Shown here: one piece after another, positions 1 through 64,000 of the stretch
How positions within the stretch are numbered: position 1 is the first letter of the stretch
Layout: each line of letters starts with the position of its first letter
Assembly: GCA_020059915.1 (NCBI GenBank)
Contig: JAGVBB010000003.1
Span: forward strand, 233,625-297,624
DNA length: 64,000 nt
Direction of reading: 5' to 3'
Source: Minisyncoccota bacterium
Lineage (GTDB): Bacteria; Patescibacteriota; Minisyncoccia; UBA6257; GWB1-50-10
Notes under the pieces: model-generated
Told to the model about the DNA's origin: nothing
Databases searched by the model: none
The model's input: only the letters and a program-made list of their open reading frames with translations
Made by a program: the position numbers and the translations under genes

Positions 1-345
1 ATGAATTGCCAAAAGAATTTGCTCCATTGCCTGAGGTCCTTTTTCAAGTTCTCGAGGGACTCTAAGTTCAATAAGGGTATTCTTTTCTACCGCCATTTCT
101 TTTTCTTTAAACTGTTCCTGTTTGATAAAAAGATAGATTGGTTTTACTAATTCAAATAAAAAGAAGAATAACCAAATTGGCCAAGTAAGCTCAATGAATC
201 TAATAAAAATATTAGCGATTTCTCTTGGAGCAATAATCGGAACAGCAATAGAAACACCAACAAGTGTCAGAAATATCCAGATTTCTGCCTTTCCCAAAAG
301 TTCGGTAAAAGTGTCGCCAAAATGTCCTGAAACCTCGTTTAACAT
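1..345 (-). CDS. partial CDS (N-terminus in window, continues beyond position 1): membrane protein of unknown function
   Basis: ATG at 343-345 on the minus strand opens a frame that stays open to the window edge (MLNEVSGHFGDTFTELLGKAEIWIFLTLVGVSIAVPIIAP...), with one hydrophobic helix. Absent from the ORF track because no stop falls inside the window. Confidence 0.35.
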   Translation of the reverse strand, partial: MLNEVSGHFGDTFTELLGKAEIWIFLTLVGVSIAVPIIAPREIANIFIRFIELTWPIWLFFFLFELVKPIYLFIKQEQFKEKEMAVEKNTLIELRVPRELEKGPQAMEQILLAIH

Positions 346-454
346 CACCTATATTGTAGCACCAAAGCATCCGCTTTGGAATTGAAAAAATAATAATCAA
401 AAAATTAAAGCATTAATATAAATATCTCAATGTTAAATCTTAAATTTTTCAATA

Positions 455-489
455 AAAAACCCGCTAGTCTATGGACTAGCGGGGTTTTG
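455..489 (-). terminator. rho-independent terminator hairpin CCCGCTAGTCTATGGACTAGCGGG plus T-run
   Basis: Perfect 10-bp stem with 4-nt loop at 459-484, followed on the minus strand by a U-run, immediately 3' of the 490..1500 CDS stop. Confidence 0.7.
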
Positions 490-1500
490 TTATGCTTGTT
501 TTGTATGATATTTTCCACTCTCAAGGCGAGTAAAGTGCTTTCTATTTTGAAGACTAAGTAAAATAGTATTTTCTTTAAGAAAGCGTTGTTTATTCACCAG
601 TGTTACCACTTCATTTGAAGATAGTGGTCCATGTTTTTTCAATAATGTTGTAATTACCTCACGAACAGTTCCTGCTTCAAATCCATGTTCCTTTAAACCA
701 TAAATTCCTCTACCCACAAGAACAAAGCGCGTATCTTTAATGAGTTCATTGTGAACCGTCTGTATGTGTGCTTTTTTCTTATCGAGCCCAAAATCATTTA
801 TGCTTTTTGCAACTGATTCAAAGTGTAGTGGCTGACCATGTTTTTTTAAGACAAGATATGCCTTATCACGAATCGTTTTTGGTTCAATCTCTGGCCATTC
901 ACACAATCCAAGATCACCAAACACATTAATACCAAAATGTTTGGGAATCGCAAGTAAATGTTCACAACCCTTACATTCAGCAATATATGATTTTTCACGA
1001 AGGATCTGATTTCGATCTCCCCCCTTAAAAAATTGTGTCATCCTTTTCACAAAAGAAGTAAAACCATCCTTTGCTTCTTTTGAAGAATACCAATATGCAT
1101 GTGTAGAATCATCCTCTTTTGCATAATGTGGAACTCCTGCAGCGAGGAATAAAAAGCGAAGCTTTTCTGAAATATACTTTGCGTCAGACCCCTGAAGTTT
1201 TTCCTTCATTGCTGCAATAAACGTTTCATCAGATTCAACCCCCTGTAACGAATCAAGCCTCTTTGTCGCTAAATCAATTAACTCCTTTGCTTCCTTTCGA
1301 ACGCGATCTCTGAGTTTTGATAATAATTGCTCTTCAATTTGACGAACACGCTCTCGAGTAATGTTAAGCTCATCCCCAATTTCTTGGAGCGTAAGACGCT
1401 TTCCATTTTTTAAACCAAAACGACCAAAGGCAACCTTTTTTTGCTTTGGGTTGAAATCCTCGAATAAGGAATTGATAAATTGTTCTATATTTTGGACCAT
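490..1500 (-). CDS. sigma-70 region-4 (HTH) domain-containing protein
   Basis: N-terminal segment LTLQEIGDELNITRERVRQIEEQLLSKLR matches the sigma-70 region 4 helix-turn-helix. The remaining ~270 aa have no family I recognise. Confidence 0.5.
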   Translation of the reverse strand: MVQNIEQFINSLFEDFNPKQKKVAFGRFGLKNGKRLTLQEIGDELNITRERVRQIEEQLLSKLRDRVRKEAKELIDLATKRLDSLQGVESDETFIAAMKEKLQGSDAKYISEKLRFLFLAAGVPHYAKEDDSTHAYWYSSKEAKDGFTSFVKRMTQFFKGGDRNQILREKSYIAECKGCEHLLAIPKHFGINVFGDLGLCEWPEIEPKTIRDKAYLVLKKHGQPLHFESVAKSINDFGLDKKKAHIQTVHNELIKDTRFVLVGRGIYGLKEHGFEAGTVREVITTLLKKHGPLSSNEVVTLVNKQRFLKENTILLSLQNRKHFTRLESGKYHTKQA

Positions 1501-1652
1501 AATTCGTAAATGTTGTCTACTGTTACCATGTTAATATACACTATTCCTGGTGTCAAGTCAACCCCGTGTGAAATTGAACAATCCTTGGTAGTTCTCTATA
1601 TTGGCTACACGATTCTAACGAATAGATAGGCGTATACAATCCATGATATAGG

Positions 1653-2552
1653 TTATTTAATACCCCGTTTTGCCCAAGAATAAAGAAGTGGACTCGCAAG
1701 AAATATTGATGAATATGTACCAAATATCGTTCCTACAAGGATAGTGAGAATAAAGTAATACAGAGAAGAAGGACCAAATAAGAGCATTGCAACCAAGACA
1801 ATAATGAGCGTCACCGTTGTATTAATTGAACGAGCAAACGTCTCTCGTACACTCACATTGATTATTTCTGCAAATTCATCCTTTCCCCGACGAGTAATAA
1901 GATTTTCGCGAATGCGATCAAACACAACAATTGTGTCATGAACAGAAAATCCCATAACCACAAGGAGGGCAACAATAAAATTAGTATCAATCTCTATCCC
2001 CTTCCACCATCCCAAAAGAGCAAGAAGTCCTGTAGGAATAATAACATCATGAAACAAAGAAATGAGTGTAGCAAAACCATATTTCCAAGAAGATATCGGT
2101 TTTGAAACTTTTCTAAATGCATATGCAATATAAAATGATATACCAAACAACACTAAAATAATTGCAGTAATAGCACGTTTTCGTAGCTCATCTCCTATAG
2201 TTGGACCAATATTAGAAAAGCTCAATTCAGTATATGTTCCAACCGAAAGTAATACTTCCTTATATGCCTCGTATTCCTCTTGTGTAGCATTAGGAAGTCG
2301 TAGAATAAAAGAATCCTCTTCTGTTTTTCGGATTGATTGCTCACCTTTCTGTTCTACCAACCGAAGCGCCTGACGTACTACGTCTTCTGAAATGCTCTTG
2401 TTTTCAAACGAAACCTCCCAACGCACGCCACCACGAAGATCTATACCCTGCTTCAAACCTAATGTTCCAATAAGCACAATGGAAAGAATAACCATTAATC
2501 CAGAAAATCCGAGAAAATAATTTTTATATTTGATTAAATTAAAGTTCTTCAT
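1653..2552 (-). CDS. secF: protein translocase subunit SecF
   Basis: 299 aa, N-terminal TM then GIDLRGG motif, six-TM SecDF-type C-terminal half; lies directly downstream of secD. Confidence 0.9.
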   Translation of the reverse strand: MKNFNLIKYKNYFLGFSGLMVILSIVLIGTLGLKQGIDLRGGVRWEVSFENKSISEDVVRQALRLVEQKGEQSIRKTEEDSFILRLPNATQEEYEAYKEVLLSVGTYTELSFSNIGPTIGDELRKRAITAIILVLFGISFYIAYAFRKVSKPISSWKYGFATLISLFHDVIIPTGLLALLGWWKGIEIDTNFIVALLVVMGFSVHDTIVVFDRIRENLITRRGKDEFAEIINVSVRETFARSINTTVTLIIVLVAMLLFGPSSLYYFILTILVGTIFGTYSSIFLASPLLYSWAKRGIK

Positions 2553-2553
2553 G

Positions 2554-3843
2554 TTATTTAGTAAATAATTTAAGCATCATGCGCGTTGTTGTGATCGCGC
2601 TGAACATACTTATCACGACACCAACAAATAGGGTAAGGGCAAATCCCTGTACAAATCCAGAAGTAAAGAAATAAAGAACACCAGAGGTTATCATGGTAGA
2701 AATGTTTGAATCACGAATGGATGTCCACGCACGATGGAATCCTTCGTTAATAGCCACCGAATGAGCAAATCCCTTTTTGAATTCTTCTTGTGTTCTTTCA
2801 AATACAAGGATATTGGCATCTACCGCCATTCCAATAGAAAGAATAAAACCAGCGATTCCAGAAAGTGTCATAGTAACCCCCAAAAGCTTGAATAACCCAA
2901 GAACTAATGCGATATAAAATAGAAGTGCTACCGATGCAAAAACACCAAGTTTGCGATAATATGCAATCATGAAAAGCATAATAAGTACCGTTCCTATTGC
3001 TCCAGCGAAAATTGCCTTATCTAATGAATCCTGTCCGAAATCAGATCCAATCGTTTGTTGGTTGATGAGCTTTATTGGAGCAGGAAGTGCTCCAGCATTG
3101 AACCGTTCTACAATTTGTTTTGCGCGCTCTAAAGAAAACTGTCCGGTGATACGGGCACTCCCTCCAGATATTTTTGATTGAACGGTTGGGCAACTATCAT
3201 TGATATCCTCGGGAATAATCGGTTGTCCATCAAGAAATAAACATATTGGTTTTCCAATATTCTTTCCAGTAATTTCTTCAAAATGAGTTGCCCCTTCGTC
3301 ATTAAGTGAAAAATCTATCTCAATAACATTTGTCTGGGGGTCTCTCCCTAACGCCGCACGAGTCACATATCTTCCATTTAATGCGGTTGGCACAAAAGCA
3401 ACGGTGCTGGAACCATTTTCTAGTGTTGCCTCCTCCACCTCGCGGAACTCAAGAAATGGCGTTTCTCCAATCATGGTCACTGCCTTTTCCACGTCTTTAA
3501 TCCCCGCCAACTCAACGACAAGACGATTTGATTCTCCAACTTTTTCTCCGTATACCTTTGGCTCACTAACTCCAAACATATTCACTCGTTTCTCAATAAC
3601 ATCACGGAGTCCGCGCGCAACGATATCTTTATCTGCATCTTTAATCTGGGAAAGATCTATTTCATACGTAAGCGCTGTTCCTCCAGCAAGATCAAGACCC
3701 AAACTCCATGGTCTCCAACCATTTATCGTCTTCCATATGGGGTCATAAGAAAAAATTCCCGCAATGACGGATACGATAACAATAAACGACAAAAAAAGTT
3801 TTAAGCGATTTCGCTCATGTTTCATACACAAAATAGTGTACAC
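2554..3843 (-). CDS. secD: protein translocase subunit SecD
   Basis: 429 aa, LGLDLAGG motif, periplasmic domain plus C-terminal TM bundle; secD-secF arrangement. Confidence 0.9.
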   Translation of the reverse strand: MYTILCMKHERNRLKLFLSFIVIVSVIAGIFSYDPIWKTINGWRPWSLGLDLAGGTALTYEIDLSQIKDADKDIVARGLRDVIEKRVNMFGVSEPKVYGEKVGESNRLVVELAGIKDVEKAVTMIGETPFLEFREVEEATLENGSSTVAFVPTALNGRYVTRAALGRDPQTNVIEIDFSLNDEGATHFEEITGKNIGKPICLFLDGQPIIPEDINDSCPTVQSKISGGSARITGQFSLERAKQIVERFNAGALPAPIKLINQQTIGSDFGQDSLDKAIFAGAIGTVLIMLFMIAYYRKLGVFASVALLFYIALVLGLFKLLGVTMTLSGIAGFILSIGMAVDANILVFERTQEEFKKGFAHSVAINEGFHRAWTSIRDSNISTMITSGVLYFFTSGFVQGFALTLFVGVVISMFSAITTTRMMLKLFTK

Positions 3844-3893
3844 CGAGAATTAATAGATTGCAAAATCAATTTTCATCTCCATACAATTACTTT

Positions 3894-4739
3894 CTATTTT
3901 TTCATTACATCAATAAATCTCTCTGGGTCCACTGATATTCCATGTATCTTTAAAGAAAGGTGGAGATGTGGTCCAAATGAATATCCAGTATTTCCTACAA
4001 AACCAATCTTTTCACCCGCTCTCACCAACTCCCCATCTCCTTTTAATCGCTCATCAAGGTGCATATAAAGCGAAAAAACACCCCTACCATGGTCTATAAT
4101 AATGGTATTTCCATATACCTCATCAAAATAAGATTTTGATACAATTCCTCCAGAAATCGCATACACCTCACTTCCTTTTTTGGCCTTATAATCAATACCC
4201 CAATGCCTAATAATTGTTTTCCCCGTCTTTCTTATCTCCCCATATGGACTTGTAATTTCGTCTGCTGTAAGAAGTGGAGATTGAAATCGTTCATTAAAAT
4301 ATACAAACTCAGTTTTTTTTCCCACCACCTCGTCTATTGCAACCTTCTCTTTAGATAAATTTGAAACCAAAGTATCAGTAGTAAGTGTTGAGCCCTTCGG
4401 AATACCTAAAGAAACAGAGGGAAATTTTTTTGCTCTAATCCATATAGTACGCGTTGCGAGAGATCCATCAGAAAGTATTACATATAAAATATGTTTTTTT
4501 ATCGGTTCGTTCCCAGCGATAGGAATAAGTGCAACAAAATTGCCATTATATGGGAAAAAAGAAACAGATGCATTTTTAAAAAATGCATACGCTACTCCGG
4601 AATTTTCAAGCGTAACCCTAACTACGTCTCCTTGAAAGGGGCTATTTGTTGAAAGAGTGAGCCGTGGTTTTGATGCACCAAAAACAAATATAGGAGAGAA
4701 ACAAATAATACACACAATAAAGATGACTAACTTCTTCAC
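3894..4739 (-). CDS. M23 family metallopeptidase (LytM-like)
   Basis: C-terminal HxxxD ... GxTGxSxGPHLH motif (GNTGYSFGPHLHLSLKIHG), with N-terminal signal peptide. Confidence 0.85.
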   Translation of the reverse strand: MKKLVIFIVCIICFSPIFVFGASKPRLTLSTNSPFQGDVVRVTLENSGVAYAFFKNASVSFFPYNGNFVALIPIAGNEPIKKHILYVILSDGSLATRTIWIRAKKFPSVSLGIPKGSTLTTDTLVSNLSKEKVAIDEVVGKKTEFVYFNERFQSPLLTADEITSPYGEIRKTGKTIIRHWGIDYKAKKGSEVYAISGGIVSKSYFDEVYGNTIIIDHGRGVFSLYMHLDERLKGDGELVRAGEKIGFVGNTGYSFGPHLHLSLKIHGISVDPERFIDVMKK

Positions 4740-4771
4740 CTATGTATACTAACGCATTATTTGTTTTAAAA

Positions 4772-5788
4772 CTACAAAATTAACATAGCATCACCAAATG
4801 AATAAAATCTGAATTTTTCTTGTATTGCAATAGCATACAAATCAAGAATATTCCGTTTCGCCCCCTTGTGTGTCAAAAATGCATCAACGAGATACATTAA
4901 GGATGACTCTGAAACATGAAAATTAGTAATTAAACCGGTAGCAACAGTGAACGTAAAAGGTTTTTTAATAAATAAGTTTGTTATTCCCTCTTGGTTTTTC
5001 GTTGCTCCATATGACTCAAGCGCTCTCATTGCCGTGGTGCCAACGGGAATAATATTACTCTGAGAATTATGTATTACTTCTATCGTTTTATCAGAAATAG
5101 AATATTTTTCACTATGAAGGTGTCCCGCCTGTAATTGTTCATCACTCACTGGTGCGAATGTCCCCATACCAACGTGGAGAATAATTTCAGAAACAGCTAT
5201 CTGTTTCTTTTTTAATGAATGGAATACGTCCTCTGTAAAATGTAGTGATGCTGTAGGTGCAGCAATTGATGCTGGAATTTGTGCAAAAATACTTTGATAT
5301 GAATTCCTCAATATTGTCTCAGAAAGATGGTGTTCTTTTATATATTTAGGAATTGGTGTATTTCCAAATTTTTCCAAAATAGAAATAATTTCATGTTCAT
5401 CAAAAAGACATTGTAAAATAAAAAACTGATTCTTTTGGTCAACAACCCTACACGACCTTCGATCAGGAAAATAAAGAATCTGCCCAATGGTTAATTTTCT
5501 ATCAGCAATTGAACAAATTTCTCTTCCTCCGTTATATTCATTTATCAAGAATAGGACCTCAACCTTTCCCCCAGTTTCCTTTTCCATATATACACGGGCG
5601 GGAACCACCTTGGTTTTATTAATAATAAGCGTACTATGTTCCGGAATATATATGGAAAGATTGTTAAACGTATCAAAATATACAGCGTCTGTTTTTGTAT
5701 CATAGACAAATAAACGCGAGGCATCCCTTGGTTCTGCGGGTTTCTGAGCAATTAATTCTTTTGGTAATTGGTAAAAATAGTTATTCAT
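4772..5788 (-). CDS. queA: S-adenosylmethionine:tRNA ribosyltransferase-isomerase QueA
   Basis: 338 aa with N-terminal LPKELIAQKPAEPRDASRLFVY typical of QueA; adjacent to tgt. Confidence 0.85.
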   Translation of the reverse strand: MNNYFYQLPKELIAQKPAEPRDASRLFVYDTKTDAVYFDTFNNLSIYIPEHSTLIINKTKVVPARVYMEKETGGKVEVLFLINEYNGGREICSIADRKLTIGQILYFPDRRSCRVVDQKNQFFILQCLFDEHEIISILEKFGNTPIPKYIKEHHLSETILRNSYQSIFAQIPASIAAPTASLHFTEDVFHSLKKKQIAVSEIILHVGMGTFAPVSDEQLQAGHLHSEKYSISDKTIEVIHNSQSNIIPVGTTAMRALESYGATKNQEGITNLFIKKPFTFTVATGLITNFHVSESSLMYLVDAFLTHKGAKRNILDLYAIAIQEKFRFYSFGDAMLIL

Positions 5789-5969
5789 CCCGTTAGAGAC
5801 AGGAAATGGTTATAAAAAGAGAATCATAACCATGTCCTGTAGTGTGTGCAATGTATATACACGTTGTGTTGTCGTTTTTATTTTGTATAACCATTTCCGT
5901 CGTGATTATTATTTTTACATCCCAATGAACCAAGTATAAAACAATATATTTGATTGTCACCAAACGTCT

Positions 5970-7211
5970 CTAACGGGATTCATCCCGGTTATTACTATTG
6001 AGATCGCTAAGGGACTGCTTTTTAAATTCTGAAAAATTACCAACATGTATTGCATCTCGGAGATCTTTCATAAATGTATTGAAAAAAAATACATTGTGCA
6101 TGGTCGCATACCTACCCGCACTATCATCTTTTTCCTTGAATAATCGATAAAGCGCACCCCTTGTGATGCCACCTATACACGTTGGACACATACAACCATT
6201 AGCTAATGGCTCATTATTATCCAAATATTTTGTCTTCTTAATATCATATCTCCCAAAACGGGTCCAGATTCCTCCATGTCTCGCTTCGCGTGTTGGAATA
6301 ACACAATCAAATGTATCAATACCCCGTTCAACTCCATCCAATATATCTTCAATTCGTCCCACCCCAAGTAAATGCCTCGGCTTGTCATCAGGTAAATACG
6401 GAACGCTCCAATCAATAACATTCCTCATCTCCTCCTTTCCAAACGATCCACCAATAGCAAAACCATCAAATGGCATGCCACCGATGATCTTTGCACTTCT
6501 CTTCCTTAGATCTTCAAAATCGCCCCCTTGAACAATTCCATATAACAATTGCGAATTGTTTTTCTTTTTTTTAATACAACGTAATGCCCACCGATGAGTT
6601 CGATTCATAGCCCACGTTGTGTACCAATATCCATGTTTTGGAGAAGTACATTCATCAAATGCAAGAATAATATCCGCACCCAACTGCTCCTGAATCTCAA
6701 TAGACATTTCTGGAGTAAGTACTATAGGGTGTTTGTCACCGTATGATTCATCTATAAACCATGCTCCTGCGTTGGTAATTCTTACAGAATTCTTCTTATT
6801 TCGAATCCCAGCTTTTGCTCGCAATGCAAGAATAGCATCACCTATAAAACCATTTTTTTTATGAGAAAAGAAACCAACTTTGGAAACATTATGTTCCCGA
6901 GAAAACCCAAGCGAAAAAACTTGAAAACCTCCAGAGTCCGTCATAATAACTCCATCAAATTCCAATTTTTTATGCAATCCTTCAAAATGCTCGATCGACT
7001 CGCCTAATTCACGAAATAAATGATAGGTATTCGAAATGATCATTTGAGTTTTAGAATTTTTTATGTCATGAGAATTCAATGTTTTTACCGCACCCCGTGT
7101 TCCGACAACAACATATGAGGGGGTCTCAACAACCCCACCATCCTTCGTTTTAAGGATGCCCGTACGAGCACGTGTGTTCTTATCGCGTCCAGTTATAGAA
7201 AAAAAATCCAT
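5970..7211 (-). CDS. tgt: queuine tRNA-ribosyltransferase (tRNA-guanine transglycosylase)
   Basis: 413 aa with VIMTDSGGFQVFSLG and zinc-site CxCxxC...H near the C-terminus (CMCPTC); tgt-queA-secDF synteny as in many bacteria. Confidence 0.9.
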   Translation of the reverse strand: MDFFSITGRDKNTRARTGILKTKDGGVVETPSYVVVGTRGAVKTLNSHDIKNSKTQMIISNTYHLFRELGESIEHFEGLHKKLEFDGVIMTDSGGFQVFSLGFSREHNVSKVGFFSHKKNGFIGDAILALRAKAGIRNKKNSVRITNAGAWFIDESYGDKHPIVLTPEMSIEIQEQLGADIILAFDECTSPKHGYWYTTWAMNRTHRWALRCIKKKKNNSQLLYGIVQGGDFEDLRKRSAKIIGGMPFDGFAIGGSFGKEEMRNVIDWSVPYLPDDKPRHLLGVGRIEDILDGVERGIDTFDCVIPTREARHGGIWTRFGRYDIKKTKYLDNNEPLANGCMCPTCIGGITRGALYRLFKEKDDSAGRYATMHNVFFFNTFMKDLRDAIHVGNFSEFKKQSLSDLNSNNRDESR

Positions 7212-7262
7212 ATATACTCACTTAATCATCAACGTCACAAAATCTCAAGTAAAAATCCCCAC

Positions 7263-7655
7263 CTAAATAGTGGGGAAAATAACCGCGTGCCAACCATTAC
7301 AAAAATGGAGTCTATCAAATGGTACAGCAAAGCCTTTAGCAAAATGAAGAGCAACCTCAATTTTAAATGAATCAGCCGTAACTTTCCTGAATTGAATAAG
7401 TTCCTTAAGAGAATCCATTTCCTTGAGTAAATCTTTTTTTGAAATTTTTTCTTCAAGAAAACTCACGCGAAGTGCTCTCGCTTTCTTTTGGCACATATGT
7501 GAAACAAACATTTCCACATGACGTAAAACACGAATATCGTGGGGAATAATTCCAAGGGTTTTTGCACTGTTTGGAATTCCAGCTAAAAAATCATTTTTTT
7601 CGTCTGGAACAATTTTGTATTCATGCTTTCCAATGTTAAGAATTATTTCTGACAT
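7263..7655 (-). CDS. hypothetical protein
   Basis: 130-aa ORF with good coding periodicity and no recognisable motif. Confidence 0.5.
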   Translation of the reverse strand: MSEIILNIGKHEYKIVPDEKNDFLAGIPNSAKTLGIIPHDIRVLRHVEMFVSHMCQKKARALRVSFLEEKISKKDLLKEMDSLKELIQFRKVTADSFKIEVALHFAKGFAVPFDRLHFCNGWHAVIFPTI

Positions 7656-7664
7656 ATCGCCCTC

Positions 7665-8183
7665 CTAGGATAATTTGGTAAATGTAAGAATCTCTGGATA
7701 TGATTTAAATAATCGTGGACAATCATACACATCCAATACTTTTGAAAGTCTTACAATACTCCGTTCTGAACCCTCAATCTCAACAAATTTTTGTCCAGTC
7801 TCTAGCTCATCAAGTTCAACATGAGTATTTTTATTGACTTCCCAATGTTCCCTTCGTTTTTTATAAAAAAACTTTGGAACCAAATCCAAACAATTTAGGA
7901 GTCCTTCCACCTGTTTTTTGTCCGTAACAATAAACTGAAATTCGTCGCGGTTCTTTGCACGTGTGCTGTCTTTTAGATCACGCTTGCATGTTATTGAAAT
8001 TGAATGATTTCTCCAATCTCGTATTCTCAGTGAAACACCCCGAGCTCTCAGAGACTCATCACGAAAATCATAATATTGAGTTTCTTCCATTCCTTTCCAA
8101 ATGAGTTTCGCTCCGATTGCATCAAGTCTTTCCTTTACCTTAGTAAAGGTTTTTACTCCAAATTTCATTTCTTTCTCTTTCAT
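7665..8183 (-). CDS. CYTH-domain protein (class IV adenylate cyclase / triphosphatase fold)
   Basis: 172 aa with alternating charged beta-strand pattern typical of the CYTH triphosphate tunnel (KFGVKTF...EIEG). Confidence 0.6.
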   Translation of the reverse strand: MKEKEMKFGVKTFTKVKERLDAIGAKLIWKGMEETQYYDFRDESLRARGVSLRIRDWRNHSISITCKRDLKDSTRAKNRDEFQFIVTDKKQVEGLLNCLDLVPKFFYKKRREHWEVNKNTHVELDELETGQKFVEIEGSERSIVRLSKVLDVYDCPRLFKSYPEILTFTKLS

Positions 8184-8227
8184 AATCTTCTCCGTTTGTT
8201 ATTAATTTTCTAACGTCATCCTATCAA

Positions 8228-8265
8228 GAAACATAAATAAAAACAAACCCCCATAGGGGGATTTA
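8228..8265 (-). terminator. terminator hairpin CCCCC-ATAG-GGGGG plus T-run
   Basis: Lies 3' of the FKBP gene stop on the minus strand. Confidence 0.6.
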
Positions 8266-8268
8266 TTT

Positions 8269-8781
8269 TTATTTAACACTGAGAAGTTCTACTTCGAATA
8301 CCAGTGTAGCATTTGGTGGGATCACATTTCCTGCTCCTTGCGATCCATATCCAAGATCTGGCGGAATAGTAAGTCGTCTCTTTCCTCCAACCTTCATACC
8401 AGAAACTCCCTCATCCCATCCTCTGATAACCTGCCCGACGCCAAGAGAAAATGTAAATGGTGTTCCACGATCAAGAGAGCTGTCAAATTTAGTTCCATCG
8501 ATAAGTGTACCAGTATAGTGCACCGTGACCACGTTTCCCGCTTTTGCCTCATCTCCCGTTCCAACCGCTATATCTCCAATTTGGAGTCCGCTTGGTAGTG
8601 TCTGCATTATTATATTTGTTTGTTCTTGCATAGATGTTTGTATTTGTTGGTTTGACTCAGGTAATAGTGACTCTTGCGTCGCGCTCTCTCGTGGTGTTTG
8701 TGTCCAAAGGACTATACCAACCCCCACAATGACAAGTGCAACAATAATTAATGTTGTTTTTTTATTGTTCATCCGATACAT
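8269..8781 (-). CDS. FKBP-type peptidyl-prolyl cis-trans isomerase (secreted)
   Basis: C-terminal [18 protein letters not shown]...[13 protein letters not shown]...LVFEVELL is the FKBP signature; N-terminal TM/signal. Confidence 0.9.
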
Positions 8782-8790
8782 TGTAGCATA

Positions 8791-9126
8791 TCAATCATCA
8801 CAATGAATAAGGTCACCAAGTTCTGTTTGTGTCTGTTCGATCGTACCCGCAGGAAATTCAAAAACCTTCTTATATTTTGGATTCCAAAAAAAGAATCTTT
8901 TTGGTCCCATATTTTTTCGTATCGAGCGAACATATCCGCTATCATCACAAACTGCACAATCAATGGGAAAACGCATACCAAACGTGTGTATCCCCCACCG
9001 CGTATCAAATAACATTGCATCGGTTTCAATAGCATCCAATAGCCCCCTCATTTTTTCCTCGTTTGTTTTTGCAATCTTTATTTCGTTATACAAAACCTTG
9101 TTTTTTGTCTTATTGAATACTTTCAT
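8791..9126 (-). CDS. DUF192 (COG1430) family protein
   Basis: RGLLD...MLFDTRWGIHTFGMRFPIDCAV pattern of DUF192. Confidence 0.6.
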   Translation of the reverse strand: MKVFNKTKNKVLYNEIKIAKTNEEKMRGLLDAIETDAMLFDTRWGIHTFGMRFPIDCAVCDDSGYVRSIRKNMGPKRFFFWNPKYKKVFEFPAGTIEQTQTELGDLIHCDD

Positions 9127-9983
9127 TATTTCAACAACTTTTTCATTATTTCAACATTTTTGATGTCAGGACCAGAACCATCAAATCCAGGGACCTCCAA
9201 AATCCACGGAATTGAGTGTAGCCGTTTGTCAGAAAATAACGCACGGAATCCTTCTTTCCCTATCTTCCCCTCACCAATATTTGCGTGCCTGTCATGATGA
9301 GAGCCAGAATCAGTCATTGAATCATTGGCATGAATTGCACAAAGATTTTGAATACCAATTTCCTTGTCAAATTCATCAAACAGCCTTTTCACCGAATTTT
9401 TTGTATAAGAGGTAACCCACCCCGCCTCAAATGCATGTGCAGTATCAAAACAAACTCCAAGCCGATCGGACTCCGTTTTTTGATACAATTCACCCATCTC
9501 TTTTATGGAATCTCCAACCTTATCCCCACCCCCTGCGGTATTCTCCATAATAAGCTTTGCCTTCCCAGGAACCCTATTAATTATCTCTTTCATTGCCTCT
9601 ATTTCTTGAATAAGCGCTTCTTCTCTCGTGATCCCCTTTGACGATCCAATATGGAAAATAAGTCCATGTGCTCCTATTAGTTCTGCAATTGAAAGATGAT
9701 CAATTAAACTTTGTTTCGATTGTAAAAAAATATCACTATTCCCACTTGCAAGGTTCACTAAATATGCAGCGTGCAAGAATACATGTGAAATTGAGTATTT
9801 TTTTATCCCATGTTTGAATTTTTCACACTCCTCTTGTGTTGGCATCTTTGCACGCCAAGAACGTGGAGATGCTCCAAATATTTGAATTGATTGAACTCCA
9901 AGTTTTTCTCCACGATCAACAGCGGTGTGGAGTCCACCTGCGGTAGAAACGTGAGCACCTAAAACAAATTTTGACATAGACAT
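9126..9983 (-). CDS. nfo: deoxyribonuclease IV (endonuclease IV, AP endonuclease)
   Basis: 285-aa TIM-barrel AP endonuclease 2 family with LGAHVS...IENTAGGG...H..Y motifs. Confidence 0.85.
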   Translation of the reverse strand: MSMSKFVLGAHVSTAGGLHTAVDRGEKLGVQSIQIFGASPRSWRAKMPTQEECEKFKHGIKKYSISHVFLHAAYLVNLASGNSDIFLQSKQSLIDHLSIAELIGAHGLIFHIGSSKGITREEALIQEIEAMKEIINRVPGKAKLIMENTAGGGDKVGDSIKEMGELYQKTESDRLGVCFDTAHAFEAGWVTSYTKNSVKRLFDEFDKEIGIQNLCAIHANDSMTDSGSHHDRHANIGEGKIGKEGFRALFSDKRLHSIPWILEVPGFDGSGPDIKNVEIMKKLLK

Positions 9984-10565
9984 TTACGGATTTGTTGACC
10001 ACTCATCACTTCCATCAACTAACATTTTCACATCTTGTATTGATGGAAATTGTTTCGCTGTTGCTTTAATTTGGGATATTACACCAGCAAGAGCACAAGA
10101 TCCACCCATAAATGGGGGTCTATTGAACTCAATAGTTAATATTCCATTTTCTAAATTTACTGAATTAATATGCAACCCAATTTCCTTAGGAATGGCACTT
10201 ATATATCCATCTCCACGCTCGCTCTCGGTTGGACCAATAATAAGCTCTTGAAGTGCTTGATGTGCAACACCGGGGACACGTTCCACTTTTCGCAAGACAG
10301 GAAACACTCTCCCACATTCAATAAGGTTCGGATCATTCGCTAACTTTGGGTTCTGAAAAAAAACAGAAATCTGCATAACATCCCCAGATCCACCAATAAG
10401 ATCATCATTGGAAGTATTATTTCTATGAGAAATTTCTACAAGTGCATTTTTTTCTGCAGTAAGACGATTTTCGTATCGAGAAATAGCGATAAACCCGACG
10501 CACAAAATCAACAAGATAATTATGAACAGTGTAATACGTTTTTGTATATTAATTTTTTCTCTCAT
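9984..10565 (-). CDS. GerMN domain-containing protein
   Basis: N-terminal TM, then GerMN-like core (VFPVLRKVERVPGVAHQALQELIIGPTESERGDGYISAIP). Confidence 0.6.
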   Translation of the reverse strand: MREKINIQKRITLFIIILLILCVGFIAISRYENRLTAEKNALVEISHRNNTSNDDLIGGSGDVMQISVFFQNPKLANDPNLIECGRVFPVLRKVERVPGVAHQALQELIIGPTESERGDGYISAIPKEIGLHINSVNLENGILTIEFNRPPFMGGSCALAGVISQIKATAKQFPSIQDVKMLVDGSDEWSTNP

Positions 10566-10956
10566 ACTGTTTTTTTAATAGTTCCTTAATCTCGGTGATA
10601 TCACCCTCAACTTTTTCAACTTTTCTGCGTAAACGACCAAGATCGCTCTCCTCCCCCTTGAGTTCCTCCTCGGTTTTTTCTGCAATCTTTTTTTGCGATT
10701 TAAGTCCAGAAATTAATATCTCATTTCCAATGAATGAAGAGACAAAGACCCCCGTCATAAGAAGAATAATAACGCTTAACAATATTGATCCGGGACCAAA
10801 AAGCGATGGAAACAACTCAGCTGTTTCCCAAACACCCTTCCAGAAAAGAACAATACCAATTCCACCAACAAACGCATACAGTATAGGAAAATGGCTCAAT
10901 GCACCACGTACGTGGTCTTCAAGTTTGTCAAAAAAACGTATTACCTTATGAATCAT
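10549..10956 (-). CDS. membrane protein with C-terminal coiled coil
   Basis: Two predicted TM helices followed by a charged coiled-coil tail. Confidence 0.5.
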   Translation of the reverse strand: MIHKVIRFFDKLEDHVRGALSHFPILYAFVGGIGIVLFWKGVWETAELFPSLFGPGSILLSVIILLMTGVFVSSFIGNEILISGLKSQKKIAEKTEEELKGEESDLGRLRRKVEKVEGDITEIKELLKKQYERKN

Positions 10957-11025
10957 ATATACATTTATCCTATCATATTTTTATATATGAGTATTTCCTC
11001 TATGTTTTCTAAATAAAAAGAACCC

Positions 11026-11280
11026 TCACCTTGAGGGTTCAAATTCCTTCTTCATTTTTTTGTAGTCTTCCCAACAGGTGTAACCACCACAGGGAAATAA
11101 TGAACATCCAATAGAAAACGCTAGGGAGAATACTATTGATCTCCAATCAAGATTATGAAGAACAACTACATAAAATGAAAGAAAACTGATAATTGGCAAA
11201 GAAACAACAAACATTACGATAAAAAGAATTGCCATTTCCTTCTCCGACTTCATTCTTTTAAAGCTTTTATATTTTGTCAT
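11026..11280 (-). CDS. small membrane protein
   Basis: 84 aa with two hydrophobic helices, followed by a terminator hairpin. Confidence 0.4.
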   Translation of the reverse strand: MTKYKSFKRMKSEKEMAILFIVMFVVSLPIISFLSFYVVVLHNLDWRSIVFSLAFSIGCSLFPCGGYTCWEDYKKMKKEFEPSR

Positions 11281-11485
11281 TTCTGACCCCTTTTAAATTG
11301 TTAATGGTATTATTATACCACATTATTCAGAAAAGTGCAATAGTTAACATAAGACACCCATTTTGACCCATAAATACTATCCTTTTCACATTTCCTCAAA
11401 AAGATTCCTACTTTCGCAGGAATGACTAAATCTCTAAAGTTATTACCGTGAAAGTAGGAATCTATATATAAGCAATCAATGGAAT

Positions 11486-12721
11486 TTATCTCTCCATCAT
11501 TTTTTTAGCTCGCAATTCTTTGTGATATTTAATAGCAAATCGATGTGCCTCATCGCGAACAAAAATAAGTGTTTTTTCTGAAACTCCCTTCGGGATACTT
11601 CCGATAAACTCGTTTTTGTCTCTTTTTTCCCCTTTTGCAATTCCCACTATAGGAATTGTTATTCCCAATTCCCTTAATGTTTTTATTGTCTCGTTCACCT
11701 GCGGTTTACCCCCGTCAATCAAAATACATTGAGGAAATTCCCACTCAGTGTGCTTAAATCTTCGTAATAAGACTTCGCGTAACATTTTTACATCATTTGG
11801 CCCCTCAACTGTTTTTATTTGAAATTTTTTATACTGACTTTTTACTGGCAACCCATCCACAAATACCACCATACTCCCCACTGCAGAGGTCCCTGAAATA
11901 TTTGAAATATCATAGCCCTCGATTCGCTGTGCCCCAATTTTCAATTTCGAACCTTGCCTACCGGCAGGCAGGTTTTCAATTTTCAATTTATCTTCTGAGA
12001 TAAGAGCGGTGTCGCGAATGTGTGTAAGTGCAAAAATTTGTTTTTTTAATTTATTTGCTAACTCAAATTCCATCTTCTTGCTCGCCTGTCTCATTTCTCT
12101 CTCAAGTTCACCAAGAATAATATCTTTTTTTCCTTCAAAAAATAAGATAAGTTTTCTTATCATTTTTTTATATTCAATCGAATTAATTTCTCCAATACAG
12201 ATTCCTGGACACAGCCCAATCTCATATTCAAAACATGGTTTTTTATATGCACCAATTTTTGCTCCCTCGTGAATATTCCATGGAAAAATCTTTCGCAAAA
12301 TTCGCAATGCTTCCCGAATGCTTGATGCGGAAACATATGGACCAAATACTATTCCATTAATTTTTGAAAGATCCTTTCCGCGAACCAACAAAACACGTGG
12401 GAACAATTCCTTGGTTACTACAACAAACAAGAAACTTGTATCGTCTTTTTCCCGAATATTAAATGGCGATTGATGTTTTTTAATAAGCGCTGATTCTAAT
12501 ATAAGGGCTTCAAGTGCAGAACCTGTTTCTCTTGTTTCAATTAAATGAATTTGTGAAACCATTTTTTCTATACGCGCATCATGTGGACGCAAAAAGTAGC
12601 TTGAAACACGGCGTTTCAAGTTTCCTGCTTTTCCTATATATAAAATCTCCCCATTGGCATTTTTCATAATATAAACGCCGGGATTTTCTGATATATGCTT
12701 GTATAATTCACTCTTCACCAT
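11486..12721 (-). CDS. uvrC: excinuclease ABC subunit C (short form lacking C-terminal HhH)
   Basis: GIY-YIG N-terminus (YIMKNANGEILYIGKAGNLKRRVSSYF), UVR domain, and UvrC RNaseH-like endonuclease domain (IEGYDISNISGTSAVGSMVVF); 411 aa. Confidence 0.85.
   Translation of the reverse strand: MVKSELYKHISENPGVYIMKNANGEILYIGKAGNLKRRVSSYFLRPHDARIEKMVSQIHLIETRETGSALEALILESALIKKHQSPFNIREKDDTSFLFVVVTKELFPRVLLVRGKDLSKINGIVFGPYVSASSIREALRILRKIFPWNIHEGAKIGAYKKPCFEYEIGLCPGICIGEINSIEYKKMIRKLILFFEGKKDIILGELEREMRQASKKMEFELANKLKKQIFALTHIRDTALISEDKLKIENLPAGRQGSKLKIGAQRIEGYDISNISGTSAVGSMVVFVDGLPVKSQYKKFQIKTVEGPNDVKMLREVLLRRFKHTEWEFPQCILIDGGKPQVNETIKTLRELGITIPIVGIAKGEKRDKNEFIGSIPKGVSEKTLIFVRDEAHRFAIKYHKELRAKKMMER
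11932..11993. repeat. core fragment of the palindromic repeat family, in-frame inside uvrC and flanked by 13-nt direct repeats
   Basis: AACCTTGCCTACCGGCAGGCAGGTT (11950-11974) is flanked by caattttcaattt at 11935-11947 and 11977-11989; encodes KLKIE-NLPAGRQGS-KLKIG. Confidence 0.6.
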
Positions 12722-12729
12722 ACAGGAGC

Positions 12730-12748
12730 ATTGTACAACGAGTACAAT
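12730..12748. promoter_or_regulatory. perfect inverted repeat ATTGTAC-N5-GTACAAT overlapping the putative -10 (TACAAT) of uvrC; candidate repressor operator
   Basis: 7-bp arms with a 5-nt spacer. On the uvrC strand TACAAT lies 8 nt before the ATG, which would make the mRNA leaderless. Confidence 0.4.
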
Positions 12749-12817
12749 ATCCTTGCACGAATATGTATTTTTTGATTGTATAAGTAAAGAAACATTTACA
12801 AATTAAGAGAGGTATAT

Positions 12818-13432
12818 ATGAGAGGCAAGTTTACCCTTATTCTCGGCAACATGTTTGCGGGGAAAACAGAAGAATTAATAAAGAGATTACGACGCGCAGA
12901 AAAACACGGACAAAAAACAACGCTCGCATTCAAACCAACAAAAGACACCCGTAGTGGGACTGGATTATTAAAAACCGCAGAAGGAGATGTCTTTCCTGCA
13001 ATTGATATACCAAAAGGTGAAACTTTTGAAATTACTAAAAAACTCAAACTGAAAGAATGGGAAATTGGAAAGAAAATTGATGTTATTGCTTTCGAGGAAG
13101 TACAATTTTTTCCAGAATCAATTTACCAAACAATTGATTATCTTCTTAGTCTTGGCTATGAAGTTATCGCAGCAGGGCTAAAGCTTGATTTTAAAGGTGA
13201 ACCGTTTGTTTCAAGTACGTCGCTGTTGGGTCTTGTGGAAACAAATTATGATTTATTACTCCTTACATCCTGCTGTTCTGTGTGCGGGAAAGAGGCACAG
13301 CTTCCCCAAAGATTAGTTGATGGAAAGCCAGCAAAATATAATGATCCTGTTGAGTTTGTTGGTGGTGCAGAATCGTATCAACCACGTTGTCACGAACACC
13401 ATATAGTTCCAGAAAAACCTCCATATGCATAA
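12818..13432 (+). CDS. tdk: thymidine kinase
   Basis: P-loop GNMFAGKTEELI at the N-terminus and C-terminal zinc ribbon CxxC...CxxH; GAGAGG RBS upstream. Confidence 0.9.
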   Translation: MRGKFTLILGNMFAGKTEELIKRLRRAEKHGQKTTLAFKPTKDTRSGTGLLKTAEGDVFPAIDIPKGETFEITKKLKLKEWEIGKKIDVIAFEEVQFFPESIYQTIDYLLSLGYEVIAAGLKLDFKGEPFVSSTSLLGLVETNYDLLLLTSCCSVCGKEAQLPQRLVDGKPAKYNDPVEFVGGAESYQPRCHEHHIVPEKPPYA

Positions 13433-13435
13433 TTA

Positions 13436-13470
13436 ACCCCGCTAGTCTATGGATTAGCGGGGATTTTTAT
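13436..13470 (+). terminator. terminator hairpin CCCCGCTAGTCTATGGATTAGCGGGG plus T-run (bidirectional)
   Basis: Lies between convergent tdk and patatin genes. Confidence 0.7.
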
Positions 13471-14360
13471 TCATCATCAATTCCGTAAAATATAAGATCA
13501 AAGAACGATTCAATGGGTTTCTTTTGGGGAGGAGTAATACCGGTTTTTTTATATATTTCTTTGAGATGCTCTTTTATCTCTTTGGTTCCGCACTGTATAA
13601 TTTCTCTTCCAAATTCAAAATCATTCCACTTATATTGGAGTACCGGCGGGTTCAATACAACATCCGCATCCTTTAATATATTTCTTGCAAGTTGATACTC
13701 AACAATAGAAAGCGCATGGGGAAGCATTGAATATACCTTCATTGGATTTATTGATTCTTTTTCAAGATTTATCCACTTACTTGATACATCAATTGCAACG
13801 ACACACTCTGCCCCCATACTCCTTACCACATCTGCTGGCACTGGATTAACAAATCCCCCATCCATAAGCACCCTCCCATTGATACGCGTCGGGGGAAAAA
13901 CAAAAGGAAGTGCCGTAGATGCTTGAATTGCCTGAATAATATCTCCCTCACGCAAAATAATTTCATCACCCGTCTCTACATCTGTTGCAACTGCCGAGAA
14001 AGGAATTTTGGTGTCTTTAATGTCTATTCCCTTTATTTTGCTTTCAATTCTATCAAGTAAACTATGTTTAAATATTTCCCCATCCTTCTTTCGCATCATA
14101 TGGGTTGCGGGAAAAATATCATCTTTTTTAATTGAGGTAAAAAAATCTTCCAAAAACTGTATATCTCCCGTTATAGCATAAAACCCACCAATAAGAGCTC
14201 CCATACTTGTCCCAGAAATAAAAGAAATCTCAATTCCTAGTCGTTCGAGTTCTTTAATAACACCAATATGAGCGAGTCCCTTTGCTCCACCACCACCCAA
14301 TGCAAGACCAACCTTCTTTTTTTGCTTTACCTCTATCATTACTATTAGTGTAACAAACAA
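13467..14360 (-). CDS. patatin-like phospholipase
   Basis: GGGAKG oxyanion motif and GTSMG nucleophile elbow; DGG near the C-terminal half. Confidence 0.85.
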   Translation of the reverse strand: MFVTLIVMIEVKQKKKVGLALGGGGAKGLAHIGVIKELERLGIEISFISGTSMGALIGGFYAITGDIQFLEDFFTSIKKDDIFPATHMMRKKDGEIFKHSLLDRIESKIKGIDIKDTKIPFSAVATDVETGDEIILREGDIIQAIQASTALPFVFPPTRINGRVLMDGGFVNPVPADVVRSMGAECVVAIDVSSKWINLEKESINPMKVYSMLPHALSIVEYQLARNILKDADVVLNPPVLQYKWNDFEFGREIIQCGTKEIKEHLKEIYKKTGITPPQKKPIESFFDLIFYGIDDE

Positions 14361-14410
14361 AAAGAAAACTCTAAATACTAACGTTTAGAAATTAGAATTT
14401 TAATATTATA

Positions 14411-16924
14411 TTAGAGAACCTTCTTTAAATATTGTCCGGTAAAACTAAATCCTTTTCGTGCAACATCTTCTGGGGTCCCTGCAACAATAATTTCTCCTCC
14501 GCGTTCCCCTCCCTCTGGACCAAGATCAATAACCCAATCTGCTGACTTTATTACATCAAGATTGTGTTCAATGACAACTATGGTATTCCCCCTATTCACT
14601 AATCTCTGGAGAACTTCAAGAAGTTTTTGAACATCGGCAAAATGCAAACCAGTGGTTGGCTCGTCCAATAAATATATAGTCTTGTGTGTATCCCGTTTGC
14701 CAAGCTCTGCTCCAAGTTTTATACGTTGTGCTTCACCACCGGAAAGTGTGGTTGCCGATTGTCCCAACTCCAAATATCCCAACCCAACCTCATCAAGTAT
14801 TGCAAGTCGATCATGGAGCCATGGAATGTCCTCAAAAAACACTACCGCTTCTTCTATAGTCATTTTGAGGACCTCATAAATATTCTTTCCTTTATATTCA
14901 ACCTCAAGTGTCTCGCGATCAAATCGTTTTCCCTTACATACATCACACGTTACGTACACAGTCGGCAAAAAATGCATTTCTATCGCAATAACCCCATGTC
15001 CCTCACAGTTTTCACAGCGCCCCCCTTTTACATTAAAACTGAAACGCCCAGGTTTATACCCTCGTATACGAGCATCCTCTGTAGCGGTAAATAAATCACG
15101 AATGAATGTCCATGCACCCACATATGTTGCTGGGTTTGATCGTGGGGTCCTCCCAATCGGCGACTGATCAATATTAATAACACGATTTATATATTCAAAC
15201 CCATGCGCACTCTTATATCCCTGAACACGGTAGCTTGAACCATTATATTTGTTAGCGAGCAACTTATATAAAACATCATATAATAATGTTGATTTACCAG
15301 AACCAGAAACACCTGTTATCGTAGTAAAGCGACGTAATGGAATATCAACATTGATATTTTTTAAATTATTTTCAACAAGACCACGCAATTTTAAATAGTC
15401 ATGATCTTTTGTCACCCGCCGACGAGTTTCTGGAATTGCAATAAATTCCTTTCCACGAAGATAATCAAGTGTTAATGATGATTGTTTTTTATCCTTTAAA
15501 ATATCTGGTAGTGGACCGGATGCTGTTATTTCCCCACCATGCACACCAGCACCAGGACCAATATCTACAAGGTAGTCCCCCGCACGAATAGTGTCTTCAT
15601 CATGTTCAACAACAATAACAGTATTTCCAAGATCCCGAAGATTTTTTAATGTTTGAATAAGTTTTTCATTGTCTCTTTGGTGTAATCCAATAGTTGGCTC
15701 ATCAAGAACATATAATGCCCCCGTAAGACGCGAGCCAATTTGGGATGCAAGACGAATACGTTGTGCCTCACCGCCAGACAATGTTCCCGCCCGACGCTCA
15801 AGCGTGAGATAATTCAATCCCACATCTAAAAGGAACTGAAGGCGACTCCTGATTTCTCGGAGTGGGACTTCTGCAACCTCCCGAAATCGAGCGTTTTTTG
15901 TTTTTTCCACCTTCTCAAAAAATGCTATTGCCTCCTCCACGGAATACCCAACAACCGTTGCTATATTTTTTTCCTGTATCAATACAGAAAGTGCTTCCTT
16001 TTTTAATCTCTTGCCACGACACACTTCACAAGGTTTTTCAGACCAAATACTTTCTGTCCCCAAACCATTACATGCTTCACATGCTCCAAAGGGACTGTTA
16101 AAAGAAAACAATCTTGGTTCTATCTCTGGAAAAGAACATCCATCATTGGGACAGGTAAATTTTGCGGAAAGTGAAATCTCTGTATGAGTAATTACTGTCA
16201 CCACATCACCACCATATTTCAATGCTTGTTCGATTGCTTCTGCAAGACGTAATCGGTTATCTTTATTTTTAAAATCAAGTGTCCCAGGAATTCTATCAAT
16301 TACCAAATCAATGGTATGTTGTTTGTAACGAGAAAGTTCTATTTTATCTCTCAATGAATAAAATTTCCCATCGACACGGACCTCTGAGAATCCTGCGTTT
16401 AAATAATCGTAAAGCATCTGATAATATTCTCCCTTTCTCCCGCGCACCACGGGGGCAAGAAGAACAAGATTTTTACCAGTATTATTTTCTTTTGCAATTT
16501 GTATTACCAAATCAACAATTTCTTCGCTTGTTCGTTTTTCAATAAGATGCCCACATTCAGGACAATGTGGTTTCCCTGCACGGGCAAAAAGCACACGGAG
16601 ATAATCATAAATTTCCGTTATAGTTGCAACCGTTGATCGTGGATTTGCTGAATGACTTTTTTGATCAATTGAGATTGCTGGAGAAAGCCCCTCAATTTCA
16701 TCAACATCTGGCTTATCCAATTTTCCCAAAAATTGGCGTGCATATGCAGAAAGCGATTCTATATATCTCCTTTGTCCCTCTGCAAAAATAGTATCAAACG
16801 CGAGTGATGACTTTCCTGAGCCAGAAAGCCCAGTAAATATAGTCATCTTCCCTCGAGGAAGTTCTAAATCAATATTTTTTAAATTGTGCTCTCGTGCTCC
16901 TTTTATTTTTATTTTGTCGTTCAT
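14411..16924 (-). CDS. uvrA: excinuclease ABC subunit A
   Basis: Two ABC ATPase modules ([33 protein letters not shown] x2) and zinc-finger Cys clusters; 837 aa. Confidence 0.9.
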
Positions 16925-17045
16925 AATAATAAATAGATAAGTTAGTATATGTACACAGAAACTTCCCCAGTTCCAAAGATACTAGGGATGTACAAGACAA
17001 GAATACAGGCAAACAAATTCATTAGCAAGTTTGTATATAAATAGC

Positions 17046-17085
17046 ACCCCACCAGTCTATAGACTGGTGGGGTTACGGATTGCGC
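17046..17085 (-). terminator. terminator hairpin CCCCACCAGTCTATAGACTGGTGGGG
   Basis: Same AGTCTATRGACT-core hairpin family as at 459, 13437 and 63797; 3' of the 17097 gene region. Confidence 0.5.
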
Positions 17086-17096
17086 TCGCTCAACAT

Positions 17097-19445
17097 TTAT
17101 TTTTCCCTCTTTAATGGAAGTGGAAATACTAATTTTCTTTTCCCTGATCTATGTGAAGAAATAACATATGCAATATAACAAAGGAACAAGAAGATAAATG
17201 AACTTATAACTGCAATGGTATTGTCTTGAGTTGTGAGAGAAACAAGGTTTGCAAACATGAGACGTGCCTTTCCAATATTTTGAGAAACAGTTGCAACATG
17301 TGCACGAGTTTCATACAAACCTGTTTTATATTCCGAAAGTTCTCGAAGCCCACTAAATGAATTGGTATTAAATACACCAAAACCTGATTGTTTCACATTA
17401 AATATGAGTGTTGCAAAATGTATTGGGTCATCAAATCCAGCATGCGACGCAGTTTTAACAAGTCGTCCATCTTTTTGATTATCAAAATTGTATATTGGAT
17501 CAAATTCTGGAACCCATCCATCCCCGTATTCTATTTCATTAAGCTCCAATGTGTCGGTAGGATAATCTAATTCCAAATGTGCTCCGTATTTTATTGATTC
17601 ACCTGGATGCGCAGTAAGTACTACTATTACCTTTTCCTCACTAGGAAGATAGGTGGCATTTGGAGAAATAGAAATAATTGATGTGTATGGTCGCGCTGTA
17701 TTTATAACTTCATAACGTGGAACAATTATGATTTCTGGTGGAGGTATTACCCTATTAGGAATCTCTAAGATGATTGAATCAGAAACCGGGCCAGCAGTAC
17801 TTGATGAGTCATTTCTGAATTTTGCATATACTATTTTATTTCCGTTTCCAGAAATAAGAACCCATTGAGTACTTGATGCAAATGGCTCCCATCGTGCTCC
17901 ATTAAAATCATTGGAATTGGAAAGCATCATTTCATCTGCATTCACTGCAGTAAGTGAAAGAGTTACTAGTGTGCTTTCTGTCTTTTCTGCTCCATTATTA
18001 ATAAGAACTGATGGAGAACTAATACTTGTTGGGGACCCACCTCCGCCAGAAGCACTTCCTCCACCACCTCCTCCCCCGCCTCCGCCACCACCAGATGTCG
18101 GTGTTGCGGTAACAAATACAATTGATGAATATTCACCTATAGTGTTCTGAACACGAACGCCACACCAATATTTTGTTCCATTCAAAAGACCTGATATACG
18201 CGTTCCTTGGCGAGTCCCAGGAATTGGAAGCGAAACACCTTGTACCATTGATACACTAGTGAAATTTGACGCGTTTAGTTCAGTAGAAGAACATCGCACA
18301 TCAAACAAAGATGTATTGATTGATGTTGGGGTATTCCATGCAAGATCAATAATTGTTGATCCTGGATTTGCGGTAAGGTTGGATACTGGAAGGATGCCAT
18401 TTGCATCAGAAGTAACTTGCGTAACAGTAAGCGTTGAAACGCGCCCAACCACATTTACCGTGCGTACCGCAAAATAATTTATTGTTGAAGCAACATTAGA
18501 AACAGTCATTGATTGTCGTGTCCCAGGAATTGGCAATGGATAGTTTTGAATTTTTTCTAACGAAACTGCATTTGAATCAGTAATGGTATTTTGACTCGCA
18601 AATACATCAAATACGGAGAGTACAGAGTTTGTTGGTGTGTCCCAGGAGAGAGTCACCGTTGTTCCGTTTTTCACCGCGGTAAGATTTGTTACTGGTGTTG
18701 GATCAGCAATCGTTCCCCCGCCTCCGCCAGATCCTCCACCCGTTGTTTGTGTAGAAATATATGTAATAGAAGATGCTTCACCAACTACATTTACGGTACG
18801 AATTCCAAAATAATATGTGGTACCCGCTTGCAATCCATCAACGCGAACGCCTTGCTGTGTATTTGAGATTGGCAACGGAACGCCCGCAATAGACGGAGCA
18901 GATGAGAATGTGAGATTTGTCATTTGATTCGTACTGTAATGAATATCAAACTGGGAAAGCACGGTTGATGCCGGAGTATTCCAACTGAGATCTACATAGG
19001 TAGATGCTGGAGTTGCGGTAAAACTGGACACGGGAGTTGGTGGTGGTGTCACCGACCCACCTCCCCCGCCACCCGATCCACCACCAGAGGACTGGGTAGT
19101 CGCTGATGTATATGAAATATACGTCGCACCAATCGTATCAATAAACTTGTATGCAAAATAATATGTTGTTCCTTCATTCAATCCGGAAATTGATACAGAT
19201 TGAGATGTGTTAGGAACAGACATTGGCATTGAACTATATGATTGCGCAGAAGAAAGATTTGAATCATGTAATGCGCTTGTGGAATAGAATATTTCGTGTG
19301 AAGTAATATCTGTATCAGTAACCCAAGAAAGAGAAATTGAATTTTCTCCTGTTGTTGATGCAGAAAAAGACACAGGTGCGGCATATGTTACGGGCACAAG
19401 TGTAAGTAAACCAACAAAAAATGCTAGTACTGAATATTTTTTCAT
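17097..19445 (-). CDS. cell-surface protein with multiple fibronectin type III-like domains, poly-Gly/Ser linkers and C-terminal TM anchor
   Basis: Signal peptide. Repeated ~90-aa units begin ...LSW.TP... and end ...YYFGIRTVNVVGE..., separated by GGGSGGGGGGS linkers. C-terminal hydrophobic helix plus basic tail. Confidence 0.7.
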   Translation of the reverse strand: MKKYSVLAFFVGLLTLVPVTYAAPVSFSASTTGENSISLSWVTDTDITSHEIFYSTSALHDSNLSSAQSYSSMPMSVPNTSQSVSISGLNEGTTYYFAYKFIDTIGATYISYTSATTQSSGGGSGGGGGGSVTPPPTPVSSFTATPASTYVDLSWNTPASTVLSQFDIHYSTNQMTNLTFSSAPSIAGVPLPISNTQQGVRVDGLQAGTTYYFGIRTVNVVGEASSITYISTQTTGGGSGGGGGTIADPTPVTNLTAVKNGTTVTLSWDTPTNSVLSVFDVFASQNTITDSNAVSLEKIQNYPLPIPGTRQSMTVSNVASTINYFAVRTVNVVGRVSTLTVTQVTSDANGILPVSNLTANPGSTIIDLAWNTPTSINTSLFDVRCSSTELNASNFTSVSMVQGVSLPIPGTRQGTRISGLLNGTKYWCGVRVQNTIGEYSSIVFVTATPTSGGGGGGGGGGGGSASGGGGSPTSISSPSVLINNGAEKTESTLVTLSLTAVNADEMMLSNSNDFNGARWEPFASSTQWVLISGNGNKIVYAKFRNDSSSTAGPVSDSIILEIPNRVIPPPEIIIVPRYEVINTARPYTSIISISPNATYLPSEEKVIVVLTAHPGESIKYGAHLELDYPTDTLELNEIEYGDGWVPEFDPIYNFDNQKDGRLVKTASHAGFDDPIHFATLIFNVKQSGFGVFNTNSFSGLRELSEYKTGLYETRAHVATVSQNIGKARLMFANLVSLTTQDNTIAVISSFIFLFLCYIAYVISSHRSGKRKLVFPLPLKREK

Positions 19446-19492
19446 CTGTCAAATTCTACACTATATCAACAAAAAAGTCAAGCTTTCCTCAC

Positions 19493-19546
19493 ATACACAT
19501 CTTATTTGCAGACTTTAGAGATTTAGTCTGCAAATAAGATGTGTAT
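19493..19546. promoter_or_regulatory. perfect 22-bp-stem inverted repeat (10-nt loop) immediately upstream of the TTGACT-17-TAGAAT promoter of the 17097..19445 gene
   Basis: ATACACATCTTATTTGCAGACT / AGTCTGCAAATAAGATGTGTAT are exact reverse complements. Confidence 0.6.
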
Positions 19547-19590
19547 ATTCATTTTTAGTGTGCAATCATCAATCGTTAAGAATAATAAAA

Positions 19591-19617
19591 ATCCGCCCCA
19601 ATTGGGGCGGTTTCTAT
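19591..19617 (-). terminator. terminator hairpin GCCCCAATTGGGGC plus T-run
   Basis: 3' of the 19618..21294 CDS stop. Confidence 0.7.
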
Positions 19618-21294
19618 CTATTTTACCAAGTTCATCTTCCTTGAAAGCTGTCCGAATTTGGTCTGGATCATATAAATATATGTTCCAGATGAGATCCCTT
19701 CTCCATCAAAACGTATGGAGTGAACACCGCCGGAAAACTCTTGGTTTGTCAGCTGTTTTACTTCCCTACCAAGAATATCAAATATTGATATTCTTACCAA
19801 AGAATTTGCTGGTAAGGAGAACTGAATCAATGTACTTGGATTAAACGGATTTGGATAATTCTGCGCAAGTGAAAAATCACTTGGTACTTGATTATCCTCA
19901 ACTCCAGTAACTCCTACTGTCATAAAGTTTACAACCGAAGTATATTCAGAATAATTTGCTCCACTTTTACCACGCATTTTTAGATAATATGTGGTAGAAG
20001 GTGAAAGATTTGGAAGCGCATAAGGACTTGTTGAAATAATATATGTGTGTACATCGGCAGTAAATTCCGAGTTTTTTGCAATCATAATTTCATATTCCGA
20101 TGCGTTCCCAGTAAATGAGAGTACTGTTTGAATCGGATTGCCAGTACTATTATTCCCCGGTGTTCCTATAATTGGAACACTCAAAGTAACTTGTACTTTA
20201 ACTTTAAAGATATAAGTTTCACTCCAATCACTTTGAGGATTTTTAAATCTCCCGCGTAATTGGTAGTCCCCATCGGCTAATCCAGAAAATGTGTATGGTG
20301 ATATATTTGCAGATGGATTCTGCAGAACAGTTCCACTCATATTCATAAGCTGAAATTCAACCTCGCCACCAACCCAATTCAACGTAATTGAATTATCTGA
20401 TTCGCTCCTGCTATTAACAGTAAATATAGGAACTGATACAACCTGAGATGCGGTAGTAAAACTAAATGTTTCAGACCAATTATCACTCGACGTATCGTTG
20501 TTCCAACATCTTACTCTCCAGTCGTACTGCGTATTGTATGACAATGGCGCAGTAAGCGTTACAGAGGTGCTGGCGTTTTTTTGATCATAAATAATTGAAC
20601 CGTCCAATTTTTTCATAATCTGAAGCTGGTACAGAGTTGTGTTTGTAACACTCCCATAATCAAACCTCGGAGTAACACTCACATTTGTTGCACTATTTAT
20701 CGGTGCTGTAAGCGTTGAAACTCCTGGTTTCACTATTGTGCCACCACCATTACCATTACAGTTATCAATAAGCGTTTCTGTCACTCCATCAACAAGATAG
20801 ACCCCGTCAATGAATAAATTCCGTAACCCTGATTCATTTTGAACATATGAAAGATTTAGACGAATTTTATTAAAACTACCGTCTATTTCAGGAAATCTAA
20901 AACTCTTTCGATGAAATGCCAGACTTGAGCCGGTATTCTTTGATTCAACTTCAAGCGCAGAATTCATTACAACGTTATCACCATTCAATAATGTTACAGA
21001 AATTTGGACATCACCTAACGGATCGGGAATCATTATATTTGCAGATATCTTCGATCCTTTTGGAAACGTGACACTCTGTGATAATGCGACTTCCCATTTT
21101 GTATATCTATTTCCTGTCGCAACTGAGGTATTCATCCAAAACTTGAATGATTTTCCCTCCTGAGCGGTATCACTCAGTGCAACACCTTTGTCGGATAGAT
21201 TTTCATATCCGGTAAGCGTTGGTAGCGGTGACTGAGCAAAATTAAGAGTAGTGAATACTACAAAAAGTACTGCGAAAAGAACTATTCTTTTCAT
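19618..21294 (-). CDS. secreted Fn3-repeat protein with C-terminal T9SS-type (Por secretion tail-like) sorting domain
   Basis: Signal peptide and several Fn3-like repeats. The last ~80 aa, NYPNPFNPSTLIQFSLPANSLVRISIFDILGREVKQL...GTYIYMIQT, fit the Por_Secre_tail / T9SS CTD pattern. Confidence 0.6.
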   Translation of the reverse strand: MKRIVLFAVLFVVFTTLNFAQSPLPTLTGYENLSDKGVALSDTAQEGKSFKFWMNTSVATGNRYTKWEVALSQSVTFPKGSKISANIMIPDPLGDVQISVTLLNGDNVVMNSALEVESKNTGSSLAFHRKSFRFPEIDGSFNKIRLNLSYVQNESGLRNLFIDGVYLVDGVTETLIDNCNGNGGGTIVKPGVSTLTAPINSATNVSVTPRFDYGSVTNTTLYQLQIMKKLDGSIIYDQKNASTSVTLTAPLSYNTQYDWRVRCWNNDTSSDNWSETFSFTTASQVVSVPIFTVNSRSESDNSITLNWVGGEVEFQLMNMSGTVLQNPSANISPYTFSGLADGDYQLRGRFKNPQSDWSETYIFKVKVQVTLSVPIIGTPGNNSTGNPIQTVLSFTGNASEYEIMIAKNSEFTADVHTYIISTSPYALPNLSPSTTYYLKMRGKSGANYSEYTSVVNFMTVGVTGVEDNQVPSDFSLAQNYPNPFNPSTLIQFSLPANSLVRISIFDILGREVKQLTNQEFSGGVHSIRFDGEGISSGTYIYMIQTKFGQLSRKMNLVK

Positions 21295-21457
21295 GATTTT
21301 CTCCTTTTATTTAAGTTATTAAAGATAGTTAGATTGTACCGTAAAAACATAGAAAAGTCAATCCCTATGCCTTTTATTATAGAATAGCCGGGATTGACAA
21401 AACATTAAATATATAATACAATGTTTTTATCTTTAAATAATTTAATAGGAGAAAGAA

Positions 21458-21835
21458 ATGAATAGGATCGTCACCATTGTCATTGGAGTTCTTGTACTTT
21501 TAGGAATTTTTGCAGCCGCAATATATTTTCTTGATTCCCCCACTACTAAGGTTGAACCAAAAAATAAGGTTGAGACTGTTAAAAAAGTAAGCCCATCAAT
21601 TAGAAAACAGCTTGATAATCACGAAAAAGAAATACAAGCTGGCAAAAAAAAGGATAAAGAACAAGATTTTCGATTAAACAAACACGCAGAAGCAATAAGC
21701 GATCTCGAACAGCGCCTCAACGAACTAAAAACCGATTCATCTTCTACACGTTCTGATTCTTCTTCTGAAAAAAAGAGTAAAATTCGGAAATATACCAAGG
21801 GCTGGGACTTTAAAGACTTCCCAGAAAACTGGTAA
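21458..21835 (+). CDS. membrane-anchored coiled-coil protein
   Basis: N-terminal TM plus a charged, Ser-rich tail; terminator hairpin at 21842-21862. Confidence 0.5.
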   Translation: MNRIVTIVIGVLVLLGIFAAAIYFLDSPTTKVEPKNKVETVKKVSPSIRKQLDNHEKEIQAGKKKDKEQDFRLNKHAEAISDLEQRLNELKTDSSSTRSDSSSEKKSKIRKYTKGWDFKDFPENW

Positions 21836-21935
21836 AAATGTTATTCAGATTCCCCGCTCCGCGGGGAATTATTTTAACTTGACTTTTCTATATATTTGTG
21901 TATAATATTTACATCATTAACAAAGGAGAATACTA

Positions 21936-22598
21936 ATGAAAACTATAAAGGTTTTCGTACTTTTGCTTATATTTACCGCTCCCATTCTGGCACAGGTTGC
22001 CGTGATGGCAGATGTTTCTGGTACTCCATTTTCAAATACTCCTGAAAAGTTTTCTACGTGGAAACTTCAGGTTCGCGTGGGAGTCACAGAAGATTTATCA
22101 CTTACCGGGATGTTCCGCTCCTCACGGAGCAGAACAGTGAGCGTCCCAATCTCTAACGCAAGTCCGTCTGATGCGGGACTAGTCGGTATTTATTATCGGC
22201 TAAATCCGTTTTTCCGAGTTGGTGTTTCTGGGGGACTTCAGACAAGACAGGATGTTGATAAAAAAGATCTTGGTTGGATAATTGGAGGAGATTTATTTTT
22301 AGGTATGGTTTCTACCAAAAACTATTATTTAAAAAAACAAGTTTTTGGATACGTCCACATTGAAAAAGGTCAGTGGGATACAAAGCCCTATATTGATGCT
22401 CGCGCAATGTTTCCTATTATGGATCTTGTCGCCGTTGGTGGAAAATATGAATCAGACCTCGGGTCCGGCCCACATTTGGAGATTAAAATTCCTCTCGCAG
22501 ATCAAGAAGAAATGAAAGCTATATATGTATATGGCACATACTTCTTCAGTGGAGAAATAAAAACTCCCGTCATAGGAGTCCGAATTGCGGTTAATTAG
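21936..22598 (+). CDS. secreted beta-strand-rich protein (possible beta-barrel)
   Basis: Signal peptide ending ...ILAQVA, with an alternating hydrophobic pattern throughout. Confidence 0.45.
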   Translation: MKTIKVFVLLLIFTAPILAQVAVMADVSGTPFSNTPEKFSTWKLQVRVGVTEDLSLTGMFRSSRSRTVSVPISNASPSDAGLVGIYYRLNPFFRVGVSGGLQTRQDVDKKDLGWIIGGDLFLGMVSTKNYYLKKQVFGYVHIEKGQWDTKPYIDARAMFPIMDLVAVGGKYESDLGSGPHLEIKIPLADQEEMKAIYVYGTYFFSGEIKTPVIGVRIAVN

Positions 22599-22636
22599 AT
22601 ATTCTGCCCCCATATGGGGGCTTTTTATTACGTAAA
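22599..22636. terminator. bidirectional terminator hairpin GCCCCCATATGGGGGC
   Basis: Lies between convergent 21936..22598 (+) and uvrB (-). Confidence 0.7.
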
Positions 22637-24709
22637 TTATTTATCAGAAAAATGTTTTCGTGCTTTTTCTTTTTCCTCTTTATTCTTTTTTGTTGTTTGT
22701 TGTTTGTAGTTGGTGGTAAGTTGTTTTATCTCATCTCGCAGTAATGTTGCCAACTCAAAATTCAATTCTTCCGCTGCCTCTTTCATTTCGCGCTCTTTTT
22801 CTTTCAATAGCTGTTCTATCCCCTTCTTTGTCTTTGGAGCACCACGCAATTCAATCTCTGCAATTTTTTCTGTCGGCAAAATATCTTTTATCTCCTTAAT
22901 AATTGTCCTTGGAGTGACATTATTTTTTTTGTTATATGCTAACTGAATCTTTCTTCTTCTCTCAGTCTCACGAATTGCGCGCTCCAATGATCCAGTAACT
23001 TGATCTGCATACATAATAACCTCACCACGAATATTTCTTGCTGCACGCCCTATTGTTTGAATGAGTGAGGTCTCGCTTCTCAAAAACCCTTCTTTGTCTG
23101 CATCCAAAATTGCAACCAGTTCAACTTCAGGAAGATCAAGCCCTTCTCGAAGAAGGTTTACCCCAACCAAAACATCAATGGTACCTCGTCGTAAGTCAGT
23201 AAGAATCTTTATTCTATCAAGTGTTTTAACATCACTATGAAGGTATGAGACTTTCATCTGCTTTTCCTCCAAGAAATGTGAAAGATCTTCTGCCATACGT
23301 TTGGTAAGTGTTGTTATCAATACACGAGGTTTTATCCCATCGTCATTAGGTTGTCTTTTTTCTATATGACTGATGAGGTCCTGAACCTGCCCACGAGCAG
23401 AACGAATAGTGACCTTTGGGTCTACAAGCCCTGTTGGACGAATAATCTGTTCAACAATCTGCCCCTCTTTCCTAGATTTTTTTCTTTCAAATTCTGCAGG
23501 TGTTGCGGAAACATAAATTGTCTTATCTGTGCGCTGTTCAAATTCCTTAAAATTAAGTGGTCTGTTATCCGCCGCAGATGGGAGACGAAAACCAAACTCA
23601 ATTAATGTTTTTTTGCGAGCGGCATCTCCTGCGTACATCCCTGCTATTTGTGGTACGGTCACGTGCGATTCATCTATTATCGTGATAAAATCTGCCTTTC
23701 CTTTTTTGTCTTTAGGAAAATAATCAAGCAATGTGTCTGGTGGTTCCCCTGATGCACGACCGGAAAGGTGTCGGGAATAGTTTTCTATGCCGTTGCAATA
23801 CCCTATTTCATCAATCATCGCACAATCAAATTTTGTTCTTCGTTCCAATCGTTCTGCTTCCAGTAATTTTCCTTCACGCTCAAATTTTGCAAGTTGTTCC
23901 TTTAATTCTTTCTTTATTTCCTTGATTGCTTTTTTCCTTGTATCCGTTTTTGTAATAAAATGTTTTGCTGGAGGAATAAACACCGCCTTAAGTTCTGGAG
24001 TCTCGCCACGAACAAATCCCTGAACAGGATTTATCTCATAAATTTTCTGAATAATTCCATCATGTATTTCAAATGAATAAATAACCTCCCTATCAGTGGG
24101 CATAATTTCCCATTGATCTCCCCGTACACGGAATGTTCCACGTTTTAAATCGGACGTTGTCCGAGAAAACTGTAATTCCACTAATTGTTTTATCAGCTGA
24201 GTCCTATTTACCGCCCCCCCTTCTTCAAAATGAAAAATATGTTCCTTATATACTTCTGGGGTTCCCAATCCATAAATACAAGATACTGAGGCAACAACAA
24301 TGACATCACGCCGAGTAAGCAGTGCAGTTGTTGCCGCATGACGAAGTTTGTCAATTTCTTCGTTAATCATCGCTTCCTTATCAATATAGGTATCCGATGT
24401 TGGAATATATGCTTCTGGTTGGTAATAGTCATAATAAGAAACAAAATAATGAACCGCGTTATGGGGAAATAATTCTCGAAGCTCATTACATAGCTGTGCG
24501 GCAAGGGTTTTATTGTGTGCAATGACAAGTGCGGGAGTATCAAGCTCCGCAATAACATGCGCAACAGTAAATGTTTTTCCCGATCCGGTAACGCCAAGCA
24601 GTGTCTGTGATTTCATCCCTTTTTTGAAACCAGAAACAAGCGATGTAATCGCCTGTGGCTGGTCCCCCGCGGGCTTGTTATTACTAACTAATTGAAACAG
24701 TTTTGGCAT
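22637..24709 (-). CDS. uvrB: excinuclease ABC subunit B
   Basis: GVTGSGKTFT Walker A, YYDYYQPEAY beta-hairpin motif, helicase motifs and C-terminal UVR domain; 690 aa. Confidence 0.9.
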   Translation of the reverse strand: MPKLFQLVSNNKPAGDQPQAITSLVSGFKKGMKSQTLLGVTGSGKTFTVAHVIAELDTPALVIAHNKTLAAQLCNELRELFPHNAVHYFVSYYDYYQPEAYIPTSDTYIDKEAMINEEIDKLRHAATTALLTRRDVIVVASVSCIYGLGTPEVYKEHIFHFEEGGAVNRTQLIKQLVELQFSRTTSDLKRGTFRVRGDQWEIMPTDREVIYSFEIHDGIIQKIYEINPVQGFVRGETPELKAVFIPPAKHFITKTDTRKKAIKEIKKELKEQLAKFEREGKLLEAERLERRTKFDCAMIDEIGYCNGIENYSRHLSGRASGEPPDTLLDYFPKDKKGKADFITIIDESHVTVPQIAGMYAGDAARKKTLIEFGFRLPSAADNRPLNFKEFEQRTDKTIYVSATPAEFERKKSRKEGQIVEQIIRPTGLVDPKVTIRSARGQVQDLISHIEKRQPNDDGIKPRVLITTLTKRMAEDLSHFLEEKQMKVSYLHSDVKTLDRIKILTDLRRGTIDVLVGVNLLREGLDLPEVELVAILDADKEGFLRSETSLIQTIGRAARNIRGEVIMYADQVTGSLERAIRETERRRKIQLAYNKKNNVTPRTIIKEIKDILPTEKIAEIELRGAPKTKKGIEQLLKEKEREMKEAAEELNFELATLLRDEIKQLTTNYKQQTTKKNKEEKEKARKHFSDK

Positions 24710-24760
24710 GGATAATTAAGAACCATCAGTTACTACCTATACCCTAGATTGAATTTCAGA

Positions 24761-25192
24761 TCAGAAGGTAATTGGAATACTAACCGATGCATCATGTTCA
24801 GGCAAACCAGATGGATTATCTTTTTTGAAAATAAGTAACCCCCCTTCCCCACTCTTCTGTTTTGGAAATATAAGTTCAGAAGAAAACGGAACATATTGTT
24901 CGGTCATCCATTCCCCTCCCGCTTGTGCAATTCCCGATGCAATGATATCTCCGTGTTTATTTTCCAAAATAATTGGAAACGACGCCTCAAAAAACCAATA
25001 TCCTTTTGCTTTCCCACGGACCACCATCGGACTCTGAATGCGCGAATTCATTTGGGGAGATTCAACAATAACTTCCGAAAATTCTTCTTGGTAGGGCATA
25101 TTGGTTCTATATTCTATAAGTTTGAAGATACCAAAAACACAAATGCCAGCACATATACCATAAATTACATATAGTATTATTTTTTTCATCAA
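24761..25192 (-). CDS. Gmad2 (bacterial Ig-like, spore-germination-related) domain protein
   Basis: N-terminal TM, then VVRGKAKGYWFFEASFPIILENKHGDIIASGIAQAGGEWMT typical of the Gmad2 domain. Confidence 0.55.
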   Translation of the reverse strand: MMKKIILYVIYGICAGICVFGIFKLIEYRTNMPYQEEFSEVIVESPQMNSRIQSPMVVRGKAKGYWFFEASFPIILENKHGDIIASGIAQAGGEWMTEQYVPFSSELIFPKQKSGEGGLLIFKKDNPSGLPEHDASVSIPITF

Positions 25193-25410
25193 TTTGGAAT
25201 TTCAAAGATTTTCTCTTTTGATCTGTGTCCAGAAAGCAATTCAATTTCTGATTTGCTTATATGGAAATGGGAAGCAAGCAATGCTATTACATCATTATTT
25301 GCCTTTCCCTCTTTTGCTGGTTTTGTTGTTTTTATTCTAAAACAACGCTCACCGAGTACAACCACTTCACTCTTTTTTGCCTGAGCATCCACACGAACAA
25401 GTATTTTCAT
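25189..25410 (-). CDS. DUF167 / YggU family protein
   Basis: 73 aa with KILVRVDAQAKKSEVV...NNDVIALLASHFHISKSEIELLSGHRSKEK, matching the UPF0235 family. Confidence 0.6.
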   Translation of the reverse strand: MKILVRVDAQAKKSEVVVLGERCFRIKTTKPAKEGKANNDVIALLASHFHISKSEIELLSGHRSKEKIFEIPN

Positions 25411-26357
25411 TAGAAAACCGGCTTTATGCCAACGTTGTTCTGTTTGAAGAAATCTTTATCAATAGTTCTGTCAAAACAAACCTGCCCCCTGTCATGCTTC
25501 CACGAAGTGTTTCCACGAAATCCACCGAGATAATAGTCGTCTCGCCCCCCGTCGGACGTTGTTGCAAATATTGCACACAATACAAATGTTTCGTTTCCCT
25601 TTGTGCCATATCCATATTCTTTATTTGTTTCCGGATCTTTTGGAATCAAGATTCCACGAAGATTATCGTTCAACTGCGAAAGATTCTCTGGTAATTCTCC
25701 TTTGTTCTGCCAATATTCAATAACAGAACTCTGAATCATGGAAAGATCGCTAACGCGTTGATCATCAATTTTTCTTTTTCGTGCCTCAAATGGAGAACCT
25801 GTTACAAAAATTCCTCCAACAATTGCAATAAGAACAAATATGGAAACAATATATCCAACATATCGTGTTATTTCTTTGGTGGTTTCCTTTATTTCATTTC
25901 GATAATACCAGAACACTAACAGGGCAACTATTAATACAGAAAATATTTTAAGGGTGAATTTAAGGGTAAGATCGCCATTTAAGAAGTTGTAGATTAAAGT
26001 AATAAAATCAGTTGCTATAACCAAGGCGGCAATAAACAGAGTAAAATGTAATAACCACTTACGGATTGATAATCGTTTGCGTGATTCATCAATTTTATAC
26101 TCTACAGCAAGTGTGCGTACCGTCCATAAAAACATTGGGAAAAACACAATAAGTGCAGCAATCGCCCCCCGCGCCGTTCCATTATATCGATATGAATTGT
26201 AATAATTCGCAATTGCATCAGGAATCAGAATATTTATCATTTGGAACAATAGCGTAAGTAATGCAATAACACTCCCATATAACGCGATAATGGATATAAG
26301 TTGCAAAAAAATGTCTTTCGGAGACGCTTTTGCTTGGATACTAGTTGAGTCACTCAT
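25410..26357 (-). CDS. multi-pass membrane protein, unknown function
   Basis: About five TM helices, then a C-terminal soluble domain. Confidence 0.5.
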   Translation of the reverse strand: MSDSTSIQAKASPKDIFLQLISIIALYGSVIALLTLLFQMINILIPDAIANYYNSYRYNGTARGAIAALIVFFPMFLWTVRTLAVEYKIDESRKRLSIRKWLLHFTLFIAALVIATDFITLIYNFLNGDLTLKFTLKIFSVLIVALLVFWYYRNEIKETTKEITRYVGYIVSIFVLIAIVGGIFVTGSPFEARKRKIDDQRVSDLSMIQSSVIEYWQNKGELPENLSQLNDNLRGILIPKDPETNKEYGYGTKGNETFVLCAIFATTSDGGRDDYYLGGFRGNTSWKHDRGQVCFDRTIDKDFFKQNNVGIKPVF

Positions 26358-26379
26358 ATATATAGTATAGAGGATTCTC

Positions 26380-27081
26380 TTATACTTTCAAAACCACCAA
26401 ATTAAAAACATCTATGAAATAACTGCCAAATAGAAGCAGGAAAAGAACAGCCAAAAGAAACGGGGTGCCCAAAGTCGTGTACTGTTGTTTCAAAAAAATT
26501 AGGCGAACAAGAGAAACGATGATAACAGAAAGAAACACAAGGGGGACAAAAATAACAAACAACGGCCATCCGACAATAAGGGCAGACAAAAAACCCAACT
26601 CAACTTCACCCTCCTCAAAAAATCTTTCAGTCCTCTTTTTCAATAATTTGAGAAATATATAAAATATATATGCAACAAAAATGGAAATAATAACAGAAAG
26701 CCAAAATCTTCCCCAAGAATAAAAAAGGAAATATCCAAATTTATTAGTAAATAACCAACCAAAATATTTCATTCCATCAATGGGGAGATCTTTTGAAAGT
26801 GGCGCAGTAAGAAAATAACTCCCCATTCCTCCCTCATTCCATAAGGAATATTGTAAATACATTAATAATCCAGCATGCGCTATACGACCACCAATCGCAT
26901 ATATGATTAAGTTGCGAAACGATAACAATGATTCTCTTGCAATAAATTTTTTTCGCAAAAAATATCTAACACAAGCAAAAAGAAAAATAACCCAAAGTAC
27001 AATGGGTAATATGTATGCAGAAAGAAAAATTAAAAAGGAATGTAAAGATTCAAAATGTTCCATGGTGACCAGTGTCCACAC
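26380..27081 (-). CDS. multi-pass membrane protein, unknown function
   Basis: 233 aa, very hydrophobic with 6-7 predicted helices. Confidence 0.5.
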   Translation of the reverse strand: MWTLVTMEHFESLHSFLIFLSAYILPIVLWVIFLFACVRYFLRKKFIARESLLSFRNLIIYAIGGRIAHAGLLMYLQYSLWNEGGMGSYFLTAPLSKDLPIDGMKYFGWLFTNKFGYFLFYSWGRFWLSVIISIFVAYIFYIFLKLLKKRTERFFEEGEVELGFLSALIVGWPLFVIFVPLVFLSVIIVSLVRLIFLKQQYTTLGTPFLLAVLFLLLFGSYFIDVFNLVVLKV

Positions 27082-27084
27082 ATC

Positions 27085-28116
27085 CTAAACAGTGTTAATG
27101 GGAGATTTTGACAAGAATGCGGTAATATTACGTATTGTCGTTTGTAGTATCCTCCCCAAAGCTTCCTGTGTATTGAATGCCGTATGTGGAGTAATAAATA
27201 CATTTGGCATATTCATTAATCGATGATTCGCAAGTATTAATTTTAAATCTTCTGCTTTTGCTCCCTTTTTACTAAAGAACTGCATCTCGTCTTTTGTCTG
27301 CTCTTCGTCTTCCAAAACATCAAGTGCGGCCGCCGCAATTCTCCCATCAAGCAACGCCTCAATAAGGGCAAATGTTTCAATAATCCCCCCTCGTGCAGTA
27401 TTTATTAAGTACGCTCCCTTTTTCAGAAAACGCATCGATTCTTTGTTTAACAAGTGCTTGGTTGAATCATTGAGAGAACAATGAATTGTCACTATATCCG
27501 CAATTTTCAATCCTTCTTCAAGTGAAACATAGGAAAATCCAAGTTTTGTAGCAAGTTCCGGCTTTGGTTTTGGATCATACGCAATGACGTTCATATCAAA
27601 CCCCTTTGCAATTGTTATTGCATGGGTTCCTATCCTTCCCGTTCCGATAACTAATATCGTTTTTCCACCAATATCTATTCCTCGCAATCGTTTATATGAC
27701 AATGATTCTGTTTCTTTCACCTGATCAATCGCATCAAAAATCTTTCTTGTCATGGTGAGTAACAACCCAAAAGCAAACTCAGCAACAGTATTGTCTCCAT
27801 ATCCTGGAACATTAGAAACTACTATTCCCCGTTTTTTACATGCTTCTAGATCAATATGATCATATCCTGTTGAACGGGTTGCGATAAATTTTAAATTGGG
27901 AAAATAAGAAAGTGTTTTTTCGTTAATTACTGAATCAACAAAAATACAAATAGCATCAAAATCTGCTTGTGCAGGAATTTTTCCCTCCTCAATTTTATCA
28001 TTAGAAAATCTACACTCCGGACCAACAATTGTTTCTCGAATAACCTTCTCTTCCCATCCTTCGAGTTCAAAGAAACCAATTTTCATATATTCATTGTACC
28101 ATAAAAATACCCCCAC
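27085..28116 (-). CDS. D-isomer-specific 2-hydroxyacid dehydrogenase (NAD-binding)
   Basis: Rossmann GxGxxG (VIGTGRIGTHAITIAKGFDMNVIAYD) plus the catalytic R...E...H arrangement. The true start is probably M11 (near 28086). Confidence 0.85.
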   Translation of the reverse strand: MGVFLWYNEYMKIGFFELEGWEEKVIRETIVGPECRFSNDKIEEGKIPAQADFDAICIFVDSVINEKTLSYFPNLKFIATRSTGYDHIDLEACKKRGIVVSNVPGYGDNTVAEFAFGLLLTMTRKIFDAIDQVKETESLSYKRLRGIDIGGKTILVIGTGRIGTHAITIAKGFDMNVIAYDPKPKPELATKLGFSYVSLEEGLKIADIVTIHCSLNDSTKHLLNKESMRFLKKGAYLINTARGGIIETFALIEALLDGRIAAAALDVLEDEEQTKDEMQFFSKKGAKAEDLKLILANHRLMNMPNVFITPHTAFNTQEALGRILQTTIRNITAFLSKSPINTV

Positions 28117-28138
28117 TTATCAGCAGGGGTATTTTTAT

Positions 28139-30583
28139 TTATTTTGAAAGTTGTGTCTTTCTCTTCATGCTTGCAATCTCCTTTTCCTTTTTTTGTACCA
28201 CTCCAATCATCTTCATGATTGAGTCTGGATTTAGAGACATACTCTCAATTCCCTCCTCCACAAGAAATTCTGCAAATTCTGGATAGTCAGACGGTGCCTG
28301 TCCACAAATACCAATATATTTTTTTTGTGCCTTACATTTTTCAATAATCTGGGAAACAAGTTTTTTCACTGATGGATTATTTTCATTCGCAATGTGGGTC
28401 ACGATACCAGAATCTCTATCCAAGCCAAGAGTAAGCTGAGTAAGGTCGTTTGAACCAATAGACATACCGTCAAAAATATCTAAAAATTCATCAGCAAGGA
28501 TAATGTTTGATGGAATTTCGCACATCACATATACCTTGAGCTTCTTGTCTTTTGTTCTATCAAGTCCATATTCTTTCATTACTTCAATTACCTTTCTCCC
28601 TTCTTCCGGAGTCCTGCAAAAAGGAATCATAGGAATTACATTTTGCAATCCCATATCTTCACGAACACGGCGCATTGCTTCACATTCCAAACCAAATGCA
28701 TCAATAAATTTTGGATCATAGTACCTTGATGCACCACGCCATCCCAACATTGGATTCTCCTCTTGTGGTTCGTACAAGCTCCCACCAATGAGTTTTGAAT
28801 ACTCATTTGTTTTAAAATCGGAAAAACGAATAATTACCTCGTTTGGATAAAATGCGGCGCCAATTTTTGCGATACCCTCGGCAAGTTCACTGGTATAATA
28901 TTCTGCTTTATCATCATAACCAATAGTCATCTCTTCAATTGTTCTCAGAAGCTTCCGAAGATCACGCGTTTTCTTTCCTTTTTTGAGATTTTGATAATTT
29001 ATAAGTGCATTCGGGTGAATTTTTATATGTGATGCAATGATAAATTCAAGACGTCCTAGTCCCACCCCACGAGCAGGCAGAAAATGACTCTTAAACGCTT
29101 CATCAGGAGATCCGATATTTACCATCACCTTTGTTTTTGTTTTTGGTACTTCTTCTAACCTATGTTCAATAACTTCAAATGGCAATGCTCCCGCATAGAC
29201 AATTCCCTCATTTCCCGAAGAACAATCAACAGTTATTATTTCTTTATTTTTGAGTATCTTGGTAGCATTATTTGTTCCTACAATACAGGGAATACCAAGC
29301 TCACGGGACACAATAGCAGCATGTGATGTTCTCCCCCCCTTATTGGTAACAATTGCAGATGCAATTTTCATAATTGGCTCCCAATCGGGATCAGTAATCT
29401 CCGTGACCAAAACCTCCCCTTTTTGAAATTCTGAAAGTTGGCTTGCACCTTTCAATATACGCACACCACCACTCCCAATTTTTGAACCAACCGCAATTCC
29501 TTTCACACGAATATCACTTCTCTTTTCCAAACGATATTCTTTATATACTGATTTGTCTTGAGAAGAATGCACCGTCTCTGGCCTCGCTTGCACAATAAAT
29601 AACTCCCCCGTATTTCCGTCTTTTGCCCATTCGATATCCATAGGTTGATACCTTCCATGCGTTTCTGAAAAATATATTTCAATCTCTAGACACCATTTTG
29701 CAAGTTGGAGTACCTCATCATCAGTCAGTGAGAATTTTTGTTCATCTGCCCAAGAAACCGACTTCTGTTTTGTCCCTCTCGATCCATATACAAGCTTTAT
29801 ATGTTTTTTCCCCAAATCACGAGCAATAATTGCTCGATGCCCTTTTTCTAGAGTCGGTTTAAATACAATAAACTCATCAGGAATAACCTTCCCTTGCACA
29901 ATAAACTCGCCCAAACCATAAATACCATTAATAACAATCACTTTATCAAATCCTGTTTCGGTATCTAGTGTAAAAGCAACGCCAGAAGAAGATATATCAG
30001 AACGAACCATCCTTTGGACTCCAACAGAAAGTGCAGCTTCGGTATGTGAAAAACCCTTATCCACACGATATGAAATTGCACGATCAGTAAATAGTGAAGC
30101 AATACATTTACGCGCATAGTGGAGCACCTCCTGTTCGCCCCGAACATTTAAAAATGTTTCTTGTTGCCCAGCGAATGATGCACCAGGAAGATCTTCTGCT
30201 GTTGCAGAAGAACGTACTGCAACATCGGTTTCTTTTCCATATGTATCTTCCATCTTCTTATATGCCAATATAATTGATTGCCTCAAATCATCAGGGAATT
30301 CTGTAGCAACAACTAATTCGCGAATTGCTTTTCCTGTTGCTTGTAGTTGTTTGATATCACGTGTATCAAGCACGTTTAACATCTCGCCAATCTTCTCTTC
30401 AATACCCGTTTTTTTTACAAAATGACGATAGGCATCTGCGGTAATAGCAAAACCATCGGGAATGCGGACTCCCCGAGGAACGAGATGGGAATACATCTCT
30501 CCAAGTGCGGCGTTCTTTCCCCCAACAGTGGGTACATCTTTTATACCGACTTCCTCAAACCATAGAATAAATTGATTGGACAT
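28139..30583 (-). CDS. ppsA: phosphoenolpyruvate synthase (pyruvate, water dikinase)
   Basis: 814 aa with an N-terminal ATP-grasp PPDK_N domain, a central phosphohistidine domain (GGRTSHAAIVSRELGIPCIVG) and a C-terminal PEP-utilising TIM barrel. Confidence 0.9.
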   Translation of the reverse strand: MSNQFILWFEEVGIKDVPTVGGKNAALGEMYSHLVPRGVRIPDGFAITADAYRHFVKKTGIEEKIGEMLNVLDTRDIKQLQATGKAIRELVVATEFPDDLRQSIILAYKKMEDTYGKETDVAVRSSATAEDLPGASFAGQQETFLNVRGEQEVLHYARKCIASLFTDRAISYRVDKGFSHTEAALSVGVQRMVRSDISSSGVAFTLDTETGFDKVIVINGIYGLGEFIVQGKVIPDEFIVFKPTLEKGHRAIIARDLGKKHIKLVYGSRGTKQKSVSWADEQKFSLTDDEVLQLAKWCLEIEIYFSETHGRYQPMDIEWAKDGNTGELFIVQARPETVHSSQDKSVYKEYRLEKRSDIRVKGIAVGSKIGSGGVRILKGASQLSEFQKGEVLVTEITDPDWEPIMKIASAIVTNKGGRTSHAAIVSRELGIPCIVGTNNATKILKNKEIITVDCSSGNEGIVYAGALPFEVIEHRLEEVPKTKTKVMVNIGSPDEAFKSHFLPARGVGLGRLEFIIASHIKIHPNALINYQNLKKGKKTRDLRKLLRTIEEMTIGYDDKAEYYTSELAEGIAKIGAAFYPNEVIIRFSDFKTNEYSKLIGGSLYEPQEENPMLGWRGASRYYDPKFIDAFGLECEAMRRVREDMGLQNVIPMIPFCRTPEEGRKVIEVMKEYGLDRTKDKKLKVYVMCEIPSNIILADEFLDIFDGMSIGSNDLTQLTLGLDRDSGIVTHIANENNPSVKKLVSQIIEKCKAQKKYIGICGQAPSDYPEFAEFLVEEGIESMSLNPDSIMKMIGVVQKKEKEIASMKRKTQLSK

Positions 30584-30589
30584 ATTTGT

Positions 30590-31873
30590 TTATTGTTTTA
30601 ATGCAAAGATGAGGTCTGAAACATTTTCACCAGTTTCGCCAGTAAGAATAAAATCTCCCACAGTTTCAAAAAACTTGTAGGAGGTGTTTTCTTTCAAACT
30701 CTTTATTGGATCAATGTTTTTTGCCTGAGCATTCTTTAAGGTCATTATATCACAGATAGCACCAGCAAAATCTGAATTATCTCTCCCATCTGACGCCGCA
30801 CCAACAATGAGAACATGTTCGTCCACATGAGGAACAGCAGAAAGAACTAACTCCAACTCTCTCCCCCCTTTTCCTTTTTGTGTGATAGTAACAGTTGGCT
30901 CTCCACCCCAAAAATATGCAGTTTTTGAGGGAGCATTTTTTATTTTTTCTACAATTTCTTTACCAATTACCCGCGCTTCTCCAGAAAGTGTGTTGGTTAT
31001 AATACTACTTGAAAACCCAAGCGACTCCGCCGTTTTTTTCATTGTACGCAATGCATTGTCGTTTGAAACGGCAAGTATGTTTGTCACTCGTTCAAAAAAT
31101 TTTTCATCCTTCACTGTTTCAATAAGTGACCCGTCGGGAAAATAATGTTCAAGATTGTATTTCTTTATGATCACCATAGCGTCAGAAACAGTGGTTGGGT
31201 CAAGGATAGTGGGACCTGATGCAACCATATCCATTCCAGTATTACCAGGGACATCAGAAAATATAAGAGACACAATTCGCGCTGGATATGCGTGGTATGC
31301 AAGCATTCCTCCCCGCGCTCCAGATATATGCTTTCGAATTGTGTTTAATTCATTGATTGTAGCTCCTTTCTCAAACATCGCCTGAACAATATCGCGCTCT
31401 GCCTGACAGGTCATATTCTGAGGATTACAAAGTAATGTTGATCCCCCTCCAGAAACGAGGGCAATAACAAGATCACGCGGAGTAAGTCCATGAAGAATCT
31501 CAAGCAATTCTTTTGTTGCAGAAATATTTGCTTCAGAGGGATATGGATGCGTCCCCTCACGCATAGTAAGTGAACACAAGTCCCTTTTTTTTGTTCCTAA
31601 AACAATACCGCCCGTGATTCGTTCCCCCAATATTTTTTCAACTGCACACGCGGCTTTTGGGGAACACTTTCCTGCTCCAACAACAAAAATCCTATCCACA
31701 GAATCTAATGGAATTTTTGTCTCTCCAATAAGAAGGATGTTTCTTACTACCGAAATCATCTTTTTAACAACCTCCTCAGTATCTATTGAATTATATGCTG
31801 ACTCCAAAATAGTTAATGCAGCATTACGAATTTCACTCTTATTTAAATCTTCAAAGTTCTGAATGCGCCCCAT
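30590..31873 (-). CDS. glycerate 2-kinase (MOFRL family)
   Basis: 427 aa with the DUF4147/MOFRL architecture: glycine-rich loops VVGAGKCS, GGGSTLL and AGGEPTVT. Confidence 0.75.
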   Translation of the reverse strand: MGRIQNFEDLNKSEIRNAALTILESAYNSIDTEEVVKKMISVVRNILLIGETKIPLDSVDRIFVVGAGKCSPKAACAVEKILGERITGGIVLGTKKRDLCSLTMREGTHPYPSEANISATKELLEILHGLTPRDLVIALVSGGGSTLLCNPQNMTCQAERDIVQAMFEKGATINELNTIRKHISGARGGMLAYHAYPARIVSLIFSDVPGNTGMDMVASGPTILDPTTVSDAMVIIKKYNLEHYFPDGSLIETVKDEKFFERVTNILAVSNDNALRTMKKTAESLGFSSSIITNTLSGEARVIGKEIVEKIKNAPSKTAYFWGGEPTVTITQKGKGGRELELVLSAVPHVDEHVLIVGAASDGRDNSDFAGAICDIMTLKNAQAKNIDPIKSLKENTSYKFFETVGDFILTGETGENVSDLIFALKQ

Positions 31874-31946
31874 ACAACAATTATACTCCGTTTAGACAAC
31901 GGAGTATAATTAAATTCTCAATCTACCTACCGAAGGTAGGTTTAAA

Positions 31947-32318
31947 TTAAAAAGGACACCCAGCTTTCTTGGCAAGTACATACAATTCTTGTTGACCCGC
32001 GAGTTGCGTTCCATCAGGAAATGTCCATGTTGGATATCCCTGTACGCCGGCATCAATACATTCCTTTTCTCTCTCGGTGCATTCAACATATGTAATATTT
32101 TCAAATGCACTCCCGAATTCTTTTTTCTGATTTTGGCAATGTGGACACCAATATGTTCCATACATCACCACTCCTTTTTCTTTCAAGCAAAGTGATAGCG
32201 CTGTAACTTCAGCAGTCGGTGGTTCTGGTTGGGCGGAATACCACAACAACACAAAAAGACCGACTACAAATACTGTAAGTCCAATCGTAATAAATATATT
32301 TTTTTTCTTCTGATTCAT
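31947..32318 (-). CDS. membrane-anchored thioredoxin-like protein (CPHC active site)
   Basis: N-terminal TM, then the thioredoxin-fold motif YGTYWCPHCQNQKKEF. Confidence 0.75.
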   Translation of the reverse strand: MNQKKKNIFITIGLTVFVVGLFVLLWYSAQPEPPTAEVTALSLCLKEKGVVMYGTYWCPHCQNQKKEFGSAFENITYVECTEREKECIDAGVQGYPTWTFPDGTQLAGQQELYVLAKKAGCPF

Positions 32319-32328
32319 AAATTCAATG

Positions 32329-32450
32329 TAAAATTCTAATTTCTAAGCCCTAAATTCTAAATAATATCAAAACTCAAATATTCAAATGACTTTTGATAAT
32401 TCTTATTTTGGATTTGTTTAGGGTTTCTATATTAGTGCTTAGGGTTTTTA
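32329..32450. repeat. diverged copy of the palindromic repeat family (lacks the GC-rich core hairpin)
   Basis: ccctaaattctaaataatatcaaaactcaaatatt ... ggatttgtttagggttt ... attagtgcttagggttt aligns with elements at 51921, 52674 and 54303. The tail supplies the stop codon of 32432..32968. Confidence 0.55.
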
Positions 32451-32968
32451 TCTGACTCGTCACAACAGTCAACCATTTTTTCAACTATATCTTCAAATGA
32501 CCACGCGCCCTCTTTCGGTTTTGTATCATGTTTTGAAAGTTGTGAGTCATTAATCTTTTTAATTGAGCTGGTATCAATGAGCTTCAAGCGGATACCAAAG
32601 AACATCGCGTATGATTTATATGCCAAATCAAACATTCTTTTTGCCTCATCACGCCTTCCACTCCCTTCTAATTTTGTCCCCACTTCCATAAGGCGCATTG
32701 ATGTTGCAAGAAGATGCTTTGATATGCACCAAGTCTCTCCCTCGTTTTGAACCATCATCTTCCCCAACAATTCTCTGCGCATTTCCCTCACCTCTTTCAA
32801 TAAATCGAAGTAATCATCCTTTTTTGTCTTCTCTGCGGTAAAAAAGAAATGTTCTTCCAAACTCACCAAGTTCATAATCGCAATAGAAAGATCTTCATCA
32901 AGAGAAAGATCGACATCTCCCTTTTTCTTCATTTCTTCAATTTTTTGTTTAATTTTTTCGAAGTCCAT
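32432..32968 (-). CDS. hypothetical protein (acidic, helical)
   Basis: 178-aa ORF whose last five codons and stop lie inside the repeat element tail. Confidence 0.5.
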   Translation of the reverse strand: MDFEKIKQKIEEMKKKGDVDLSLDEDLSIAIMNLVSLEEHFFFTAEKTKKDDYFDLLKEVREMRRELLGKMMVQNEGETWCISKHLLATSMRLMEVGTKLEGSGRRDEAKRMFDLAYKSYAMFFGIRLKLIDTSSIKKINDSQLSKHDTKPKEGAWSFEDIVEKMVDCCDESDKNPKH

Positions 32969-33087
32969 ATGTGTTAGTGTAAAATGAAAAGTGTAAAAGT
33001 CAAAAATGAAACGTAAAAGTTACAAATTAGACAGTTTTTAGCTTCAACTTTGCATTTTGAGATTTAAGTTTTGATTTATTCATTTTC

Positions 33088-33918
33088 TTATGACAATAAG
33101 AAAATGAGTATTCCCATTCCAATCATAATTGCGCCATCAATAAAACGCAATCTACCTGATACACTCTTTCTCCATGTATCAAACTTATCTATCAGTGCCT
33201 TCTTTGAGGCAATACCAAGAATGATTATTAACGGCATAACAAATAACACATTATATAAGAAAAGATATCCAAACCCGCTCATAAATGTGCGTGAATCATG
33301 GAGAAGTCCAAGAATCATAAGATACGGCCCACCAGTACAAGGAAACTCACACAAACCAACAAATGCACCAAGTATGAATGCCCCAGGAATTGACGTCTTT
33401 TCCATGAGTCGAGCCATTGTCTTGTGTGACCCTTTAGGAATCTTTAACTTTATTGGAAAAGAAGGAATATAGGTATGTATGATATCCAACATACCTAGAA
33501 CAATAATGAGTATTGCTCCGATCTTCCCAACAAAATTTGGAATACTAAAGAATGACAAAACCCGTAAAATTCCTAATCCAATTCCTAGATAAACCAGGAA
33601 AACCCCGGAAATATATGCCCCACCTATGCCCAATATTTTTTTTCTATCTGCACCAAGACTAAACAAGAATGTGATAGTGAGTAATAAAATAGAAAATGCA
33701 CAAGGATTGATACTATCAACAATTGCCGAAACAACAACCAACGGAAGGAAAAATGAATGTGACGACCGAAATAGAGAAAACATTTCTTCCCCTACCGGCG
33801 TTGTCTTAACAACAATGACAGATATCAAAAATATAATAATAAGACCGATAAATATCCAAGAAAATAATTTTTTCATATATATAACTAACAATAGCGAACA
33901 GAAAATTTTATAGAACAA
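33088..33918 (-). CDS. ccdA: cytochrome c-type biogenesis / disulfide transfer membrane protein CcdA (DsbD_2 family)
   Basis: Paired TM cysteines (SINPCAFSILL and GLCEFPCTGGPYL) in a six-TM protein. The true start is probably MKKLF at about 33876. Confidence 0.75.
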   Translation of the reverse strand: MFYKIFCSLLLVIYMKKLFSWIFIGLIIIFLISVIVVKTTPVGEEMFSLFRSSHSFFLPLVVVSAIVDSINPCAFSILLLTITFLFSLGADRKKILGIGGAYISGVFLVYLGIGLGILRVLSFFSIPNFVGKIGAILIIVLGMLDIIHTYIPSFPIKLKIPKGSHKTMARLMEKTSIPGAFILGAFVGLCEFPCTGGPYLMILGLLHDSRTFMSGFGYLFLYNVLFVMPLIIILGIASKKALIDKFDTWRKSVSGRLRFIDGAIMIGMGILIFLLS

Positions 33919-33927
33919 ACACCTAAA

Positions 33928-34290
33928 TTAAATATATGAAGGACTCAATTCATTAAGAGAAAGCCATCTCCTATATTTTTGAAGAGAAGAACAAAAAAGA
34001 TTTTTCTGAGAAATAAAAAAAGTGACGGAGCTTGAATGAAAAACAGCTGTTTGTTCAACAAATAGCACTGTAATAAAAAGAAGGAAGAACAAGGAAATCG
34101 CCAATGAAAGTTGGCTAAATGCGTTTATGTGAAAATTTAGAAACAAGATACTCCCCACATTTGCCGGGCACCCTCCCCCTTGGAGTGTCTGCACCAAACA
34201 TCCTGCATGAGACACAAATGCAATAAGCGTTATTGCGCTAATCCCGACAAGCGCAAATATGATAATAAATGATAAAAATTTTCGAAACAT
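33928..34290 (-). CDS. small membrane protein with a CxxxxxxxxxC loop (possible thiol-redox partner)
   Basis: 120 aa, 3-4 TM helices, loop cysteines HAGCLVQTLQGGGCPAN. Confidence 0.4.
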   Translation of the reverse strand: MFRKFLSFIIIFALVGISAITLIAFVSHAGCLVQTLQGGGCPANVGSILFLNFHINAFSQLSLAISLFFLLFITVLFVEQTAVFHSSSVTFFISQKNLFCSSLQKYRRWLSLNELSPSYI

Positions 34291-34300
34291 ATTTTAATAA

Positions 34301-34410
34301 ATTCTAATTTCTAAATCCCAAATTCTAAATAATATCAAAACTCAAATATTTAAATTAACTTCTTCAATTCGTGTTTTTTAGGATTTCGATATTAGTGCTT
34401 AGAGTTTATT
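34301..34410. repeat. diverged copy of the palindromic repeat family (lacks the GC-rich core hairpin)
   Basis: Very similar to the copy at 32329-32450. The tail gtttatttaa supplies the stop of the CsaA-like gene. Confidence 0.55.
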
Positions 34411-34750
34411 TAATTTTCCATCCTCCTCCAATTGATTTATCCGGTTGTAAAATTGAGATGGTACCTTCATTATCAGTTGCGGCAACAATCATTCCATTGC
34501 TTATCTCTCCCATGAGTGAACGTGGTTCAAGATTTGCAACGATAACAATATCTTTCCCAATGAGTGTTTCTGGTTCGTATTGTTTTCCAATCCCCGCAAG
34601 AACAATCCGCGAGACCGGTTCTCCTGCTTCATTTTTGTCTCCCACATCCAATGTTAAGCGAAGTAGTTTTTCTGAATCCAAAACACGTTCAGCCTGCAAT
34701 ACGTGAGCCGTTTTTAATTCAACTTTGGAAAAATCATCATACCCGATCAT
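34406..34750 (-). CDS. tRNA-binding domain protein (CsaA / Trbp111 / MetRS C-terminal domain-like)
   Basis: VELKTAHVLQAERV...KLLRLTLDVGDKNE...RIVLAGI...EPETLIGKDIVIVANLEPRSLMGEISNGMIV is the OB-fold tRNA-binding signature. The ORF track start at 34870 is probably too long; start M41 is likely. Confidence 0.75.
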   Translation of the reverse strand: MIGYDDFSKVELKTAHVLQAERVLDSEKLLRLTLDVGDKNEAGEPVSRIVLAGIGKQYEPETLIGKDIVIVANLEPRSLMGEISNGMIVAATDNEGTISILQPDKSIGGGWKIK

Positions 34751-34805
34751 AAAACAATTATATGGTATTCCATAGTAAAAATAAAACCCCTTTCGGGGTT
34801 TTATT

Positions 34806-35657
34806 TTAATTTTCTGGAGATAAAAGTAATGTTGCTCGTTCTGCGTGTATACCTTGTATTTCATCCCCAATACCTTGAACCTCTACAGCGTCTCCCACTT
34901 GAAAGTTTGAAATATCTGATGGTTCGTCAATAAATGGAACTGGAATCGTCACCAATGTTCCATTTTTATATGCCTCTGTCTCCTCTTTAAATTGAGTGTC
35001 ACTTTTTTTGCCTTGCTTTGAAAAAATGGTGTTTGAACTTATCTTTATTTGCACCCTTGTTCCATCACCTTTATCCACCGCAAATCTTGTATTATCATCT
35101 GCCTTCCAACCAACAACACCAACTACCTTTTTTGGTGCACCAATATTCGGAATATCAGAAAATTTTGGAGCAGAAGATGGATTATTAATAATGATCGAGG
35201 TCGCTAAGAATTCATTGTATTCCTCAACATTTTTATTAGCACGAATGGTCACAAAATCTCCAATAGTAATAGTATTACCCTCAACCCGTTCTTCTATAAA
35301 CGGTAATGGCGGTTCAGTTTTTGTATTATTAGTTTTTTGTGATTCCAAAAAGATCGCCTGTTCTTTTTCAAACAAAGAAATATCTTTTTGAATTTGTTTC
35401 TTAACAAGTGTTGTTGAATCAAATGTAACAGTTTTGAGTATTTTTTGGTCTTGTGAATTTCCCGCAACACCACGGAGTGTGATCGCATCAACAACAAGAA
35501 CATTTCCATTTTTTTGTTCAACTATTCCTGATATCACCACATTTCCAATATTACGAGGAGTATTCCCGGCAATATATGAAATGGCTATTGCAACCACAAT
35601 AAGAACAACTAAAGCAAGTATGGTGTATAATATTTTTTTCTTTTTTTCTTGTTCCAT
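34806..35657 (-). CDS. membrane-anchored extracellular protein, unknown function; last gene of the giant-protein operon
   Basis: N-terminal TM, 283 aa; starts 21 nt downstream of the 35679 giant gene stop. Confidence 0.5.
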   Translation of the reverse strand: MEQEKKKKILYTILALVVLIVVAIAISYIAGNTPRNIGNVVISGIVEQKNGNVLVVDAITLRGVAGNSQDQKILKTVTFDSTTLVKKQIQKDISLFEKEQAIFLESQKTNNTKTEPPLPFIEERVEGNTITIGDFVTIRANKNVEEYNEFLATSIIINNPSSAPKFSDIPNIGAPKKVVGVVGWKADDNTRFAVDKGDGTRVQIKISSNTIFSKQGKKSDTQFKEETEAYKNGTLVTIPVPFIDEPSDISNFQVGDAVEVQGIGDEIQGIHAERATLLLSPEN

Positions 35658-35678
35658 AGTTTTAATTATATCAGTTCT

Positions 35679-38600
35679 TTAATATGTTATTTTGACCATT
35701 CCATGACCAGAACGAACCCCTGCGGTATTTGTTTGGTTTGTTCCGGAATTATAACTTCCACCTCCACCGCCATATGTTGAGCTTCCGCTCCATGATGCCG
35801 AAGTTCCACCTCCAGAATAACCTCCCCCTGCTCCTGGTCCACCGAGCTGTCCACCACCACCGCCACCATATCCACCATAATTTTCTGTTGTGTAACAACT
35901 ATTTCCTGTTCCTCCTGCCCCACCATTTAAATAACTCTGTCCTCCATATGCGGTTGCGCAATGAGTTCCTCCATCCATTCCATTTGTACTAAATCCTCCT
36001 CCCGCTCCTCCTGCATAACTTTGGTTTGAACTACCACCTGATCCCGCAGACCCTCCAGTTCCAGTACCTGCACAACTAATCGTTACTCCAGAGGTTCCCG
36101 ACTGACCATTTCCCTCAGACGCTGTGCGCGTACATGATGTCCCATAACTTGTTGCTGGACCACCACCACCGCCACCTGCGATAATGAGTGGTACATTTCC
36201 TGTTTGTTTCACAACAAACGTTCCACCGCCACCACCATTTTCATTTCCGTGTGCTCCACCATTGCTACCTCCTTGTTGACCAACGAGAATTTTAATAACA
36301 TCTCCAGCAGTAAGAGATACTGTTCCCTTAACATATGCACCAAGTCCACCTGTTAAACTATTACTACCTGTACCACTTCCACCCTGTGCCCCCCACGCTT
36401 CAATAATATATGATCCCGTTGTCGAAGCAGTAAATGTTTGCAAACTTCCCGTTCTTCCCGTGGTAATATTATTAAATGTTACCGTTATTGGATTTGTTGG
36501 GGTTGCTGTTACCTCAGAACTCAATCCACTTTCCCCTGCTGGATTTACTGAAGAAACCTTATAGTAGTAAGCCATTACACTCAATCCAGAATCTACATAC
36601 GAAGTTGAGGTCACATTAGAGGTTAATAAAGAATATCCACTTCCCGATGTTGTGCTTCGATATACATTATATGAATATGCAAGCGCACAAGAATTTCCTG
36701 TTGGTGCAGTCCATGAAATAGTATTTGAAAGAGCACCAGGCGTTGCTGTTGCACCCGTTGGCGCACTAGGAGCAGAAAGTCCATTTGGACAAGATGCTGC
36801 GTAACAAACCAATTCTGTATTTGATCCAATATTTTGTGTCGATGTCGCCATACCCCACCCCGCAGGACAGGAAAGTGATTGATTTGCTCCTTTAGCACGC
36901 AATGTAAATGATTGAAACGGAGCATCGGTGCGATAACAAATCTGCTCGTTTACATCAACCCCATCTATAGTCACCGTACTTGTTGGTGCAGAACTCCATC
37001 CTGATGGGCAAGAAGGGGCGGGAGAAGAAATTATTTTATAGCAGGCACTATCATAGGTCGTTTGCGAGCTATATCTCTTTCGCGTGTAATTTTGGTTTGT
37101 ATATTTTGTATATCCTGTTGGACAGGTAATACTATTTGAAGCAGCATTTGCATTGTATACAAAAGTATCAGATACCCCAGAATTTGTATTATTTATACAT
37201 GCACCTGTATATGCCTGATATCCAGAAATTGGAGCATTATAATATACCGCAGAGGTATTACTCCAATTGGTAAATCCACTCGGACAACTCACTACTGAGG
37301 TTGGATTTCCCAATCCCGTATATGATTCCCAAATAAATGATGGAGGATTTCCTTTATAACACGCACCTGAATAAACCTGATCAATGCCTGCTGGGCTATA
37401 AACATACTGTCCTACCCATCGTGTATATCCTGTTGGGCAGGTCACGCTCGTTGCTCCCGAATATGATTTCCATGTAAATACATCATTTGTTGCACTTGCG
37501 TTATAACACGCTCCCGAATATGACCAATAATCATATGTATAGTCATATTGCGAACACGTAGGCTCATCAACACAATATTCATACCATGCTGGTCTCCATC
37601 GCGCATAACTGTTATCGTACCAGTTAGTAAGTCCTGTTGGGCAGGTTTGCGTACTAGCGGTATATGCACTCCAAGAAAATGACGGTAATGTCGTTCCCTT
37701 ATAACACACACCGTCATATTTGCTAGTACTATTGTCCGGATCTACATCCCACCATGTGTTAACCCATCGTGTATATCCTGTTGGGCAGGTCACACTTGAT
37801 GGTGATGGTGATCGCCACTTAAATAAATCGTTTGATGCTGATGTTGGATAACACGCACCTGTATATGCAACATATCCACTCTCACTTGAACTATAATATG
37901 CATTAGAACTCCACCACTTGGTATATCCCTCTGGACAAGTTATGTAGGTATCAGGACTATAATTGTTTACTAATTGCCAAGTAAATGATCTTGGGTCCGA
38001 GCTCCCCGATCGCAAATACATAACATTGTCACTTGCACCTAACGCCACCACCTGTGCGTTATATATCTGCCATGTTCCATTACCACTCGCATCCACTGTG
38101 AGAACATACCCCGGCGTTGCCGATGTCCCCAACTGGAATCCATTCATTTTTATTGTCCCATACACATCAAGTTTTGCTGTTGGGGTTGAGGTTCCAATAC
38201 CAACATTCCCCGTATTAATGGAATATAAATTTGAACCTGATGCATTCCAGAGTGAATATGCAGAAGAATCTGCATATGATTTTGTTGCAACATGTCCCAC
38301 CGCTGTTGGTGATCCAACAATGACAGCCCCATCAAACTGTCCCGCGCCAACAACATCAAGAGTATATGCGGGCGTTGTTGTTCCAATACCAATGTTCCCC
38401 GCATTGGTCATAGTCAATCGATATGCCGAAGTGTTGTTATTATAAAAATGCAAAGCACTTCCTGCAGAAACCAATTCCCATGATGATCCCGTTGAAAGCA
38501 AGCGAATGGAACCACTACTCCCCCCTGTTTCAAATGTCGCTAATACTCCCGATGGTGGTGCAAGATTATATAAATGAAATGGATATGTTGGATTGGTTGT

Positions 38601-39047
38601 ACCAATACCAACGTTTGTCCCGTTATTAAACAAAAGAGAGGTTGCAACCCAACTCGAACCACTATGACGAAGTGTTTGCCCCGATGTACCACTCGCTATT
38701 CCCCCACCAACCATTGAATCAACATAACTTTTTGTCACTGCGTGCGTTACTCCTGTTGGGGACCCAACAAACACCGGAGAAGAAAAATATCCCTTCCCTG
38801 TTACTTGCAATTTATACGACGGATTGGATGTATATATTCCAATATTTCCCGTGGAATTAATTACAAATAAATCATTTGATCCAAAGATAATATCATTTCC
38901 ACTTCGTTCATTTAATTTCAAAACCGCACCAGTGTTTTCAATTGAAGAAGTATTTTGATCAATAGTGATATATTGTGCGGACACAAACTCCCCCACAAAG
39001 AATGTGAGAATAATTATTATGAAGATGATAAATGATTTATATTTCAT
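35679..39047 (-). CDS. giant secreted modular surface protein 1 (tail-fibre-like repeats, two-Cys tandem repeats, Fn3, ALK/LTK-type glycine-rich domain)
   Basis: Signal peptide, N-terminal NIGIGTTTPAYTLDV / ATKSYADS repeats, about 9 repeats of V.CPTGYT.W...Y.GACY, an Fn3 (YNVYRSTTSGSGYSL), and a C-terminal WGAQGGSGTG...ILVGQQGG...GGGGGTFVV...IIAGGGGGG glycine-rich domain. Confidence 0.8.
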   Translation of the reverse strand: MKYKSFIIFIIIILTFFVGEFVSAQYITIDQNTSSIENTGAVLKLNERSGNDIIFGSNDLFVINSTGNIGIYTSNPSYKLQVTGKGYFSSPVFVGSPTGVTHAVTKSYVDSMVGGGIASGTSGQTLRHSGSSWVATSLLFNNGTNVGIGTTNPTYPFHLYNLAPPSGVLATFETGGSSGSIRLLSTGSSWELVSAGSALHFYNNNTSAYRLTMTNAGNIGIGTTTPAYTLDVVGAGQFDGAVIVGSPTAVGHVATKSYADSSAYSLWNASGSNLYSINTGNVGIGTSTPTAKLDVYGTIKMNGFQLGTSATPGYVLTVDASGNGTWQIYNAQVVALGASDNVMYLRSGSSDPRSFTWQLVNNYSPDTYITCPEGYTKWWSSNAYYSSSESGYVAYTGACYPTSASNDLFKWRSPSPSSVTCPTGYTRWVNTWWDVDPDNSTSKYDGVCYKGTTLPSFSWSAYTASTQTCPTGLTNWYDNSYARWRPAWYEYCVDEPTCSQYDYTYDYWSYSGACYNASATNDVFTWKSYSGATSVTCPTGYTRWVGQYVYSPAGIDQVYSGACYKGNPPSFIWESYTGLGNPTSVVSCPSGFTNWSNTSAVYYNAPISGYQAYTGACINNTNSGVSDTFVYNANAASNSITCPTGYTKYTNQNYTRKRYSSQTTYDSACYKIISSPAPSCPSGWSSAPTSTVTIDGVDVNEQICYRTDAPFQSFTLRAKGANQSLSCPAGWGMATSTQNIGSNTELVCYAASCPNGLSAPSAPTGATATPGALSNTISWTAPTGNSCALAYSYNVYRSTTSGSGYSLLTSNVTSTSYVDSGLSVMAYYYKVSSVNPAGESGLSSEVTATPTNPITVTFNNITTGRTGSLQTFTASTTGSYIIEAWGAQGGSGTGSNSLTGGLGAYVKGTVSLTAGDVIKILVGQQGGSNGGAHGNENGGGGGTFVVKQTGNVPLIIAGGGGGGPATSYGTSCTRTASEGNGQSGTSGVTISCAGTGTGGSAGSGGSSNQSYAGGAGGGFSTNGMDGGTHCATAYGGQSYLNGGAGGTGNSCYTTENYGGYGGGGGGQLGGPGAGGGYSGGGTSASWSGSSTYGGGGGSYNSGTNQTNTAGVRSGHGMVKITY
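36830..38000 (-). repeat. intragenic tandem array of ~135-nt units encoding the two-Cys repeat (CPTGYTxW...GACY)
   Basis: Recurring near-identical DNA words such as ggtatatcctgttgggcaggt at 37425, 37780 and others. Confidence 0.7.
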
Positions 39048-39050
39048 AGT

Positions 39051-42000
39051 TTATTTTATCCACAGCCGTCCATATCCTCTTGACGATGCTGAACCACATC
39101 CATTTACTGGATACGAATCATATCCTGTATATGCCTGATATGGATATTGATAGTGTGGACCATTACATATACCACTTGGATTTCTTCCTCCAACTGCTGG
39201 ACTGTTCCCTGTATACCCCGTACCAACTCCAGAACAGTAATTATCTCCACAAGCAGCTAAACAATCTGGATTTGTTGGATAACTTGCATAGTTGGTCCAA
39301 CTTACCCACCATCCACGTTGCGTTGTATCTCTATCGTATGAGTTCCAAGTCCAGTTTGTACGATCATGGAATGTGGTTGCGTTATATGGCGAACAATAAA
39401 ATCTAAATATTCCCAAACTTCCCGAGGCGGTTCGAATTTGATTTATAACAGTATCAGAAAACTTCCCCTTATCATCTTGCGTCCATGTTGATTTTGTACT
39501 CCACCCACTCTGTTCTGTTGTTTGTCTATGATTTGCATTTGCTGAATCAATTCCTGCAACAAGTGTCCAACCCCCTCCATCGGTGGTCATATCACAATAT
39601 GCTCGAAATGCATCACTTGTTGAACCACCATTTGGATCTATCCAATAAGTACCATCAGTCTTTGATGGGAATGCAGTCTTAATCACCTTGCAAGAAATTC
39701 CAGCAAAAGTCTGTGAGGATCCATCTGGGTCTGAAAGCGGAACAGCACTCACCTCACTACTTTGTGCACTTTCACCACCACTGTTTACTGAAGAAATTTT
39801 GTAATAATATGTCGGATAAGTTCCACTCCCTAAAATCTTAAATTCTATTTCTGCAATTCCACCATTGTTATATCCAGTACCAGAGACCGCCACAAGTTTG
39901 TAATAACGATATGCAGTAGTGTTTGCACTTAAGTCACCAAAATAACTTGGTTGTGCAACTCCACCCGGCGCAGTATATACCGCAGAAATATCAGTCCACG
40001 TTGAATTATTTGTTGATCCTCGCCACTGATAATTTCCCGTTTGTGCACCACCGCCACCCCACGTATATCGAGCCTCTGTAATAGTAATTGCAGAACCAAA
40101 ATCAAATGTTATTGATTGTCCAGAAAATGAAGTTGTTTGGAGATATGCGATAGTCCCCGTATTTCCATCAATCATGTTTGTATTTGGATACCCAGAATAA
40201 CTCCATAAATTATCTGAGAGAAGTGTAATAAGTGATGTTCTATTTCCAATGCTTTGTGTTTGAGTATATGTTGATGTTGCGCTTGTGGTGATTGAAGTAT
40301 CTGAATACGTTGTACCTGCAATACCACTCGTAACAAGTGAGAATCCAGATCCAGAGGTTAAACTTCTATATATATTATATGTTTCTGGTTGCGAGCATAC
40401 TCCTCCACCACTTGGTGCTGTCCAAGAAAGATTTATACTTTGACTGGCTCCGGTAGCGGATGGACTAGTTGGAACATCCGGTGCAGTCATCCCCTCCGAG
40501 CAAGCAAAATAGCAGGCAAGTTCCGTGTTCCCTGCAACGTTGGTTGCGGACATTGCTGGAGCCCACGCAGCACTTGGACAAGAAATAGATTGCGAAGATC
40601 CTTTCTTTGTTATCTGCATTGTTGTCACCGCCGAATCAGTTTTGTAACAAATTTTCTCTTTTACATCATATCCATTGGTAAGTACTGTCTGACAAGTTGT
40701 TTCACTCCATCCAGATGGGCAGGATGGACACACTGTTGCATCAAACGTCTTGTAACAGGTTGCGTCCCATGCTTGGACACTAGATCCTCGTTTGTATGCA
40801 AATTGTCCGCTTTTATATTTTGTATATCCTGTTGGGCAAGTTACCGTGTCCGACGCCACCATCGTCTCAATATTAAATGCATCAGCACCAGTTGCAGTGT
40901 TACTTATACATGCTGCAGTATATGCATCATAACTATTTCCAGTTCTCCATTTTGCATTTGCATCATACCACTTGGTATATCCTGTTGGGCAGGTATTATT
41001 TGCCATATTCCCACCAGTGTATGCATCCCAAATAAATGATGTCGGATTCCCTTTATAACAAACTCCAGAATAATACTGGTTATTTCCTGGACCATATACA
41101 ATGTCACTTGGATACCACTTAGTGTATCCTGTTGGGCAGGTAAGAGAGGTTGGAGAGGTTGATTTCCATGGAAAATAGTCATTTGTTGCACTTGTGTTGT
41201 AACACGCTCCAACATAGCTATAGTATCCAGATCCAGAAGAATACCATTGTGCATTTGAATCAAACCATTTTGTATATCCCGTTGGGCAGGTAAGAGAGGT
41301 TGGCGTTCCAAGTCCTGTGTATGATTCCCAATTAAACGCTGTTGTTGGAGATCCTTTGTAACAAACGCCACTATAGTATGCCTGCGAAGAATAAATACCA
41401 TAACCATAATACGAGGTATTAACCCACCTCGTATATCCTGTTGGACATACTACCGAATTTGGAGATGTCATTGTCTTCCATGAAAAAATATCAGTTGTTG
41501 TATCCGCGTTATAACACGCCCCCTCATACGACACATTTCCCGAAAGGTCCGCATACCAATATGCATAACTCTGATCAAACCATTTTGTATATCCCGTTGG
41601 GCAGGTTACTGACGTGGGACTATTTGTTTCCCATGTAAATGAATTCATAATAAGTGTTATTGGGTTTCTTAATTTCATAACACTCGTTCCATATGCATTC
41701 CCAACATTTGCAATTGACTGCCATGTACCAACACCACTTGCATTTGCAATTAAAATATTTCCTGCAGTTGCGGAGGTACCCAACTGAAATGAGGACATTT
41801 TCACCGTTCCCATAACATCAAGTTTTGCCCCTGGTGAATTTGTTCCAATGCCAATGTTTCCTGATGGAACGGTATATGTGTTAGTACTTGATGACACCCA
41901 CATTGAAACTGCAAGTGCATCAACATATGCCTTGCTCGCCGCATGCCCCGCCGCGGTTGTGGTACTTATAAGAACAGGAGAAGAAAAATTTCCCGTTCCC

Positions 42001-42713
42001 GCAACATGGAGTAAAGACGCAGGAGATTGTGTTCCAATACCAACATTTCCTGCATTTGTTATTGTCGTACGATATTGTGATGTATTGTCATTATAAAATT
42101 GCAGACCGGATCCCGTCGCACCAATTTGCCACGATGATCCTGTTGATCCAATTTTTATAAATGAAGCGGATGTTCCTGTTTGAAAACGAGAAAGCACGGC
42201 AGATGTTCCGCTATATACATGCAGTGGGGCTGTTGGGTTTGTTGTTCCAACACCAATATTTGTTCCATTGTTGTAAAGTGTTGAATCACCAAACCATCCA
42301 GATCCAGTATTTCTTAATGTCTGCCCAGATGTTCCTGAACCAACTCCTCCTGCAATAGTAAAGTCTGCATAGGATTTTGTTGAAATATCAGAAGCGATTT
42401 GCGGTTCTCCAATGGTGAGTGGATTTACAAAATATCCAGCACCCTGCACATGCAATGGGTATTGAGGATTTGTTGTGTTTATACCAATCTTATCCCCTGA
42501 AGTATTTATATATATGATTCCGTCTCCTACTGAAATATCATATGCACTCCGTGCATTCAAATACAATGGTGCATACCACGATTCAACAGAATTACTATCA
42601 ATGGTAACGCTTTGTGCATACACTGATGAAAACGAAAACACAAAACACAACATAAATATGCTCAAAAATAAAATTCTATATGTACTTATATGCGTTTGTA
42701 TGTTCATTTTCAT
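39051..42713 (-). CDS. giant secreted modular surface protein 2 (tail-fibre-like repeats, two-Cys tandem repeats, Fn3, discoidin-like domain, C-terminal fibrinogen-related domain)
   Basis: Likely start MKMNIQTH... (signal peptide); the ORF track start at 42752 overlaps the upstream gene. The C-terminus DGTYWIDPNGGSTSDAFRAYCDMTTDGGGWTLV is a strong FReD signature. The mid-region ITFDFGSAITITEARY...YQWRGSTNNSTWTDIS is discoidin/F5-8C-like. Confidence 0.8.
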   Translation of the reverse strand: MKMNIQTHISTYRILFLSIFMLCFVFSFSSVYAQSVTIDSNSVESWYAPLYLNARSAYDISVGDGIIYINTSGDKIGINTTNPQYPLHVQGAGYFVNPLTIGEPQIASDISTKSYADFTIAGGVGSGTSGQTLRNTGSGWFGDSTLYNNGTNIGVGTTNPTAPLHVYSGTSAVLSRFQTGTSASFIKIGSTGSSWQIGATGSGLQFYNDNTSQYRTTITNAGNVGIGTQSPASLLHVAGTGNFSSPVLISTTTAAGHAASKAYVDALAVSMWVSSSTNTYTVPSGNIGIGTNSPGAKLDVMGTVKMSSFQLGTSATAGNILIANASGVGTWQSIANVGNAYGTSVMKLRNPITLIMNSFTWETNSPTSVTCPTGYTKWFDQSYAYWYADLSGNVSYEGACYNADTTTDIFSWKTMTSPNSVVCPTGYTRWVNTSYYGYGIYSSQAYYSGVCYKGSPTTAFNWESYTGLGTPTSLTCPTGYTKWFDSNAQWYSSGSGYYSYVGACYNTSATNDYFPWKSTSPTSLTCPTGYTKWYPSDIVYGPGNNQYYSGVCYKGNPTSFIWDAYTGGNMANNTCPTGYTKWYDANAKWRTGNSYDAYTAACISNTATGADAFNIETMVASDTVTCPTGYTKYKSGQFAYKRGSSVQAWDATCYKTFDATVCPSCPSGWSETTCQTVLTNGYDVKEKICYKTDSAVTTMQITKKGSSQSISCPSAAWAPAMSATNVAGNTELACYFACSEGMTAPDVPTSPSATGASQSINLSWTAPSGGGVCSQPETYNIYRSLTSGSGFSLVTSGIAGTTYSDTSITTSATSTYTQTQSIGNRTSLITLLSDNLWSYSGYPNTNMIDGNTGTIAYLQTTSFSGQSITFDFGSAITITEARYTWGGGGAQTGNYQWRGSTNNSTWTDISAVYTAPGGVAQPSYFGDLSANTTAYRYYKLVAVSGTGYNNGGIAEIEFKILGSGTYPTYYYKISSVNSGGESAQSSEVSAVPLSDPDGSSQTFAGISCKVIKTAFPSKTDGTYWIDPNGGSTSDAFRAYCDMTTDGGGWTLVAGIDSANANHRQTTEQSGWSTKSTWTQDDKGKFSDTVINQIRTASGSLGIFRFYCSPYNATTFHDRTNWTWNSYDRDTTQRGWWVSWTNYASYPTNPDCLAACGDNYCSGVGTGYTGNSPAVGGRNPSGICNGPHYQYPYQAYTGYDSYPVNGCGSASSRGYGRLWIK
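40500..41630 (-). repeat. intragenic tandem array encoding two-Cys repeats (paralogous to 36830-38000 and 44820-45900)
   Basis: ggtatatcctgttgggcaggt / ggtatatcccgttgggcaggt words at about 40975, 41125, 41275, 41440 and 41590. Confidence 0.7.
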
Positions 42714-42723
42714 AGTTTTTATA

Positions 42724-45700
42724 TTATCTTGTACATGTAATGTTGACCGCATAGTCAGTTGAGTTCTGATTATTACACTCGCTCAAATATCCAGAAGGAG
42801 GTGTTGGTGCAGCAGCACATTGTGTTGGCTGGGAACCAAAACTCCAATTTCCTGATTGTCCATCATACAATGTTACATTTGAAGAGGTACTCCAAGCACA
42901 ATCAATTGCTGTTCCAGAACCAATCGCATATCCATTTGGTTGTGAACCCCAAACACCATTTCCAATACTATGATATGCGGCATAAGAGACGCCGGAATTT
43001 GCTACTGTACATGAAGAATACCCAAGCTGTTGTCTGATCTGCGTCAATACATTGGAATCCCACTCACTATTCATCATACGAGCAATAAGTTTGTGTTGTG
43101 GATTTGACCAACTCGCAAGACGCGTGAATTGTGCATCCACACAAATTTCCTGGTCTCCATTATCAGTGACGCTACTACAATATATTCCATACTCACAAGG
43201 ATTTGATCCATATAAGAGTGGTGGAATTGAATTATATCCTTGCTTGAACAAAGTCAACGCAGGCGCTGCGGGTATTGCACCAAATTCTGCCGTCTGTGTA
43301 CTTTCTCCAAATCCGTTAATCGCAGAAATTTTATAATAGTATGTTGTACCATTGGTGACTCCTGTATCTAAATAATAATTTCCTGTTGATGTTGCATAAA
43401 GTGAAAAACCACTTCCCGACGTTAAGCTTCTAAAAATTTTGAAATAGCTTGGAATTGCTGTACAACTAATACCTCTACTCCATGAAAGAGCAACACTATT
43501 ATTTCCTGCGGTTGATGTTGCGGAAGATGGTACAGCTGGAGCCTGAGAAACTGCACTCGTACATTTTGTAACAACAACCTGTCCCGCACCCGATCTATTC
43601 CCCGCAATATTTGATTGATTTATTCCATCATTATATGATCCACCGCCACCTCCACCATATGTACTTCCCCAACTTCCACCTGCTCCACCACCAGAATATC
43701 CTCCTCCTCCACCGGCAGTAAGTCCACCTGCTCCACCACCGCCAAATCCACCAACATTGCCACCCCATCCGGACCATACGCTTGCTCCATTATCTCCACC
43801 ATATCCTCCATTTAAGAATTTTGAACCACCATAGTCATACCACGCAGAACTTCCACCTCCATCAACATTAGTAGTTCCATCTGTTCTCCATCCCGCTCCT
43901 CCTCCAGAATAATTTGCACGACCGCCACCCATTCCATTTGTTCCTCCAGCACCCCCACCAGATGATTGCCCAGCAGTTCCATTAATAGTTGTCTGTCCAC
44001 CACTTGCTGACCCACCCCCATTTGTACCAGGCGCGCCCCCACCACCACCGGCAACAATAATCGGCAAATTATTTGAATCAACTACAAAGGTTCCCCCTCC
44101 CCCTCCATTTCCTCCATTATATTGGACACCATTGTTTGCCGGGCTACCTTGTTGTCCAACAAGTATTGAAATTACCTCACCCATTCTTAAATACACATCG
44201 CCCTGCATTTTTGCTCCAAAACCACCCGTGTAACTCATTGAACCCCCCTGTGCTCCATACGCAGCTATTGTATAAACCCCAGTTTCAGGAACAGTCCATT
44301 TCTGTGTTCCTGTTGCAACATCAAAAAATGATGAGTTCTCATCCCAGGAAGTTGAGTATGCAGAACGACATGCAGATATCGTTGGACCAGTTCTTCCAGT
44401 TTGTGAACAATTAGTAAATGTATGTGTAGTAAATGAATATAAAACATTCGGTGTCGTGACACTAAATTCATTTGAGGTAGATCCTTCTCCGGCTATATTC
44501 GTACCGGAAACCTTATAATAGTAAGTGGTATTTTGTGTTGTTGTCGCGTCGGTAAAAGTAGTCGCTTCAACTCCTGAGGCAATAAGGGAATACCCACTCC
44601 CTGAGGTAAGGCTTCTATATATATTATAAGTATCTGTTGCAGTACATTCAGTTGCACTTGGTGCTGTCCACGAAAGAGCAACTGAAATACCAGAAAGGCT
44701 TCCCGTAAGTGAGGTTGGTGTTAGTGGTAAAGAAAAACTTGAGCAGGCAACATAACAGGCACGCTCTGTATTTCCATTCACATTTGCTGTTGTACCCGCA
44801 CTTGAAAGTCCTGCGGGACAAGAAATTGATTGGTTTGATCCCTTCTTTTGCACTGTAATTGTTTGGATTGGTCCGCCTTGCTTATAACAAACACGTTCTC
44901 CATAATCGCCAAGTGATCCAGAAACAGTGTTACATGATCCAGCCGTCCATCCAGTTGGACACGACTGACAAGTTGCGGCAGGAATTTTATAACACGCACT
45001 ACTGTACGCTGCTTGACCTGAACCGCGGTAGGTGTAATACGAAGAATTCCCCTGCCATTTTGTATATCCGGATGGACAAGCAACAGCATCGGATCCCGAT
45101 GTGGAAAAATATGGAAATGCATCTGCTGCTGTTGCTGAAGAGTTTACGCAGTATCCATTATATGATTGATATGAACTACTATAGGTATAATATTTTGCAT
45201 ATGTTGTGTCATACCAATTTGTGTATCCAGATGGACAGGTCACAGTAGTTGGTGCGTATCCAGTATAAATCTCCCATGGAAGAGAGGATGGTGATCCCTT
45301 GTAGCAAACTCCAGTGTAATAAGTGACCGACCCTGGACCATATGCATAATTTGTTGGGTACCATTTTGTATATCCAGATGGACAGGTCACTGATGCTGGC
45401 GAGGTAGATTTCCATTTGAATACATCCGTGCTTGCAGATGCGTTATAGCACGACCCCGTATAGTTATAATAACCACCCGTTGATGAATACCATTGTGCAT
45501 TTGCATGATACCAAGCGGTATATCCACTTGGACAAGAAATAAAGGTGGTTGGATCTCCACTTCCCGTGTATGTCTCCCACGTAAACGATGATGGTGACCC
45601 CTTGTAGCAAGCACCATTATACCCATTATAAGTAGAATATATTCCCTTTCCTGGATATGATGCATTTGTCCAAGTAGTGTATCCAGATGGACAGGTCACT

Positions 45701-46923
45701 GATGCCGGAGATGAGTATGCTTTCCAAGTGAAGACATCGTCTATTAAGGAGTTTTGATAACAAGTACCAAAATAAGAAGGGTTTCCACTTTCGTCTCCAT
45801 ACCAGTAGGCGTTACCGTGTGACCACAATGAGTACCCCGTAGGACAGGTAAAATAAGTTGAGATAGCACTTGTACGACTTTCAAAAGCAAATGTTTTGGG
45901 ATCTCCGATTGACGAATGTAAAGTTAAAATGGCACTTCCTGGTTTTGAACCACTGGTACCTGGAAGAACTTGCCACGTTCCGACGCCACTTGCATCCGTA
46001 GTAAGAGCATAACCCGCCGTTGTTGAAGTTCCAATTTGAATTCCTGTTGCGCGAACTTTTCCAACTACCTCAAGTTTTGTTGTTGGGTTAGTAATACCAA
46101 TTCCGACGTTCCCAGAGTTCCCAGAGTATAAAGATGTTGATGTTGCGGTCCACACAGAACCGACCAACGAATCAACATATCCTTTTGTCGCAGCGTTATT
46201 TGCAGCAGTTGGTGTTCCTACAGAAAGTGTAGAAAAACTTCCCGTGCCGGCCACATCAAGCAACGACGATGGCGTTGTTGTACCAATCCCAATATTTCCA
46301 GAGTTTGCCATCGTCATCCGATACTGTAGATTGTTCCTATTATAAAATTGGAGCCCACTTGCTGTCGTCCCAAAATTCCAAGAAGCATCAGACCCAATTA
46401 AGTTTAATGTTCCCGCCGTACTTCCACTTTGGAAATAGGTAACAATATTGCCAGATGGTGCAGAATTATATACATCAAATTTTATTGTTGGACTTATCCC
46501 TATACCAACCGCACCACCATTATTGATAATTAAAGAAGATGCAACCCATCCAGATCCATTATTATGCAATGTCTGGTTTGCACTTCCCGATCCAACACCT
46601 CCACCGAGAATGGAATCAACATATCCTTTTGTGGCAGCATTGCTCGCAGCAGTTGGAGATCCCGCACCAGTGCTTGTGGAAAAAACAGCACTCCCAACCA
46701 CGTGTAACGGATATGTTGGTACAAGGGTTCCAATCCCTATATATCCATTTCCACGAGAAATAAACAAATCACCGTTTCCGATGTTTATGTTATATCCACT
46801 CGTCTTATTGAATCCAAGTCCCGATGCATCACTTTGAATATCGGTGTCGCCAAAAAAAATACTTGCACTTACTACCAATGGAAGTAGACATAAACCTATG
46901 GTTAGTATGAGAAAGCGTTTCAT
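42724..46923 (-). CDS. giant secreted modular surface protein 3 (tail-fibre-like repeats, two-Cys tandem repeats, Fn3, ALK/LTK-type glycine-rich domain, second Fn3, Cys-rich C-terminal domain)
   Basis: Signal peptide MKRFLILTIGLCLLPLVVSAS. Same module order as protein 1, plus an extra C-terminal ~190-aa domain with 8 Cys. First gene of a four-gene minus-strand operon. Confidence 0.8.
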   Translation of the reverse strand: MKRFLILTIGLCLLPLVVSASIFFGDTDIQSDASGLGFNKTSGYNINIGNGDLFISRGNGYIGIGTLVPTYPLHVVGSAVFSTSTGAGSPTAASNAATKGYVDSILGGGVGSGSANQTLHNNGSGWVASSLIINNGGAVGIGISPTIKFDVYNSAPSGNIVTYFQSGSTAGTLNLIGSDASWNFGTTASGLQFYNRNNLQYRMTMANSGNIGIGTTTPSSLLDVAGTGSFSTLSVGTPTAANNAATKGYVDSLVGSVWTATSTSLYSGNSGNVGIGITNPTTKLEVVGKVRATGIQIGTSTTAGYALTTDASGVGTWQVLPGTSGSKPGSAILTLHSSIGDPKTFAFESRTSAISTYFTCPTGYSLWSHGNAYWYGDESGNPSYFGTCYQNSLIDDVFTWKAYSSPASVTCPSGYTTWTNASYPGKGIYSTYNGYNGACYKGSPSSFTWETYTGSGDPTTFISCPSGYTAWYHANAQWYSSTGGYYNYTGSCYNASASTDVFKWKSTSPASVTCPSGYTKWYPTNYAYGPGSVTYYTGVCYKGSPSSLPWEIYTGYAPTTVTCPSGYTNWYDTTYAKYYTYSSSYQSYNGYCVNSSATAADAFPYFSTSGSDAVACPSGYTKWQGNSSYYTYRGSGQAAYSSACYKIPAATCQSCPTGWTAGSCNTVSGSLGDYGERVCYKQGGPIQTITVQKKGSNQSISCPAGLSSAGTTANVNGNTERACYVACSSFSLPLTPTSLTGSLSGISVALSWTAPSATECTATDTYNIYRSLTSGSGYSLIASGVEATTFTDATTTQNTTYYYKVSGTNIAGEGSTSNEFSVTTPNVLYSFTTHTFTNCSQTGRTGPTISACRSAYSTSWDENSSFFDVATGTQKWTVPETGVYTIAAYGAQGGSMSYTGGFGAKMQGDVYLRMGEVISILVGQQGSPANNGVQYNGGNGGGGGTFVVDSNNLPIIVAGGGGGAPGTNGGGSASGGQTTINGTAGQSSGGGAGGTNGMGGGRANYSGGGAGWRTDGTTNVDGGGSSAWYDYGGSKFLNGGYGGDNGASVWSGWGGNVGGFGGGGAGGLTAGGGGGYSGGGAGGSWGSTYGGGGGGSYNDGINQSNIAGNRSGAGQVVVTKCTSAVSQAPAVPSSATSTAGNNSVALSWSRGISCTAIPSYFKIFRSLTSGSGFSLYATSTGNYYLDTGVTNGTTYYYKISAINGFGESTQTAEFGAIPAAPALTLFKQGYNSIPPLLYGSNPCEYGIYCSSVTDNGDQEICVDAQFTRLASWSNPQHKLIARMMNSEWDSNVLTQIRQQLGYSSCTVANSGVSYAAYHSIGNGVWGSQPNGYAIGSGTAIDCAWSTSSNVTLYDGQSGNWSFGSQPTQCAAAPTPPSGYLSECNNQNSTDYAVNITCTR
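44820..45900 (-). repeat. intragenic tandem array encoding two-Cys repeats
   Basis: Repeated tgtatatccagatggacaggtcac-type words. Confidence 0.7.
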
Positions 46924-46983
46924 GTATCCTCTTATATTATTATACTATATCAATTTCCTCCGTGATATAATAAATATAAGAAT

Positions 46984-47475
46984 ATGAACGAGCAGACAAA
47001 AAAAATAAGTATATTCGGTGCTGTAGCTATAATACTTCTTATAGTTCTTGTATATACACTCCCCGAAAATGCCAATGAGCAGAAAAAAACTGCAGAAACA
47101 CAAAAAATGCCAGAGACAATTGTCAGGGATTTTTACAATTGGTATAAAGAACAAACAATCGGTGTTTTGGATGATGGGGAAACAATAGTAAACCTCGCAA
47201 AAGAAAAGGGATTTGTAACACAAGAATTTGCCATATCAGCAATGTTCCATCCCCTTGTTGTGTCAAAAAAAGCAGATGTAATTATTTGTGCATCAAAAAA
47301 AGATAACACAGCTTTTCCTAATATATTTATACCATTCCCAACAGCGAGTTCAACGGAGATAGTAAGAGTTGAGGCGGCATCCCCAATACAAAATCACAAA
47401 ATAAATATTTTATTTAATACAAAAGAGAAAAAAATAATATCAATAACCTGTCCAGTAATTCCAAATCTTGAATAA
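46984..47475 (+). CDS. membrane-anchored hypothetical protein
   Basis: N-terminal TM, 163 aa; divergent from the giant-protein operon. Confidence 0.5.
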   Translation: MNEQTKKISIFGAVAIILLIVLVYTLPENANEQKKTAETQKMPETIVRDFYNWYKEQTIGVLDDGETIVNLAKEKGFVTQEFAISAMFHPLVVSKKADVIICASKKDNTAFPNIFIPFPTASSTEIVRVEAASPIQNHKINILFNTKEKKIISITCPVIPNLE

Positions 47476-47480
47476 AAAAA

Positions 47481-48188
47481 TCAGCTACTAAGCTGATTTT
47501 TTTTAATTAATTCCTCAAATTTATCCCTATATAATTTAGACTCTTTTATGTCTATATCTTTGTAAACCTCTGAAAGCATAAGATAAAAATCTGGGTATGT
47601 TGGGACCTGTGAAATTCCATATTTAAAAACAGAAATTGCTTTTATATTATCCCCTTTTTGGACATGAATTCTACCAAGAAAAGTATATGGCGCAGGACTT
47701 TTAGAATCACTCAATCTAGCTATATCAATCGCTTTATTATAAGACTTAATTGCCTCATCTAGATTGTTCTGATCCTCAGCAAGGCGCCCTTTTTGTATAT
47801 AAAAGTCGAGATCATCAGAAGACACTAAAGAAATATTTTCTAAAGCTTTCTGAGCATTTGCATAGTCTTTTTCTGCCAATGATTTTATAAATTCTTGTTT
47901 ATTGATATCTATTTTTTCCTGAATAGCTATCAACTGTTTTCCTTCTTCAATATCCAAAACAACAGTATTAGTTGTTGAAAGTTTTAATGGAACAGAATTT
48001 TTTTGTAATATCACTTCATTAGCTTTTTGCTTTATTTCTTCATAAGCACGCGCCTCCTCGGAATTAATGATGATTCTCTTTTCAACCGAAAAATTTTCTT
48101 TATTTCGCATAAAAAAGAGAACGGTAAAACTAGCTACAAAGAAAAGAAAAATTATAATTATTAAAATTTTATTTTTATCATTAATCAT
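47481..48188 (-). CDS. membrane-anchored TPR-repeat protein
   Basis: N-terminal TM, then 3-4 TPR-like 34-aa helical repeats (AEKDYANAQKALENI, LDEAIKSYNKAIDIA). Confidence 0.6.
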   Translation of the reverse strand: MINDKNKILIIIIFLFFVASFTVLFFMRNKENFSVEKRIIINSEEARAYEEIKQKANEVILQKNSVPLKLSTTNTVVLDIEEGKQLIAIQEKIDINKQEFIKSLAEKDYANAQKALENISLVSSDDLDFYIQKGRLAEDQNNLDEAIKSYNKAIDIARLSDSKSPAPYTFLGRIHVQKGDNIKAISVFKYGISQVPTYPDFYLMLSEVYKDIDIKESKLYRDKFEELIKKNQLSS

Positions 48189-48190
48189 AA

Positions 48191-50641
48191 TTATTTACAT
48201 AAATAGGTGCCACCAATACTTCCAGAGATATTTCCACTATAGTTCACAAAAGCAGTACATTCTACTGCGGAAGTGAAAACACGAAAGTCTGTTCCAATTT
48301 GACAAACTGTTGTCTGCCCCACATCACCACATGGAAAAATTTGAGAACCGGCCGTACAACCAACATTGGAACCAGAGTAACAAGTTGATCCACCTGGCAT
48401 TCGATACCAAGCATAAAAAAGACTTCCAGGAGCATATTGTGTTCCAGCAGACGAAGTTATAGCTCCATCACAATTATAATCAAAACTTCCATCACCACGG
48501 TTTGTAGAGAATGAAGAAGCTTGTCCAGGTCGCGCGTTTGCATTTGAATCATAACAGTCAGAATTATTTACAACATATCCAGCTGGTGGTGTTGGACTTG
48601 CTGAAGTAGTCGAAACTGAAGGATTTCCATATCCATCGCCATCTACATCACGATAGTAGGTATATGAGGGGGTGACGGTAAGCGTTGTGTTATATGTTTG
48701 TGATTCTGAACTTCCAGTAAACCCAATATTACTCACAGACATAGTAACAGAAAGATTGTATGTTCCCGGTGTTGCGCCCGCAGGAATAATAAAATCAACT
48801 GGGTGTGAGGCAGTGCCCCCCGCGGCTACATAATAACTACTCGGTCCACAATTCGGAAAGTTGTAACACGTCGTTCCCGAAGGAAGTCCACTAATTGAAG
48901 AGACAGTAAGTGGATATGAAACTGGATCACCACTCAAATCAGAACGTGTATGTGTAAACCCACCACTAACAGTTCCACCAACCGGAGCACTTCCCCCTGA
49001 AAATGAACCGGAAATACAATTTCCATAATTCGCACCCGCGTTCCCATCATTACAGTCTCTTGAATCGGTTGTGTATCCAGATGGAGCGGAATTTCCATAA
49101 CAAACACTTGTTGCCGCATCGGAATACGGATAACTTAATGTTGCCTTTCCACCATATCCATCACCATCAGCGTCCGGATAAAATGTTCCATTTCTCCACT
49201 TAGAAGCATCGGACGACGCACAATCTGAATTGTTATTTGAACACCAACCAGTTGTTATACAATCCCATGCTCCTCCATCATACCCAATACAAAATGGTTG
49301 AAGACTTCCAGCTCCATATCCATCATGATCCGAATCTAAATATTTTTGAACAATTCGCCAAACACCAGCGGACGTATCATCACAATCTGTCCCTAAAGAT
49401 GGATAGGTTGTGTGATATGGGCACGAAGTTGCGCAATATGACGAACCACTCCCAACAGTATATCCATCGGTATCATTATCTGTATAGCAGGTTCTATATG
49501 AAGAAACTGAATAATTATAATCATCGCAATCACTTCCCGGAGAAGCAGAAACACCAGGATTTGAAGAGCCTCCACAAAGATATCCATAATTACTCCCATA
49601 CACTCCATCTCCATCATTATCTAAATACCCTCCCCAATCTTGATAAGTCCAATAATCACTATCATTACAATCGCTTCCTGGACTGGTATTGCCAGCTGGG
49701 AGTGACGTACCAGAACAAATTGAACTTTGACTCGGACTATTATACCCATCCCCATCATTATCTGCATATCCACTCAAATATTGCCATACAGTTGCCGACC
49801 CATCATTACAATCAATATTAAACGAAGTAAGTGCTGACTTTCTTACTCTTCCTCCAGCACTACTCGTATATTGAGTGCTATTTGATGGGTATCCATCACT
49901 GTCTGCATCGCTCATATATAAATCACCCTGTTGGATACTTCCTCCAGATCCCAACACAATTTTTCCTCCGTTGCTCAACGTGATTGACTTCCCCGCATTC
50001 CAAACAAACGTACCATTTACTGTGAGTGTCGCATTTGCATCAATAGCAACATTTCCGTTATCAACCCCATCAACACCACTGATGGTACACGACGCACCAG
50101 CATTGTTCGTCGTCATACTCCAATTTCCTGAAAGGGCTATACCGCACGCATCTGACCATGCAATATCAAAAAAATCTGAATTACCCGCATTGTCTTCTGC
50201 AACAAAACGAGTGGTATATCGCGTGTCATGTGTATCTTCAACAATCCAACTTCCCCTCCAAATATTTGATCCCTCATTATTAAGCGCTACCTCTTGTGTT
50301 TTTGTATCAGTAGTAATAACTGCTTTTACAGACTTAATACCAGACTCTGCAGAAACTTCAATCATAAACGTCTGCATGTCCCCCAAATGAACATCCGGAG
50401 GATCTATCTCCCCTTTTATAAATTTGATAGCATTCTCATCTGCAGATGCAACACTAAATTCATATATACCCTGTGGCAATGTCCACTCTTTTCCATCTTT
50501 ATTCACCAAAATGCGATCTTTTTGTTCAATAGCACGCTTTCCAAAAAAAGAAGGGAGAGAAAGAAATGCAATCACAAAAACCGCGAAAAAGAACACGATG
50601 AGTCCTGCAATATGCGGTTTTTCCTGCACGAATTTTTTCAT
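48191..50641 (-). CDS. membrane-anchored surface protein with MopE-like Cys/Asp repeats (DxDxDGYG calcium-binding-type motifs)
   Basis: 816 aa with an N-terminal TM and about 8 repeats of C.D.D....PG..E.CDG.DNDGDGY (DADSDGYPS, DNDGDGYNS, DVDGDGYGNPS). Confidence 0.65.
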   Translation of the reverse strand: MKKFVQEKPHIAGLIVFFFAVFVIAFLSLPSFFGKRAIEQKDRILVNKDGKEWTLPQGIYEFSVASADENAIKFIKGEIDPPDVHLGDMQTFMIEVSAESGIKSVKAVITTDTKTQEVALNNEGSNIWRGSWIVEDTHDTRYTTRFVAEDNAGNSDFFDIAWSDACGIALSGNWSMTTNNAGASCTISGVDGVDNGNVAIDANATLTVNGTFVWNAGKSITLSNGGKIVLGSGGSIQQGDLYMSDADSDGYPSNSTQYTSSAGGRVRKSALTSFNIDCNDGSATVWQYLSGYADNDGDGYNSPSQSSICSGTSLPAGNTSPGSDCNDSDYWTYQDWGGYLDNDGDGVYGSNYGYLCGGSSNPGVSASPGSDCDDYNYSVSSYRTCYTDNDTDGYTVGSGSSYCATSCPYHTTYPSLGTDCDDTSAGVWRIVQKYLDSDHDGYGAGSLQPFCIGYDGGAWDCITTGWCSNNNSDCASSDASKWRNGTFYPDADGDGYGGKATLSYPYSDAATSVCYGNSAPSGYTTDSRDCNDGNAGANYGNCISGSFSGGSAPVGGTVSGGFTHTRSDLSGDPVSYPLTVSSISGLPSGTTCYNFPNCGPSSYYVAAGGTASHPVDFIIPAGATPGTYNLSVTMSVSNIGFTGSSESQTYNTTLTVTPSYTYYRDVDGDGYGNPSVSTTSASPTPPAGYVVNNSDCYDSNANARPGQASSFSTNRGDGSFDYNCDGAITSSAGTQYAPGSLFYAWYRMPGGSTCYSGSNVGCTAGSQIFPCGDVGQTTVCQIGTDFRVFTSAVECTAFVNYSGNISGSIGGTYLCK

Positions 50642-50647
50642 GCGTGT

Positions 50648-51889
50648 TTATTTATTATTTTTGTAATATGTATCCAGATTCAAACCCTCCCAATCGCTAC
50701 TTGAATAATTAGTCCAATCTTTTGCATCAAATCGTGGAGCAGTTAGACGATAACTTATTTCTAATTTTGAATTTTGAATTTCTAATTTTGAATTAGGAAT
50801 ACCGAATATCACAATCTTTTTGTTTTGTTCGTCTTTTTGATACCATACTTTGCCATCAAAGTTTGGAGTAAGAAGCACAGACACATGCTTCAATCCATTT
50901 TTTTCTACATCAATAGTATGTGCAAATAACCACACATCACTTCCTTTTTCTTTATTGTTTAAATCAATAGTATATGAATATAAATTCCCATTCAAAGTTG
51001 CAACAAGTGTAGCAACGTCACTGAGCTCTTCTTTCACACCACCAACCATTCCAGGGTTGTATGTTGCATATCGCTTCCCTTCTATGGTGTAAACTGGATC
51101 AAATGTCACCCCATCAATCTTGTTTGCAATAATATCTGCCGCCGCTGTTCCCTCATCTGCATAGATTTGTCCAGCAACTTGAAGTTTATATGTTGGATTC
51201 GTTATACCAATACCTACCCTTCCAGAACTATCTACATTTAAACGCCATGCACCAGTATGCCAAAAGCCAAATGCAGAGGTCCCAGTGTTATCTAAGGATC
51301 CTATAAACCTGTCTCCACTCCCGGAAGAGTCTGTAATCCAAATTCCAGCACTTCCATTAGAACCCTGTCTTATTCTAATTCTATCTGCAATATCTAATTT
51401 ATATCCAGGAGTTACTCCAATACCAACACTTCCATCTCCCGCAAAAACAACTGGATATGATGTATTCCCAAACATTCTAACTCCATTCCCTCCAGCAAAT
51501 TGCATTTCAATAAAACCATCGGTTCTGTTTATTTGGCTGGCATTCATGGTAAAGGCGCCACCGGCACCAACCTGAAGAACACCCGCAATAGTCGTGGTTC
51601 CTACAACATATAATGGTGAAGTTGGATTTGTTGTTCCAATACCAACATAGGTTGCCGCTTGTGGATAAATCTTTGTACTTGTTGCAGTCCATCCCCCACC
51701 CCCAATCGCTGATGCGCTATCAAGCGTTGAGCTGTCTGGAAATCGAATAACTTTTCCTGGCGAAAGAATAATATCTTTATCAATAGTAAGTGAGTTCTGT
51801 GCATATACAACGGCAACACCACTCAAGATCACGACACCCAAAAATAAGAGCGCTCCCGAAAACAATTTTTTGCGCAAAAAATGTTTCAT
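50648..51889 (-). CDS. secreted tail-fibre-like repeat protein with a C-terminal domain shared with 55488..59504
   Basis: Likely start MKHFLRKKLF (signal peptide); the ORF track start 51913 uses GTG. Contains VGIGTTNPTSPLYVVG, VGIGVTPGYKLDI and VGIGITNPTYKLQVAG repeats. C-terminal DPVYTIEGKRYATYNPGMVGGVKEE...EKGSDVWLF matches the C-terminus of the 1338-aa protein. Confidence 0.7.
   Translation of the reverse strand: MKHFLRKKLFSGALLFLGVVILSGVAVVYAQNSLTIDKDIILSPGKVIRFPDSSTLDSASAIGGGGWTATSTKIYPQAATYVGIGTTNPTSPLYVVGTTTIAGVLQVGAGGAFTMNASQINRTDGFIEMQFAGGNGVRMFGNTSYPVVFAGDGSVGIGVTPGYKLDIADRIRIRQGSNGSAGIWITDSSGSGDRFIGSLDNTGTSAFGFWHTGAWRLNVDSSGRVGIGITNPTYKLQVAGQIYADEGTAAADIIANKIDGVTFDPVYTIEGKRYATYNPGMVGGVKEELSDVATLVATLNGNLYSYTIDLNNKEKGSDVWLFAHTIDVEKNGLKHVSVLLTPNFDGKVWYQKDEQNKKIVIFGIPNSKLEIQNSKLEISYRLTAPRFDAKDWTNYSSSDWEGLNLDTYYKNNK
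50758..50799. repeat. 21-nt tandem duplication inside the CDS (encodes NSKLEIQ NSKLEIS) with similarity to repeat-element flanks
   Basis: tttctaattttgaatt ttgaa tttctaattttgaatt. Confidence 0.5.
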
Positions 51890-51920
51890 ATCTATAGAAT
51901 TAGTATAACACACTGCAATA

Positions 51921-52080
51921 AACTCTAATATCTAAAAACTAAATCCTAAACAAACCTGTCTGCCGATAGGTAGATTCAAATGACCAAAACTCAAAATATT
52001 TAGAACATTTGGATTTTGATATTGTTTAGAGCTTAGCCTGCCTGTCCGGTAGGCAGGAATTAGTGCTTAGAGTTTAATAA
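51921..52080. repeat. palindromic IVS-like repeat element, copy 1 (upstream of 50648..51889)
   Basis: aaactctaatatctaaa...caaaactcaaaatatttagaacatttggattttgatattgtttagagcttag CCTGCCTGTCCGGTAGGCAGG aattagtgcttagagtttaataaaa; the core hairpin is at 52037-52057. Confidence 0.8.
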
Positions 52081-52081
52081 A

Positions 52082-52100
52082 AAAGCCCTTTTGGGCTTTT
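52082..52100 (-). terminator. terminator GCCC-AAAA-GGGC plus U-run for the 52101..52658 gene
   Basis: Hairpin at 52085-52096 abuts the stop codon. Confidence 0.7.
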
Positions 52101-52658
52101 TTATTCTACTATCATCTTCCCCACCTCTCCCCTTCCTGGATGTCCAGGAACATCACAATGATATGCATACGTTCCTTTTTTCGTCGGTGCGTTGAACGTA
52201 ATGAGTCTCGCAGGATCACCAGGACCAACACCAACCGCTACTGCAGAAAGTGATGGATCATCAAACATAAATAAGTGAGTTCCACTATCTCCCGCAGAAA
52301 CAAGTAAGTGCGTCACTGCTCCCGCCTTTACTGTAAATTGTGAGGGGGTGATTCCTGTTGCTGAAATTTTTATATCTATCGCTTCTGAAGGAACAGATGC
52401 CTTGTCTGTTATAGGAAGTGATTCTTGTGGTGCCTCTGGTGACATTGGCGCAACATCGTTTCGTGCTGCCTTTCCTTCTGGTGTTACCACAACACCCTCA
52501 ACACTCACCGCACTCGCACCAGGTGCTGCAACATTACTCGGTTTGTATGTCTGCTCTTGTTGCGTTGGCTCGCTGAAACTTCCCGTGATCGCAAGCGCTA
52601 CCACAATGGCAATAACAACAACCGCAAATATAATCCAAATAATTGTTTTCTTTTCCAT
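52101..52658 (-). CDS. membrane-anchored cupredoxin-like (type-1 copper) protein
   Basis: N-terminal TM, Pro/Ser/Glu-rich linker, then a C-terminal beta-sandwich with His (GTHLFMF), YHCDVPGH and GKM, i.e. an H-C-H-M ligand set. Confidence 0.7.
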   Translation of the reverse strand: MEKKTIIWIIFAVVVIAIVVALAITGSFSEPTQQEQTYKPSNVAAPGASAVSVEGVVVTPEGKAARNDVAPMSPEAPQESLPITDKASVPSEAIDIKISATGITPSQFTVKAGAVTHLLVSAGDSGTHLFMFDDPSLSAVAVGVGPGDPARLITFNAPTKKGTYAYHCDVPGHPGRGEVGKMIVE

Positions 52659-52673
52659 AAGTTAATTATAACA

Positions 52674-52818
52674 AAAACTCTAATATCTAAACCCTAAATT
52701 CTAAACAAATTTAAATGACCAAAACTCAAAATATTTAGAACATTTGGATTTTGATATTGTTTAGAGCTTAGACCTGCCTGTCCGGTAGGTAGGAATTCGT
52801 GCTTAGAGTTTAATAAAA
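52674..52818. repeat. palindromic IVS-like repeat element, copy 2 (upstream of 52101..52658)
   Basis: Nearly identical to copy 1. The core at 52773-52793 has one substitution that keeps pairing only as G-U on the plus-strand transcript. Confidence 0.8.
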
Positions 52819-52839
52819 CAAGCCATTAGGCTTGTTTTA
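52819..52839 (-). terminator. terminator CAAGCC-UAAU-GGCUUG plus U-run for 52840..54273
   Basis: Hairpin directly after the stop codon. Confidence 0.7.
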
Positions 52840-54273
52840 TTATCGTTTCATTTTAAAGTCCAATCTCATTGATTTAAGGAACAATGAATACATCGGATTG
52901 GAATCTGGAGTATATTCCATCTTCCAGAATATTCGATTTGCTTCTTGATTCTTGAATGTTATTTCTTCCCCCACATTCACGCGTTGCCAATTGGTGCCAT
53001 CATTAGAAAGGAAAATAGATATATTTCCCGATTTTGTATAATCCGCAAATGTAACTGTTCCTTTTTGAACGGGAAGAATATTGTTGCTGATGTTTGCAGA
53101 GGCAACGGTGTACGATTTTGAATTATCAAATCCATAGTCATAAAAATTCCACGCCTCAACCCCAGTGTCGGCATCTGCATTGCAACGAAGCGCTCTATTT
53201 TCCACAACCCCGTCGCAAACCAATCTGCGAACGTTGCCCAACGAATTCAACGAGCTCATCAAGTTGACTGCCCCCTCAATTGAATTTGTCCCATTCTGAA
53301 ACAATTTTATGAACTTTATTTTCCCCGCTCCCTTGTTCCACACATACCACATTGCATCGTTCCCAAATCCAACTTTTGATATACCGGGGACAAACCCGCC
53401 ATCCATGAACCGCGTATTGAATATATTGGGAATTTCTACGGCACTCCCATCATTCAAAAACTGAAAAGCACGACCCTCATATCCCCCATACACCAACAAC
53501 CACCCACCATCATTTCCCCCAATACCAATCGTCCCAATATATTTTGAATCAAATAATTCTCCACTTCCTTTTATGTTTTTAAAATTGGAACCATCAAATG
53601 CATATACATAGGACTTAAAGATTCCATCTTCCTTGATAACCACCCCAACACGCCACCCTGAATCCAATGCAGAAACGGAAACGGTCATCAATGTTTTTGA
53701 TCTCACCTCTTCAGGGAGTTGTACCTCACTTGATCCTCGATATAGTCCCAACCCTTTTGCTACATAGCATTCTTTTTGTATGCACGCCTCTTCCGCAGAT
53801 ATTTGTTTGAATGCATCTGCTCGTCGCCACTCGTATTTTGGAGGGAGTGTGAACACACTCACTTCTCGATCGTGCCACAAGGTTGTCTGCACCTGATCTA
53901 CCCAGCCAAGCCCAGAAAAGAAGTCATGGAATGTTTGGTAGCTATATTCATCAGAAACTGCTTGCGGACCAAGTCCTGGAATATCAAGTTGGATCAGTGA
54001 TTTGGAAAGTTCTTTCTGTCTCATTTTCGACAATGTCTCTGTGGAGGACGCAATAATTGTCTTTTGTCCCGCAGTTGTCTGATCACCTTTCTGCACACTT
54101 ATAATTGCATTATCAACAATCTTTCTTTCAAGGAAGTTACGAACCGCTGTTGCTGCCAAAAAAAGAAATGTAAAAAAACCGATTGCAGCAATCATCACGC
54201 TGAAAGCGATTCCCAATCCTTCAAATACCTTCTTCCCCTCTTTTGTTATTTTCTTGAACGGCTCATGCTTCAT
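52840..54273 (-). CDS. membrane-anchored extracellular protein, unknown function
   Basis: 477 aa with an N-terminal TM; no family I recognise. Confidence 0.55.
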   Translation of the reverse strand: MKHEPFKKITKEGKKVFEGLGIAFSVMIAAIGFFTFLFLAATAVRNFLERKIVDNAIISVQKGDQTTAGQKTIIASSTETLSKMRQKELSKSLIQLDIPGLGPQAVSDEYSYQTFHDFFSGLGWVDQVQTTLWHDREVSVFTLPPKYEWRRADAFKQISAEEACIQKECYVAKGLGLYRGSSEVQLPEEVRSKTLMTVSVSALDSGWRVGVVIKEDGIFKSYVYAFDGSNFKNIKGSGELFDSKYIGTIGIGGNDGGWLLVYGGYEGRAFQFLNDGSAVEIPNIFNTRFMDGGFVPGISKVGFGNDAMWYVWNKGAGKIKFIKLFQNGTNSIEGAVNLMSSLNSLGNVRRLVCDGVVENRALRCNADADTGVEAWNFYDYGFDNSKSYTVASANISNNILPVQKGTVTFADYTKSGNISIFLSNDGTNWQRVNVGEEITFKNQEANRIFWKMEYTPDSNPMYSLFLKSMRLDFKMKR

Positions 54274-54302
54274 TTCTTTAATTGTAACAAAAACAATTAA
54301 AG

Positions 54303-54448
54303 AAACTCTAATATCTAAACTTTAAATTCTAAACAAATTCAAATAACCAAAACTCAAAATATTTGAAACATTTGGATTTTGATATTGTTTAGGATTTAGA
54401 CCTGCCTGTCCGGTAGGCAGGAATTAGTGCTTAGAGTTTAATAAAAAA
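54303..54448. repeat. palindromic IVS-like repeat element, copy 3 (upstream of 52840..54273)
   Basis: Same architecture as copies 1 and 2; core hairpin at 54401-54421. Confidence 0.8.
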
Positions 54449-54469
54449 TCCGCCTTTCGGCGGTATTTT
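54449..54469 (-). terminator. terminator CCGCC-GAAA-GGCGG plus U-run for the 54470 gene
   Basis: Hairpin abuts the stop codon. Confidence 0.7.
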
Positions 54470-54976
54470 TTATTTGACTATCATCTTCCCCACCTCTCCG
54501 TTATCTTCATGTCCTGGCAAATCACATCTGAATATATATTCTCCAGCTTTGTCTGGTGCTATGAAATTCACCGCACTTGTCTGTCCCGGCCCCGCGTTCA
54601 ATGCTACCGAACCAAGTGATGGATCTTTAAATGCAAATGTGTGTGATTTGTCTGTTGAGGTTATTGCAAGCGTTACCGTCTGTCCCCTGCTTACAGTAAA
54701 TTCACTCGGAGAAAATCCAGATGGGGAAATAGAAAGTTCAATGGTCCCTTCAGGAAGTTTTTCCCGAGCAACAGTGCTTGCCTGCGGAACCTCTGCATTG
54801 TTTGGAACGGGCGCACTCACCACGCCAGGGAGTGACTCCTCCGTATTTGTCACCGTCTCAACAATTTTCTTTGCAGAATCCGCCCCTCCGTTTGAAAACG
54901 CAAGAATAATGATTCCTAGTGCGACCACCACCCCCACAATAATCCAAATATATAATCTCTTTTTATGCTCTTCCAT
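54470..54976 (-). CDS. membrane-anchored cupredoxin-like (type-1 copper) protein, paralog of 52101..52658
   Basis: C-terminal HTFAFKD ... YIFRCDLPGHEDNGEVGKMIVK (H-C-H-M). The likely start MEEHKK is at 54976; the ORF track start 55066 overlaps the upstream gene. Confidence 0.7.
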   Translation of the reverse strand: MEEHKKRLYIWIIVGVVVALGIIILAFSNGGADSAKKIVETVTNTEESLPGVVSAPVPNNAEVPQASTVAREKLPEGTIELSISPSGFSPSEFTVSRGQTVTLAITSTDKSHTFAFKDPSLGSVALNAGPGQTSAVNFIAPDKAGEYIFRCDLPGHEDNGEVGKMIVK

Positions 54977-54991
54977 AATATCATTATACAC

Positions 54992-55480
54992 AAACTCTAA
55001 ATTCGAAAACCTAAACCCTAAACAAATTCTAATATCAAAAAAGATAAAACTATTTTGACTTCTCAATAATAGAACCGAATATCTTCATTAACTCTGTCGC
55101 CTCTTGTTTTAGTTCTTTTTGTTTCTCTTCGTCGTTTTGATTCACAAGAATAAGTGATAACCAATAAACACTTTCTTTTGCTTCTTTTCTACAAATTTTA
55201 ACTCTCATAACAAAATCTTTTTTACTTAGAGATTCGTTGGCTTCAATATAGTTAGCACCAACAGAACCCGCCGAACGAGCAAGCTGTTTTCCATATTCAA
55301 TAGTGGTGACCGATTTTGGAGCTTTATTTATTAAATCACGCACGTTTCGTGCAAAGATAAGCGTTCTCTCTTCAAGATCATATCCACCTTTTCTATTTTG
55401 AAATTCAACCATTTGAATTTTGAGATTGTTTAGAGTTTAGGCCTGCCTGTCCGGTAGGCAGGAATTAGTGCTTAGGGTTT
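54992..55480. mobile_element. copy 4 of the palindromic element, split into left (54992-55043) and right (55413-55480) halves by the embedded four-helix-bundle ORF
   Basis: The left half aaactctaaattcgaaaacctaaaccctaaacaaattctaatatcaaaa and right half ttgaattttgagattgtttagagtttagg CCTGCCTGTCCGGTAGGCAGG aattagtgcttagggttt together reconstitute copies 1-3, with the 363-nt ORF in place of the central loop. Confidence 0.7.
55050..55412 (-). CDS. four-helix-bundle protein (23S rRNA intervening-sequence protein family; same fold family as DGR Avd)
   Basis: 120 aa containing GSVGANYIEANESLSKKDFVMRVKICRKEAKESVYWLSL, characteristic of TIGR02436/PF05635. Confidence 0.75.
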   Translation of the reverse strand: MVEFQNRKGGYDLEERTLIFARNVRDLINKAPKSVTTIEYGKQLARSAGSVGANYIEANESLSKKDFVMRVKICRKEAKESVYWLSLILVNQNDEEKQKELKQEATELMKIFGSIIEKSK

Positions 55481-55487
55481 ACAGTTT

Positions 55488-58400
55488 TTATTTCTCCTTG
55501 AGAATAAACGATGGAGTTTCCTTTTGATCTTTGCTATATGTTGGCCACTCCTTCCAGTCATGGCGGTTACCAATAAGGCGATACGAAAATTCTGTCGGTT
55601 CATCTGCAAAGAATTTAATTGTTTTTCCGCTAATTATGTATCCCACACCAACCGTCGTCCCATACGGAGTTGTAATCGCTTGTACATTATCTTTTCCAAA
55701 ATCAACCGCCTGATACCAAAGCCACAAGTCGGAACCTCGTTCAATATTTGAGAAATCAATGACATATTGATACTCAGTTCCTCCAAATCCTAATTTCGAA
55801 CCTTGCCTACCGCCTGCCTGTCCGGTAGGCAGGGCAGACAGGTTTTGAATTTCTAAACAATTTTCTAAATCAGAATTCTCTAAACTATTTTGAGTTTTGA
55901 TATTTGAATTTTGGCATTGTTTAGAGTTTAGGGTTTCAGATTTAGAGTTTTGAAGAGTGAGTTGGCCTCGTCCAACGAACTCTTCTTTCACTCCTCCCGC
56001 AATTGAGGATGTATATGTTGCATATTTCTTTCCATCAATTTCATACAACGGGTCGATGGTCTGCACGGTAATTTTTCCAATAGAACCAATGTTTCCTCCA
56101 CTCAAAGTTATACTACTTGACGCATTCATCGTAAGATTTCCATTGATCGTCACCTGATTGTTAAACCATGATGTTCCTGATACATACAATCGATGAGTTC
56201 CTGGGTTTGTTGTGCCGACTGCAAGCTGTCCATTCATATAATTGATTCCCGTTCCATCAGATTGCACAGCACCAGCAAATTTTAATGATGTTCCCGTATT
56301 TGCAGGATCAATATAATAGGTGGGGTCGTTGTAGTCATAGTACTTGGTTGCACTGAGTGTATCAGTGAGTTGTCCCTGTCCAATAACATCAAGTTTGAGT
56401 GACGGACCTGCTCCACCAATGATTACTTTTCCTGTAGTGGCTGCAAGGGTTGAAGTACCCGATACATACATGGTGGCAAAGGATGCGGTTGAGGTTCCAC
56501 TTCCACCACTACCGAGAACAGAATCTACATATCCTTTTGTAGCAGCATGACCAGAATCACCTGGTGAACCAACAAAGATTGGATTTTCAAATTTAGCCGT
56601 TCCATTCACGTGAAGTAGATATGCGGGAGTGGTGGTACCGATACCGACATAACCACTTTCTCTAATGGACATTCTTTCTACTAAAGCTCCATCAACTATA
56701 GGATTTCTAACAAAAAACCCTAATCTTTGTTTATTGGTTATAGCATTGTTGTCTTCAATATTTATCCTTTTTATACCAACTGCATCAAAAAGATTAGTTG
56801 TAGCATTATAATAACCCCTAAATATAAGACCGCCATTTTCTCCACCAGTTGCATTTCGTTCTGAAAGATATATCTTTGCGGCATCGGCAGTTGCAGACGA
56901 AATTTCAAGTAACGATCCTGGATTTGTTGTTCCAATACCAACATTGCCATCCCCACTTATACTCATCGCATTCACCCAACTAAATGTCGATCCAGCAGTA
57001 CCGGTTGGTGCAACTTTGAAATCCATTGATCCAGCCGCATCTGAGTTCCAACCAATTCTCCCCGCACCACTAGCCAGAATGCGCTGCCACGCACCACCAC
57101 TATTAAAGAACGCATTGTTAACAATATAAGAATCTGCGGCAGAATCTCTTTGCATAATGTTAACAGGACCAAACATATTAAATTGATATCCTGCGTTTAC
57201 CGTTGAATAACCAGTTGAACCAACATGAAAACGTCCTTGTGGAGAAGCGTTCCCAATACCAGCGCGACCACTTGGAGTAACAGTAAATACCTCTCCACCG
57301 CCCGTTGAAGAATATGCGCGGATTAACAATGCTCCCGCATCACTTGAATAATTTTCTATATTTACAAGTTTTTGAGTTCCCACAGCTGTATTTTTTACTC
57401 TTAATAATTCATTTGTTGATGTGTCATATACTTCAAGTTTTGCGGCGGGGCTGGTTGCCCCAATACCAACCCTTCCATTGCCACCAGATGCGGAGAGAAA
57501 TGCAAAATTATTATTTGAATAAAAATTAGTAATAGCACTTGTTTGATCAATAGCAAATTGTCCAGTTCCATCTCCTATTGTAAAATCATTACCAGCATAG
57601 TTTGCTAGTGCTCCTATTTGTAATTTATTTGCGGGTGCCGTTGTCCCAATACCTACCCTCTCATTCGTCGCGTCAACTTTCAACACATTATTCGTACTTG
57701 CCGCTGCTTCAAATGTATAATTTCCTTTTCCTGCAGTGTATCCAAAGGTTCCTGCAGAGACATTACTTGCCCCCACATTTGTTGTCATTGTTCCCCCCGT
57801 TGTTATATTTCCCGAAACATACGCATTCCCCTGCACATGTAACGCCTGTGTCGGCGTTGATGTTCCAATCGCAACCCAATCGGTTGTGGTGGTGAGTGTC
57901 ACATAGGTCCCCGTTCGCGACCACCCCACAGAATTTCCCCCACCCCCCGCAGTTAACTGGATTGATCCATCAGGAAACTTGAACCCTCCTGTTGTTGACT
58001 CAACCACCCCCGCAACAGAAAGTTTTTGCGCTGGATTTGTAATACCTATCCCAACACTTCCATTAAAATATGATTTTGCAGAGCCAGTTGAATATACCGA
58101 ATAAAAATTATTTCCTCCATTATTTACATTAAGTTCAATACCAGAATTTGCTCCCGTTCCCGTTGATGTATTGGAAACCTTAATGCCAGATGTCTGCCAT
58201 GTTGGAGCACCACTTATATTGATATCAATTCCATAATTAATAACATCAGTTTGTGCATTTGTGGTAATTGCCAATTTTTGATTTGGATTTGTTATTCCAA
58301 TACCAACATTGCCCGTTGGGCTTATTGTCATTCTTTCTACTGGAATATCGTTTCCACTACCCGTTATACCAGTTCCTGATTTTGTAGCAAAAACAAGATA

Positions 58401-59504
58401 ATCCCGTTCGCTTCCAGCAGTATCATTTAATCTTGTACCAATCCATGCTTGTGGTGATCCATTGAATGTCGTTCCACCTTGATAATTTAATAAATGGTTG
58501 AATGCAATGCCTGAATAATAAGATCCGACTGTTGTGGACCTATCATGTAACGGGCCTAATTGTATGTTATATACATTTGAATTTATTGATATGTTTCCAG
58601 TACTCGGTCCCTCAATATGTGCACTTCCATTATATAAATGTAACTTTGCGCTTGGACTAGTTGTCCCAATGCCAACCTTTCCACCAGCCGGGTTTAATAA
58701 AAGTCCGTATTGAGTAGCGGATTGTAAGGTTGTATAACCAGTAGAACCATTATAAAGTTCAAGTGTTGCGTTGTAAGAATTTCCATTTGTCCCCCAACCA
58801 TTCCCTTGTCCAATTTTTCCACCATTCGATAACGCGATATCTCCAAAAACCTCCAATTTTTTACTTGGACTCATCACCCCAATTCCAACATTTCCCGCAA
58901 CATACAATCCGTTTGTTGGTAGCCTCGCAATTGAGGAGGTTCCCACACCAAGTGCGCTTGGAAATGCATAGTTCGTTGATTGGAACGCTCCCCCTGTGAT
59001 ACTCGACGGAGAGAGTTGCCCAACAAACGCCGCCTCGGTTTGTATACTTCCCCCAACATGCAAAGTTGAACTTGCTATCCCCACAGGACCAATACCAATG
59101 TTTCCATTTGGTTCAACAAAAAAACGTAATGCACCAGCAGAAAGTGCTGTTTCATCCCATAACGCCAACCGTCCATTTGGACGAGAATACCACACATATG
59201 TGTGTCCCCCCGTGGTAAGGTTCTTAAGTGCAATACCAGGATCAGATGTTGAAGCAACAGTAAATATTTTTCCAAAGCGCGCATTTGTCGGATCTCCCGT
59301 TGGTGTTGCCAAACTAGTTCCAAAACCAATGTTTCCACTCGCATCAAGCTGTAACACACCACCCCCCTGTCCCGCAGGAAGTGCCGGACCAGTGAACGCA
59401 AAAACAAAACCACCAGCAAACAAACTTGAAGCAAGTGTAAAAACTGTTATTCCAATAATTATGCGTGAGTACTTCAAAATAGTAGTGTAAAGTTCAAACT
59501 TCAA
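55488..59504 (-). CDS. giant secreted tail-fibre-like repeat protein (1338 aa) with an in-frame repeat-element insertion in its C-terminal domain
   Basis: Signal peptide and at least 20 repeats of the G.VGIGTT.P..KL.V type (NVGIGVMSPSKKLEVFG, KVGIGTTSPSAKLHLYNG, RVGIGATSPAAKLEVYD ...). The C-terminal domain is homologous to that of 50648..51889 but interrupted by 55 aa encoded by the repeat element. Confidence 0.75.
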   Translation of the reverse strand: MKFELYTTILKYSRIIIGITVFTLASSLFAGGFVFAFTGPALPAGQGGGVLQLDASGNIGFGTSLATPTGDPTNARFGKIFTVASTSDPGIALKNLTTGGHTYVWYSRPNGRLALWDETALSAGALRFFVEPNGNIGIGPVGIASSTLHVGGSIQTEAAFVGQLSPSSITGGAFQSTNYAFPSALGVGTSSIARLPTNGLYVAGNVGIGVMSPSKKLEVFGDIALSNGGKIGQGNGWGTNGNSYNATLELYNGSTGYTTLQSATQYGLLLNPAGGKVGIGTTSPSAKLHLYNGSAHIEGPSTGNISINSNVYNIQLGPLHDRSTTVGSYYSGIAFNHLLNYQGGTTFNGSPQAWIGTRLNDTAGSERDYLVFATKSGTGITGSGNDIPVERMTISPTGNVGIGITNPNQKLAITTNAQTDVINYGIDINISGAPTWQTSGIKVSNTSTGTGANSGIELNVNNGGNNFYSVYSTGSAKSYFNGSVGIGITNPAQKLSVAGVVESTTGGFKFPDGSIQLTAGGGGNSVGWSRTGTYVTLTTTTDWVAIGTSTPTQALHVQGNAYVSGNITTGGTMTTNVGASNVSAGTFGYTAGKGNYTFEAAASTNNVLKVDATNERVGIGTTAPANKLQIGALANYAGNDFTIGDGTGQFAIDQTSAITNFYSNNNFAFLSASGGNGRVGIGATSPAAKLEVYDTSTNELLRVKNTAVGTQKLVNIENYSSDAGALLIRAYSSTGGGEVFTVTPSGRAGIGNASPQGRFHVGSTGYSTVNAGYQFNMFGPVNIMQRDSAADSYIVNNAFFNSGGAWQRILASGAGRIGWNSDAAGSMDFKVAPTGTAGSTFSWVNAMSISGDGNVGIGTTNPGSLLEISSATADAAKIYLSERNATGGENGGLIFRGYYNATTNLFDAVGIKRINIEDNNAITNKQRLGFFVRNPIVDGALVERMSIRESGYVGIGTTTPAYLLHVNGTAKFENPIFVGSPGDSGHAATKGYVDSVLGSGGSGTSTASFATMYVSGTSTLAATTGKVIIGGAGPSLKLDVIGQGQLTDTLSATKYYDYNDPTYYIDPANTGTSLKFAGAVQSDGTGINYMNGQLAVGTTNPGTHRLYVSGTSWFNNQVTINGNLTMNASSSITLSGGNIGSIGKITVQTIDPLYEIDGKKYATYTSSIAGGVKEEFVGRGQLTLQNSKSETLNSKQCQNSNIKTQNSLENSDLENCLEIQNLSALPTGQAGGRQGSKLGFGGTEYQYVIDFSNIERGSDLWLWYQAVDFGKDNVQAITTPYGTTVGVGYIISGKTIKFFADEPTEFSYRLIGNRHDWKEWPTYSKDQKETPSFILKEK
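55788..55952. repeat. palindromic IVS-like repeat element, copy 5, inserted in-frame within the 55488..59504 CDS
   Basis: Core CCTGCCTGTCCGGTAGGCAGG at 55812-55832 plus the long palindrome. The 165-nt insertion encodes QNSKSETLNSKQCQNSNIKTQNSLENSDLENCLEIQNLSALPTGQAGGRQGSKLGF between conserved domain residues. Confidence 0.75.
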
Positions 59505-59606
59505 AGTGCAAAATTGTATCTAAAAACCTTTAAACCTTTTAATTTCAGCTTTGCGTTTTGAGATTTGCTCTTTGATTTTTTTTACTAGACTCCTCCTTAT
59601 TTCATT

Positions 59607-59640
59607 ATACCAAAAAACCGCCCACAGGCGGTTTTCAATT
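59607..59640 (-). terminator. terminator CCGCC-CACA-GGCGG plus U-run
   Basis: 3' of the 59706..60299 gene. Confidence 0.6.
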
Positions 59641-59705
59641 TTAATTTATAAATTTCAAATCTCTATTACTCCGACATCTAGCCCCTAACCCCCAATCACT
59701 ATCCC

Positions 59706-60299
59706 CTATTTTTGATTCACAATAAGCGTTCCCGTCACCTCTTTCCCACAAATATCTTTACAATAGAATCCATATTTTCCAAACGGATATCCTTGGAATT
59801 GAATCTTCATTGATGTCCCCTTCTCAATGGTTCGGTACACCCCAAAATCAGGGAAGAACACATTGTATTTGGCATCCACTGCAGTGAAGTTGATGTCAAT
59901 CACATCTCCCTCATTCACCACCAAGGTTGATGGAACATATTTCCCTCCCTCACCCTTCATTTCAAATTGTCTGAATGCACTTGGTCCAGTTTCCAAAACA
60001 TTTGTTGGTACTGCAACATCTGTTGGTGTTGATGACGCGCCAACCTCAGGTGTCTTTATGGTTTCATCAACAACAATACGAGTCCCCCCCTCAACGGTGG
60101 GAAGTGCATTCTCCTGTTCTGGACGAAACGTGTCGGTCCCTGGAGTATTCACTCCTGATGTGGTTGTCGTACTGATTGAAACCTCTGGCATCGTGCTCTT
60201 CTTTCCAAACCATCCCTGACTCGAACCTATTGAAAGAATAGCGACAAGCACCACAACAACCGCGACCCCGATGATAACTTTTGTTTGTTTTTGATCCAT
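59706..60299 (-). CDS. membrane-anchored cupredoxin-fold paralog with degenerate metal site (CKDICG, no His/Met ligands)
   Basis: Same architecture as 52101 and 54470 (TM, Pro/Thr-rich linker, beta-sandwich), but the site reads ...YNVFF...FYCKDICGKEVTGTLIV. Confidence 0.6.
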   Translation of the reverse strand: MDQKQTKVIIGVAVVVVLVAILSIGSSQGWFGKKSTMPEVSISTTTTSGVNTPGTDTFRPEQENALPTVEGGTRIVVDETIKTPEVGASSTPTDVAVPTNVLETGPSAFRQFEMKGEGGKYVPSTLVVNEGDVIDINFTAVDAKYNVFFPDFGVYRTIEKGTSMKIQFQGYPFGKYGFYCKDICGKEVTGTLIVNQK

Positions 60300-60406
60300 G
60301 GCTCTTATATATAGTATAACACGTTAGAATTACAAAATTTCGAATTTCAAGTTTCAAATTAAGGACCCAATTCTCCCATTTGAAATTTGTAAATTATAAA
60401 TTGAAA

Positions 60407-60931
60407 TTACCTTGGTAGTACAATAAACTTCCCGCTTATCTTTTCCCCATTGGGACATTTGTCACGACATTCAAACAAGAACGTTCCCACAGTATCAGGA
60501 ATGAACGTTATCTGTTTTGTTTCTCCTTGTCCGACAAGCGCATAGGTTCCGTATTGCGGAATTGAAAAATCATACTCTCCATCAACTCCCGTTACTTTTA
60601 CTTTCACAAAATCATCTTTTTTTACCGTAAGATTGGTTTCCGAAAATCCATTTTTTGAGATTTGTATCTCATAGACTCCAAATGAACTATTTGATCCGCC
60701 AACAGCATATGTTACTTCTGGTTTTGTTGGTGTGGCATTTTCCGGAACGTCTGGAACAAATTCAACGCGTTGTGTTCCTGTTGCAGAAACATCGTTTGGA
60801 ACTTTTTCATTTTGTATCGGTTCATTGGTTACTTCCTTTTGTTGTGTCACCCCAAAAATTACCACCACAATCACAAATACAACTAATGCTCCAAGAATCA
60901 ACCATTGTTTTTTTGTCATCTGCATTTCCAT
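60407..60931 (-). CDS. membrane-anchored cupredoxin-fold paralog with degenerate metal site (CRDKCPNG)
   Basis: TM, linker, beta-sandwich ending FLFECRDKCPNGEKISGKFIVLPR. Confidence 0.6.
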   Translation of the reverse strand: MEMQMTKKQWLILGALVVFVIVVVIFGVTQQKEVTNEPIQNEKVPNDVSATGTQRVEFVPDVPENATPTKPEVTYAVGGSNSSFGVYEIQISKNGFSETNLTVKKDDFVKVKVTGVDGEYDFSIPQYGTYALVGQGETKQITFIPDTVGTFLFECRDKCPNGEKISGKFIVLPR

Positions 60932-60965
60932 ATATTCATTATATCAATATTATAAAAATCGAGCG

Positions 60966-61154
60966 TTATAAAACGCTCGATAATATAAACCAGATCACTG
61001 ACGCAAAAAATCCGAAAGTTCCAATAATGGTGAGGACCAACCATATTGCAGTGTTTCTTTTTGGGTTTTCAGAAAACAACATAAGAAGTAGAAAAGAGAC
61101 ACCAGCAAGGACAATTGAAACTATGATGAAAATTATTGGTAATGAAATGTACAT
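60966..61154 (-). CDS. small two-helix membrane protein
   Basis: 62 aa, hydrophobic. Confidence 0.35.
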   Translation of the reverse strand: MYISLPIIFIIVSIVLAGVSFLLLMLFSENPKRNTAIWLVLTIIGTFGFFASVIWFILSSVL

Positions 61155-61162
61155 GCACCCCC

Positions 61163-61375
61163 CTATCTTTCAAATGTTGAAGAAAAAAAATAAAGAAGCA
61201 TCCACAAAAACGAGAGGGCAACAGCACACCCACCAAGAAACACATAATGACAACCGCGCCGTGATTTTTTTTCTGATGAGAAAAAAGTTACTCTAGTTAT
61301 GATTACAATTTCTATAACAAGTGTAACAAGAAATACAAAAACACATAACGGCATTGAAGAGCCAAATAGTTCCAT
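61163..61375 (-). CDS. small membrane protein
   Basis: 70 aa, hydrophobic with a CHYVFLGGC motif. Confidence 0.35.
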   Translation of the reverse strand: MELFGSSMPLCVFVFLVTLVIEIVIITRVTFFSSEKKSRRGCHYVFLGGCAVALSFLWMLLYFFSSTFER

Positions 61376-61492
61376 AAAACCTCCTATTACATAGTAAATA
61401 TTCTACCCATATTAAACCACATACAAAAAGATTTTACAAGAATAAAATTTAGTGATAGGATACCATTAATTTGAACATTAACAGGAGTATAT

Positions 61493-61804
61493 ATGGATTT
61501 AGGAGTATATTTGCTCATACTAAATTTCGTTGGAATTATTAGTGCAATATCATTCTCCCAAAAAACGAAATTAATTGGATTCCACTATTTTTTTATGTCA
61601 CTACTTAGGGGTCTCTTTGCGGGCGCGGTTGGTATATGGACCGCAATCATCCTCTATTGGTATTTTGGGCTCCCAAAACAAGATGGATTTTTTTATGGAT
61701 TACTTTTTATCCAACTTGGAATACTTCATACCGGTTTTTGTCTTTTGAATCGTCTTATACATTTTCCACATAATTCTCCACCAAATAACAGATTAAAATT
61801 TTAA
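61493..61804 (+). CDS. small multi-pass membrane protein
   Basis: 103 aa with three hydrophobic helices, followed by the bidirectional terminator CCCGCC-GAT-GGCGGG at 61805-61825. Confidence 0.45.
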   Translation: MDLGVYLLILNFVGIISAISFSQKTKLIGFHYFFMSLLRGLFAGAVGIWTAIILYWYFGLPKQDGFFYGLLFIQLGILHTGFCLLNRLIHFPHNSPPNNRLKF

Positions 61805-61829
61805 TCCCGCCGATGGCGGGATTTTTCTA

Positions 61830-62141
61830 CTATACTTTTTTAACTTTTACTTCAGTGAATGGTTGTCGGTGTCCTTTTAATTTTCGGTACCGTGTTTTTG
61901 AATGGTATCGGAAAACAATTTTTTTATCTGCCTTCCCCGCATCAACAACCTCTGCCTCTATTGCAGCGTCTTTGATATATGGGGTTCCAATTTCTACTGT
62001 ATCTCCATCAGCAATAAGTAGCACCTTATCAAGTGAGAGCTTTTCACCTTTTTGTGTATCAAGCTTCTCCACTTTTACCTTGGTTCCAAGTTCTACTTTG
62101 TATTGTTTTCCACCTGTTTCTATAATTGCAAACTTTGACAT
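61830..62141 (-). CDS. rplU: 50S ribosomal protein L21 (bL21)
   Basis: MSKFAIIETGGKQYKVELGTKVKVEKL...KVLLIADG...KIVFRYHSKTRYRKLKGHRQPFTEVKV is a clear bL21 signature; the ORF track start 62171 is an upstream in-frame extension. Confidence 0.85.
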   Translation of the reverse strand: MSKFAIIETGGKQYKVELGTKVKVEKLDTQKGEKLSLDKVLLIADGDTVEIGTPYIKDAAIEAEVVDAGKADKKIVFRYHSKTRYRKLKGHRQPFTEVKVKKV

Positions 62142-62337
62142 AACACATATGATGGTACCGAAAGTCTTCATCTATGTCAAATATAATTTTCAAACCTCCA
62201 ATTACCAATTTTCATTGAATTTTCAAGAACCAATGATTTAAACTGTTTGATTATTGAGTCATTGAATATTGGTTGGAAATTGTAAAATTGAATATTGTAA
62301 ATTAAAAAACCGCCCCGAAGGGCAGTTTTTTTGTTTG

Positions 62338-63015
62338 TTATTCTACGTGCTCGCGCAACTTTGAAATAAGTGACGCAGCATACTCCTTCCCACCCAATCC
62401 AAATGCGATACCACCAGCAATTGCAATCATTGCAACAAACCCTGTTACTAATGACTGAATAATCGCTACTGCGATACCGAGTTGAGTGAGCGCGGTCAAA
62501 AGACCAAATATAATCACTGCCCACCAAGTAAGTGATGAAAGGAAATTCGATGCATGTAACTTTGCTCCCTTTACTGACGCTGTTACGAGTTTCTTCAAAA
62601 CGTTTGCAATCACTACGGTTGCAAGCATGATGAGAACCGCGACAATGACGTTAGGAACGTATAAAAGCGTCTCACGAAGGAAGTTCGAAAGCGAGTAAAA
62701 TCCGAGAATATCGGTTGCTGCGAGGAGGAAAACCACCACGAGGAACCAATACACCAGCTTACCAAAGAACTTTCCACTGTTAATGTGCAAACCTGCACGG
62801 CCGAAGTATTCCTCCAAGCCCAAACTCTTCAACGCTTTGTCGAGTTTTACTAGGTTCACCACACGCTCAACGAGCGCACCAAGTCCGCCAGCAACAATAA
62901 GACCAATCAAGAGAACGATTAACGCCCCCAAGATGTTTGCAAGCACGGAGATTGATCCACTCCAAAGGTTCTGCAACGAATTCACCACCACTGCTGTCCA
63001 ATCTTGAACTACCAT
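62338..63015 (-). CDS. membrane protein of the conserved TM-helix repeat family (MscS-associated type)
   Basis: Repeated amphipathic TM units, with IVAGGLGALVERVVNLVKLDKALKSLGLEEYF resembling PF05552. Confidence 0.5.
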   Translation of the reverse strand: MVVQDWTAVVVNSLQNLWSGSISVLANILGALIVLLIGLIVAGGLGALVERVVNLVKLDKALKSLGLEEYFGRAGLHINSGKFFGKLVYWFLVVVFLLAATDILGFYSLSNFLRETLLYVPNVIVAVLIMLATVVIANVLKKLVTASVKGAKLHASNFLSSLTWWAVIIFGLLTALTQLGIAVAIIQSLVTGFVAMIAIAGGIAFGLGGKEYAASLISKLREHVE

Positions 63016-63087
63016 AAATATAATGTGTTGAATGCGTATATCTTTCTTTCGACCTTTCTTGGTATTATTATATCAGTTTTATACTAT

Positions 63088-63789
63088 ATGACCATACGCG
63101 CACTTCTCCATCTTCACGCATCAGATGACCAAAAAGATTTTATACCCTTTTCCTTTGAACGGGCACTTCAAGAAGCGCAAAATCAGCATATTAATGCTAT
63201 AGCACTTACCTGCCATGATTTATTTACCGAAAAAGAAAAATACTCTGAACTTGCACAAACATATGGAATATTATTTATATCCGGTATTGAAAAAATAATA
63301 GAAGGAAAAGATGTAGTTATTCTTAATGGTGACGCACTAGTGATGGATATAAAAACATTTGAGGATTTACGTACATATAAAAGAACGCACCCTAACTGCT
63401 TCATTGTCGCACCACACCCGTACTTCCCTGGTGGTTATTCACTCAAACACAAACTAGAAGAATACAAAGATTGTTTTGACGCTATTGAACTCTCTTGGTT
63501 CTATTCAAAATCGATTGATTTCAATAAAAAAGCAAAACTATTTGCCGAACAACATAGTATCCCCTATATTGCAACACCGGATGCACACCGCATACAACAA
63601 TTATGCGCCGGATATATTATTGCAGAAGCATTTGAGTTTTCGGAACTTGGATTATTTGACGCAATAAAAAAACAAAAATATAAAAATGTAACTGAACCTA
63701 AAAAACTGTATCAACTTATTTCTTATTGGATTATCTTTTTATTTTCACAAATCGGAAAACATAAGAAAACAAGAAAAACACTTTCTTAA
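63088..63789 (+). CDS. PHP (polymerase/histidinol-phosphatase) domain metallophosphoesterase
   Basis: LHLHASDD, ALTCHD and TPDAHR motifs form the PHP metal-site signature; the probable start is MTIRALLHLH at about 63088. Confidence 0.6.
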   Translation: MTIRALLHLHASDDQKDFIPFSFERALQEAQNQHINAIALTCHDLFTEKEKYSELAQTYGILFISGIEKIIEGKDVVILNGDALVMDIKTFEDLRTYKRTHPNCFIVAPHPYFPGGYSLKHKLEEYKDCFDAIELSWFYSKSIDFNKKAKLFAEQHSIPYIATPDAHRIQQLCAGYIIAEAFEFSELGLFDAIKKQKYKNVTEPKKLYQLISYWIIFLFSQIGKHKKTRKTLS

Positions 63790-63790
63790 T

Positions 63791-63830
63791 AAAAAATCCG
63801 CCAGTTCATAGACTGGCGGATTTTTTATTT
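63791..63830. terminator. bidirectional terminator hairpin TCCGCCAG-TTCATAGA-CTGGCGGA with flanking A/T runs
   Basis: Lies between convergent PHP (+) and TrkA-like (-) genes; same hairpin family as at 459, 13437 and 17050. Confidence 0.7.
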
Positions 63831-63839
63831 TCCAGAAAT

Positions 63840-64000
63840 TCCCCTTACCAATTCCAGATCCCTTGCTTTTAGCTGTGACAAAACTTTCATCTCTGGATCT
63901 ATCGCTATTGTTTTTCCAAAATACTGCCCCGCAGTGAAATGAGGGACAAGCACATAGTCGGCCCCCGCATGATAGAGGTGGAGCATCTCATGGTCGGTTT
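63840..64000 (-). CDS. partial CDS (C-terminal end only): TrkA-N / NAD-binding potassium-transport-type domain protein
   Basis: Minus-strand frame reads ...TDHEMLHLYHAGADYVLVPHFTAGQYFGKTIAIDPEMKVLSQLKARDLELVRGISGK-stop, with stop at 63840. Confidence 0.45.

Follow-up and report, generated by a model that had tools for sequence, protein, structure and literature searches.

Four membrane-anchored cupredoxins with putative variant metal or thiol sites in a conserved cell-surface gene cluster of Patescibacteria

What is a group of four cupredoxin-like proteins doing among the giant surface proteins of a candidate-phyla-radiation (Patescibacteria) bacterium? The window, that is the whole 64-kb stretch of DNA analysed here, contains the four open reading frames on its minus strand. 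P1 (52101..52658, 185 aa) and P2 (54470..54976, 168 aa) share 41% identity and belong to family A, while P3 (59706..60299, 197 aa) and P4 (60407..60931, 174 aa) belong to family B. Against the Pfam Cupredoxin_1 profile (PF13473, cut-off 27 bits), P1, P2 and P3 score 34.4, 42.4 and 34.6 bits, and P2 also passes Copper-bind (PF00127) with 24.8 bits for a cut-off of 21.2. P4, at 23.1 bits, falls below the Cupredoxin_1 cut-off, yet hhalign shows homology to the P3 family along the entire protein (99.9%, E 3e-33), and comparison with PDB profiles matches its family to nitrosocyanin and the NosZ CuA domain too. A further hhalign comparison establishes homology between families A and B (98.2%, E 4.5e-14). 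Orthologues of P1 are P0012-14 and the gene at 19428-20045 of locus L007. An HMM scan of all open reading frames in the window gave P1 to P4 as the sole cupredoxin matches. Note that the start of P2 is taken as the ATG at 54976, because homologues begin with MEEHKKR and the 198-aa extension to a TTG is repeat-derived.

Each protein has an N-terminal transmembrane anchor, at about residues 5-29 in P1 and at residues 8-28, 8-27 and 10-29 in P2, P3 and P4. The cupredoxin domain covers about residues 90-185 of P1 (52104-52391), 72-168 of P2 (54473-54763) and 99-197 of P3. AlphaFold models of P2 and P3 begin with a helix, continue through a linker of low confidence and end in a confidently predicted β-sandwich, with pLDDT per 10-residue block of 91-97 and 90-98 in the two domains; the P3 model has a pLDDT of 84.5. 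In Foldseek searches the P2 model superposes on 4hcf (TM 0.86, rmsd 1.7 Å) and also matches NosZ and auracyanin, and P3 matches the NosZ CuA domain, CuA models and CupA (TM 0.79). P1 to P4 are real, paralogous, N-terminally membrane-anchored single-domain cupredoxins of two homologous families, as the original prediction had proposed; Pfam, profile comparisons and confident models superposing on solved cupredoxins all agree on this. The stalk that it had placed between anchor and domain holds in part. The linker is partly disordered, but the 40 residues ahead of the P3 domain (about 59-98; 60006-60125) form a conserved, ordered extension (ALPTVEGGTR..TPE..VAVP) modelled with pLDDT >90. The domains probably face outwards: Lys and Arg flanking the family A helix count 3.5 on the N-terminal side against 1.5 on the C-terminal side, while for P3 and P4 the positive-inside rule is ambiguous.

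In what company are these genes found? Across distant lineages, families A and B recur as a conserved part of a cell-surface gene cluster. Between P3 and P2 lies the gene of a giant 1338-aa tail-fibre-like surface protein (55488..59504; PHROG tail-fibre families, 1.3e-20 and 8e-15), which has homologues at the same position in related loci. Between P2 and P1 lies S477 (52840..54273). This protein of 477 aa has an N-terminal anchor and two Cys pairs, and comparison with Pfam, PHROG and PDB revealed no known domain in it; sitting between two cupredoxin genes, it is a constant neighbour across Patescibacteria (synteny in L007-L012, L014, L017, L018 and L020). Downstream follow a 421-aa tail-fibre-like protein (50648-51913, PHROG match) and an 816-aa protein with 28 Cys (48191-50641), and homologues of these members (48191..51913) come after the P3-like gene in L010, L012, L014 and L017. 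All of these genes are on the minus strand. The general order, P4-like gene (in brackets, as it were, at the head), tail-fibre-like giant, family A, S477-like, P3-like and further fibre proteins, is kept in L001, L003, L004, L006 and L007. The genes abut in the distant lineages L014, L017 and L020; in this genome, terminator-like hairpins and repeat elements lie between them. The alternation with giant surface proteins and repeats noticed at the outset is confirmed. All 16 of the 16 GTDB loci come from Patescibacteria MAGs. The neighbouring secreted proteins carry 24-33 Cys each, in even numbers, which points to an oxidising exterior where a CxxxC pair would tend to form a disulfide. A DsbD_TM/CcdA-like gene, barely over the cut-off, lies at 33088-33918, 26 kb from P3 and P4. 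Neither the window nor 21 related loci contain an oxidase, NirK, cytochrome, quinone-linked gene or Cu-ATPase, and copper transporters, copper regulators and known copper chaperones are likewise missing from the window and the related loci. The context thus gives no support to the extracellular electron-transfer module once proposed for these genes; the evidence favours the two ideas suggested alongside it, copper handling and a non-redox function of the fold.

Which metal sites, if any, do the domains hold? The original prediction separated two site types, and this division is borne out, as are the C-terminal strings and CxxxC motifs that it quoted. Its complete plastocyanin/amicyanin-type His-Cys-His-Met set for P1 and P2 needs correction: both His and the Cys stand, but the Met does not. 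The hhalign alignment maps plastocyanin His37/Cys84/His87/Met92 onto His112 (54641-54643), Cys151 (54524-54526), His156 (54509-54511) and Glu161 (54494-54496) of P2, the putative ligands within 54494..54643; their counterparts in P1 (52125..52277) are His128 (52275-52277), Cys168 (52155-52157), His173 (52140-52142) and Glu178 (52125-52127), all codons being verified. Alignments to plastocyanin, auracyanin, NirK and NosZ place the Glu at the axial-Met position, with NGEVG paired to auracyanin GGMKG and NirK AGMQG. The Met of the GKM motif is four residues into the last β-strand, as a non-ligand in P1 (Met182, 52113-52115) and a core strand residue in P2 (Met165, 54482-54484). The family member P0083 reads CDVPGHASQGMTGSMIV, with Met at the Glu position and the downstream Met also kept.

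Conservation in family A, which comprises 258 clusters at 50% identity (E<=1e-30), gives the same assignment. The Cys is present in 126 of 167 members, and these have His112 in 124, His156 in 122, and at the axial position Glu161 in 113 and Met in 3. In Fisher tests that ignore relatedness, presence of the Cys is associated with His112 (p=1e-21), His156 (1e-12) and Glu161 (4.5e-18), while Met165 shows no association (p=0.45) and is kept in 40 of 41 Cys-less members. In 107/167 members all four ligand positions are retained as a set, and losses affect them jointly, which speaks for selection acting on a functional site in those members that have it. Cys and His are lost in 41/167, about a quarter (L008, L009, L014 and L017 included), and therefore the core role of the family cannot depend on metal. 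As read from these alignments, the family A site is mononuclear and type-1-like, with putative His-Cys-His ligands and Glu replacing the axial Met; P1 and P2 have exactly one Cys each. The ligands in P1 to P4 are predicted to cluster by homology to solved sites. Known natural axial variants are Gln, Leu/Phe and His, and a limited literature search brought up no account of axial Glu in a natural cupredoxin. Engineered azurin Met121Glu has a potential lowered to 184 mV (PMC12071310), and the copper centre of AcoP M171A is red when a carboxylate occupies its axial position (PMC10804444).

The site of family B is of another kind. P3 and P4 had been called degenerate; they do lack His and Met ligands, and whole-protein counts find no His anywhere in either, but the motif corresponds more closely to a CuA-type loop (COX2/NosZ), with both bridging Cys kept. 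In profile alignment CKDICGKE of P3 pairs with CSELCGKD of COX2 (4w9z), and the N-terminal His position of CuA and type-1 sites is taken by Tyr145 in alignments to COX2, CupA and nitrosocyanin, the last pairing its ligand Glu60 there. The candidate site residues are Tyr145 (59865-59867), Cys180 (59760-59762) and Cys184 (59748-59750) in P3 (59748..59867), and Tyr120 (60572-60574), Cys155 (60467-60469) and Cys159 (60455-60457) in P4, the P4 codons being verified. In the P3 family, found solely in Patescibacteria MAGs, the Cys pair occurs in 57/57 complete homologues and the Tyr in 54/56, with CxxC spacing in 12 sequences and CxxxC in 45; for P4, CxxxC is invariant among 13/13 sequences. The P3 profile also matches CupA (E 2.7e-8), with FPDFGV common to both. 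Judged by these alignments, the family B site is a CuA-type loop keeping just two thiolates, with a near-invariant Tyr at the first-His position. P3 and P4 keep the Cys pair where family A has lost its site, and therefore serving as a chaperone for family A cannot be their sole role.

What, then, might the four proteins do? We infer, with about an even chance of being right, that they belong to the surface cluster as subunits whose metal or thiol sites are of variant type, and that they are not plastocyanin-type respiratory carriers. By analogy with azurin Met121Glu, P1 and P2 would each bind one copper ion in a carboxylate-stabilised, low-potential 'green/red' site. The Cys pair of P3 and P4, with the Tyr, may bind Cu(I) through its two thiolates, as the S1 site of CupA or Sco does; alternatively, it may be a redox-active disulfide. 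Together the four would be accessory to the surface-fibre apparatus, handling copper or thiols, and not a plastocyanin-type link of a respiratory chain.

One alternative is that P1 and P2 are plastocyanin-like carriers at the outer surface of the membrane, delivering electrons to the copper nitrite reductase NirK or to some other terminal reductase whose gene lies elsewhere in the genome. The type-1-like His-Cys-His core and the Copper-bind score of P2 speak for it, and single-domain CPR cupredoxins next to NirK have been assigned such a role (PMC5581439; PMC12931201). However, the redox partners listed above are missing from the window and the 21 loci, the conserved neighbours are surface fibres rather than redox enzymes, the axial ligand is Glu rather than Met, and about 25% of family A is without the site while gene and context persist, so that this reading seems rather improbable. 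Iron instead of copper might be bound as Fe(II)/Fe(III) by the His2-Cys-Glu set of P1 and P2 in presumably anoxic, copper-poor habitats, but we know of no natural iron cupredoxin and consider this very improbable. Its basis is analogy to one engineered protein, Fe-azurin, redox-active only with Met121Glu (E 320 mV; PMC12071310). As a hard ligand, a carboxylate prefers Fe and Cu(II).

Could the fold be purely structural, with proteins that serve the fibre apparatus as membrane anchors or adaptors, a vestigial or stabilising site in family A and a structural disulfide in P3 and P4? The close and conserved clustering with S477 and the fibre proteins, the loss of ligands in many family A members, the disulfide-rich neighbours and the ordered pre-domain extension, which suggests protein-protein contacts, are consistent with this, and ephrins and quinol-oxidase subunit II are precedents of cupredoxins without copper. 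We nevertheless regard it as unlikely: the Tyr beside the Cys pair is near-invariant at a ligand position, a lone extracytoplasmic Cys as in P1 and P2 is normally metal-bound in this fold, and the four ligand positions are retained or lost jointly. There is also a small chance that P3 and P4 are anchored oxidoreductases that form, reduce or isomerise disulfides of the Cys-rich fibre proteins and may be supplied by the CcdA-like transporter. Varying spacing with both Cys invariant is typical of redox-active pairs, and the Cys-rich neighbours could be substrates; moreover, the Cys pair of the CuA loop forms a reducible disulfide in apo-CoxB, and nDsbD, a β-sandwich, also carries a redox-active pair. 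Against this, no cupredoxin-fold oxidoreductase is known to us, the CcdA-like gene is distant and marginal in score, and gene proximity is the only tie of P3 and P4 to substrate proteins.

How do the surface-cluster subunits that we favour compare with known systems? P1 and P2 share their fold with type-1 blue copper proteins and Cupredoxin_1 members (plastocyanin, amicyanin, auracyanin, rusticyanin, B. anthracis 4hcf), together with the N-terminal His, Cys and loop His at homologous positions and the C-terminal pattern C-x-x-P-G-H-x3-G-[axial]-x-G-K-h-h-V. Family A differs in its axial Glu, its fibre context, its quarter of members without a site and its tether of a transmembrane helix and linker. 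The first shell expected in P1 and P2 (two His, Cys and axial carboxylate) would be that of azurin Met121Glu and of AcoP Met171Ala with acetate, where the carboxylate belongs to laboratory variants, engineered or adventitious, whereas the family A Glu is natural and conserved. Among PDB sequences the family B profiles match nitrosocyanin best (P3 profile 6e-9, P4 profile 2.6e-7), a red copper protein of the cupredoxin fold that has a carboxylate among its ligands. It binds copper with Cys, two His and Glu, while P3 and P4 have no His and a second Cys; its Glu is at an equatorial-His position, unlike the axial Glu of P1 and P2.

The top structural matches of P3 are the CuA domains of COX subunit II and N2O reductase, which share the CxxxCG loop and whose His-to-Cys spacing of 35 residues equals that of Tyr145-Cys180; P3 and P4 lack both His and the Met ligands, have one transmembrane helix, not two, and are without subunit I or a catalytic domain. 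The nearest anchored structural analogue is CupA, the Cu(I) chaperone of Streptococcus pneumoniae, with an N-terminal anchor, a cupredoxin domain and a thiolate site without His. Its site is Cys74, Cys111 and Met113/Met115, against Tyr and CxxxC without Met, and it is cytoplasmic with CopA/CopY, genes that are absent here, while P3 and P4 are probably outward-facing. Sco resembles them in its N-terminal membrane anchor, its extracytoplasmic CxxxC and its dual character as copper chaperone and thiol oxidoreductase, but it has a thioredoxin fold and a third His ligand and is not homologous. Finally, quinol oxidase subunit II, ephrins and plant early-nodulin-like proteins kept the fold for non-redox use after ligand loss. 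The Cys-less family A members in L008, L009, L014 and L017 resemble them, whereas P1 to P4 retain conserved candidate site residues.

Four minus-strand ORFs encode the anchored proteins P1 (52101-52658, 185 aa), P2 (54470-54976, 168 aa), P3 (59706-60299, 197 aa) and P4 (60407-60931, 174 aa), and the original prediction that they are paralogous cupredoxins was largely right. Against the curated cut-off of 27 bits for Pfam Cupredoxin_1 (PF13473), P1 scored 34.4, P2 42.4 and P3 34.6 bits, and P2 also passed the cut-off of Copper-bind. P4 scored 23.1 bits, below the cut-off, yet it aligns over its full length with the P3 family (hhalign 99.9%, E 3e-33), and its own family profile matches solved cupredoxins. 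The family of P1 and P2 (family A) is homologous to that of P3 (hhalign 98.2%; P3 and P4 are referred to as family B). Pairwise identity is 41% between P1 and P2 and about 24% between P3 and P4, and an HMM of all homologues matched only these four among the ORFs of the window. No NCBIfam model reached its cut-off, all matches (CopI, rusticyanin, CoxB, NosZ, nitrosocyanin) being sub-threshold. AlphaFold models were built for P2 and P3, from alignments of 46 and 50 sequences. Both consist of an N-terminal helix, a low-confidence linker of about 25 residues and a confident β-sandwich, with mean pLDDT of 79.8 and 84.5 and values above 90 for the domains alone. With Foldseek, the P2 model superposes on the B. 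anthracis Cupredoxin_1 structure 4hcf (TM 0.86, rmsd 1.7 Å), and also on NosZ CuA domains, auracyanin and amicyanin; the P3 model superposes on NosZ and COX2 CuA domains and on the copper chaperone CupA (TM 0.79). The Foldseek probability was 1.00 for the matches of the two models to 4hcf, NosZ, COX2, auracyanin and CupA. Thus the profile scores, the models and the structural matches together confirm the fold, the four-fold paralogy and the membrane anchors. The long stalk described earlier holds as the low-confidence linker, but part of it in P3 is an ordered domain extension, since the 40-residue stretch that precedes the domain (…ALPTVEGGTR…TPE…VAVP) is conserved and modelled at pLDDT >90.

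Do P1 and P2 carry the complete type-1 copper ligand set that had been read in them? The His-Cys-His part stands; the axial Met does not. In a profile-profile comparison of the hhalign type, His37, Cys84, His87 and Met92 of poplar plastocyanin correspond to His112, Cys151, His156 and Glu161 of P2, and the equivalents in P1 are H128, C168, H173 and Glu178. P1 and P2 are the only two of the four with the N-terminal His, the Cys and the loop His at canonical type-1 positions, and five residues past the loop His, where the axial Met is expected, both have Glu. HMMER alignments likewise put the ligand Met of auracyanin (…HYAGGMKGVMTV) and of NirK (…HRQAGMQGV) opposite Glu161, and the NosZ C-terminus (…HMEMVGRMMVE) was aligned against …GHEDNGEVGKMIVK. 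The Met of the 'GKM' motif, Met165 in P2, is the equivalent of a core Val/Ile in plastocyanin and rusticyanin; in the model it is placed in the last β-strand (162-167), four residues past the loop.

A HMMER scan of 1.84 billion representative proteins gave 258 relatives at E<=1e-30, a number that rises to 691 at E<=1e-10. For the alignment (n=167), P1 and P2 were combined with the homologues found earlier and the 150 top-ranking representatives. Cys is kept in 126/167 members, and among these 126, His112 is kept in 124, His156 in 122 and Glu161 in 113; at the axial position three of the others have Met, and eight have a shorter loop still with Glu or lack the position. Cys co-occurs with His112 (Fisher p=1e-21), His156 (1e-12) and Glu161 (4.5e-18), and although these p-values ignore shared ancestry, the direction of the covariation is unambiguous in the alignment. 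Met165 shows no such association (p=0.45) and is kept in 40/41 members without Cys. One homologue, P0083 (CDVPGHASQGMTGSMIV), has Met exactly at the Glu position of P1 and P2 and the downstream Met as well, and among canonical relatives, tandem cupredoxin arrays with C-x-VPGHKEAGMVG are the closest. Taken together, the alignments, the covariation, P0083 and the canonical arrays show a family-wide swap of the axial ligand to Glu. The putative site of P1 and P2 is therefore His-Cys-His-Glu, not His-Cys-His-Met, with its ligands taken to cluster by homology to solved sites.

In P3 and P4 the degenerate loop turns out to be of another known kind. The P3 family profile aligns 'yCkdaCgke' with 'QCSELCGKD' of COX2, and both bridging Cys of the CuA CxxxC loop are present (C180/C184 in P3, C155/C159 in P4, aligned with the COX2 and NosZ Cys). 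The best PDB sequence matches of this profile were nitrosocyanin (6e-9), CupA (2.7e-8, with FPDFGV in common), COX2 and NosZ, and the P4 profile gave the same alignment pattern. A conserved Tyr (Tyr145 in P3) lies opposite the CuA His of 'DVIHAF' and opposite the nitrosocyanin ligand Glu60, and in the comparison of the two families it faces His112 of P2. The His-Cys spacing in the Thermus CuA domain is 35 residues, the same as between Tyr145 and Cys180 in P3. The second CuA His and the Met ligand are absent: P3 has Val/Thr at the loop His and Met positions, P4 Gly/Ile-type residues. Neither protein has a single histidine, which excludes both a CuA and a type-1 site. Among family-B sequences the Cys pair is found in all 57 complete ones (45 CxxxC, 12 CxxC) and the Tyr in 54/56. 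On this alignment evidence, the putative site consists of a CuA-type loop in which two thiolates remain, together with Tyr.

What is the genomic setting of these proteins? On the minus strand the order is P4, P3, a 1338-aa tail-fibre-like giant, a gene resembling the four-helix-bundle IVP (23S-rRNA-intervening-sequence protein) and Avd (55050-55412), P2, the 477-aa protein S477 (52840-54273), P1, the 421-aa S421, the 816-aa S816 and a TPR protein, and it is the same in the close relatives L001, L003, L004, L006 and L007. More distant lineages (P3 identity 42-59%) have a core of fibre protein, family A, S477-like, P3-like, fibre protein(s) and S816-like, often with a P4-like gene upstream; the core genes abut or overlap in L014, L017 and L020. 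Family-A, S477-like and P3-like genes adjoin tail-fibre-like giants in L001, L003, L007-L012, L014, L017, L018 and L020, and both the 1338-aa giant and S421 match PHROG tail-fibre families. In L008, L009, L014 and L017 the family-A member lacks Cys and His, and the P3-like and P4-like Cys pairs are kept. Across Patescibacteria, no gene accompanies the cupredoxin genes more constantly than the S477-like one, of about 480 aa (homologues in L007-L020). S477 itself is minus-strand, N-terminally anchored and has two Cys pairs (C164/C169, C353/C364), with no domain detectable in Pfam, PHROG or PDB; S421, S816 and several small anchored neighbours, like S477, matched nothing in Pfam or PDB even at loose thresholds. 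The linkage of two cupredoxin families, an anchored protein of about 480 aa and tail-fibre-like giants constitutes a conserved surface cluster for which a non-exhaustive search of the literature gave no description; little is known of the machinery with which these organisms attach to their hosts.

The rest of the window holds housekeeping genes (SecDF, Tgt/QueA, UvrABC, PPDK, 2-hydroxyacid dehydrogenase), more giants and one CcdA-like gene. The surface proteins at 35679-50641 are giants of 1122, 1233 and 1399 aa and the 816-aa protein; they are rich in Cys, and the counts are even (24, 28 and 28 in three proteins, and 32 in each of the other two when a single Cys of the N-terminal leader is not counted). 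In the 1122- and 1399-aa proteins the C-terminal regions match phrog_22713 (1e-38 to 1e-40). Repeated D-x-D-G-D-G-Y-G and C-x-D motifs occur in the 816-aa protein, in which MopE-like copper-binding repeats were suspected; Pfam gave no support. The CcdA/DsbD_TM-like membrane protein (33088-33918; 29.9 bits, cut-off 27.1) is a possible outward route for reducing equivalents, with no cytochromes in view. The 178-aa ORF beside it is not thioredoxin-like. Just downstream of the cluster in the distant lineages L011 (11702-13619) and L017 (16893-18815) are a pilin-like gene of 137-141 aa (…GQI[AT]LPFILLV…) and a 496-aa gene, followed by genes with Pth-, LepB- and HisS-looking N-termini.

In this genome, several cluster genes are separated by terminator-like hairpins and by a repeat of about 150 nt, found at 51933-52083, 52668-52818, 54296-54446, 55404-55481 and 55812-55951. 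Its core hairpin is GCCTGCCTGTCCGGTAGGCAGG, flanked by short repeats of the TTTAGAG type, and no Rfam family was found for it. The repeat occupies intergenic gaps among the cupredoxin and fibre genes, and one copy falls within the 1338-aa ORF, towards its 3' end, and is read in frame with the protein (…ALPTGQAGGRQG…). P4 and P3 look like one unit, and P2 has its own terminator. The longest P2 ORF (54470-55066) starts at TTG, overlaps the end of the IVP gene and adds 30 residues (MRSQNSFIFFDIRICLGFRFSNLEF…) translated from the repeat element; this 198-aa version was rejected because the extension is repeat-derived and missing in homologues, and automatic gene callers may thus miscall the P2 start. 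The IVP gene is bracketed, like a cassette, by 48-nt inverted repeats (54992-55039 and 55903-55950, 79% complementary). IVP-like genes occur at varying cluster positions in L003, L007, L010 and L012, and no reverse transcriptase was seen.

By source name, the homologues and all 16 loci retrieved from 185,579 GTDB species genomes belong to Patescibacteria MAGs; the labels are Paceibacterota, Parcubacteria, Jorgensenbacteria, Liptonbacteria and sometimes Saccharibacteria. Among the MAGs with the cluster are VMEM01000003 (LiPW_41) and LCPF01000001 (Jorgensenbacteria GW2011_GWA1_48_11). The Glu type also occurs outside this group, as one family-A relative with a T9SS-type tail shows. That protein, with three family-A-like domains, belongs to the multi-domain relatives (P0066, 836 aa; P0068, 535 aa; P0073, P0154 and P0184); another has two His-Cys-His-Glu domains split by Fn3-like modules, and in P0073, P0154 and P0184 canonical Met-type domains follow one another in tandem, joined by Ala/Pro linkers. 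The long family-A relatives show only tandem arrays, Fn3 spacers or the T9SS tail, with no fusion to S477 or to fibre domains. As for topology, the K/R counts beside the TM helix of family A are 3.5 on the N-terminal versus 1.5 on the C-terminal side, a bias in favour of an outward-facing domain; for P3 and P4 the count is ambiguous under the positive-inside rule. An extracytoplasmic location is the likelier one: the N-terminus is short and basic and runs into a hydrophobic stretch, the linkers are of the Ser/Thr/Pro type, and the secreted neighbours have even numbers of Cys.

What could such proteins do? In published CPR reconstructions, single-domain cupredoxins are annotated as 'plastocyanin' and shown passing electrons to NirK, and P1 and P2 might be donors of this kind, as that literature assumes (PMC5581439, PMC12931201). 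For family A, this shortcut finds no support in the ligand set or in the conserved gene context. Pfam found no oxidase, NirK, NosZ, bc1, cytochrome or copper ATPase in the window, and none was found in the related loci. Motif scans of the window and 21 loci for P-type ATPase, haem-copper oxidase subunit I, CopZ, Sco and cytochrome c gave nothing credible: no ORF has a DKTGT signature, and a 561-aa ORF in L015, checked after short H[CS]H matches, has no Pfam match. We infer instead that the cupredoxin set would be an accessory of the surface-fibre apparatus, not a respiratory carrier. In P1 and P2 the site would hold a single copper, and a carboxylate as its axial ligand would stabilise Cu(II) and keep the potential low. 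In the Cu-azurin series the potential is lowest, at 184 mV, for Met121Glu (PMC12071310), and AcoP M171A has a red copper centre when acetate occupies the axial position (PMC10804444). The P1/P2 site might instead hold iron, as Met121Glu renders Fe-azurin redox-active too (PMC12071310). Axial carboxylates in blue copper sites have so far been studied mainly through engineered proteins, and a literature search, not exhaustive, found no natural cupredoxin with axial Glu described; a natural family of 258 clusters at 50% identity would allow the effect of the axial ligand on potential, colour and metal preference to be tested.

For P3 and P4, the two Cys with Tyr may form a bis-thiolate Cu(I) site like CupA-S1 or Sco, or a redox-active disulfide. 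Rival readings are a thiol-disulfide relay serving the Cys-rich fibres and a purely structural use of the fold. Three observations count against any simple story: the site is lost in about a quarter of family-A members, the P3/P4 sites are kept even where that of family A is lost, and copper-trafficking genes are absent nearby. The most far-reaching reading, which we regard as improbable, is that the surface-fibre apparatus of Patescibacteria, possibly for host attachment, includes as a conserved component a dedicated extracellular metal-redox module with two undescribed natural site types, a His2-Cys-Glu copper (or even iron) cupredoxin and a CuA-derived Tyr-Cys2 cupredoxin. If it is true, supposedly respiration-free episymbionts could swap electrons or copper with their surroundings or host; alternatively, disulfide chemistry on fibres would be catalysed by a non-thioredoxin fold.

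Among characterised proteins, CupA resembles P3 in having an N-terminal TM helix followed by a cupredoxin domain. However, its binuclear site, Cys74...Cys111-x-Met-x-Met, differs from that of P3, in which Tyr145 lies near the Cys74 position and the CxxxC loop has no Met. The CupA gene is also accompanied by those for CopA, a Cu-ATPase that has a cupredoxin metal-binding domain, and CopY, and Pfam found neither gene in the window. The site types of P1-P4 are variants of known ones, within an uncharacterised conserved CPR surface cluster, and the functions proposed for them are putative.

Follow-up and report, generated by a model that had tools for sequence, protein, structure and literature searches.

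A PF05635 gene between heptamer-repeat arms, with ORF-less hairpin relatives, as a candidate IVS-like unit outside rRNA

Closest described systems and the encoded protein

The closest described system is the intervening sequence (IVS) of 23S rRNA; where it and its conserved ORF come from and what they do has been a puzzle for over 30 years (PMC4990558). In Coxiella burnetii, a 28-bp terminal inverted-repeat stem carries the S23p ORF in its loop and is excised by RNase III, with heptameric repeats placed just before the ATG (PMC4990558). The locus studied here lies in a 64,000-nt stretch of a Parcubacteria (CPR) genome (the window), and its gene (55050..55412, minus strand, 120 aa, ATG start) shares with the IVSs of Coxiella burnetii (helix 45) and Leptospira both the PF05635 family and the placement of the ORF in the loop of a terminal-inverted-repeat stem. 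Like the Coxiella IVS, it has heptameric tandem repeats directly upstream of the ATG and no good Shine-Dalgarno sequence, and like 23S IVSs it is co-oriented with the host transcript, AT-rich relative to its host and patchy in phyletic distribution (PMC4990558). The description as IVS-like given in the initial annotation fits this architecture, with the long stem around the ORF and the heptamers before the ATG. In contrast to 23S IVSs, which occupy rRNA helix 9, 25 or 45, elements of the present kind are located in mRNA operon spacers, tRNA-gene spacers and one coding sequence; furthermore, ORF-less derivatives are dispersed within the same genome, the Coxiella ORF is decaying, in contrast to the protein here, on which purifying selection is strong, and RNase III cleavage is a prediction for the present element. 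The location outside rRNA was borne out: a gathering-threshold Rfam scan of the window returned no matches, and neither the window nor any of 172 related loci showed 16S/23S similarity in blastn with E. coli rrs/rrl. A tRNA scan of the window was negative as well. In the literature searched, which included few subscription journals, no paper describes PF05635 genes enclosed by hairpins outside rRNA, though an earlier report may exist.

The ORF encodes a member of the PF05635/TIGR02436 four-helix-bundle (4HB, IVS-protein) family, in agreement with the initial annotation, whose quoted peptide lies within its translation. The protein matches the profiles PF05635 (E 3.2e-14; 53.5 bits, cut-off 33.8) and TIGR02436 (E 2e-20; 73 bits, cut-off 24), its AlphaFold monomer model (pLDDT 92.2) displays helices at residues 13-30, 35-59, 64-87 and 92-119, and the best Foldseek matches of this model are 2RLD (E 1.9e-5, TM 0.73-0.80), also matched by phmmer (E 3.7e-12), and 2GSC, followed by the Avd structures 4DWL and 8UB7. 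Residues 1-10, which are encoded by stem-like sequence, are predicted to be disordered and outside the fold (pLDDT 39). The conserved family motif was published as GxxRxxxSxxxNxxE (PMC3936711); its RxxxSxxxNxxE part is present as RSAGSVGANYIE, with S50, N54 and E57 invariant in our alignment A1, and its leading G is out of register.

PF05635 is also the Pfam family that matches Avd (PMC10053308), and the claim of a fold shared with this accessory protein of diversity-generating retroelements (DGRs) holds, with a TM of 0.65-0.72 to 4DWL and 8UB7. Unlike Avd, however, to which identity is ~14 %, the 4HB gene stands alone inside its own inverted repeats; moreover, no reverse transcriptase (RVT) appeared in the Pfam lists within 10 kb of the loci L001 and L002 or within 3 kb of L005-L014. 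Profile searches of the ORF of the PF05635/TIGR02436 type yielded no match to a transposase family. PF05635 is large, as 11,084 clusters at 50 % identity match it at E <= 0.001, and we know of no function for it outside DGRs.

Comparable palindromes without such a gene are the Correia elements of Neisseria and the enterobacterial ERIC, which are MITE-like and fold in transcripts, as well as the Rickettsia palindromic elements (RPEs), which insert in frame. The ORF-less copies of our window resemble Correia and ERIC in being imperfect palindromes of 120-160 nt that are multi-copy, intergenic and situated by gene starts, and one of them sits in frame within a protein-coding gene, a trait shared with RPEs. 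In contrast to all of these, a full-length partner exists which encodes a 4HB protein instead of a transposase, the arms are heptamer arrays, and the design recurs across phyla instead of in one lineage. By-eye inspection of four copies (c1-c4) revealed no consistent duplicated flank, and no clean empty site was found to compare. The designation "MITE-generating" in the initial annotation therefore holds loosely: the derivatives are short, multi-copy and bounded by terminal inverted repeats, whereas the partner sharing their ends encodes no recognisable transposase, only the 4HB protein, and target-site duplications were not apparent by eye.

Hairpin copies in the window and in a sister genome

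The window contains seven short copies with terminal inverted repeats, of which c4 harbours the 4HB gene. On the minus strand, its 5' arm (55413..55480) consists of heptamer units (..CCTAAGCAC..CCTAAACTCTAAACAA) that end 14 nt before the ATG and includes a nested GC mini-hairpin (55441-55462), and its 3' arm (54992..55049) contains ..TTTGTTTAGGGTTTAGGTTTTCGAATTTAGAGTTT, so that the element begins at 54992 and ends at 55480, as had been proposed. The nested GC hairpin, GCCTGCCTGTCCGGTAGGCAGG, occurs five times versus zero expected. MAFFT aligned both flanks of c4 (54992-55049 and 55413-55480) collinearly with the ORF-less copies c1 (51920..52075), c2 (52675..52811) and c3 (54303..54439), the ORF taking the position of the loop. 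Replacement of the loop by a 4HB ORF, as initially annotated, is thus correct, but its borders are not exact: likeness to the ORF-less copies reaches ~9 nt into the ORF (55404-55412) and begins again, in alignment A3, some 10 nt upstream of the stop codon, and the ORF is flanked without extra sequence on the right side, whereas on the left 6 nt (55044-55049) lie between the stop codon and the left half. Because the similarity extends into the ORF, the ATG is part of the shared backbone.

The ORF-less palindromes c1-c3 measure ~140 nt each. In its left arm, c1 has an additional GC-hairpin-like insert that is degenerate (~51954-51973). Copy c3 is bordered by a terminator-like hairpin (54450-54463) on one side and by the start of the gene 52840..54273 on the other, and its folding energies are -39.8 kcal/mol (z -5.5) for the minus and -45.6 kcal/mol (z -8.2) for the plus strand. 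Terminator-like hairpins precede all three copies, and given these, co-transcription with the respective upstream gene may be absent. Two further ORF-less copies, c5 (32327..32447, upstream of the gene 31947..32318) and c6 (34295..34410, upstream of the gene 33928..34290), are divergent and devoid of the GC hairpin. The remaining copy, c7 (55806..55955, minus strand), has the opposite orientation and is read through in frame within the large surface-protein ORF 55488..59504 (..QNSKSETLNSKQCQNSNIKTQNSLENSDLENCLEIQNLSALPTGQAGGRQGSKLGF..). A sigma-70 consensus scan identified no full promoter beside the elements. Reading the sequence by eye, we noticed boxes (TATAAT or TACAAT) that precede downstream ATGs by 6-7 nt, one of them a TATAAT box downstream of the c4 3' arm, 6 nt before the ATG (54976) of a cupredoxin gene. 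One metagenome contig stops inside c7, which might evoke chance juxtaposition or an assembly artefact around the repeats; the probability of this is nevertheless negligible, since the identical 4HB gene and flanks are present on independent JGI, NCBI, ENA and Logan assemblies and the hairpin-enclosed architecture recurs in ~130 independent loci.

In LiPW_41 (GCA_007375535.1), the closest relative of the window's genome, a 4HB gene with its arms fills the site that corresponds to the ORF-less c3, and the site equivalent to c4 is occupied by other DNA. The arms of the two units are 93 % and 87 % identical, and the gene shows a dS of 0.38 (dN/dS 0.066) versus 0.82-3.15 for five flanking host genes. 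Judged by these substitution rates, the 4HB copies are younger than the surrounding host genes, and the unit occupies different hairpin sites in the sister genomes. In contrast, c2 is orthologous and ORF-less in both, with a divergence close to that of host DNA; its LiPW_41 counterpart lacks the GC mini-hairpin. The link between ORF-bearing and ORF-less forms drawn by the initial annotation gains support from the unit at the c3 site, and from the ORF-less copies themselves, which retain the ATG and first codons. As for its direction, the 9-nt direct repeat TCAAAATAG, found at both ORF ends (55393-55401, codons 4-7, and 55050-55058, stop codon), offers a simple deletion route, and ORF deletion is favoured over ORF insertion, consistent with the proposed derivation of the short elements from an ORF-bearing one.

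Arms and genes across phyla

For the first subfamily, 78 unique species-level loci from many phyla were surveyed. Inverted-repeat flanks proved common around the homologous genes, as the flank score exceeded all 50 shuffles at 65 of the 78 loci (no significant inverted repeat was present at the other 13), with a median of 35 versus 15 at 336 control positions. The arms comprise tandem heptamers over ~35-70 nt and stop ~6 nt before the ATG, a spacing that is fixed in 36 of 53 loci. Stem pairing accounts for 79.7 % of the cells in the arm alignment but for at most 52 % when the register is slid, the covariation score is 0.182 versus 0.128 in shuffles (reached by none of 500), and the variable base of the heptamer alternates between UA and GC with a period of 7, covarying between the arms. 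Neighbouring genes are co-oriented upstream in 62 of 65 and downstream in 63 of 67 cases, across gaps whose medians are 54 and 94 nt. Extra arm copies, defined by blast of each locus's own arms, exist in 35 of 74 loci (115 matches versus 9 with shuffled queries); a loose regular-expression scan for heptamers was too unspecific. For instance, Deltaproteobacteria and Syntrophobacteraceae possess ORF-less copies that keep the ATG and first codons, as here. A second subfamily (27 % identity) repeats this pattern, with inverted repeats flanking 51 of 62 loci and neighbours co-oriented in 46/53 and 50/51; three of its members are situated between tRNA genes, and none near rRNA. The scanned IMG/VR viral contigs contained no relatives or copies, and a second-round HMM search of the locus ORFs retrieved no further divergent members.

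These data can be read without mobility, if the arms were a cis-regulatory RNA structure, serving start-codon sequestration or stability control, of a vertically inherited and host-beneficial 4HB gene, and the ORF-less hairpins were remnants of decayed copies. The ATG indeed lies paired in the stem of the arm alignment, the low dN/dS denotes strong purifying selection, c2 diverges at the pace of host DNA, and ORF GC correlates with host GC (r = 0.74), pointing to long residence, not rapid hopping. We nonetheless consider this explanation rather unlikely, as the sister genomes differ in the site of the unit and host genes exceed its dS two- to eight-fold, proteins that are 59-70 % identical occur in unrelated phyla and unrelated gene contexts, and ORF-less copies are found upstream of unrelated genes, one in frame and some nested.

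A different origin would apply if the hairpins were single-stranded DNA palindromes of the REP/BIME or IS200/IS605 type that a Y1 (RAYT-like) transposase mobilises in trans, with the 4HB gene as a passenger that landed in their loops. Like REP/BIME, the repeats are palindromic, intergenic and multi-copy, and the small nested GC hairpin resembles REP; nested copies or insertions into loops occur, and a PF01797 Y1_Tnp gene is encoded ~8 kb from the LiPW_41 unit. Furthermore, mismatches in 69 stems (233 G:U versus 226 A:C) revealed no bias to the sense RNA, so that selection could equally act on DNA. However, the arms are far longer than those of REP/BIME and are AT-rich heptamer arrays tied to the ORF; their orientation follows host transcription, a constraint not expected of a DNA-only element. 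Moreover, no RAYT/Y1 gene turned up in a scan of 10 window ORFs, the type of the arms follows the 4HB phylogeny, and the 6-nt spacing between arm and ATG speaks for ORF and arms forming a single unit, all of which makes this origin quite unlikely in our opinion.

The arm types themselves raise the question of what the heptamers are for. Both arms agree in type (26 T/T, 19 G/G and 3 mixed), their heptamers change together (CTAAA, CGAAA, CCAAA, ACAAA), and in 46 of 56 cases the type equals that of the nearest neighbour by protein, compared with a permutation mean of 28; these figures come from a second tally, which superseded a noisy, crude count of the dominant pentamer per arm. Host GC does not account for CTAAA versus CGAAA arms. 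Such joint switching along protein clades would be in line with iteron-like sites bound by a 4HB pentamer, for autoregulation or in a DNA nucleoprotein complex, with arm pairing as a by-product of symmetric arrays, and Avd-type pentamers do bind nucleic acids (PMC10053308), 8UB7 being among the structural matches. This proposal is very unlikely in our estimate, though, because deeply divergent subfamilies with unrelated repeat units retain arm complementarity, base-pair covariation is specific to the proposed register, and ORF-less copies persist where no protein gene is at hand.

A model for the unit and its possible reach

Instead, we favour, as fairly probable, that the locus represents a widespread IVS-like unit which rides host transcripts, is apparently mobile and leaves MITE-like ORF-less derivatives. 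The unit would consist of the PF05635 gene between two inverted heptamer arms, placed in a tight spacer of co-directional host genes or, among relatives, between tRNA genes. As it is co-oriented and without room for its own terminator and promoter, it would be transcribed within the host transcript, where the arms, the ATG and the first ~8 codons are predicted to form a long interrupted duplex with the sequence downstream of the stop codon, leaving the ORF as the loop. By analogy with the homologous 23S rRNA IVS, RNase III would cut this duplex, thereby releasing the 4HB mRNA and separating the host RNAs again, so that insertion into operons and stable-RNA genes might be tolerated. The unit behaves as a mobile or selfish element, its ORF and arms being inherited together; internal deletion, probably via short direct repeats at the ORF ends, would generate ORF-less MITE-like hairpins, which are retained in 5' intergenic spacers and, in one instance, in frame within a gene, and which could regain an ORF by homologous recombination through their arms. 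Likely, the Avd-like protein, putatively a homopentameric toroid as in its family, acts on the nucleic-acid stem of its own element.

The presence of this unit outside rRNA in many phyla ties the puzzle of the 23S rRNA IVS to a dispersed, apparently mobile element, and if the gene is nearly always found in a covarying heptad stem, co-oriented in operons and accompanied by ORF-less derivatives, IVSs would be one niche of a broader element. If correct, our model would explain many hitherto puzzling AT-rich palindromes in CPR genomes, odd low-complexity inserts in predicted proteins and possibly the short tandemly repeated repetitive (STRR) hairpins of cyanobacteria, with consequences for how these genomes are annotated and assembled. 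STRRs, which to our knowledge were never linked to a gene, are said to have been encountered by Vioque in 1997 inside the RNase P RNA gene. They consist of 7-bp units in tandem which can fold into hairpins between the genes of an operon (for example hupS-hupL), and their function is still unknown (PMC2670836). Similar arrays flank cyanobacterial 4HB genes, namely CCCCAAT/AATCGTA heptamer arms on a Planktothrix plasmid and AAATTCA arms in Nostoc, and these few loci suggest that STRR hairpins are linked to 4HB units. Extending this further, we tentatively propose, and regard as possible though doubtful, that the stand-alone non-DGR members of PF05635 form one superfamily of transcript-riding selfish elements, with 23S IVSs, both ORF-bearing and short ORF-less ones, as its rRNA residents and cyanobacterial STRRs as its ORF-less derivatives. 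Each gene would then be locked in a heptad-repeat stem and enter transcribed DNA at spacers or helix tips, and the Avd-like pentamer, perhaps aided by a cellular nuclease or a reverse transcriptase, would serve on this stem as the maintenance or mobility factor. Should the model hold, the function of the protein could be tested against its own stem in tractable organisms, as Nostoc, Anabaena and Planktothrix plasmids carry examples of the 4HB gene. A point against the model is that in two cyanobacterial plasmids the 4HB gene lies antisense between cas2 and cas1.

The 4HB gene and its repeat element

Like all genes between ~30 and 60 kb of the window, the four-helix-bundle (4HB) gene lies on the minus strand (55050..55412); it starts with ATG, encodes 120 aa and contains the peptide quoted in the initial annotation, where the ORF was taken for a four-helix bundle akin to the proteins of 23S rRNA intervening sequences (IVS) and to Avd, the accessory protein of diversity-generating retroelements (DGR). 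Profile searches bear this out, with matches to PF05635 above the gathering score (E 3.2e-14) and to TIGR02436 'four helix bundle protein' (E 2e-20). A further match is PDB 2RLD (E 3.7e-12), whose annotation is S23 ribosomal protein family, and an AlphaFold model with 20 homologues as input (pLDDT 92) places helices at residues 13-30, 35-59, 64-87 and 92-119, residues 1-10 being disordered; Foldseek ranks 2RLD and 2GSC first, then Avd (4DWL, 8UB7; TM 0.65-0.72). Because these results agree, the assignment is sound. The family is large, comprising 11,084 representatives at 50% identity.

The flanks of the ORF are part of a repeat family (D9, D11-D13, I1-I4) with seven copies counted in the window: the ORF-less c1 (51920-52075), c2 (52675-52811) and c3 (54303-54439), the ORF-bearing c4 (54992-55480), the divergent c5 (32327-32447) and c6 (34295-34410), and c7 (55806-55955, minus strand), in frame inside ORF 55488..59504. 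Every ORF-less copy is an imperfect palindrome of ~120-155 nt, whose arms consist of AT-rich heptamer units, ..AAACTCTAATATCTAAACCCTAAATTCTAAACAA.. pairing with ..TTGTTTAGAGCTTAG..GTGCTTAGAGTTT, and c3 folds far better than its shuffles (z -5.5 for the minus strand, -8.2 for the plus strand). Both halves of c4 proved collinear with c1-c3, as had been proposed; however, the halves do not flank the ORF exactly, as the ORF-less copies follow c4 as far as '..CAAATG' and align again from ~10 nt ahead of the stop codon, and the start codon therefore belongs to the shared backbone. Judging from these alignments, it is the ORF body (~350 nt) that stands in place of the hairpin apex. Furthermore, the 9-nt sequence TCAAAATAG occurs in c4 as a direct repeat, once in codons 4-7 (55393-55401) and once at the stop codon (55050-55058); slippage or recombination between the two would leave very nearly the ORF-less form. 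The plus strand of c1-c3 reads ATGACCAAAACTCAAAAT (MTKTQN), near the family consensus N-terminus MTKIQNSK, which alone leaves the ancestral orientation unfixed because the hairpin is symmetric.

The protein nearest to that of the window (95% identity) belongs to the sister genome 'Parcubacteria group bacterium LiPW_41', and an identical gene occurs on a JGI groundwater metagenome contig. Gene order in LiPW_41 is syntenic with the window, and its 4HB unit, between a 168-aa cupredoxin gene and a 480-aa gene, occupies the site of the ORF-less c3, while the c4 site harbors a GIY-YIG gene and a different palindrome. The two 4HB genes share 92% nucleotide identity (dS 0.38, dN/dS 0.066) and their arms 93% and 87%; five flanking host genes have dS values of 0.82-3.15, and c2 has an ORF-less orthologue about as divergent as host DNA. 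The protein is thus under strong purifying selection. It follows from the LiPW_41 sites, the dS values and the c2 orthologue that the ORF-less copies are old and vertically inherited, and that the ORF-bearing unit is younger than the host split and has changed its site. A nested 22-nt GC hairpin (GCCTGCCTGTCCGGTAGGCAGG) in one arm of c1-c4 and c7 (52036-52057, 52772-52793, 54400-54421, 55441-55462, 55812-55833; 5 occurrences versus 0 expected), accompanied in the other arm of c1 by a second, degenerate one (about 51954-51973), is a separate, independent small insert, since the LiPW_41 orthologue of c2 (L002 11895-12030) lacks it.

Stem-enclosed relatives across bacteria

Scanning a single genome for each species yielded 566 stretches encoding relatives, the best 80 of which are 59-70% identical to the window protein and derive from CPR lineages, Saccharibacteria, Deltaproteobacteria/Desulfobacterota, Planctomycetota (including Brocadia and Scalindua), Chloroflexota, Ignavibacteria, Chlorobi, Bacteroidota, Omnitrophota, WOR-3, Calditrichota, Gammaproteobacteria and others. 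A flank plan recurs: upstream, ~4 heptamers, AAACAA, ~6 nt and the ATG; downstream, the stop codon, ~25-35 nt, TTGTTT and complementary heptamers. In 36 of 53 loci, exactly 6 nt separate the AAACAA anchor from the start codon. The initial annotation had called for a search of other genomes for inverted-repeat flanks, and these are indeed common: the upstream/downstream inverted-repeat score exceeded all 50 shuffles in 65 of 78 unique loci, with a median of 35 versus 15 at 336 random control positions (95th percentile 20). Four further divergent paralogues in this set possess inverted-repeat arms of unrelated sequence.

When 40 loci were aligned without gaps on the anchors, 79.7% of cells paired in the proposed arm register versus at most 52% with the register slid, the former figure being somewhat inflated because the downstream anchor was picked to maximise pairing and loci with fewer than 24 of 38 pairs were dropped. 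Position-specific covariation is unaffected by anchor choice, and the arm covariation score lay above all 500 shuffles. The variable heptamer base switches from UA to GC at pairs 6/69, 13/62, 20/55 and 27/48, spaced by 7 (at 20/55: UA 18, GC 14, unpaired 5), and the long stem, conserved and covarying, includes the ATG and first codons. Counted without alignment, 26 loci have CTAAA/TTTAG arms, 19 have CGAAA/TTTCG and 3 are mixed. Arm type had no relation to host GC. In 46 of 56 cases it agreed with the arm type of the nearest neighbour by protein (28 on average in permutations, with 0/2000 reaching 46); ORF and arms are therefore inherited jointly and travel as a unit.

An asymmetric internal loop in the arms (AGCAC opposite GATAT) is conserved as well; it faces one way relative to the ORF in 15 loci and the other way in 17 (for instance, L016, L019, L037, L038 and L070 versus L026, L031, L036 and L050), independently of protein phylogeny (14/32 concordant). 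Such a mixture would be expected if ORF or hairpin flips via recombination between the inverted arms.

Searches with each locus's own arms found them again within 10 kb at 35 of 74 loci (115 hits versus 9 for shuffled queries). Read by eye, those of the deltaproteobacterial locus L038 and the Syntrophobacteraceae locus L082 are ORF-less hairpins, some nested in each other's loops, that retain '..AAACAAnnTCAAATG ACC AAA..', the 4HB start. ORF-less copies with both ORF ends retained support the earlier reading of the short elements as ORF-less derivatives of an IVS-like cargo element. In L082 (880-1200, 1480-1830, 10370-10640), such hairpins stand in tandem and nested in one another's loops, which hints at hairpin apices as preferred insertion targets.

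A second, highly divergent subfamily was sampled through a paralogue at locus L063, 27% identical to the window protein (PF05635 E 3.5e-19), with which 78 metagenome loci (62 unique) were fetched. Inverted-repeat flanks occur in 51 of the 62, built from different, purine-rich units (AAAAGGN, AAATCAN) ending in ..CAAAATG. As this subfamily and the four divergent paralogues share stem enclosure with other arm sequences, such enclosure characterises the PF05635 family, not a single clade. The phenomenon extends well beyond the window, the architecture being common to most sampled members of two distant subfamilies; the original observation is confirmed and its interpretation supported.

Operon setting, known systems and a putative mechanism

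In the first set, the nearest neighbours are co-oriented with the 4HB gene upstream in 62/65, downstream in 63/67 and on both sides in 52/58 loci, versus about 50% expected from random spacer insertion, and median gaps (54 nt upstream, 94 nt downstream) leave little beyond the arms themselves. Co-oriented neighbours and tight gaps place the unit inside operons, where its transcription almost certainly relies on read-through. The second subfamily has co-oriented neighbours in 46/53 (upstream) and 50/51 loci (downstream), with gaps of 50 and 70 nt. No rRNA was found near the loci of either set. Three second-subfamily units lie between co-oriented tRNA genes (L167 1382-1988, L171 1368-1957, L139 1-606; Lys-Leu twice, Met-Asp once), and thus in stable-RNA operons with processed transcripts, by the logic of an rRNA IVS. 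Contexts are otherwise unrelated, such as leuS, invasin-like genes, cupredoxins, and cas or DISARM/BREX operons on plasmids; occurrence in cas/defence context has also been reported (PMC3936711). Compared with its host, the element is rich in AT (median GC: ORF 35.5%, arms 28.5%, host 45.2%), and ORF GC correlates with host GC (r = 0.74).

Plasmids of cultured cyanobacteria and a Chloroflexota bacterium carry 4HB genes within defence operons (L174, Anabaena cylindrica pANACY.01; L178, Nostoc sp. TCL26-01; L175, L177, L179), at cas2-cas1 (antisense in two cases), csx2-cas1, drmD-pglX and helicase gene-methylase gene positions, mostly with arms of the kind seen in the cyanobacterial short tandemly repeated repetitive (STRR) heptamers.

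The window element works like a large IVS but does not reside in rRNA, the feature that defines one. Its ORF-less copies resemble MITEs and transcribed palindromes (Correia, ERIC), although their full-length partner encodes no transposase. Rickettsia palindromic elements are inserted in frame in genes, and c7 resembles such insertions. The arms in cultured cyanobacteria are tandem heptamers of the STRR kind: CCCCAAT/AATCGTA flanks a Planktothrix plasmid 4HB gene, Nostoc flagelliforme has AAATTCA, and AAAAGTA occurs in Nostoc and Anabaena. Hairpins of STRR repeats have been described between operon genes, with no function assigned to them (PMC2670836); the putative connection is a lead. Published accounts place PF05635 in rRNA IVS, DGR Avd or cas loci; consistent with the novelty suggested initially, a literature search of incomplete coverage found no description of these genes as hairpin-enclosed, dispersed elements outside rRNA.

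The Coxiella IVS has a 28-bp terminal stem with mapped RNase III cuts, an S23p ORF in the loop and heptameric repeats before the ATG (PMC4990558). By analogy, the arm duplex may be an RNase III substrate, whose cleavage would cut out the 4HB mRNA and re-establish the host RNAs, rendering insertion nearly harmless. The wobble test of the stems (G:U 233, A:C 226) is as compatible with a palindrome acting at the DNA level as with a sense-RNA stem. The ORF might be lost via deletion between direct repeats and regained by ORF-less hairpins via recombination through the arms; such a route would account for the c3/c4 swap without a transposase. No transposase turned up in the 10 window ORFs scanned, no viral carrier among IMG/VR contigs and, by eye, no consistent target-site duplication at c1-c4. 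An Avd-like pentamer could bind the stem.

Further repeats in the window

Copy c7 is translated in frame in the C-terminal domain of a 1338-aa surface protein (ORF 55488..59504, minus strand). The LiPW_41 orthologue has a shorter, different repeat-derived insert (ISNDEFRMTNDSEFKIQNSKFNN) at this position, and the paralogue 50648..51913 none; within the latter, a short repeat-like coding stretch (50756-50794, minus; AATTCAAAATTAGAAATTCAAAATTCAAAATTAGAAAT, translated NSKLEIQNSKLEI), where paralogue sequence is unrelated, may be a remnant of a heptamer arm. Directly after c4, c2 and c3, TATAAT/TACAAT boxes lie 6-7 nt 5' of the ATG of the downstream genes (54983-54988, 52658-52675, 54273-54300; minus), which suggests leaderless mRNAs with promoters adjoining the hairpin; a consensus promoter scan did not call these boxes. 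Other AT-rich heptamer palindromes, of a different type (ACAAA, TCAAA or CGAAT units), lie in the window (60320-60406, 59632-59660) and in LiPW_41 (L002 9215-9400, 2430-2520); they precede cupredoxin genes, and one in LiPW_41 adjoins a GIY-YIG gene. Several hairpin families exist side by side in both genomes.

Three very large tandem paralogous ORFs (35679-46923, minus; 1122, 1233 and 1399 aa) carry a ~50-aa module with a C-P-T-G-Y motif in many copies (families D2, D4-D6), and share families D1, D3, D7 and D8 with the surface proteins at 50648-51913 and 55488-59504. At 454-486 and 13435-13467, 13 kb apart and inverted to each other, are two copies of a GC hairpin that resembles a terminator (AAAACCCCGCTAGTCCATAGACTAGCGGG-like).

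Follow-up and report, generated by a model that had tools for sequence, protein, structure and literature searches.

Introduction

Palindromic repeats carried in frame by proteins are, to our knowledge, textbook material for Rickettsia only. Ogata et al. are said to have described, in 2000, repeats of the RPE-1 type (Rickettsia palindromic elements, RPEs), ~100-150 nt long, some of which lie in frame and without stops in protein genes. A different association is known from ribosomal RNA, where PF05635 genes are found inside the 23S rRNA intervening sequences (IVSs) of Leptospira, Coxiella and others, and we take PF05635/TIGR02436 to be the protein family of these intervening sequences. A heptamer periodicity of the arms is not known to have been described in the IVS literature. 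In cyanobacteria, Mazel reportedly described the STRRs in 1990 as tandem heptanucleotide repeats, and Elhai in 2008 the SDRs, said to be hairpin-forming mobile units of 21-27 nt that can nest in one another. SDRs have been reported only from Nostocaceae (PMC5861425). In Geobacter metallireducens, heptanucleotides repeated four or five times in tandem form families that lie between and within genes, some of them as inverted pairs; they were read as regulatory sites, and no link to PF05635 was remarked on (PMC2700814). The 7-bp repeats of Haemophilus hmw form a simple-sequence contingency locus, and such repeats associated with surface-protein genes can change length by slippage (PMC12721329, PMC8262952). 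We found nothing in the literature on palindromic in-frame elements of CPR.

Here, we describe a palindromic repeat lying in frame within a large surface-protein gene of a Patescibacteria-like genome, in a 64-kb stretch of DNA that is referred to as the window. We consider it probable that a copy of a selfish-looking repeat occupies a permissive surface loop and is carried there as translated sequence, its mobility and its expression both being inferred.

Results

A surface-protein domain is interrupted by exactly 55 codons

The host gene, its insert and a paralogue used for comparison are as follows:

55488..59504, minus strand: 1338-aa surface-protein ORF hosting the insert (TTG start uncertain)
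55788..55952, minus strand: in-gene palindromic repeat copy, 165 nt = 55 codons, read as QNSKSETLNSKQCQNSNIKTQNSLENSDLENCLEIQNLSALPTGQAGGRQGSKLGF
50648..51889 (or ..51913), minus strand: 413-aa paralogue with the same C-terminal domain, without an insert at this point (site 1)

The 1338-aa ORF combines repeated GIGT..P..KL motifs with a C-terminal beta-rich domain (roughly 55488-56080), which contains the insert. The host proteins are large surface proteins within a variable gene cluster. A look-up of the window's own protein by identity of the full sequence matched no record. The first-pass annotation had proposed that the C-terminal domains of the ORF and of the 50648..51889 protein are related, that the former is broken at one point by exactly 165 nt, and that aligning the two with and without this segment would be informative. 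The domains do align (BLASTP, E = 1e-15), and the one large gap opens in the paralogue, where about 54 residues are missing between GGVKEE...L and Y.Y.ID. Deleting exactly the 55 residues QNSKSE...GSKLGF improved the alignment with the paralogue from E = 1e-15 to 8e-25, and the same deletion restored colinearity with P0002, an insert-free homologue (61% identity over 137 aa, E = 1e-61), leaving a residual gap of only 2 aa. The relationship and the interruption at one point were thereby both borne out.

In an AF2 model, roughly residues 85-140 had a pLDDT below 50 and were flanked by strands at 72-80 and 144-149, while the rest of the C-terminal domain reached a pLDDT of about 85-96. On this model, which was built on 25 sequences only and has a mean pLDDT of 72.8, the insert is predicted to form a disordered loop between two confident beta-strands. 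No Pfam or NCBIfam model covers the C-terminal domain, and a Foldseek search with it against the PDB gave no match with E <=0.001, which leaves the fold without an assignment.

The insert is a copy of a local palindromic repeat

The repeat is ~148 nt long; degenerate 7-nt units make up its two arms, which are inverted relative to each other, and a GC hairpin completes it. Three complete intergenic copies (A, B and C) lie near the host gene, and a gene-bearing version and two distant relatives were also found in the window:

51917..52082, plus strand: intergenic element copy A, which additionally has a 20-nt variant of the GC hairpin, CCTGTCTGCCGATAGGTAGA, at 51955-51974
52670..52817, plus strand: intergenic element copy B, bounded by the 52840..54273 gene's terminator and the 52101..52658 gene's -10 box
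54298..54445, plus strand: intergenic element copy C, directly after the terminator 54463->54450
54987..55481, minus strand: gene-bearing element version, with arms 55404-55481 (with GC hairpin) and 54987-55041
32331..32449, strand not given: intergenic distant relative without the hairpin
34297..34411, strand not given: intergenic distant relative without the hairpin

Pairing between the arms extends along most of the element's length, and the elements fold with z-scores of -3.2 to -4.7. The gene-bearing version encloses a 120-aa PF05635/TIGR02436 four-helix-bundle gene at 55050..55412, and the same layout, with a PF05635 gene between inverted arms, is present in L120, a GC-richer relative. 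Flanking inverted repeats (z >4) were detected at 53 of 66 metagenomic PF05635 loci, and the palindrome arms around the PF05635 gene have a periodicity of ~7 nt. The ~148-nt repeat is the gene-less form of this larger, PF05635-enclosing palindrome. The gene-bearing copy lies just downstream of the host ORF. Searched against Rfam, the whole window gave no match at gathering score; a hit of NrrF to the insert, seen when E values up to 5 were allowed, was dismissed as spurious (26.9 bits against a threshold of 60). The whole window likewise contains no tRNA or tmRNA.

A profile of copies A, B and C matched the in-gene segment on the minus strand from 55950 to 55808 (nhmmer, E = 2.4e-13), spanning model positions 8-131 of 151, which supports the earlier identification of this segment as an element copy, nearly full in length. 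The order of the match is the element's own (arm, centre, arm, hairpin), and both the hairpin position and the profile score place the in-gene copy in the orientation opposite to that of the intergenic copies. Identity between the in-gene copy and the intergenic copies is about 76-77% over about 145 nt, whereas the intergenic copies are 92% identical to each other.

This divergence bears on whether the ORF could be a chimera produced by a repeat-induced misjoin. Repeats are classic points of misassembly, and the source reads are absent; yet the flanks of the insert together make up a single domain, its halves correctly ordered and in frame, and because the in-gene copy is only 76-77% identical to any other copy in the window, an assembly would have had no identical repeat on which to collapse. 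Two independent assemblies, L120 and L123, moreover carry inserts at the same point, and we give an assembly artefact almost no credence.

A 21-nt GC hairpin is nested in the insert

Within the insert, two hairpin sequences can be told apart:

55813..55833, plus strand: pristine 21-nt GC hairpin CCTGCCTGTCCGGTAGGCAGG, exact match; the mRNA strand reads LPTGQAG
55801..55842, minus strand: decayed hairpin belonging to the element itself, CCTGTCTGC^CGGTAGGCAAGG, in two pieces at 55834-55842 and 55801-55812

The core hairpin had previously been placed at 55812-55832; its length of exactly 21 nt stands, while its position moves by one base. The nested 21-mer divides the decayed hairpin, whose two pieces coincide, in the alignment, with the hairpin of the intergenic copies. 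The insert is made up of 144 nt of element plus the pristine 21-nt hairpin, giving 165 nt. An allele lacking the nested 21-mer would have the sequence AACCTGTCTGCCGGTAGGCAAGG.

The 21-nt hairpin CCTGCCTGTCCGGTAGGCAGG occurs five times in the window, compared to zero occurrences expected from shuffles. The intergenic copies have the same hairpin as the in-gene copy, letter for letter, and so do >119 loci in other phyla. Identical copies lie within genes of many phyla, including that for arginyl-tRNA synthetase, in frame and mostly as LPTGQAG, and are also found in viral contigs; one variant of the 21-mer is CCTGTCTGCCGACAGGCAGG. At these loci, the presumed insertion consists of exactly 21 nt, follows a purine and often lies in the loop of another hairpin, and nested copies occur at other loci too. 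Neither a target-site duplication nor a common neighbouring gene was found at the 21-mer loci, and the literature gave no match for the 21-mer or for LPTGQAG.

Simple rules for the hairpin were considered and rejected. A tie of the 21-mer to PF05635 genes fails, such a gene being present at 2 of 119 loci and not adjacent to the hairpin; the converse tie fails as well, with a CCTGCC..GGCAGG hairpin at 1 of 80 PF05635 loci. That the hairpin always sits at the tip of a local palindrome cannot be kept as a rule, flank complementarity being at chance overall, though clear cases exist.

The reading frame through the insert is free of stops

The coding frame of the insert contains no stop codon, while each intergenic copy has 6-7 of them in its homologous frame; the translation is the one that the first-pass annotation had given. 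Across the five intergenic copies, none of 30 frames is open, and the chance of a stop-free 55-codon frame at the base composition of the insert is about 2%. An open insert set against 0/30 open intergenic frames argues for translation of the insert; this is inferred from the letters of the DNA, with no transcript or peptide data, and in the absence of proteomics the purging of stop codons lends the expression of the inserted peptide indirect support only. The peptide is polar and rich in N, S, K and Q. Tryptic peptides expected from it include SETLNSK, QCQNSNIK and TQNSLENSDLENCLEIQNLSALPTGQAGGR.

Alternatively, the insert might act or be removed as RNA, the palindrome in the mRNA serving, as in the PF05635-bearing IVSs, as an RNase III-type processing site that is not translated but regulates the transcript, cuts it or is excised from it. 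The fold of the in-gene segment as RNA (-55.4 kcal/mol, z -4.3) is indeed a long stem, from which a GC hairpin branches off, and inverted arms on both sides of a PF05635 gene, which occur within the element family, are also the layout of rRNA intervening sequences. However, an untranslated segment has no reason to lose the 6-7 in-frame stops of the intergenic copies, and the lengths of the insert and of the nested hairpin, both multiples of three, remain unexplained. The inserts of L120 and L123 are open as well and lie within called genes. No T-run follows the hairpin, which is thus not an intrinsic terminator, and we know of no bacterial mRNA re-ligation pathway of such a kind. Taken together, we judge an RNA role without translation to be very improbable, and translation of the insert remains our preferred reading.

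Inserts recur at two loops of the domain family

The distribution of inserts was determined across 155 representatives of the very large, unannotated C-terminal domain family. Site 1 has its basal length of 16-18 residues, with no insert, in 90 of these, and P0001-P0003 are among the proteins without an insert there, in agreement with the expectation that homologues lacking the insertion exist. Roughly one fifth of the 155 representatives carry unrelated heptamer-derived inserts at each of two loops, while a control loop is invariant in length throughout. The nine closest representatives all have site-1 inserts, of 32-74 aa and differing in sequence.

The L120 and L123 proteins have recognisably related inserts at the same point; in L120, the insert is a sharply AT-rich island resembling that genome's own intergenic arms, and the intergenic space that corresponds in L123 measures 93 nt, with no PF05635 gene and no element arms by inspection. 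In the same loops, L121 has the heptamers AATTAGA and AGTCATC, and L122 has AATTTCG-type heptamers and ACAACCT, which speaks for repeated events that were independent of one another. The paralogue in the window has an array of its own:

50757..50800, minus strand: heptamer array at the paralogue's second variable loop, read as NSKLEIQNSKLEI

Previously noted as a 21-nt tandem duplication, this array is real (period 21, 2.1 copies, 91% matches); it can also be read as 4.6 copies of a 7-nt unit, and comprises six units of the AATTCAA/AATTAGA type.

On these comparisons, the loop at site 1 is, as far as sequence can tell, an old, recurrent insertion hotspot rather than a conserved linker. We read it as such, and not as the scene of a one-off recent hop, because the in-gene copy is far more diverged than the intergenic copies are from each other (76-77% versus 92%), and because L120, L123 and the nine closest representatives carry inserts there. 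The two loops would then be natural insertion-tolerant sites of the family.

One objection is that the segment is a native low-complexity linker, whose likeness to the intergenic repeats stems from shared AT-rich composition only. Its N/S/K/Q-rich makeup and the long loops of close relatives at the same point would suit such a linker. Composition does not readily yield a profile match over 124 of 151 model positions (E = 2.4e-13) with the element order kept, nor an exact 21-nt hairpin common to the insert and the intergenic copies; the AT-rich island of L120 and the lack of such a linker in most family members point the same way. The collinear profile match appears to us to largely refute this explanation, which we regard as scarcely credible.

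A more serious alternative is that selection maintains the loop as a hypervariable or contingency region, heptamers being kept in two exposed loops of a surface domain that possibly binds a receptor. Slippage and exchange with genomic copies would quickly alter the length and sequence of the loop; steps of 21 nt would keep the frame, while steps of 7 nt would turn the C-terminal half-domain off. The strong variation of the two loops across the 155 representatives beside a control loop of constant length, the differing inserts of the nine closest relatives, and the perfect or near-perfect in-frame heptamer arrays in L121, L122 and the paralogue all fit this account, as does the setting of the hosts, large surface proteins in a variable gene cluster. 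On the other hand, with only 68-77% matches, the degenerate arrays of the window insert are poor substrates for slippage, and the same pattern would be expected if only these loops tolerate insertions. We consider adaptive maintenance rather unlikely as the explanation of the insert; it overlaps with that of a repeat copy carried in a permissive loop, and the two do not exclude one another.

Discussion

We propose the following course for the repeat copy carried in the permissive loop. An ancestral element copy, or a heptamer array, would have entered the loop, where selection would have let through only states that kept the frame and had no stops. Since every frame of today's intergenic copies is closed, the protein would have been truncated had one of them simply hopped in; with the hop of a closed copy excluded, the source was itself open or the insert grew in place. 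The insert would then have remained open as it diverged or swapped sequence with copies elsewhere in the genome, and a separate 21-nt GC hairpin unit may later have entered the loop of the element's own hairpin, adding seven codons (LPTGQAG). At present, the mRNA would be read straight through, lengthening an exposed loop by 55 polar, disordered residues; this extension is presumably tolerated and may incidentally diversify the surface.

Further observations limit this account. The inserts in the nine closest representatives could have been inherited and have turned over fast, or the loop could be hypervariable because it is targeted or selected; the second possibility is not what a purely neutral passenger would lead one to expect. 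Mobility of the element is inferred, not shown: the 64-kb window contains no transposase or reverse transcriptase, and neither the in-gene copy nor the intergenic copies have a target-site duplication.

More speculatively, the insert might be one product of an undescribed, widespread layer of ultra-small DNA parasites, in which an unknown machinery writes the same 21 bases; we offer this as a tentative idea that we doubt more than we believe. Such parasites may be of two kinds, the first being palindromes whose arms are genome-specific heptamers, often around a PF05635 gene, which may land in rRNA, intergenic DNA or protein loops, and the second the independent 21-nt unit CCTGCCTGTCCGGTAGGCAGG, which is the same in many phyla and viral contigs. 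If true, this would imply a conserved trans-acting machinery or process across the bacterial tree that is still unidentified, and the cross-phylum 21-nt hairpin, if confirmed to be mobile, would be among the smallest and most widely spread mobile sequences known. The locus links PF05635 "intervening sequence" genes, heptanucleotide arrays and the low-complexity inserts of candidate-phyla bacterial proteins, and offers a tangible origin for many of the unusual N/S/K/Q-rich stretches that hamper annotation and structure prediction.

Among known systems, diversity-generating retroelements were considered on account of the Avd-like PF05635 gene and rejected, as the scanned window proteins contain no reverse-transcriptase domain and the repeat search returned no TR/VR-like pair. 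Resemblance to MITEs, REPINs and other miniature palindromes is closer (PMC3116915), these being short, non-coding, hairpin-forming, multi-copy and mostly intergenic, with the appearance of gene-less derivatives of a longer element. The terminal inverted repeats and small size of the window element match that class, but target-site duplications are lacking at the in-gene copy, the intergenic copies and the 21-mer loci, and the 64-kb window contains neither a transposase nor a RAYT (Y1 transposase). The longer form encodes, within the window, only the PF05635 protein, a four-helix bundle with no known transposase activity, in place of an autonomous transposase. L122 does have a Y1_Tnp gene flanked by palindromes of its own, with no linkage to the window elements.

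Like the IVSs, the larger element places a small PF05635/TIGR02436 four-helix-bundle ORF within inverted repeats able to form a long stem (54987-55481, and 53 of 66 metagenomic loci). The palindromes here, however, lie between protein genes, and the gene-less copy is in a protein gene and not in rRNA; a location at a 23S rRNA helix tip is not met, there being no rRNA in the window. For the nested 21-nt hairpin, the closest analogue is the cyanobacterial SDRs, from which it differs in being identical across many phyla. The heptanucleotide repeats of Geobacter differ from those described here in sequence, and neither reading frame nor a protein-loop location figures in their analysis (PMC2700814). 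In contrast to contingency loci, the present repeats are degenerate, lie inside the loop of a folded domain and are part of a palindromic element, with no phase variation shown.

The closest parallel remains the RPEs, to which the first-pass annotation had likened the behaviour of the insert. The likeness holds for behaviour: a dispersed palindromic copy lies in frame and free of stops, its flanks form one domain, and insert-free homologues exist. These behaviours match the defining ones of the Rickettsia elements and make the analogy apt, but only the behaviour matches, no RPE sequence comparison having been made, and we do not file the element as an RPE. Both are palindromic and dispersed, and some copies of both are translated, here by inference, as extra protein surface segments without destroying the fold. 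The same behaviour in a Patescibacteria-like genome would mean that selfish DNA lengthens proteins in this way more generally, here by way of a different element architecture. Compared with the RPEs, the element described here belongs to an unrelated organism and has arms of 7-nt units, a PF05635-bearing form and a nested 21-nt hairpin, and two loops of one domain family have been hit repeatedly by different repeat sequences.

An element copy lies in frame within a surface-protein domain

We compared two ORFs of the window whose C-terminal regions align (E 1e-15), a kinship already proposed in the first-pass annotation.

55488..59504, minus strand: 1338-aa surface-protein ORF, hosting the insert in its C-terminal region
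50648..51889, minus strand: 413-aa paralogue ORF, C-terminal region aligning with that of the 1338-aa protein

Some 54 residues of the 1338-aa protein, between GGVKEE..L and Y.YVIDF, have no counterpart in the paralogue. The in-gene DNA from 55950 to 55808 matches a profile made from the three complete copies of the repeat element that are intergenic (copies A, 51917-52082; B, 52670-52817; and C, 54298-54445), at model positions 8-131 of 151 (E 2.4e-13). Exact deletion of the 55 codons leaves the protein colinear with P0002, an insert-free homologue (61% identity over 137 aa, 2-aa gap, E 1e-61), and improves the paralogue alignment to E 8e-25. These results bear out the claim that a 165-nt element copy at 55788-55952 interrupts the domain. 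This segment contains the exact 21-nt hairpin CCTGCCTGTCCGGTAGGCAGG, which occurs five times in the window against zero expected; the core hairpin is thus present as described, but at 55813-55833, one base from the position first assigned. We likewise recovered the 21-nt tandem duplication in the paralogue (50757-50800) and found no stops in the coding frame of the insert, so that the original observation is correct apart from this one-base offset.

Element anatomy and the composite insert

Read on the plus strand, the intergenic copies consist of a left arm AAACTCTAATATCTAAACCCTAAATTCTAAACAA..., a centre AAATGACCAAAACTCAAAATATTTAGAACATTTGG, a right arm ...TTTGATATTGTTTAGAGCTTAGA, a GC hairpin and AATTCGTGCTTAGAGTTTA. 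The arms are degenerate, mutually pairing 7-nt units; as RNA of the gene strand, these copies form a long, imperfect stem from whose side the GC hairpin branches off (folding z -3.2 and -4.7), and the in-gene copy folds likewise (-55.4 kcal/mol, z -4.3). Copy A differs from B and C by an additional 20-nt hairpin variant in its left arm. Two more distant, hairpin-less relatives were found by profile match.

32331-32449: hairpin-less element relative
34297-34411: hairpin-less element relative

Intergenic copies lie directly 3' of one gene's terminator, and their far end adjoins a TGnTATAAT-like −10 box, read from sequence, 6 nt before the next ATG. The genes that follow them have an extended −10 box (TGnTATAAT or TGnTATACT) 6-12 nt from the ATG and no Shine-Dalgarno sequence (52656-52680, 54971-54995 and 51887-51915), which suggests mRNAs with little or no leader and a −35 region that would lie within the element.

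On the coding strand, the GC part of the insert reads CCTGTCTGC, then a nested 21-mer CCTGCCTACCGGACAGGCAGG, then CGGTAGGCAAGG. Because the decayed outer halves (CCTGTCTGC and CGGTAGGCAAGG) align where intergenic copies have their hairpin, and the pristine 21-mer sits in opposite orientation within the outer hairpin's loop, the 165 nt resolve into a 144-nt element (48 codons) and a nested 21-nt unit (7 codons, LPTGQAG). Leaving this unit aside, the in-gene copy shares 76-77% identity with the intergenic copies, compared with 92% among the latter; it is thus the oldest or fastest-evolving member, and the nested hairpin looks recent.

The reading frame through the insert is open

All five intergenic copies have stops in every frame (0 of 30 frames open in a six-frame check), with 6-7 stops in the frame that corresponds to the coding frame, against none in the in-gene copy. 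At this base composition, 55 codons would stay open by chance in about 2% of cases; the element and nested parts are each a multiple of three nucleotides, and matching inserts in two independent assemblies (L120 and the related metagenomic locus L123) are open too. The stop-free, multiple-of-three pattern is the one that selection on a translated segment would leave, translation itself being inferred. Removal of the segment from the RNA would not be expected to leave it, and a role in RNA processing like that of rRNA intervening sequences is unlikely because in-frame stops have been purged. In an AlphaFold2 model (25-sequence input alignment, mean pLDDT 72.8), the domain core has a pLDDT of about 85-96, and residues ~85-140, between strands 72-80 and 144-149, are unstructured (pLDDT below 50).

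Insertions recur at two loops of the domain family

No Pfam or NCBIfam model covers the C-terminal domain, which is very common at the C-terminus of large proteins. We measured loop lengths in 155 representatives aligned to a domain profile. Homologues lacking the insertion are readily found: the loop hosting the insert (site 1) has 16-18 residues in 90 representatives, and at least 26 in about 30, reaching 74. A second loop, before SYRL (site 2), has 8 residues in 117/155 and at least 13 in 33/155; a control loop is constant (16 residues in 133/155). Where the loops are long, their sequence is rich in N/S/K/Q/I and heptad-like.

In the DNA of L121, five AATTAGA units occupy site 1 and AGTCATC units occupy site 2; in L122 the corresponding sites hold AATTTCG-type and ACAACCT units. 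Different repeats thus lie at the same two points, and the events were independent. L120, from a GC-richer relative in which a PF05635 gene likewise follows the surface-protein gene, carries at site 1 a 105-nt AT-rich, hairpin-less element copy resembling its own intergenic arms. L123 carries a diverged copy of roughly 140 nt at this same point; its 93-nt downstream space holds no PF05635 gene and, by inspection, no element arms. Misassembly of the window gene is unlikely, since the insert's flanks are two halves of one domain, the in-gene copy is unlike every other copy in the window, and independent assemblies have inserts at the same site.

Inserts of 32-74 aa, differing in sequence, are present at site 1 in all nine of the window protein's nearest representatives (66-77% core identity) and absent from the next closest (65-66%), indicating that the loop has long or repeatedly been occupied in this subfamily, with fast turnover. 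A conserved linker is ruled out; the insert is missing from most family members. Inserts may cluster at these two loops through selection for surface variability or through tolerance alone, alternatives that these data cannot separate.

A gene-bearing relative

54987-55481: gene-bearing element directly downstream of the surface-protein gene; arms 55404-55481 (with hairpin) and 54987-55041
55050..55412: 120-aa gene between the arms; PF05635 and TIGR02436, four helix bundle protein, 23S rRNA intervening-sequence protein family

Since element arms enclose this gene, the short copies look like gene-less derivatives of a PF05635-bearing palindrome. AATCCTA-type arms surround the PF05635 gene of L120 (704-1182), and two Bacteroidota loci have arms of GAATTAC and TGTTGAA repeats. 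Besides the window and L120, the loci behind this pattern are L114 (620-1130), L087 (4290-4800) and the metagenomic loci L124-L203. Among the 66 metagenomic loci with enough flank, inverted repeats flank the gene in 53 (z above 4 versus shuffles), and autocorrelation peaks at a lag of 7 nt in 50 of the downstream and 32 of the upstream flanks. PF05635/TIGR02436 genes are thus generally enclosed by inverted arms of ~7-nt periodicity; the heptamer sequence varies between genomes and the period is constant. Because the CCTGCC..GGCAGG hairpin occurs in only one of 80 metagenomic PF05635 loci, the GC hairpin is a separate add-on.

The 21-nt hairpin is dispersed across phyla

In the window, the 21-mer lies at:

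52037-52057
52773-52793
54401-54421
55442-55462
55813-55833

An exact-match scan, with one genome per species, found it at at least 119 loci with unrelated flanks. The matches listed, to which the following counts refer, come from Bacteroidota (many families), several Patescibacteria classes, Nitrospirota, Dehalococcoidia, Elusimicrobia, Ignavibacteria and Proteobacteria. Among them, the inserted unit is exactly 21 nt, without target duplication; the preceding base is G in 89/125 (71%) and a purine in 94%; and a search for a linked gene family was negative. Of 126 occurrences, 45 are embedded in frames that run without stops for 60 codons or more to either side; some 30 of these read LPTGQAG, the window's frame. 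LPTGQAG occurs in each of two homologous oxidoreductase-like ORFs (L030 and L075; 50% identity), at different positions: the L075 copy falls at a precise 7-residue gap in L030, and the alignment ends just before the L030 copy, where L075 by eye has nothing. A Paceibacterota arginyl-tRNA synthetase (L013) also contains the 21-mer.

Nesting of one hairpin in another's loop is recurrent. The 21-mer appears in 15 IMG/VR stretches; the putative viral contig IMGVR_UViG_3300038551_000082 (L205, L207 2768-3774, L213) has six exact copies, some nested, and two copies of a variant, CCTGTCTGCCGACAGGCAGG, resembling the window's decayed (55801-55842) and extra (51955-51974) hairpins.

Other repeats and neighbouring genes

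Four cupredoxin-like small proteins with an N-terminal membrane anchor alternate with the giant surface proteins.

52101-52658: cupredoxin-like protein
54470-54973: cupredoxin-like protein
59706-60299: cupredoxin-like protein
60407-60931: cupredoxin-like protein

The pairing recurs in the related metagenomic loci L121, L122 and L123 and so represents a conserved type of gene cluster whose role is unknown. The giant ORFs of 1122, 1233 and 1399 aa, which follow one another at 35679-46923, have common internal repeat families, ~150-nt Cys-containing modules and a GIGT..P motif also present in the 1338-aa protein, and form a paralogous surface-protein array.

Terminator-like hairpins AAACCCGCTAGTCTATGGACTAGCGGGGTTTT, conserved in stem and loop, constitute a second small repeat family at gene ends (457-488, 13435-13466, 17045-17076 and 63794-63825). 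Heptamer arrays occur in the UvrB C-terminal tail, 3' of the UVR motif (in-frame, degenerate TTTGTTG, 5.4 copies, 22689-22726, read as ...TTNYKQQTTKKNK...), at the 5' end of the 1338-aa ORF (AGTGCAA, 4.1 copies, 59484-59512), whose uncertain TTG start lies inside the array, and at the 5' end of the upstream cupredoxin gene (AAATTTC, 3.7 copies, 60335-60360). A Y1 transposase (PF01797) gene lies in the related groundwater contig L122 (7860-8011), with REP-like palindromes of its own, gacgtcgtacgtc..., after it; these have no sequence relationship to the window elements.

Origin of the insert and comparison with known systems

The evidence best supports a selfish palindromic repeat that an insertion-tolerant loop carries as translated sequence, translation being inferred. 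The 64-kb window encodes no transposase, RAYT or reverse transcriptase, and the element shows no target-site duplication. Because entry of present-day intergenic copies would have truncated the protein, the source copy must have been open, or else the insert grew in place under selection, through 21-nt steps or exchange with genomic copies.

Of the MITE criteria, the element falls short on two: it has no target duplication and, in the window, no transposase partner. PF05635 intervening sequences have the ORF-in-palindrome layout of this element family but reside in rRNA, whereas the window element does not. In Geobacter metallireducens, heptanucleotide-repeat elements within genes had already been noted (PMC2700814), without the present analysis. 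For the 21-nt unit, a literature search found no mention of its sequence or of LPTGQAG; the nearest known concept is the small dispersed repeats of cyanobacteria, which are reported to be restricted to Nostocaceae (PMC5861425). Our finding could conceivably expose an undescribed cross-phylum class of ultra-small insertion units, a suggestion we offer only tentatively. The in-gene copy itself matches, as first proposed, the in-frame, translated carriage described for Rickettsia palindromic elements: it behaves like them on four of five criteria, with expression inferred and no sequence evidence for an RPE.
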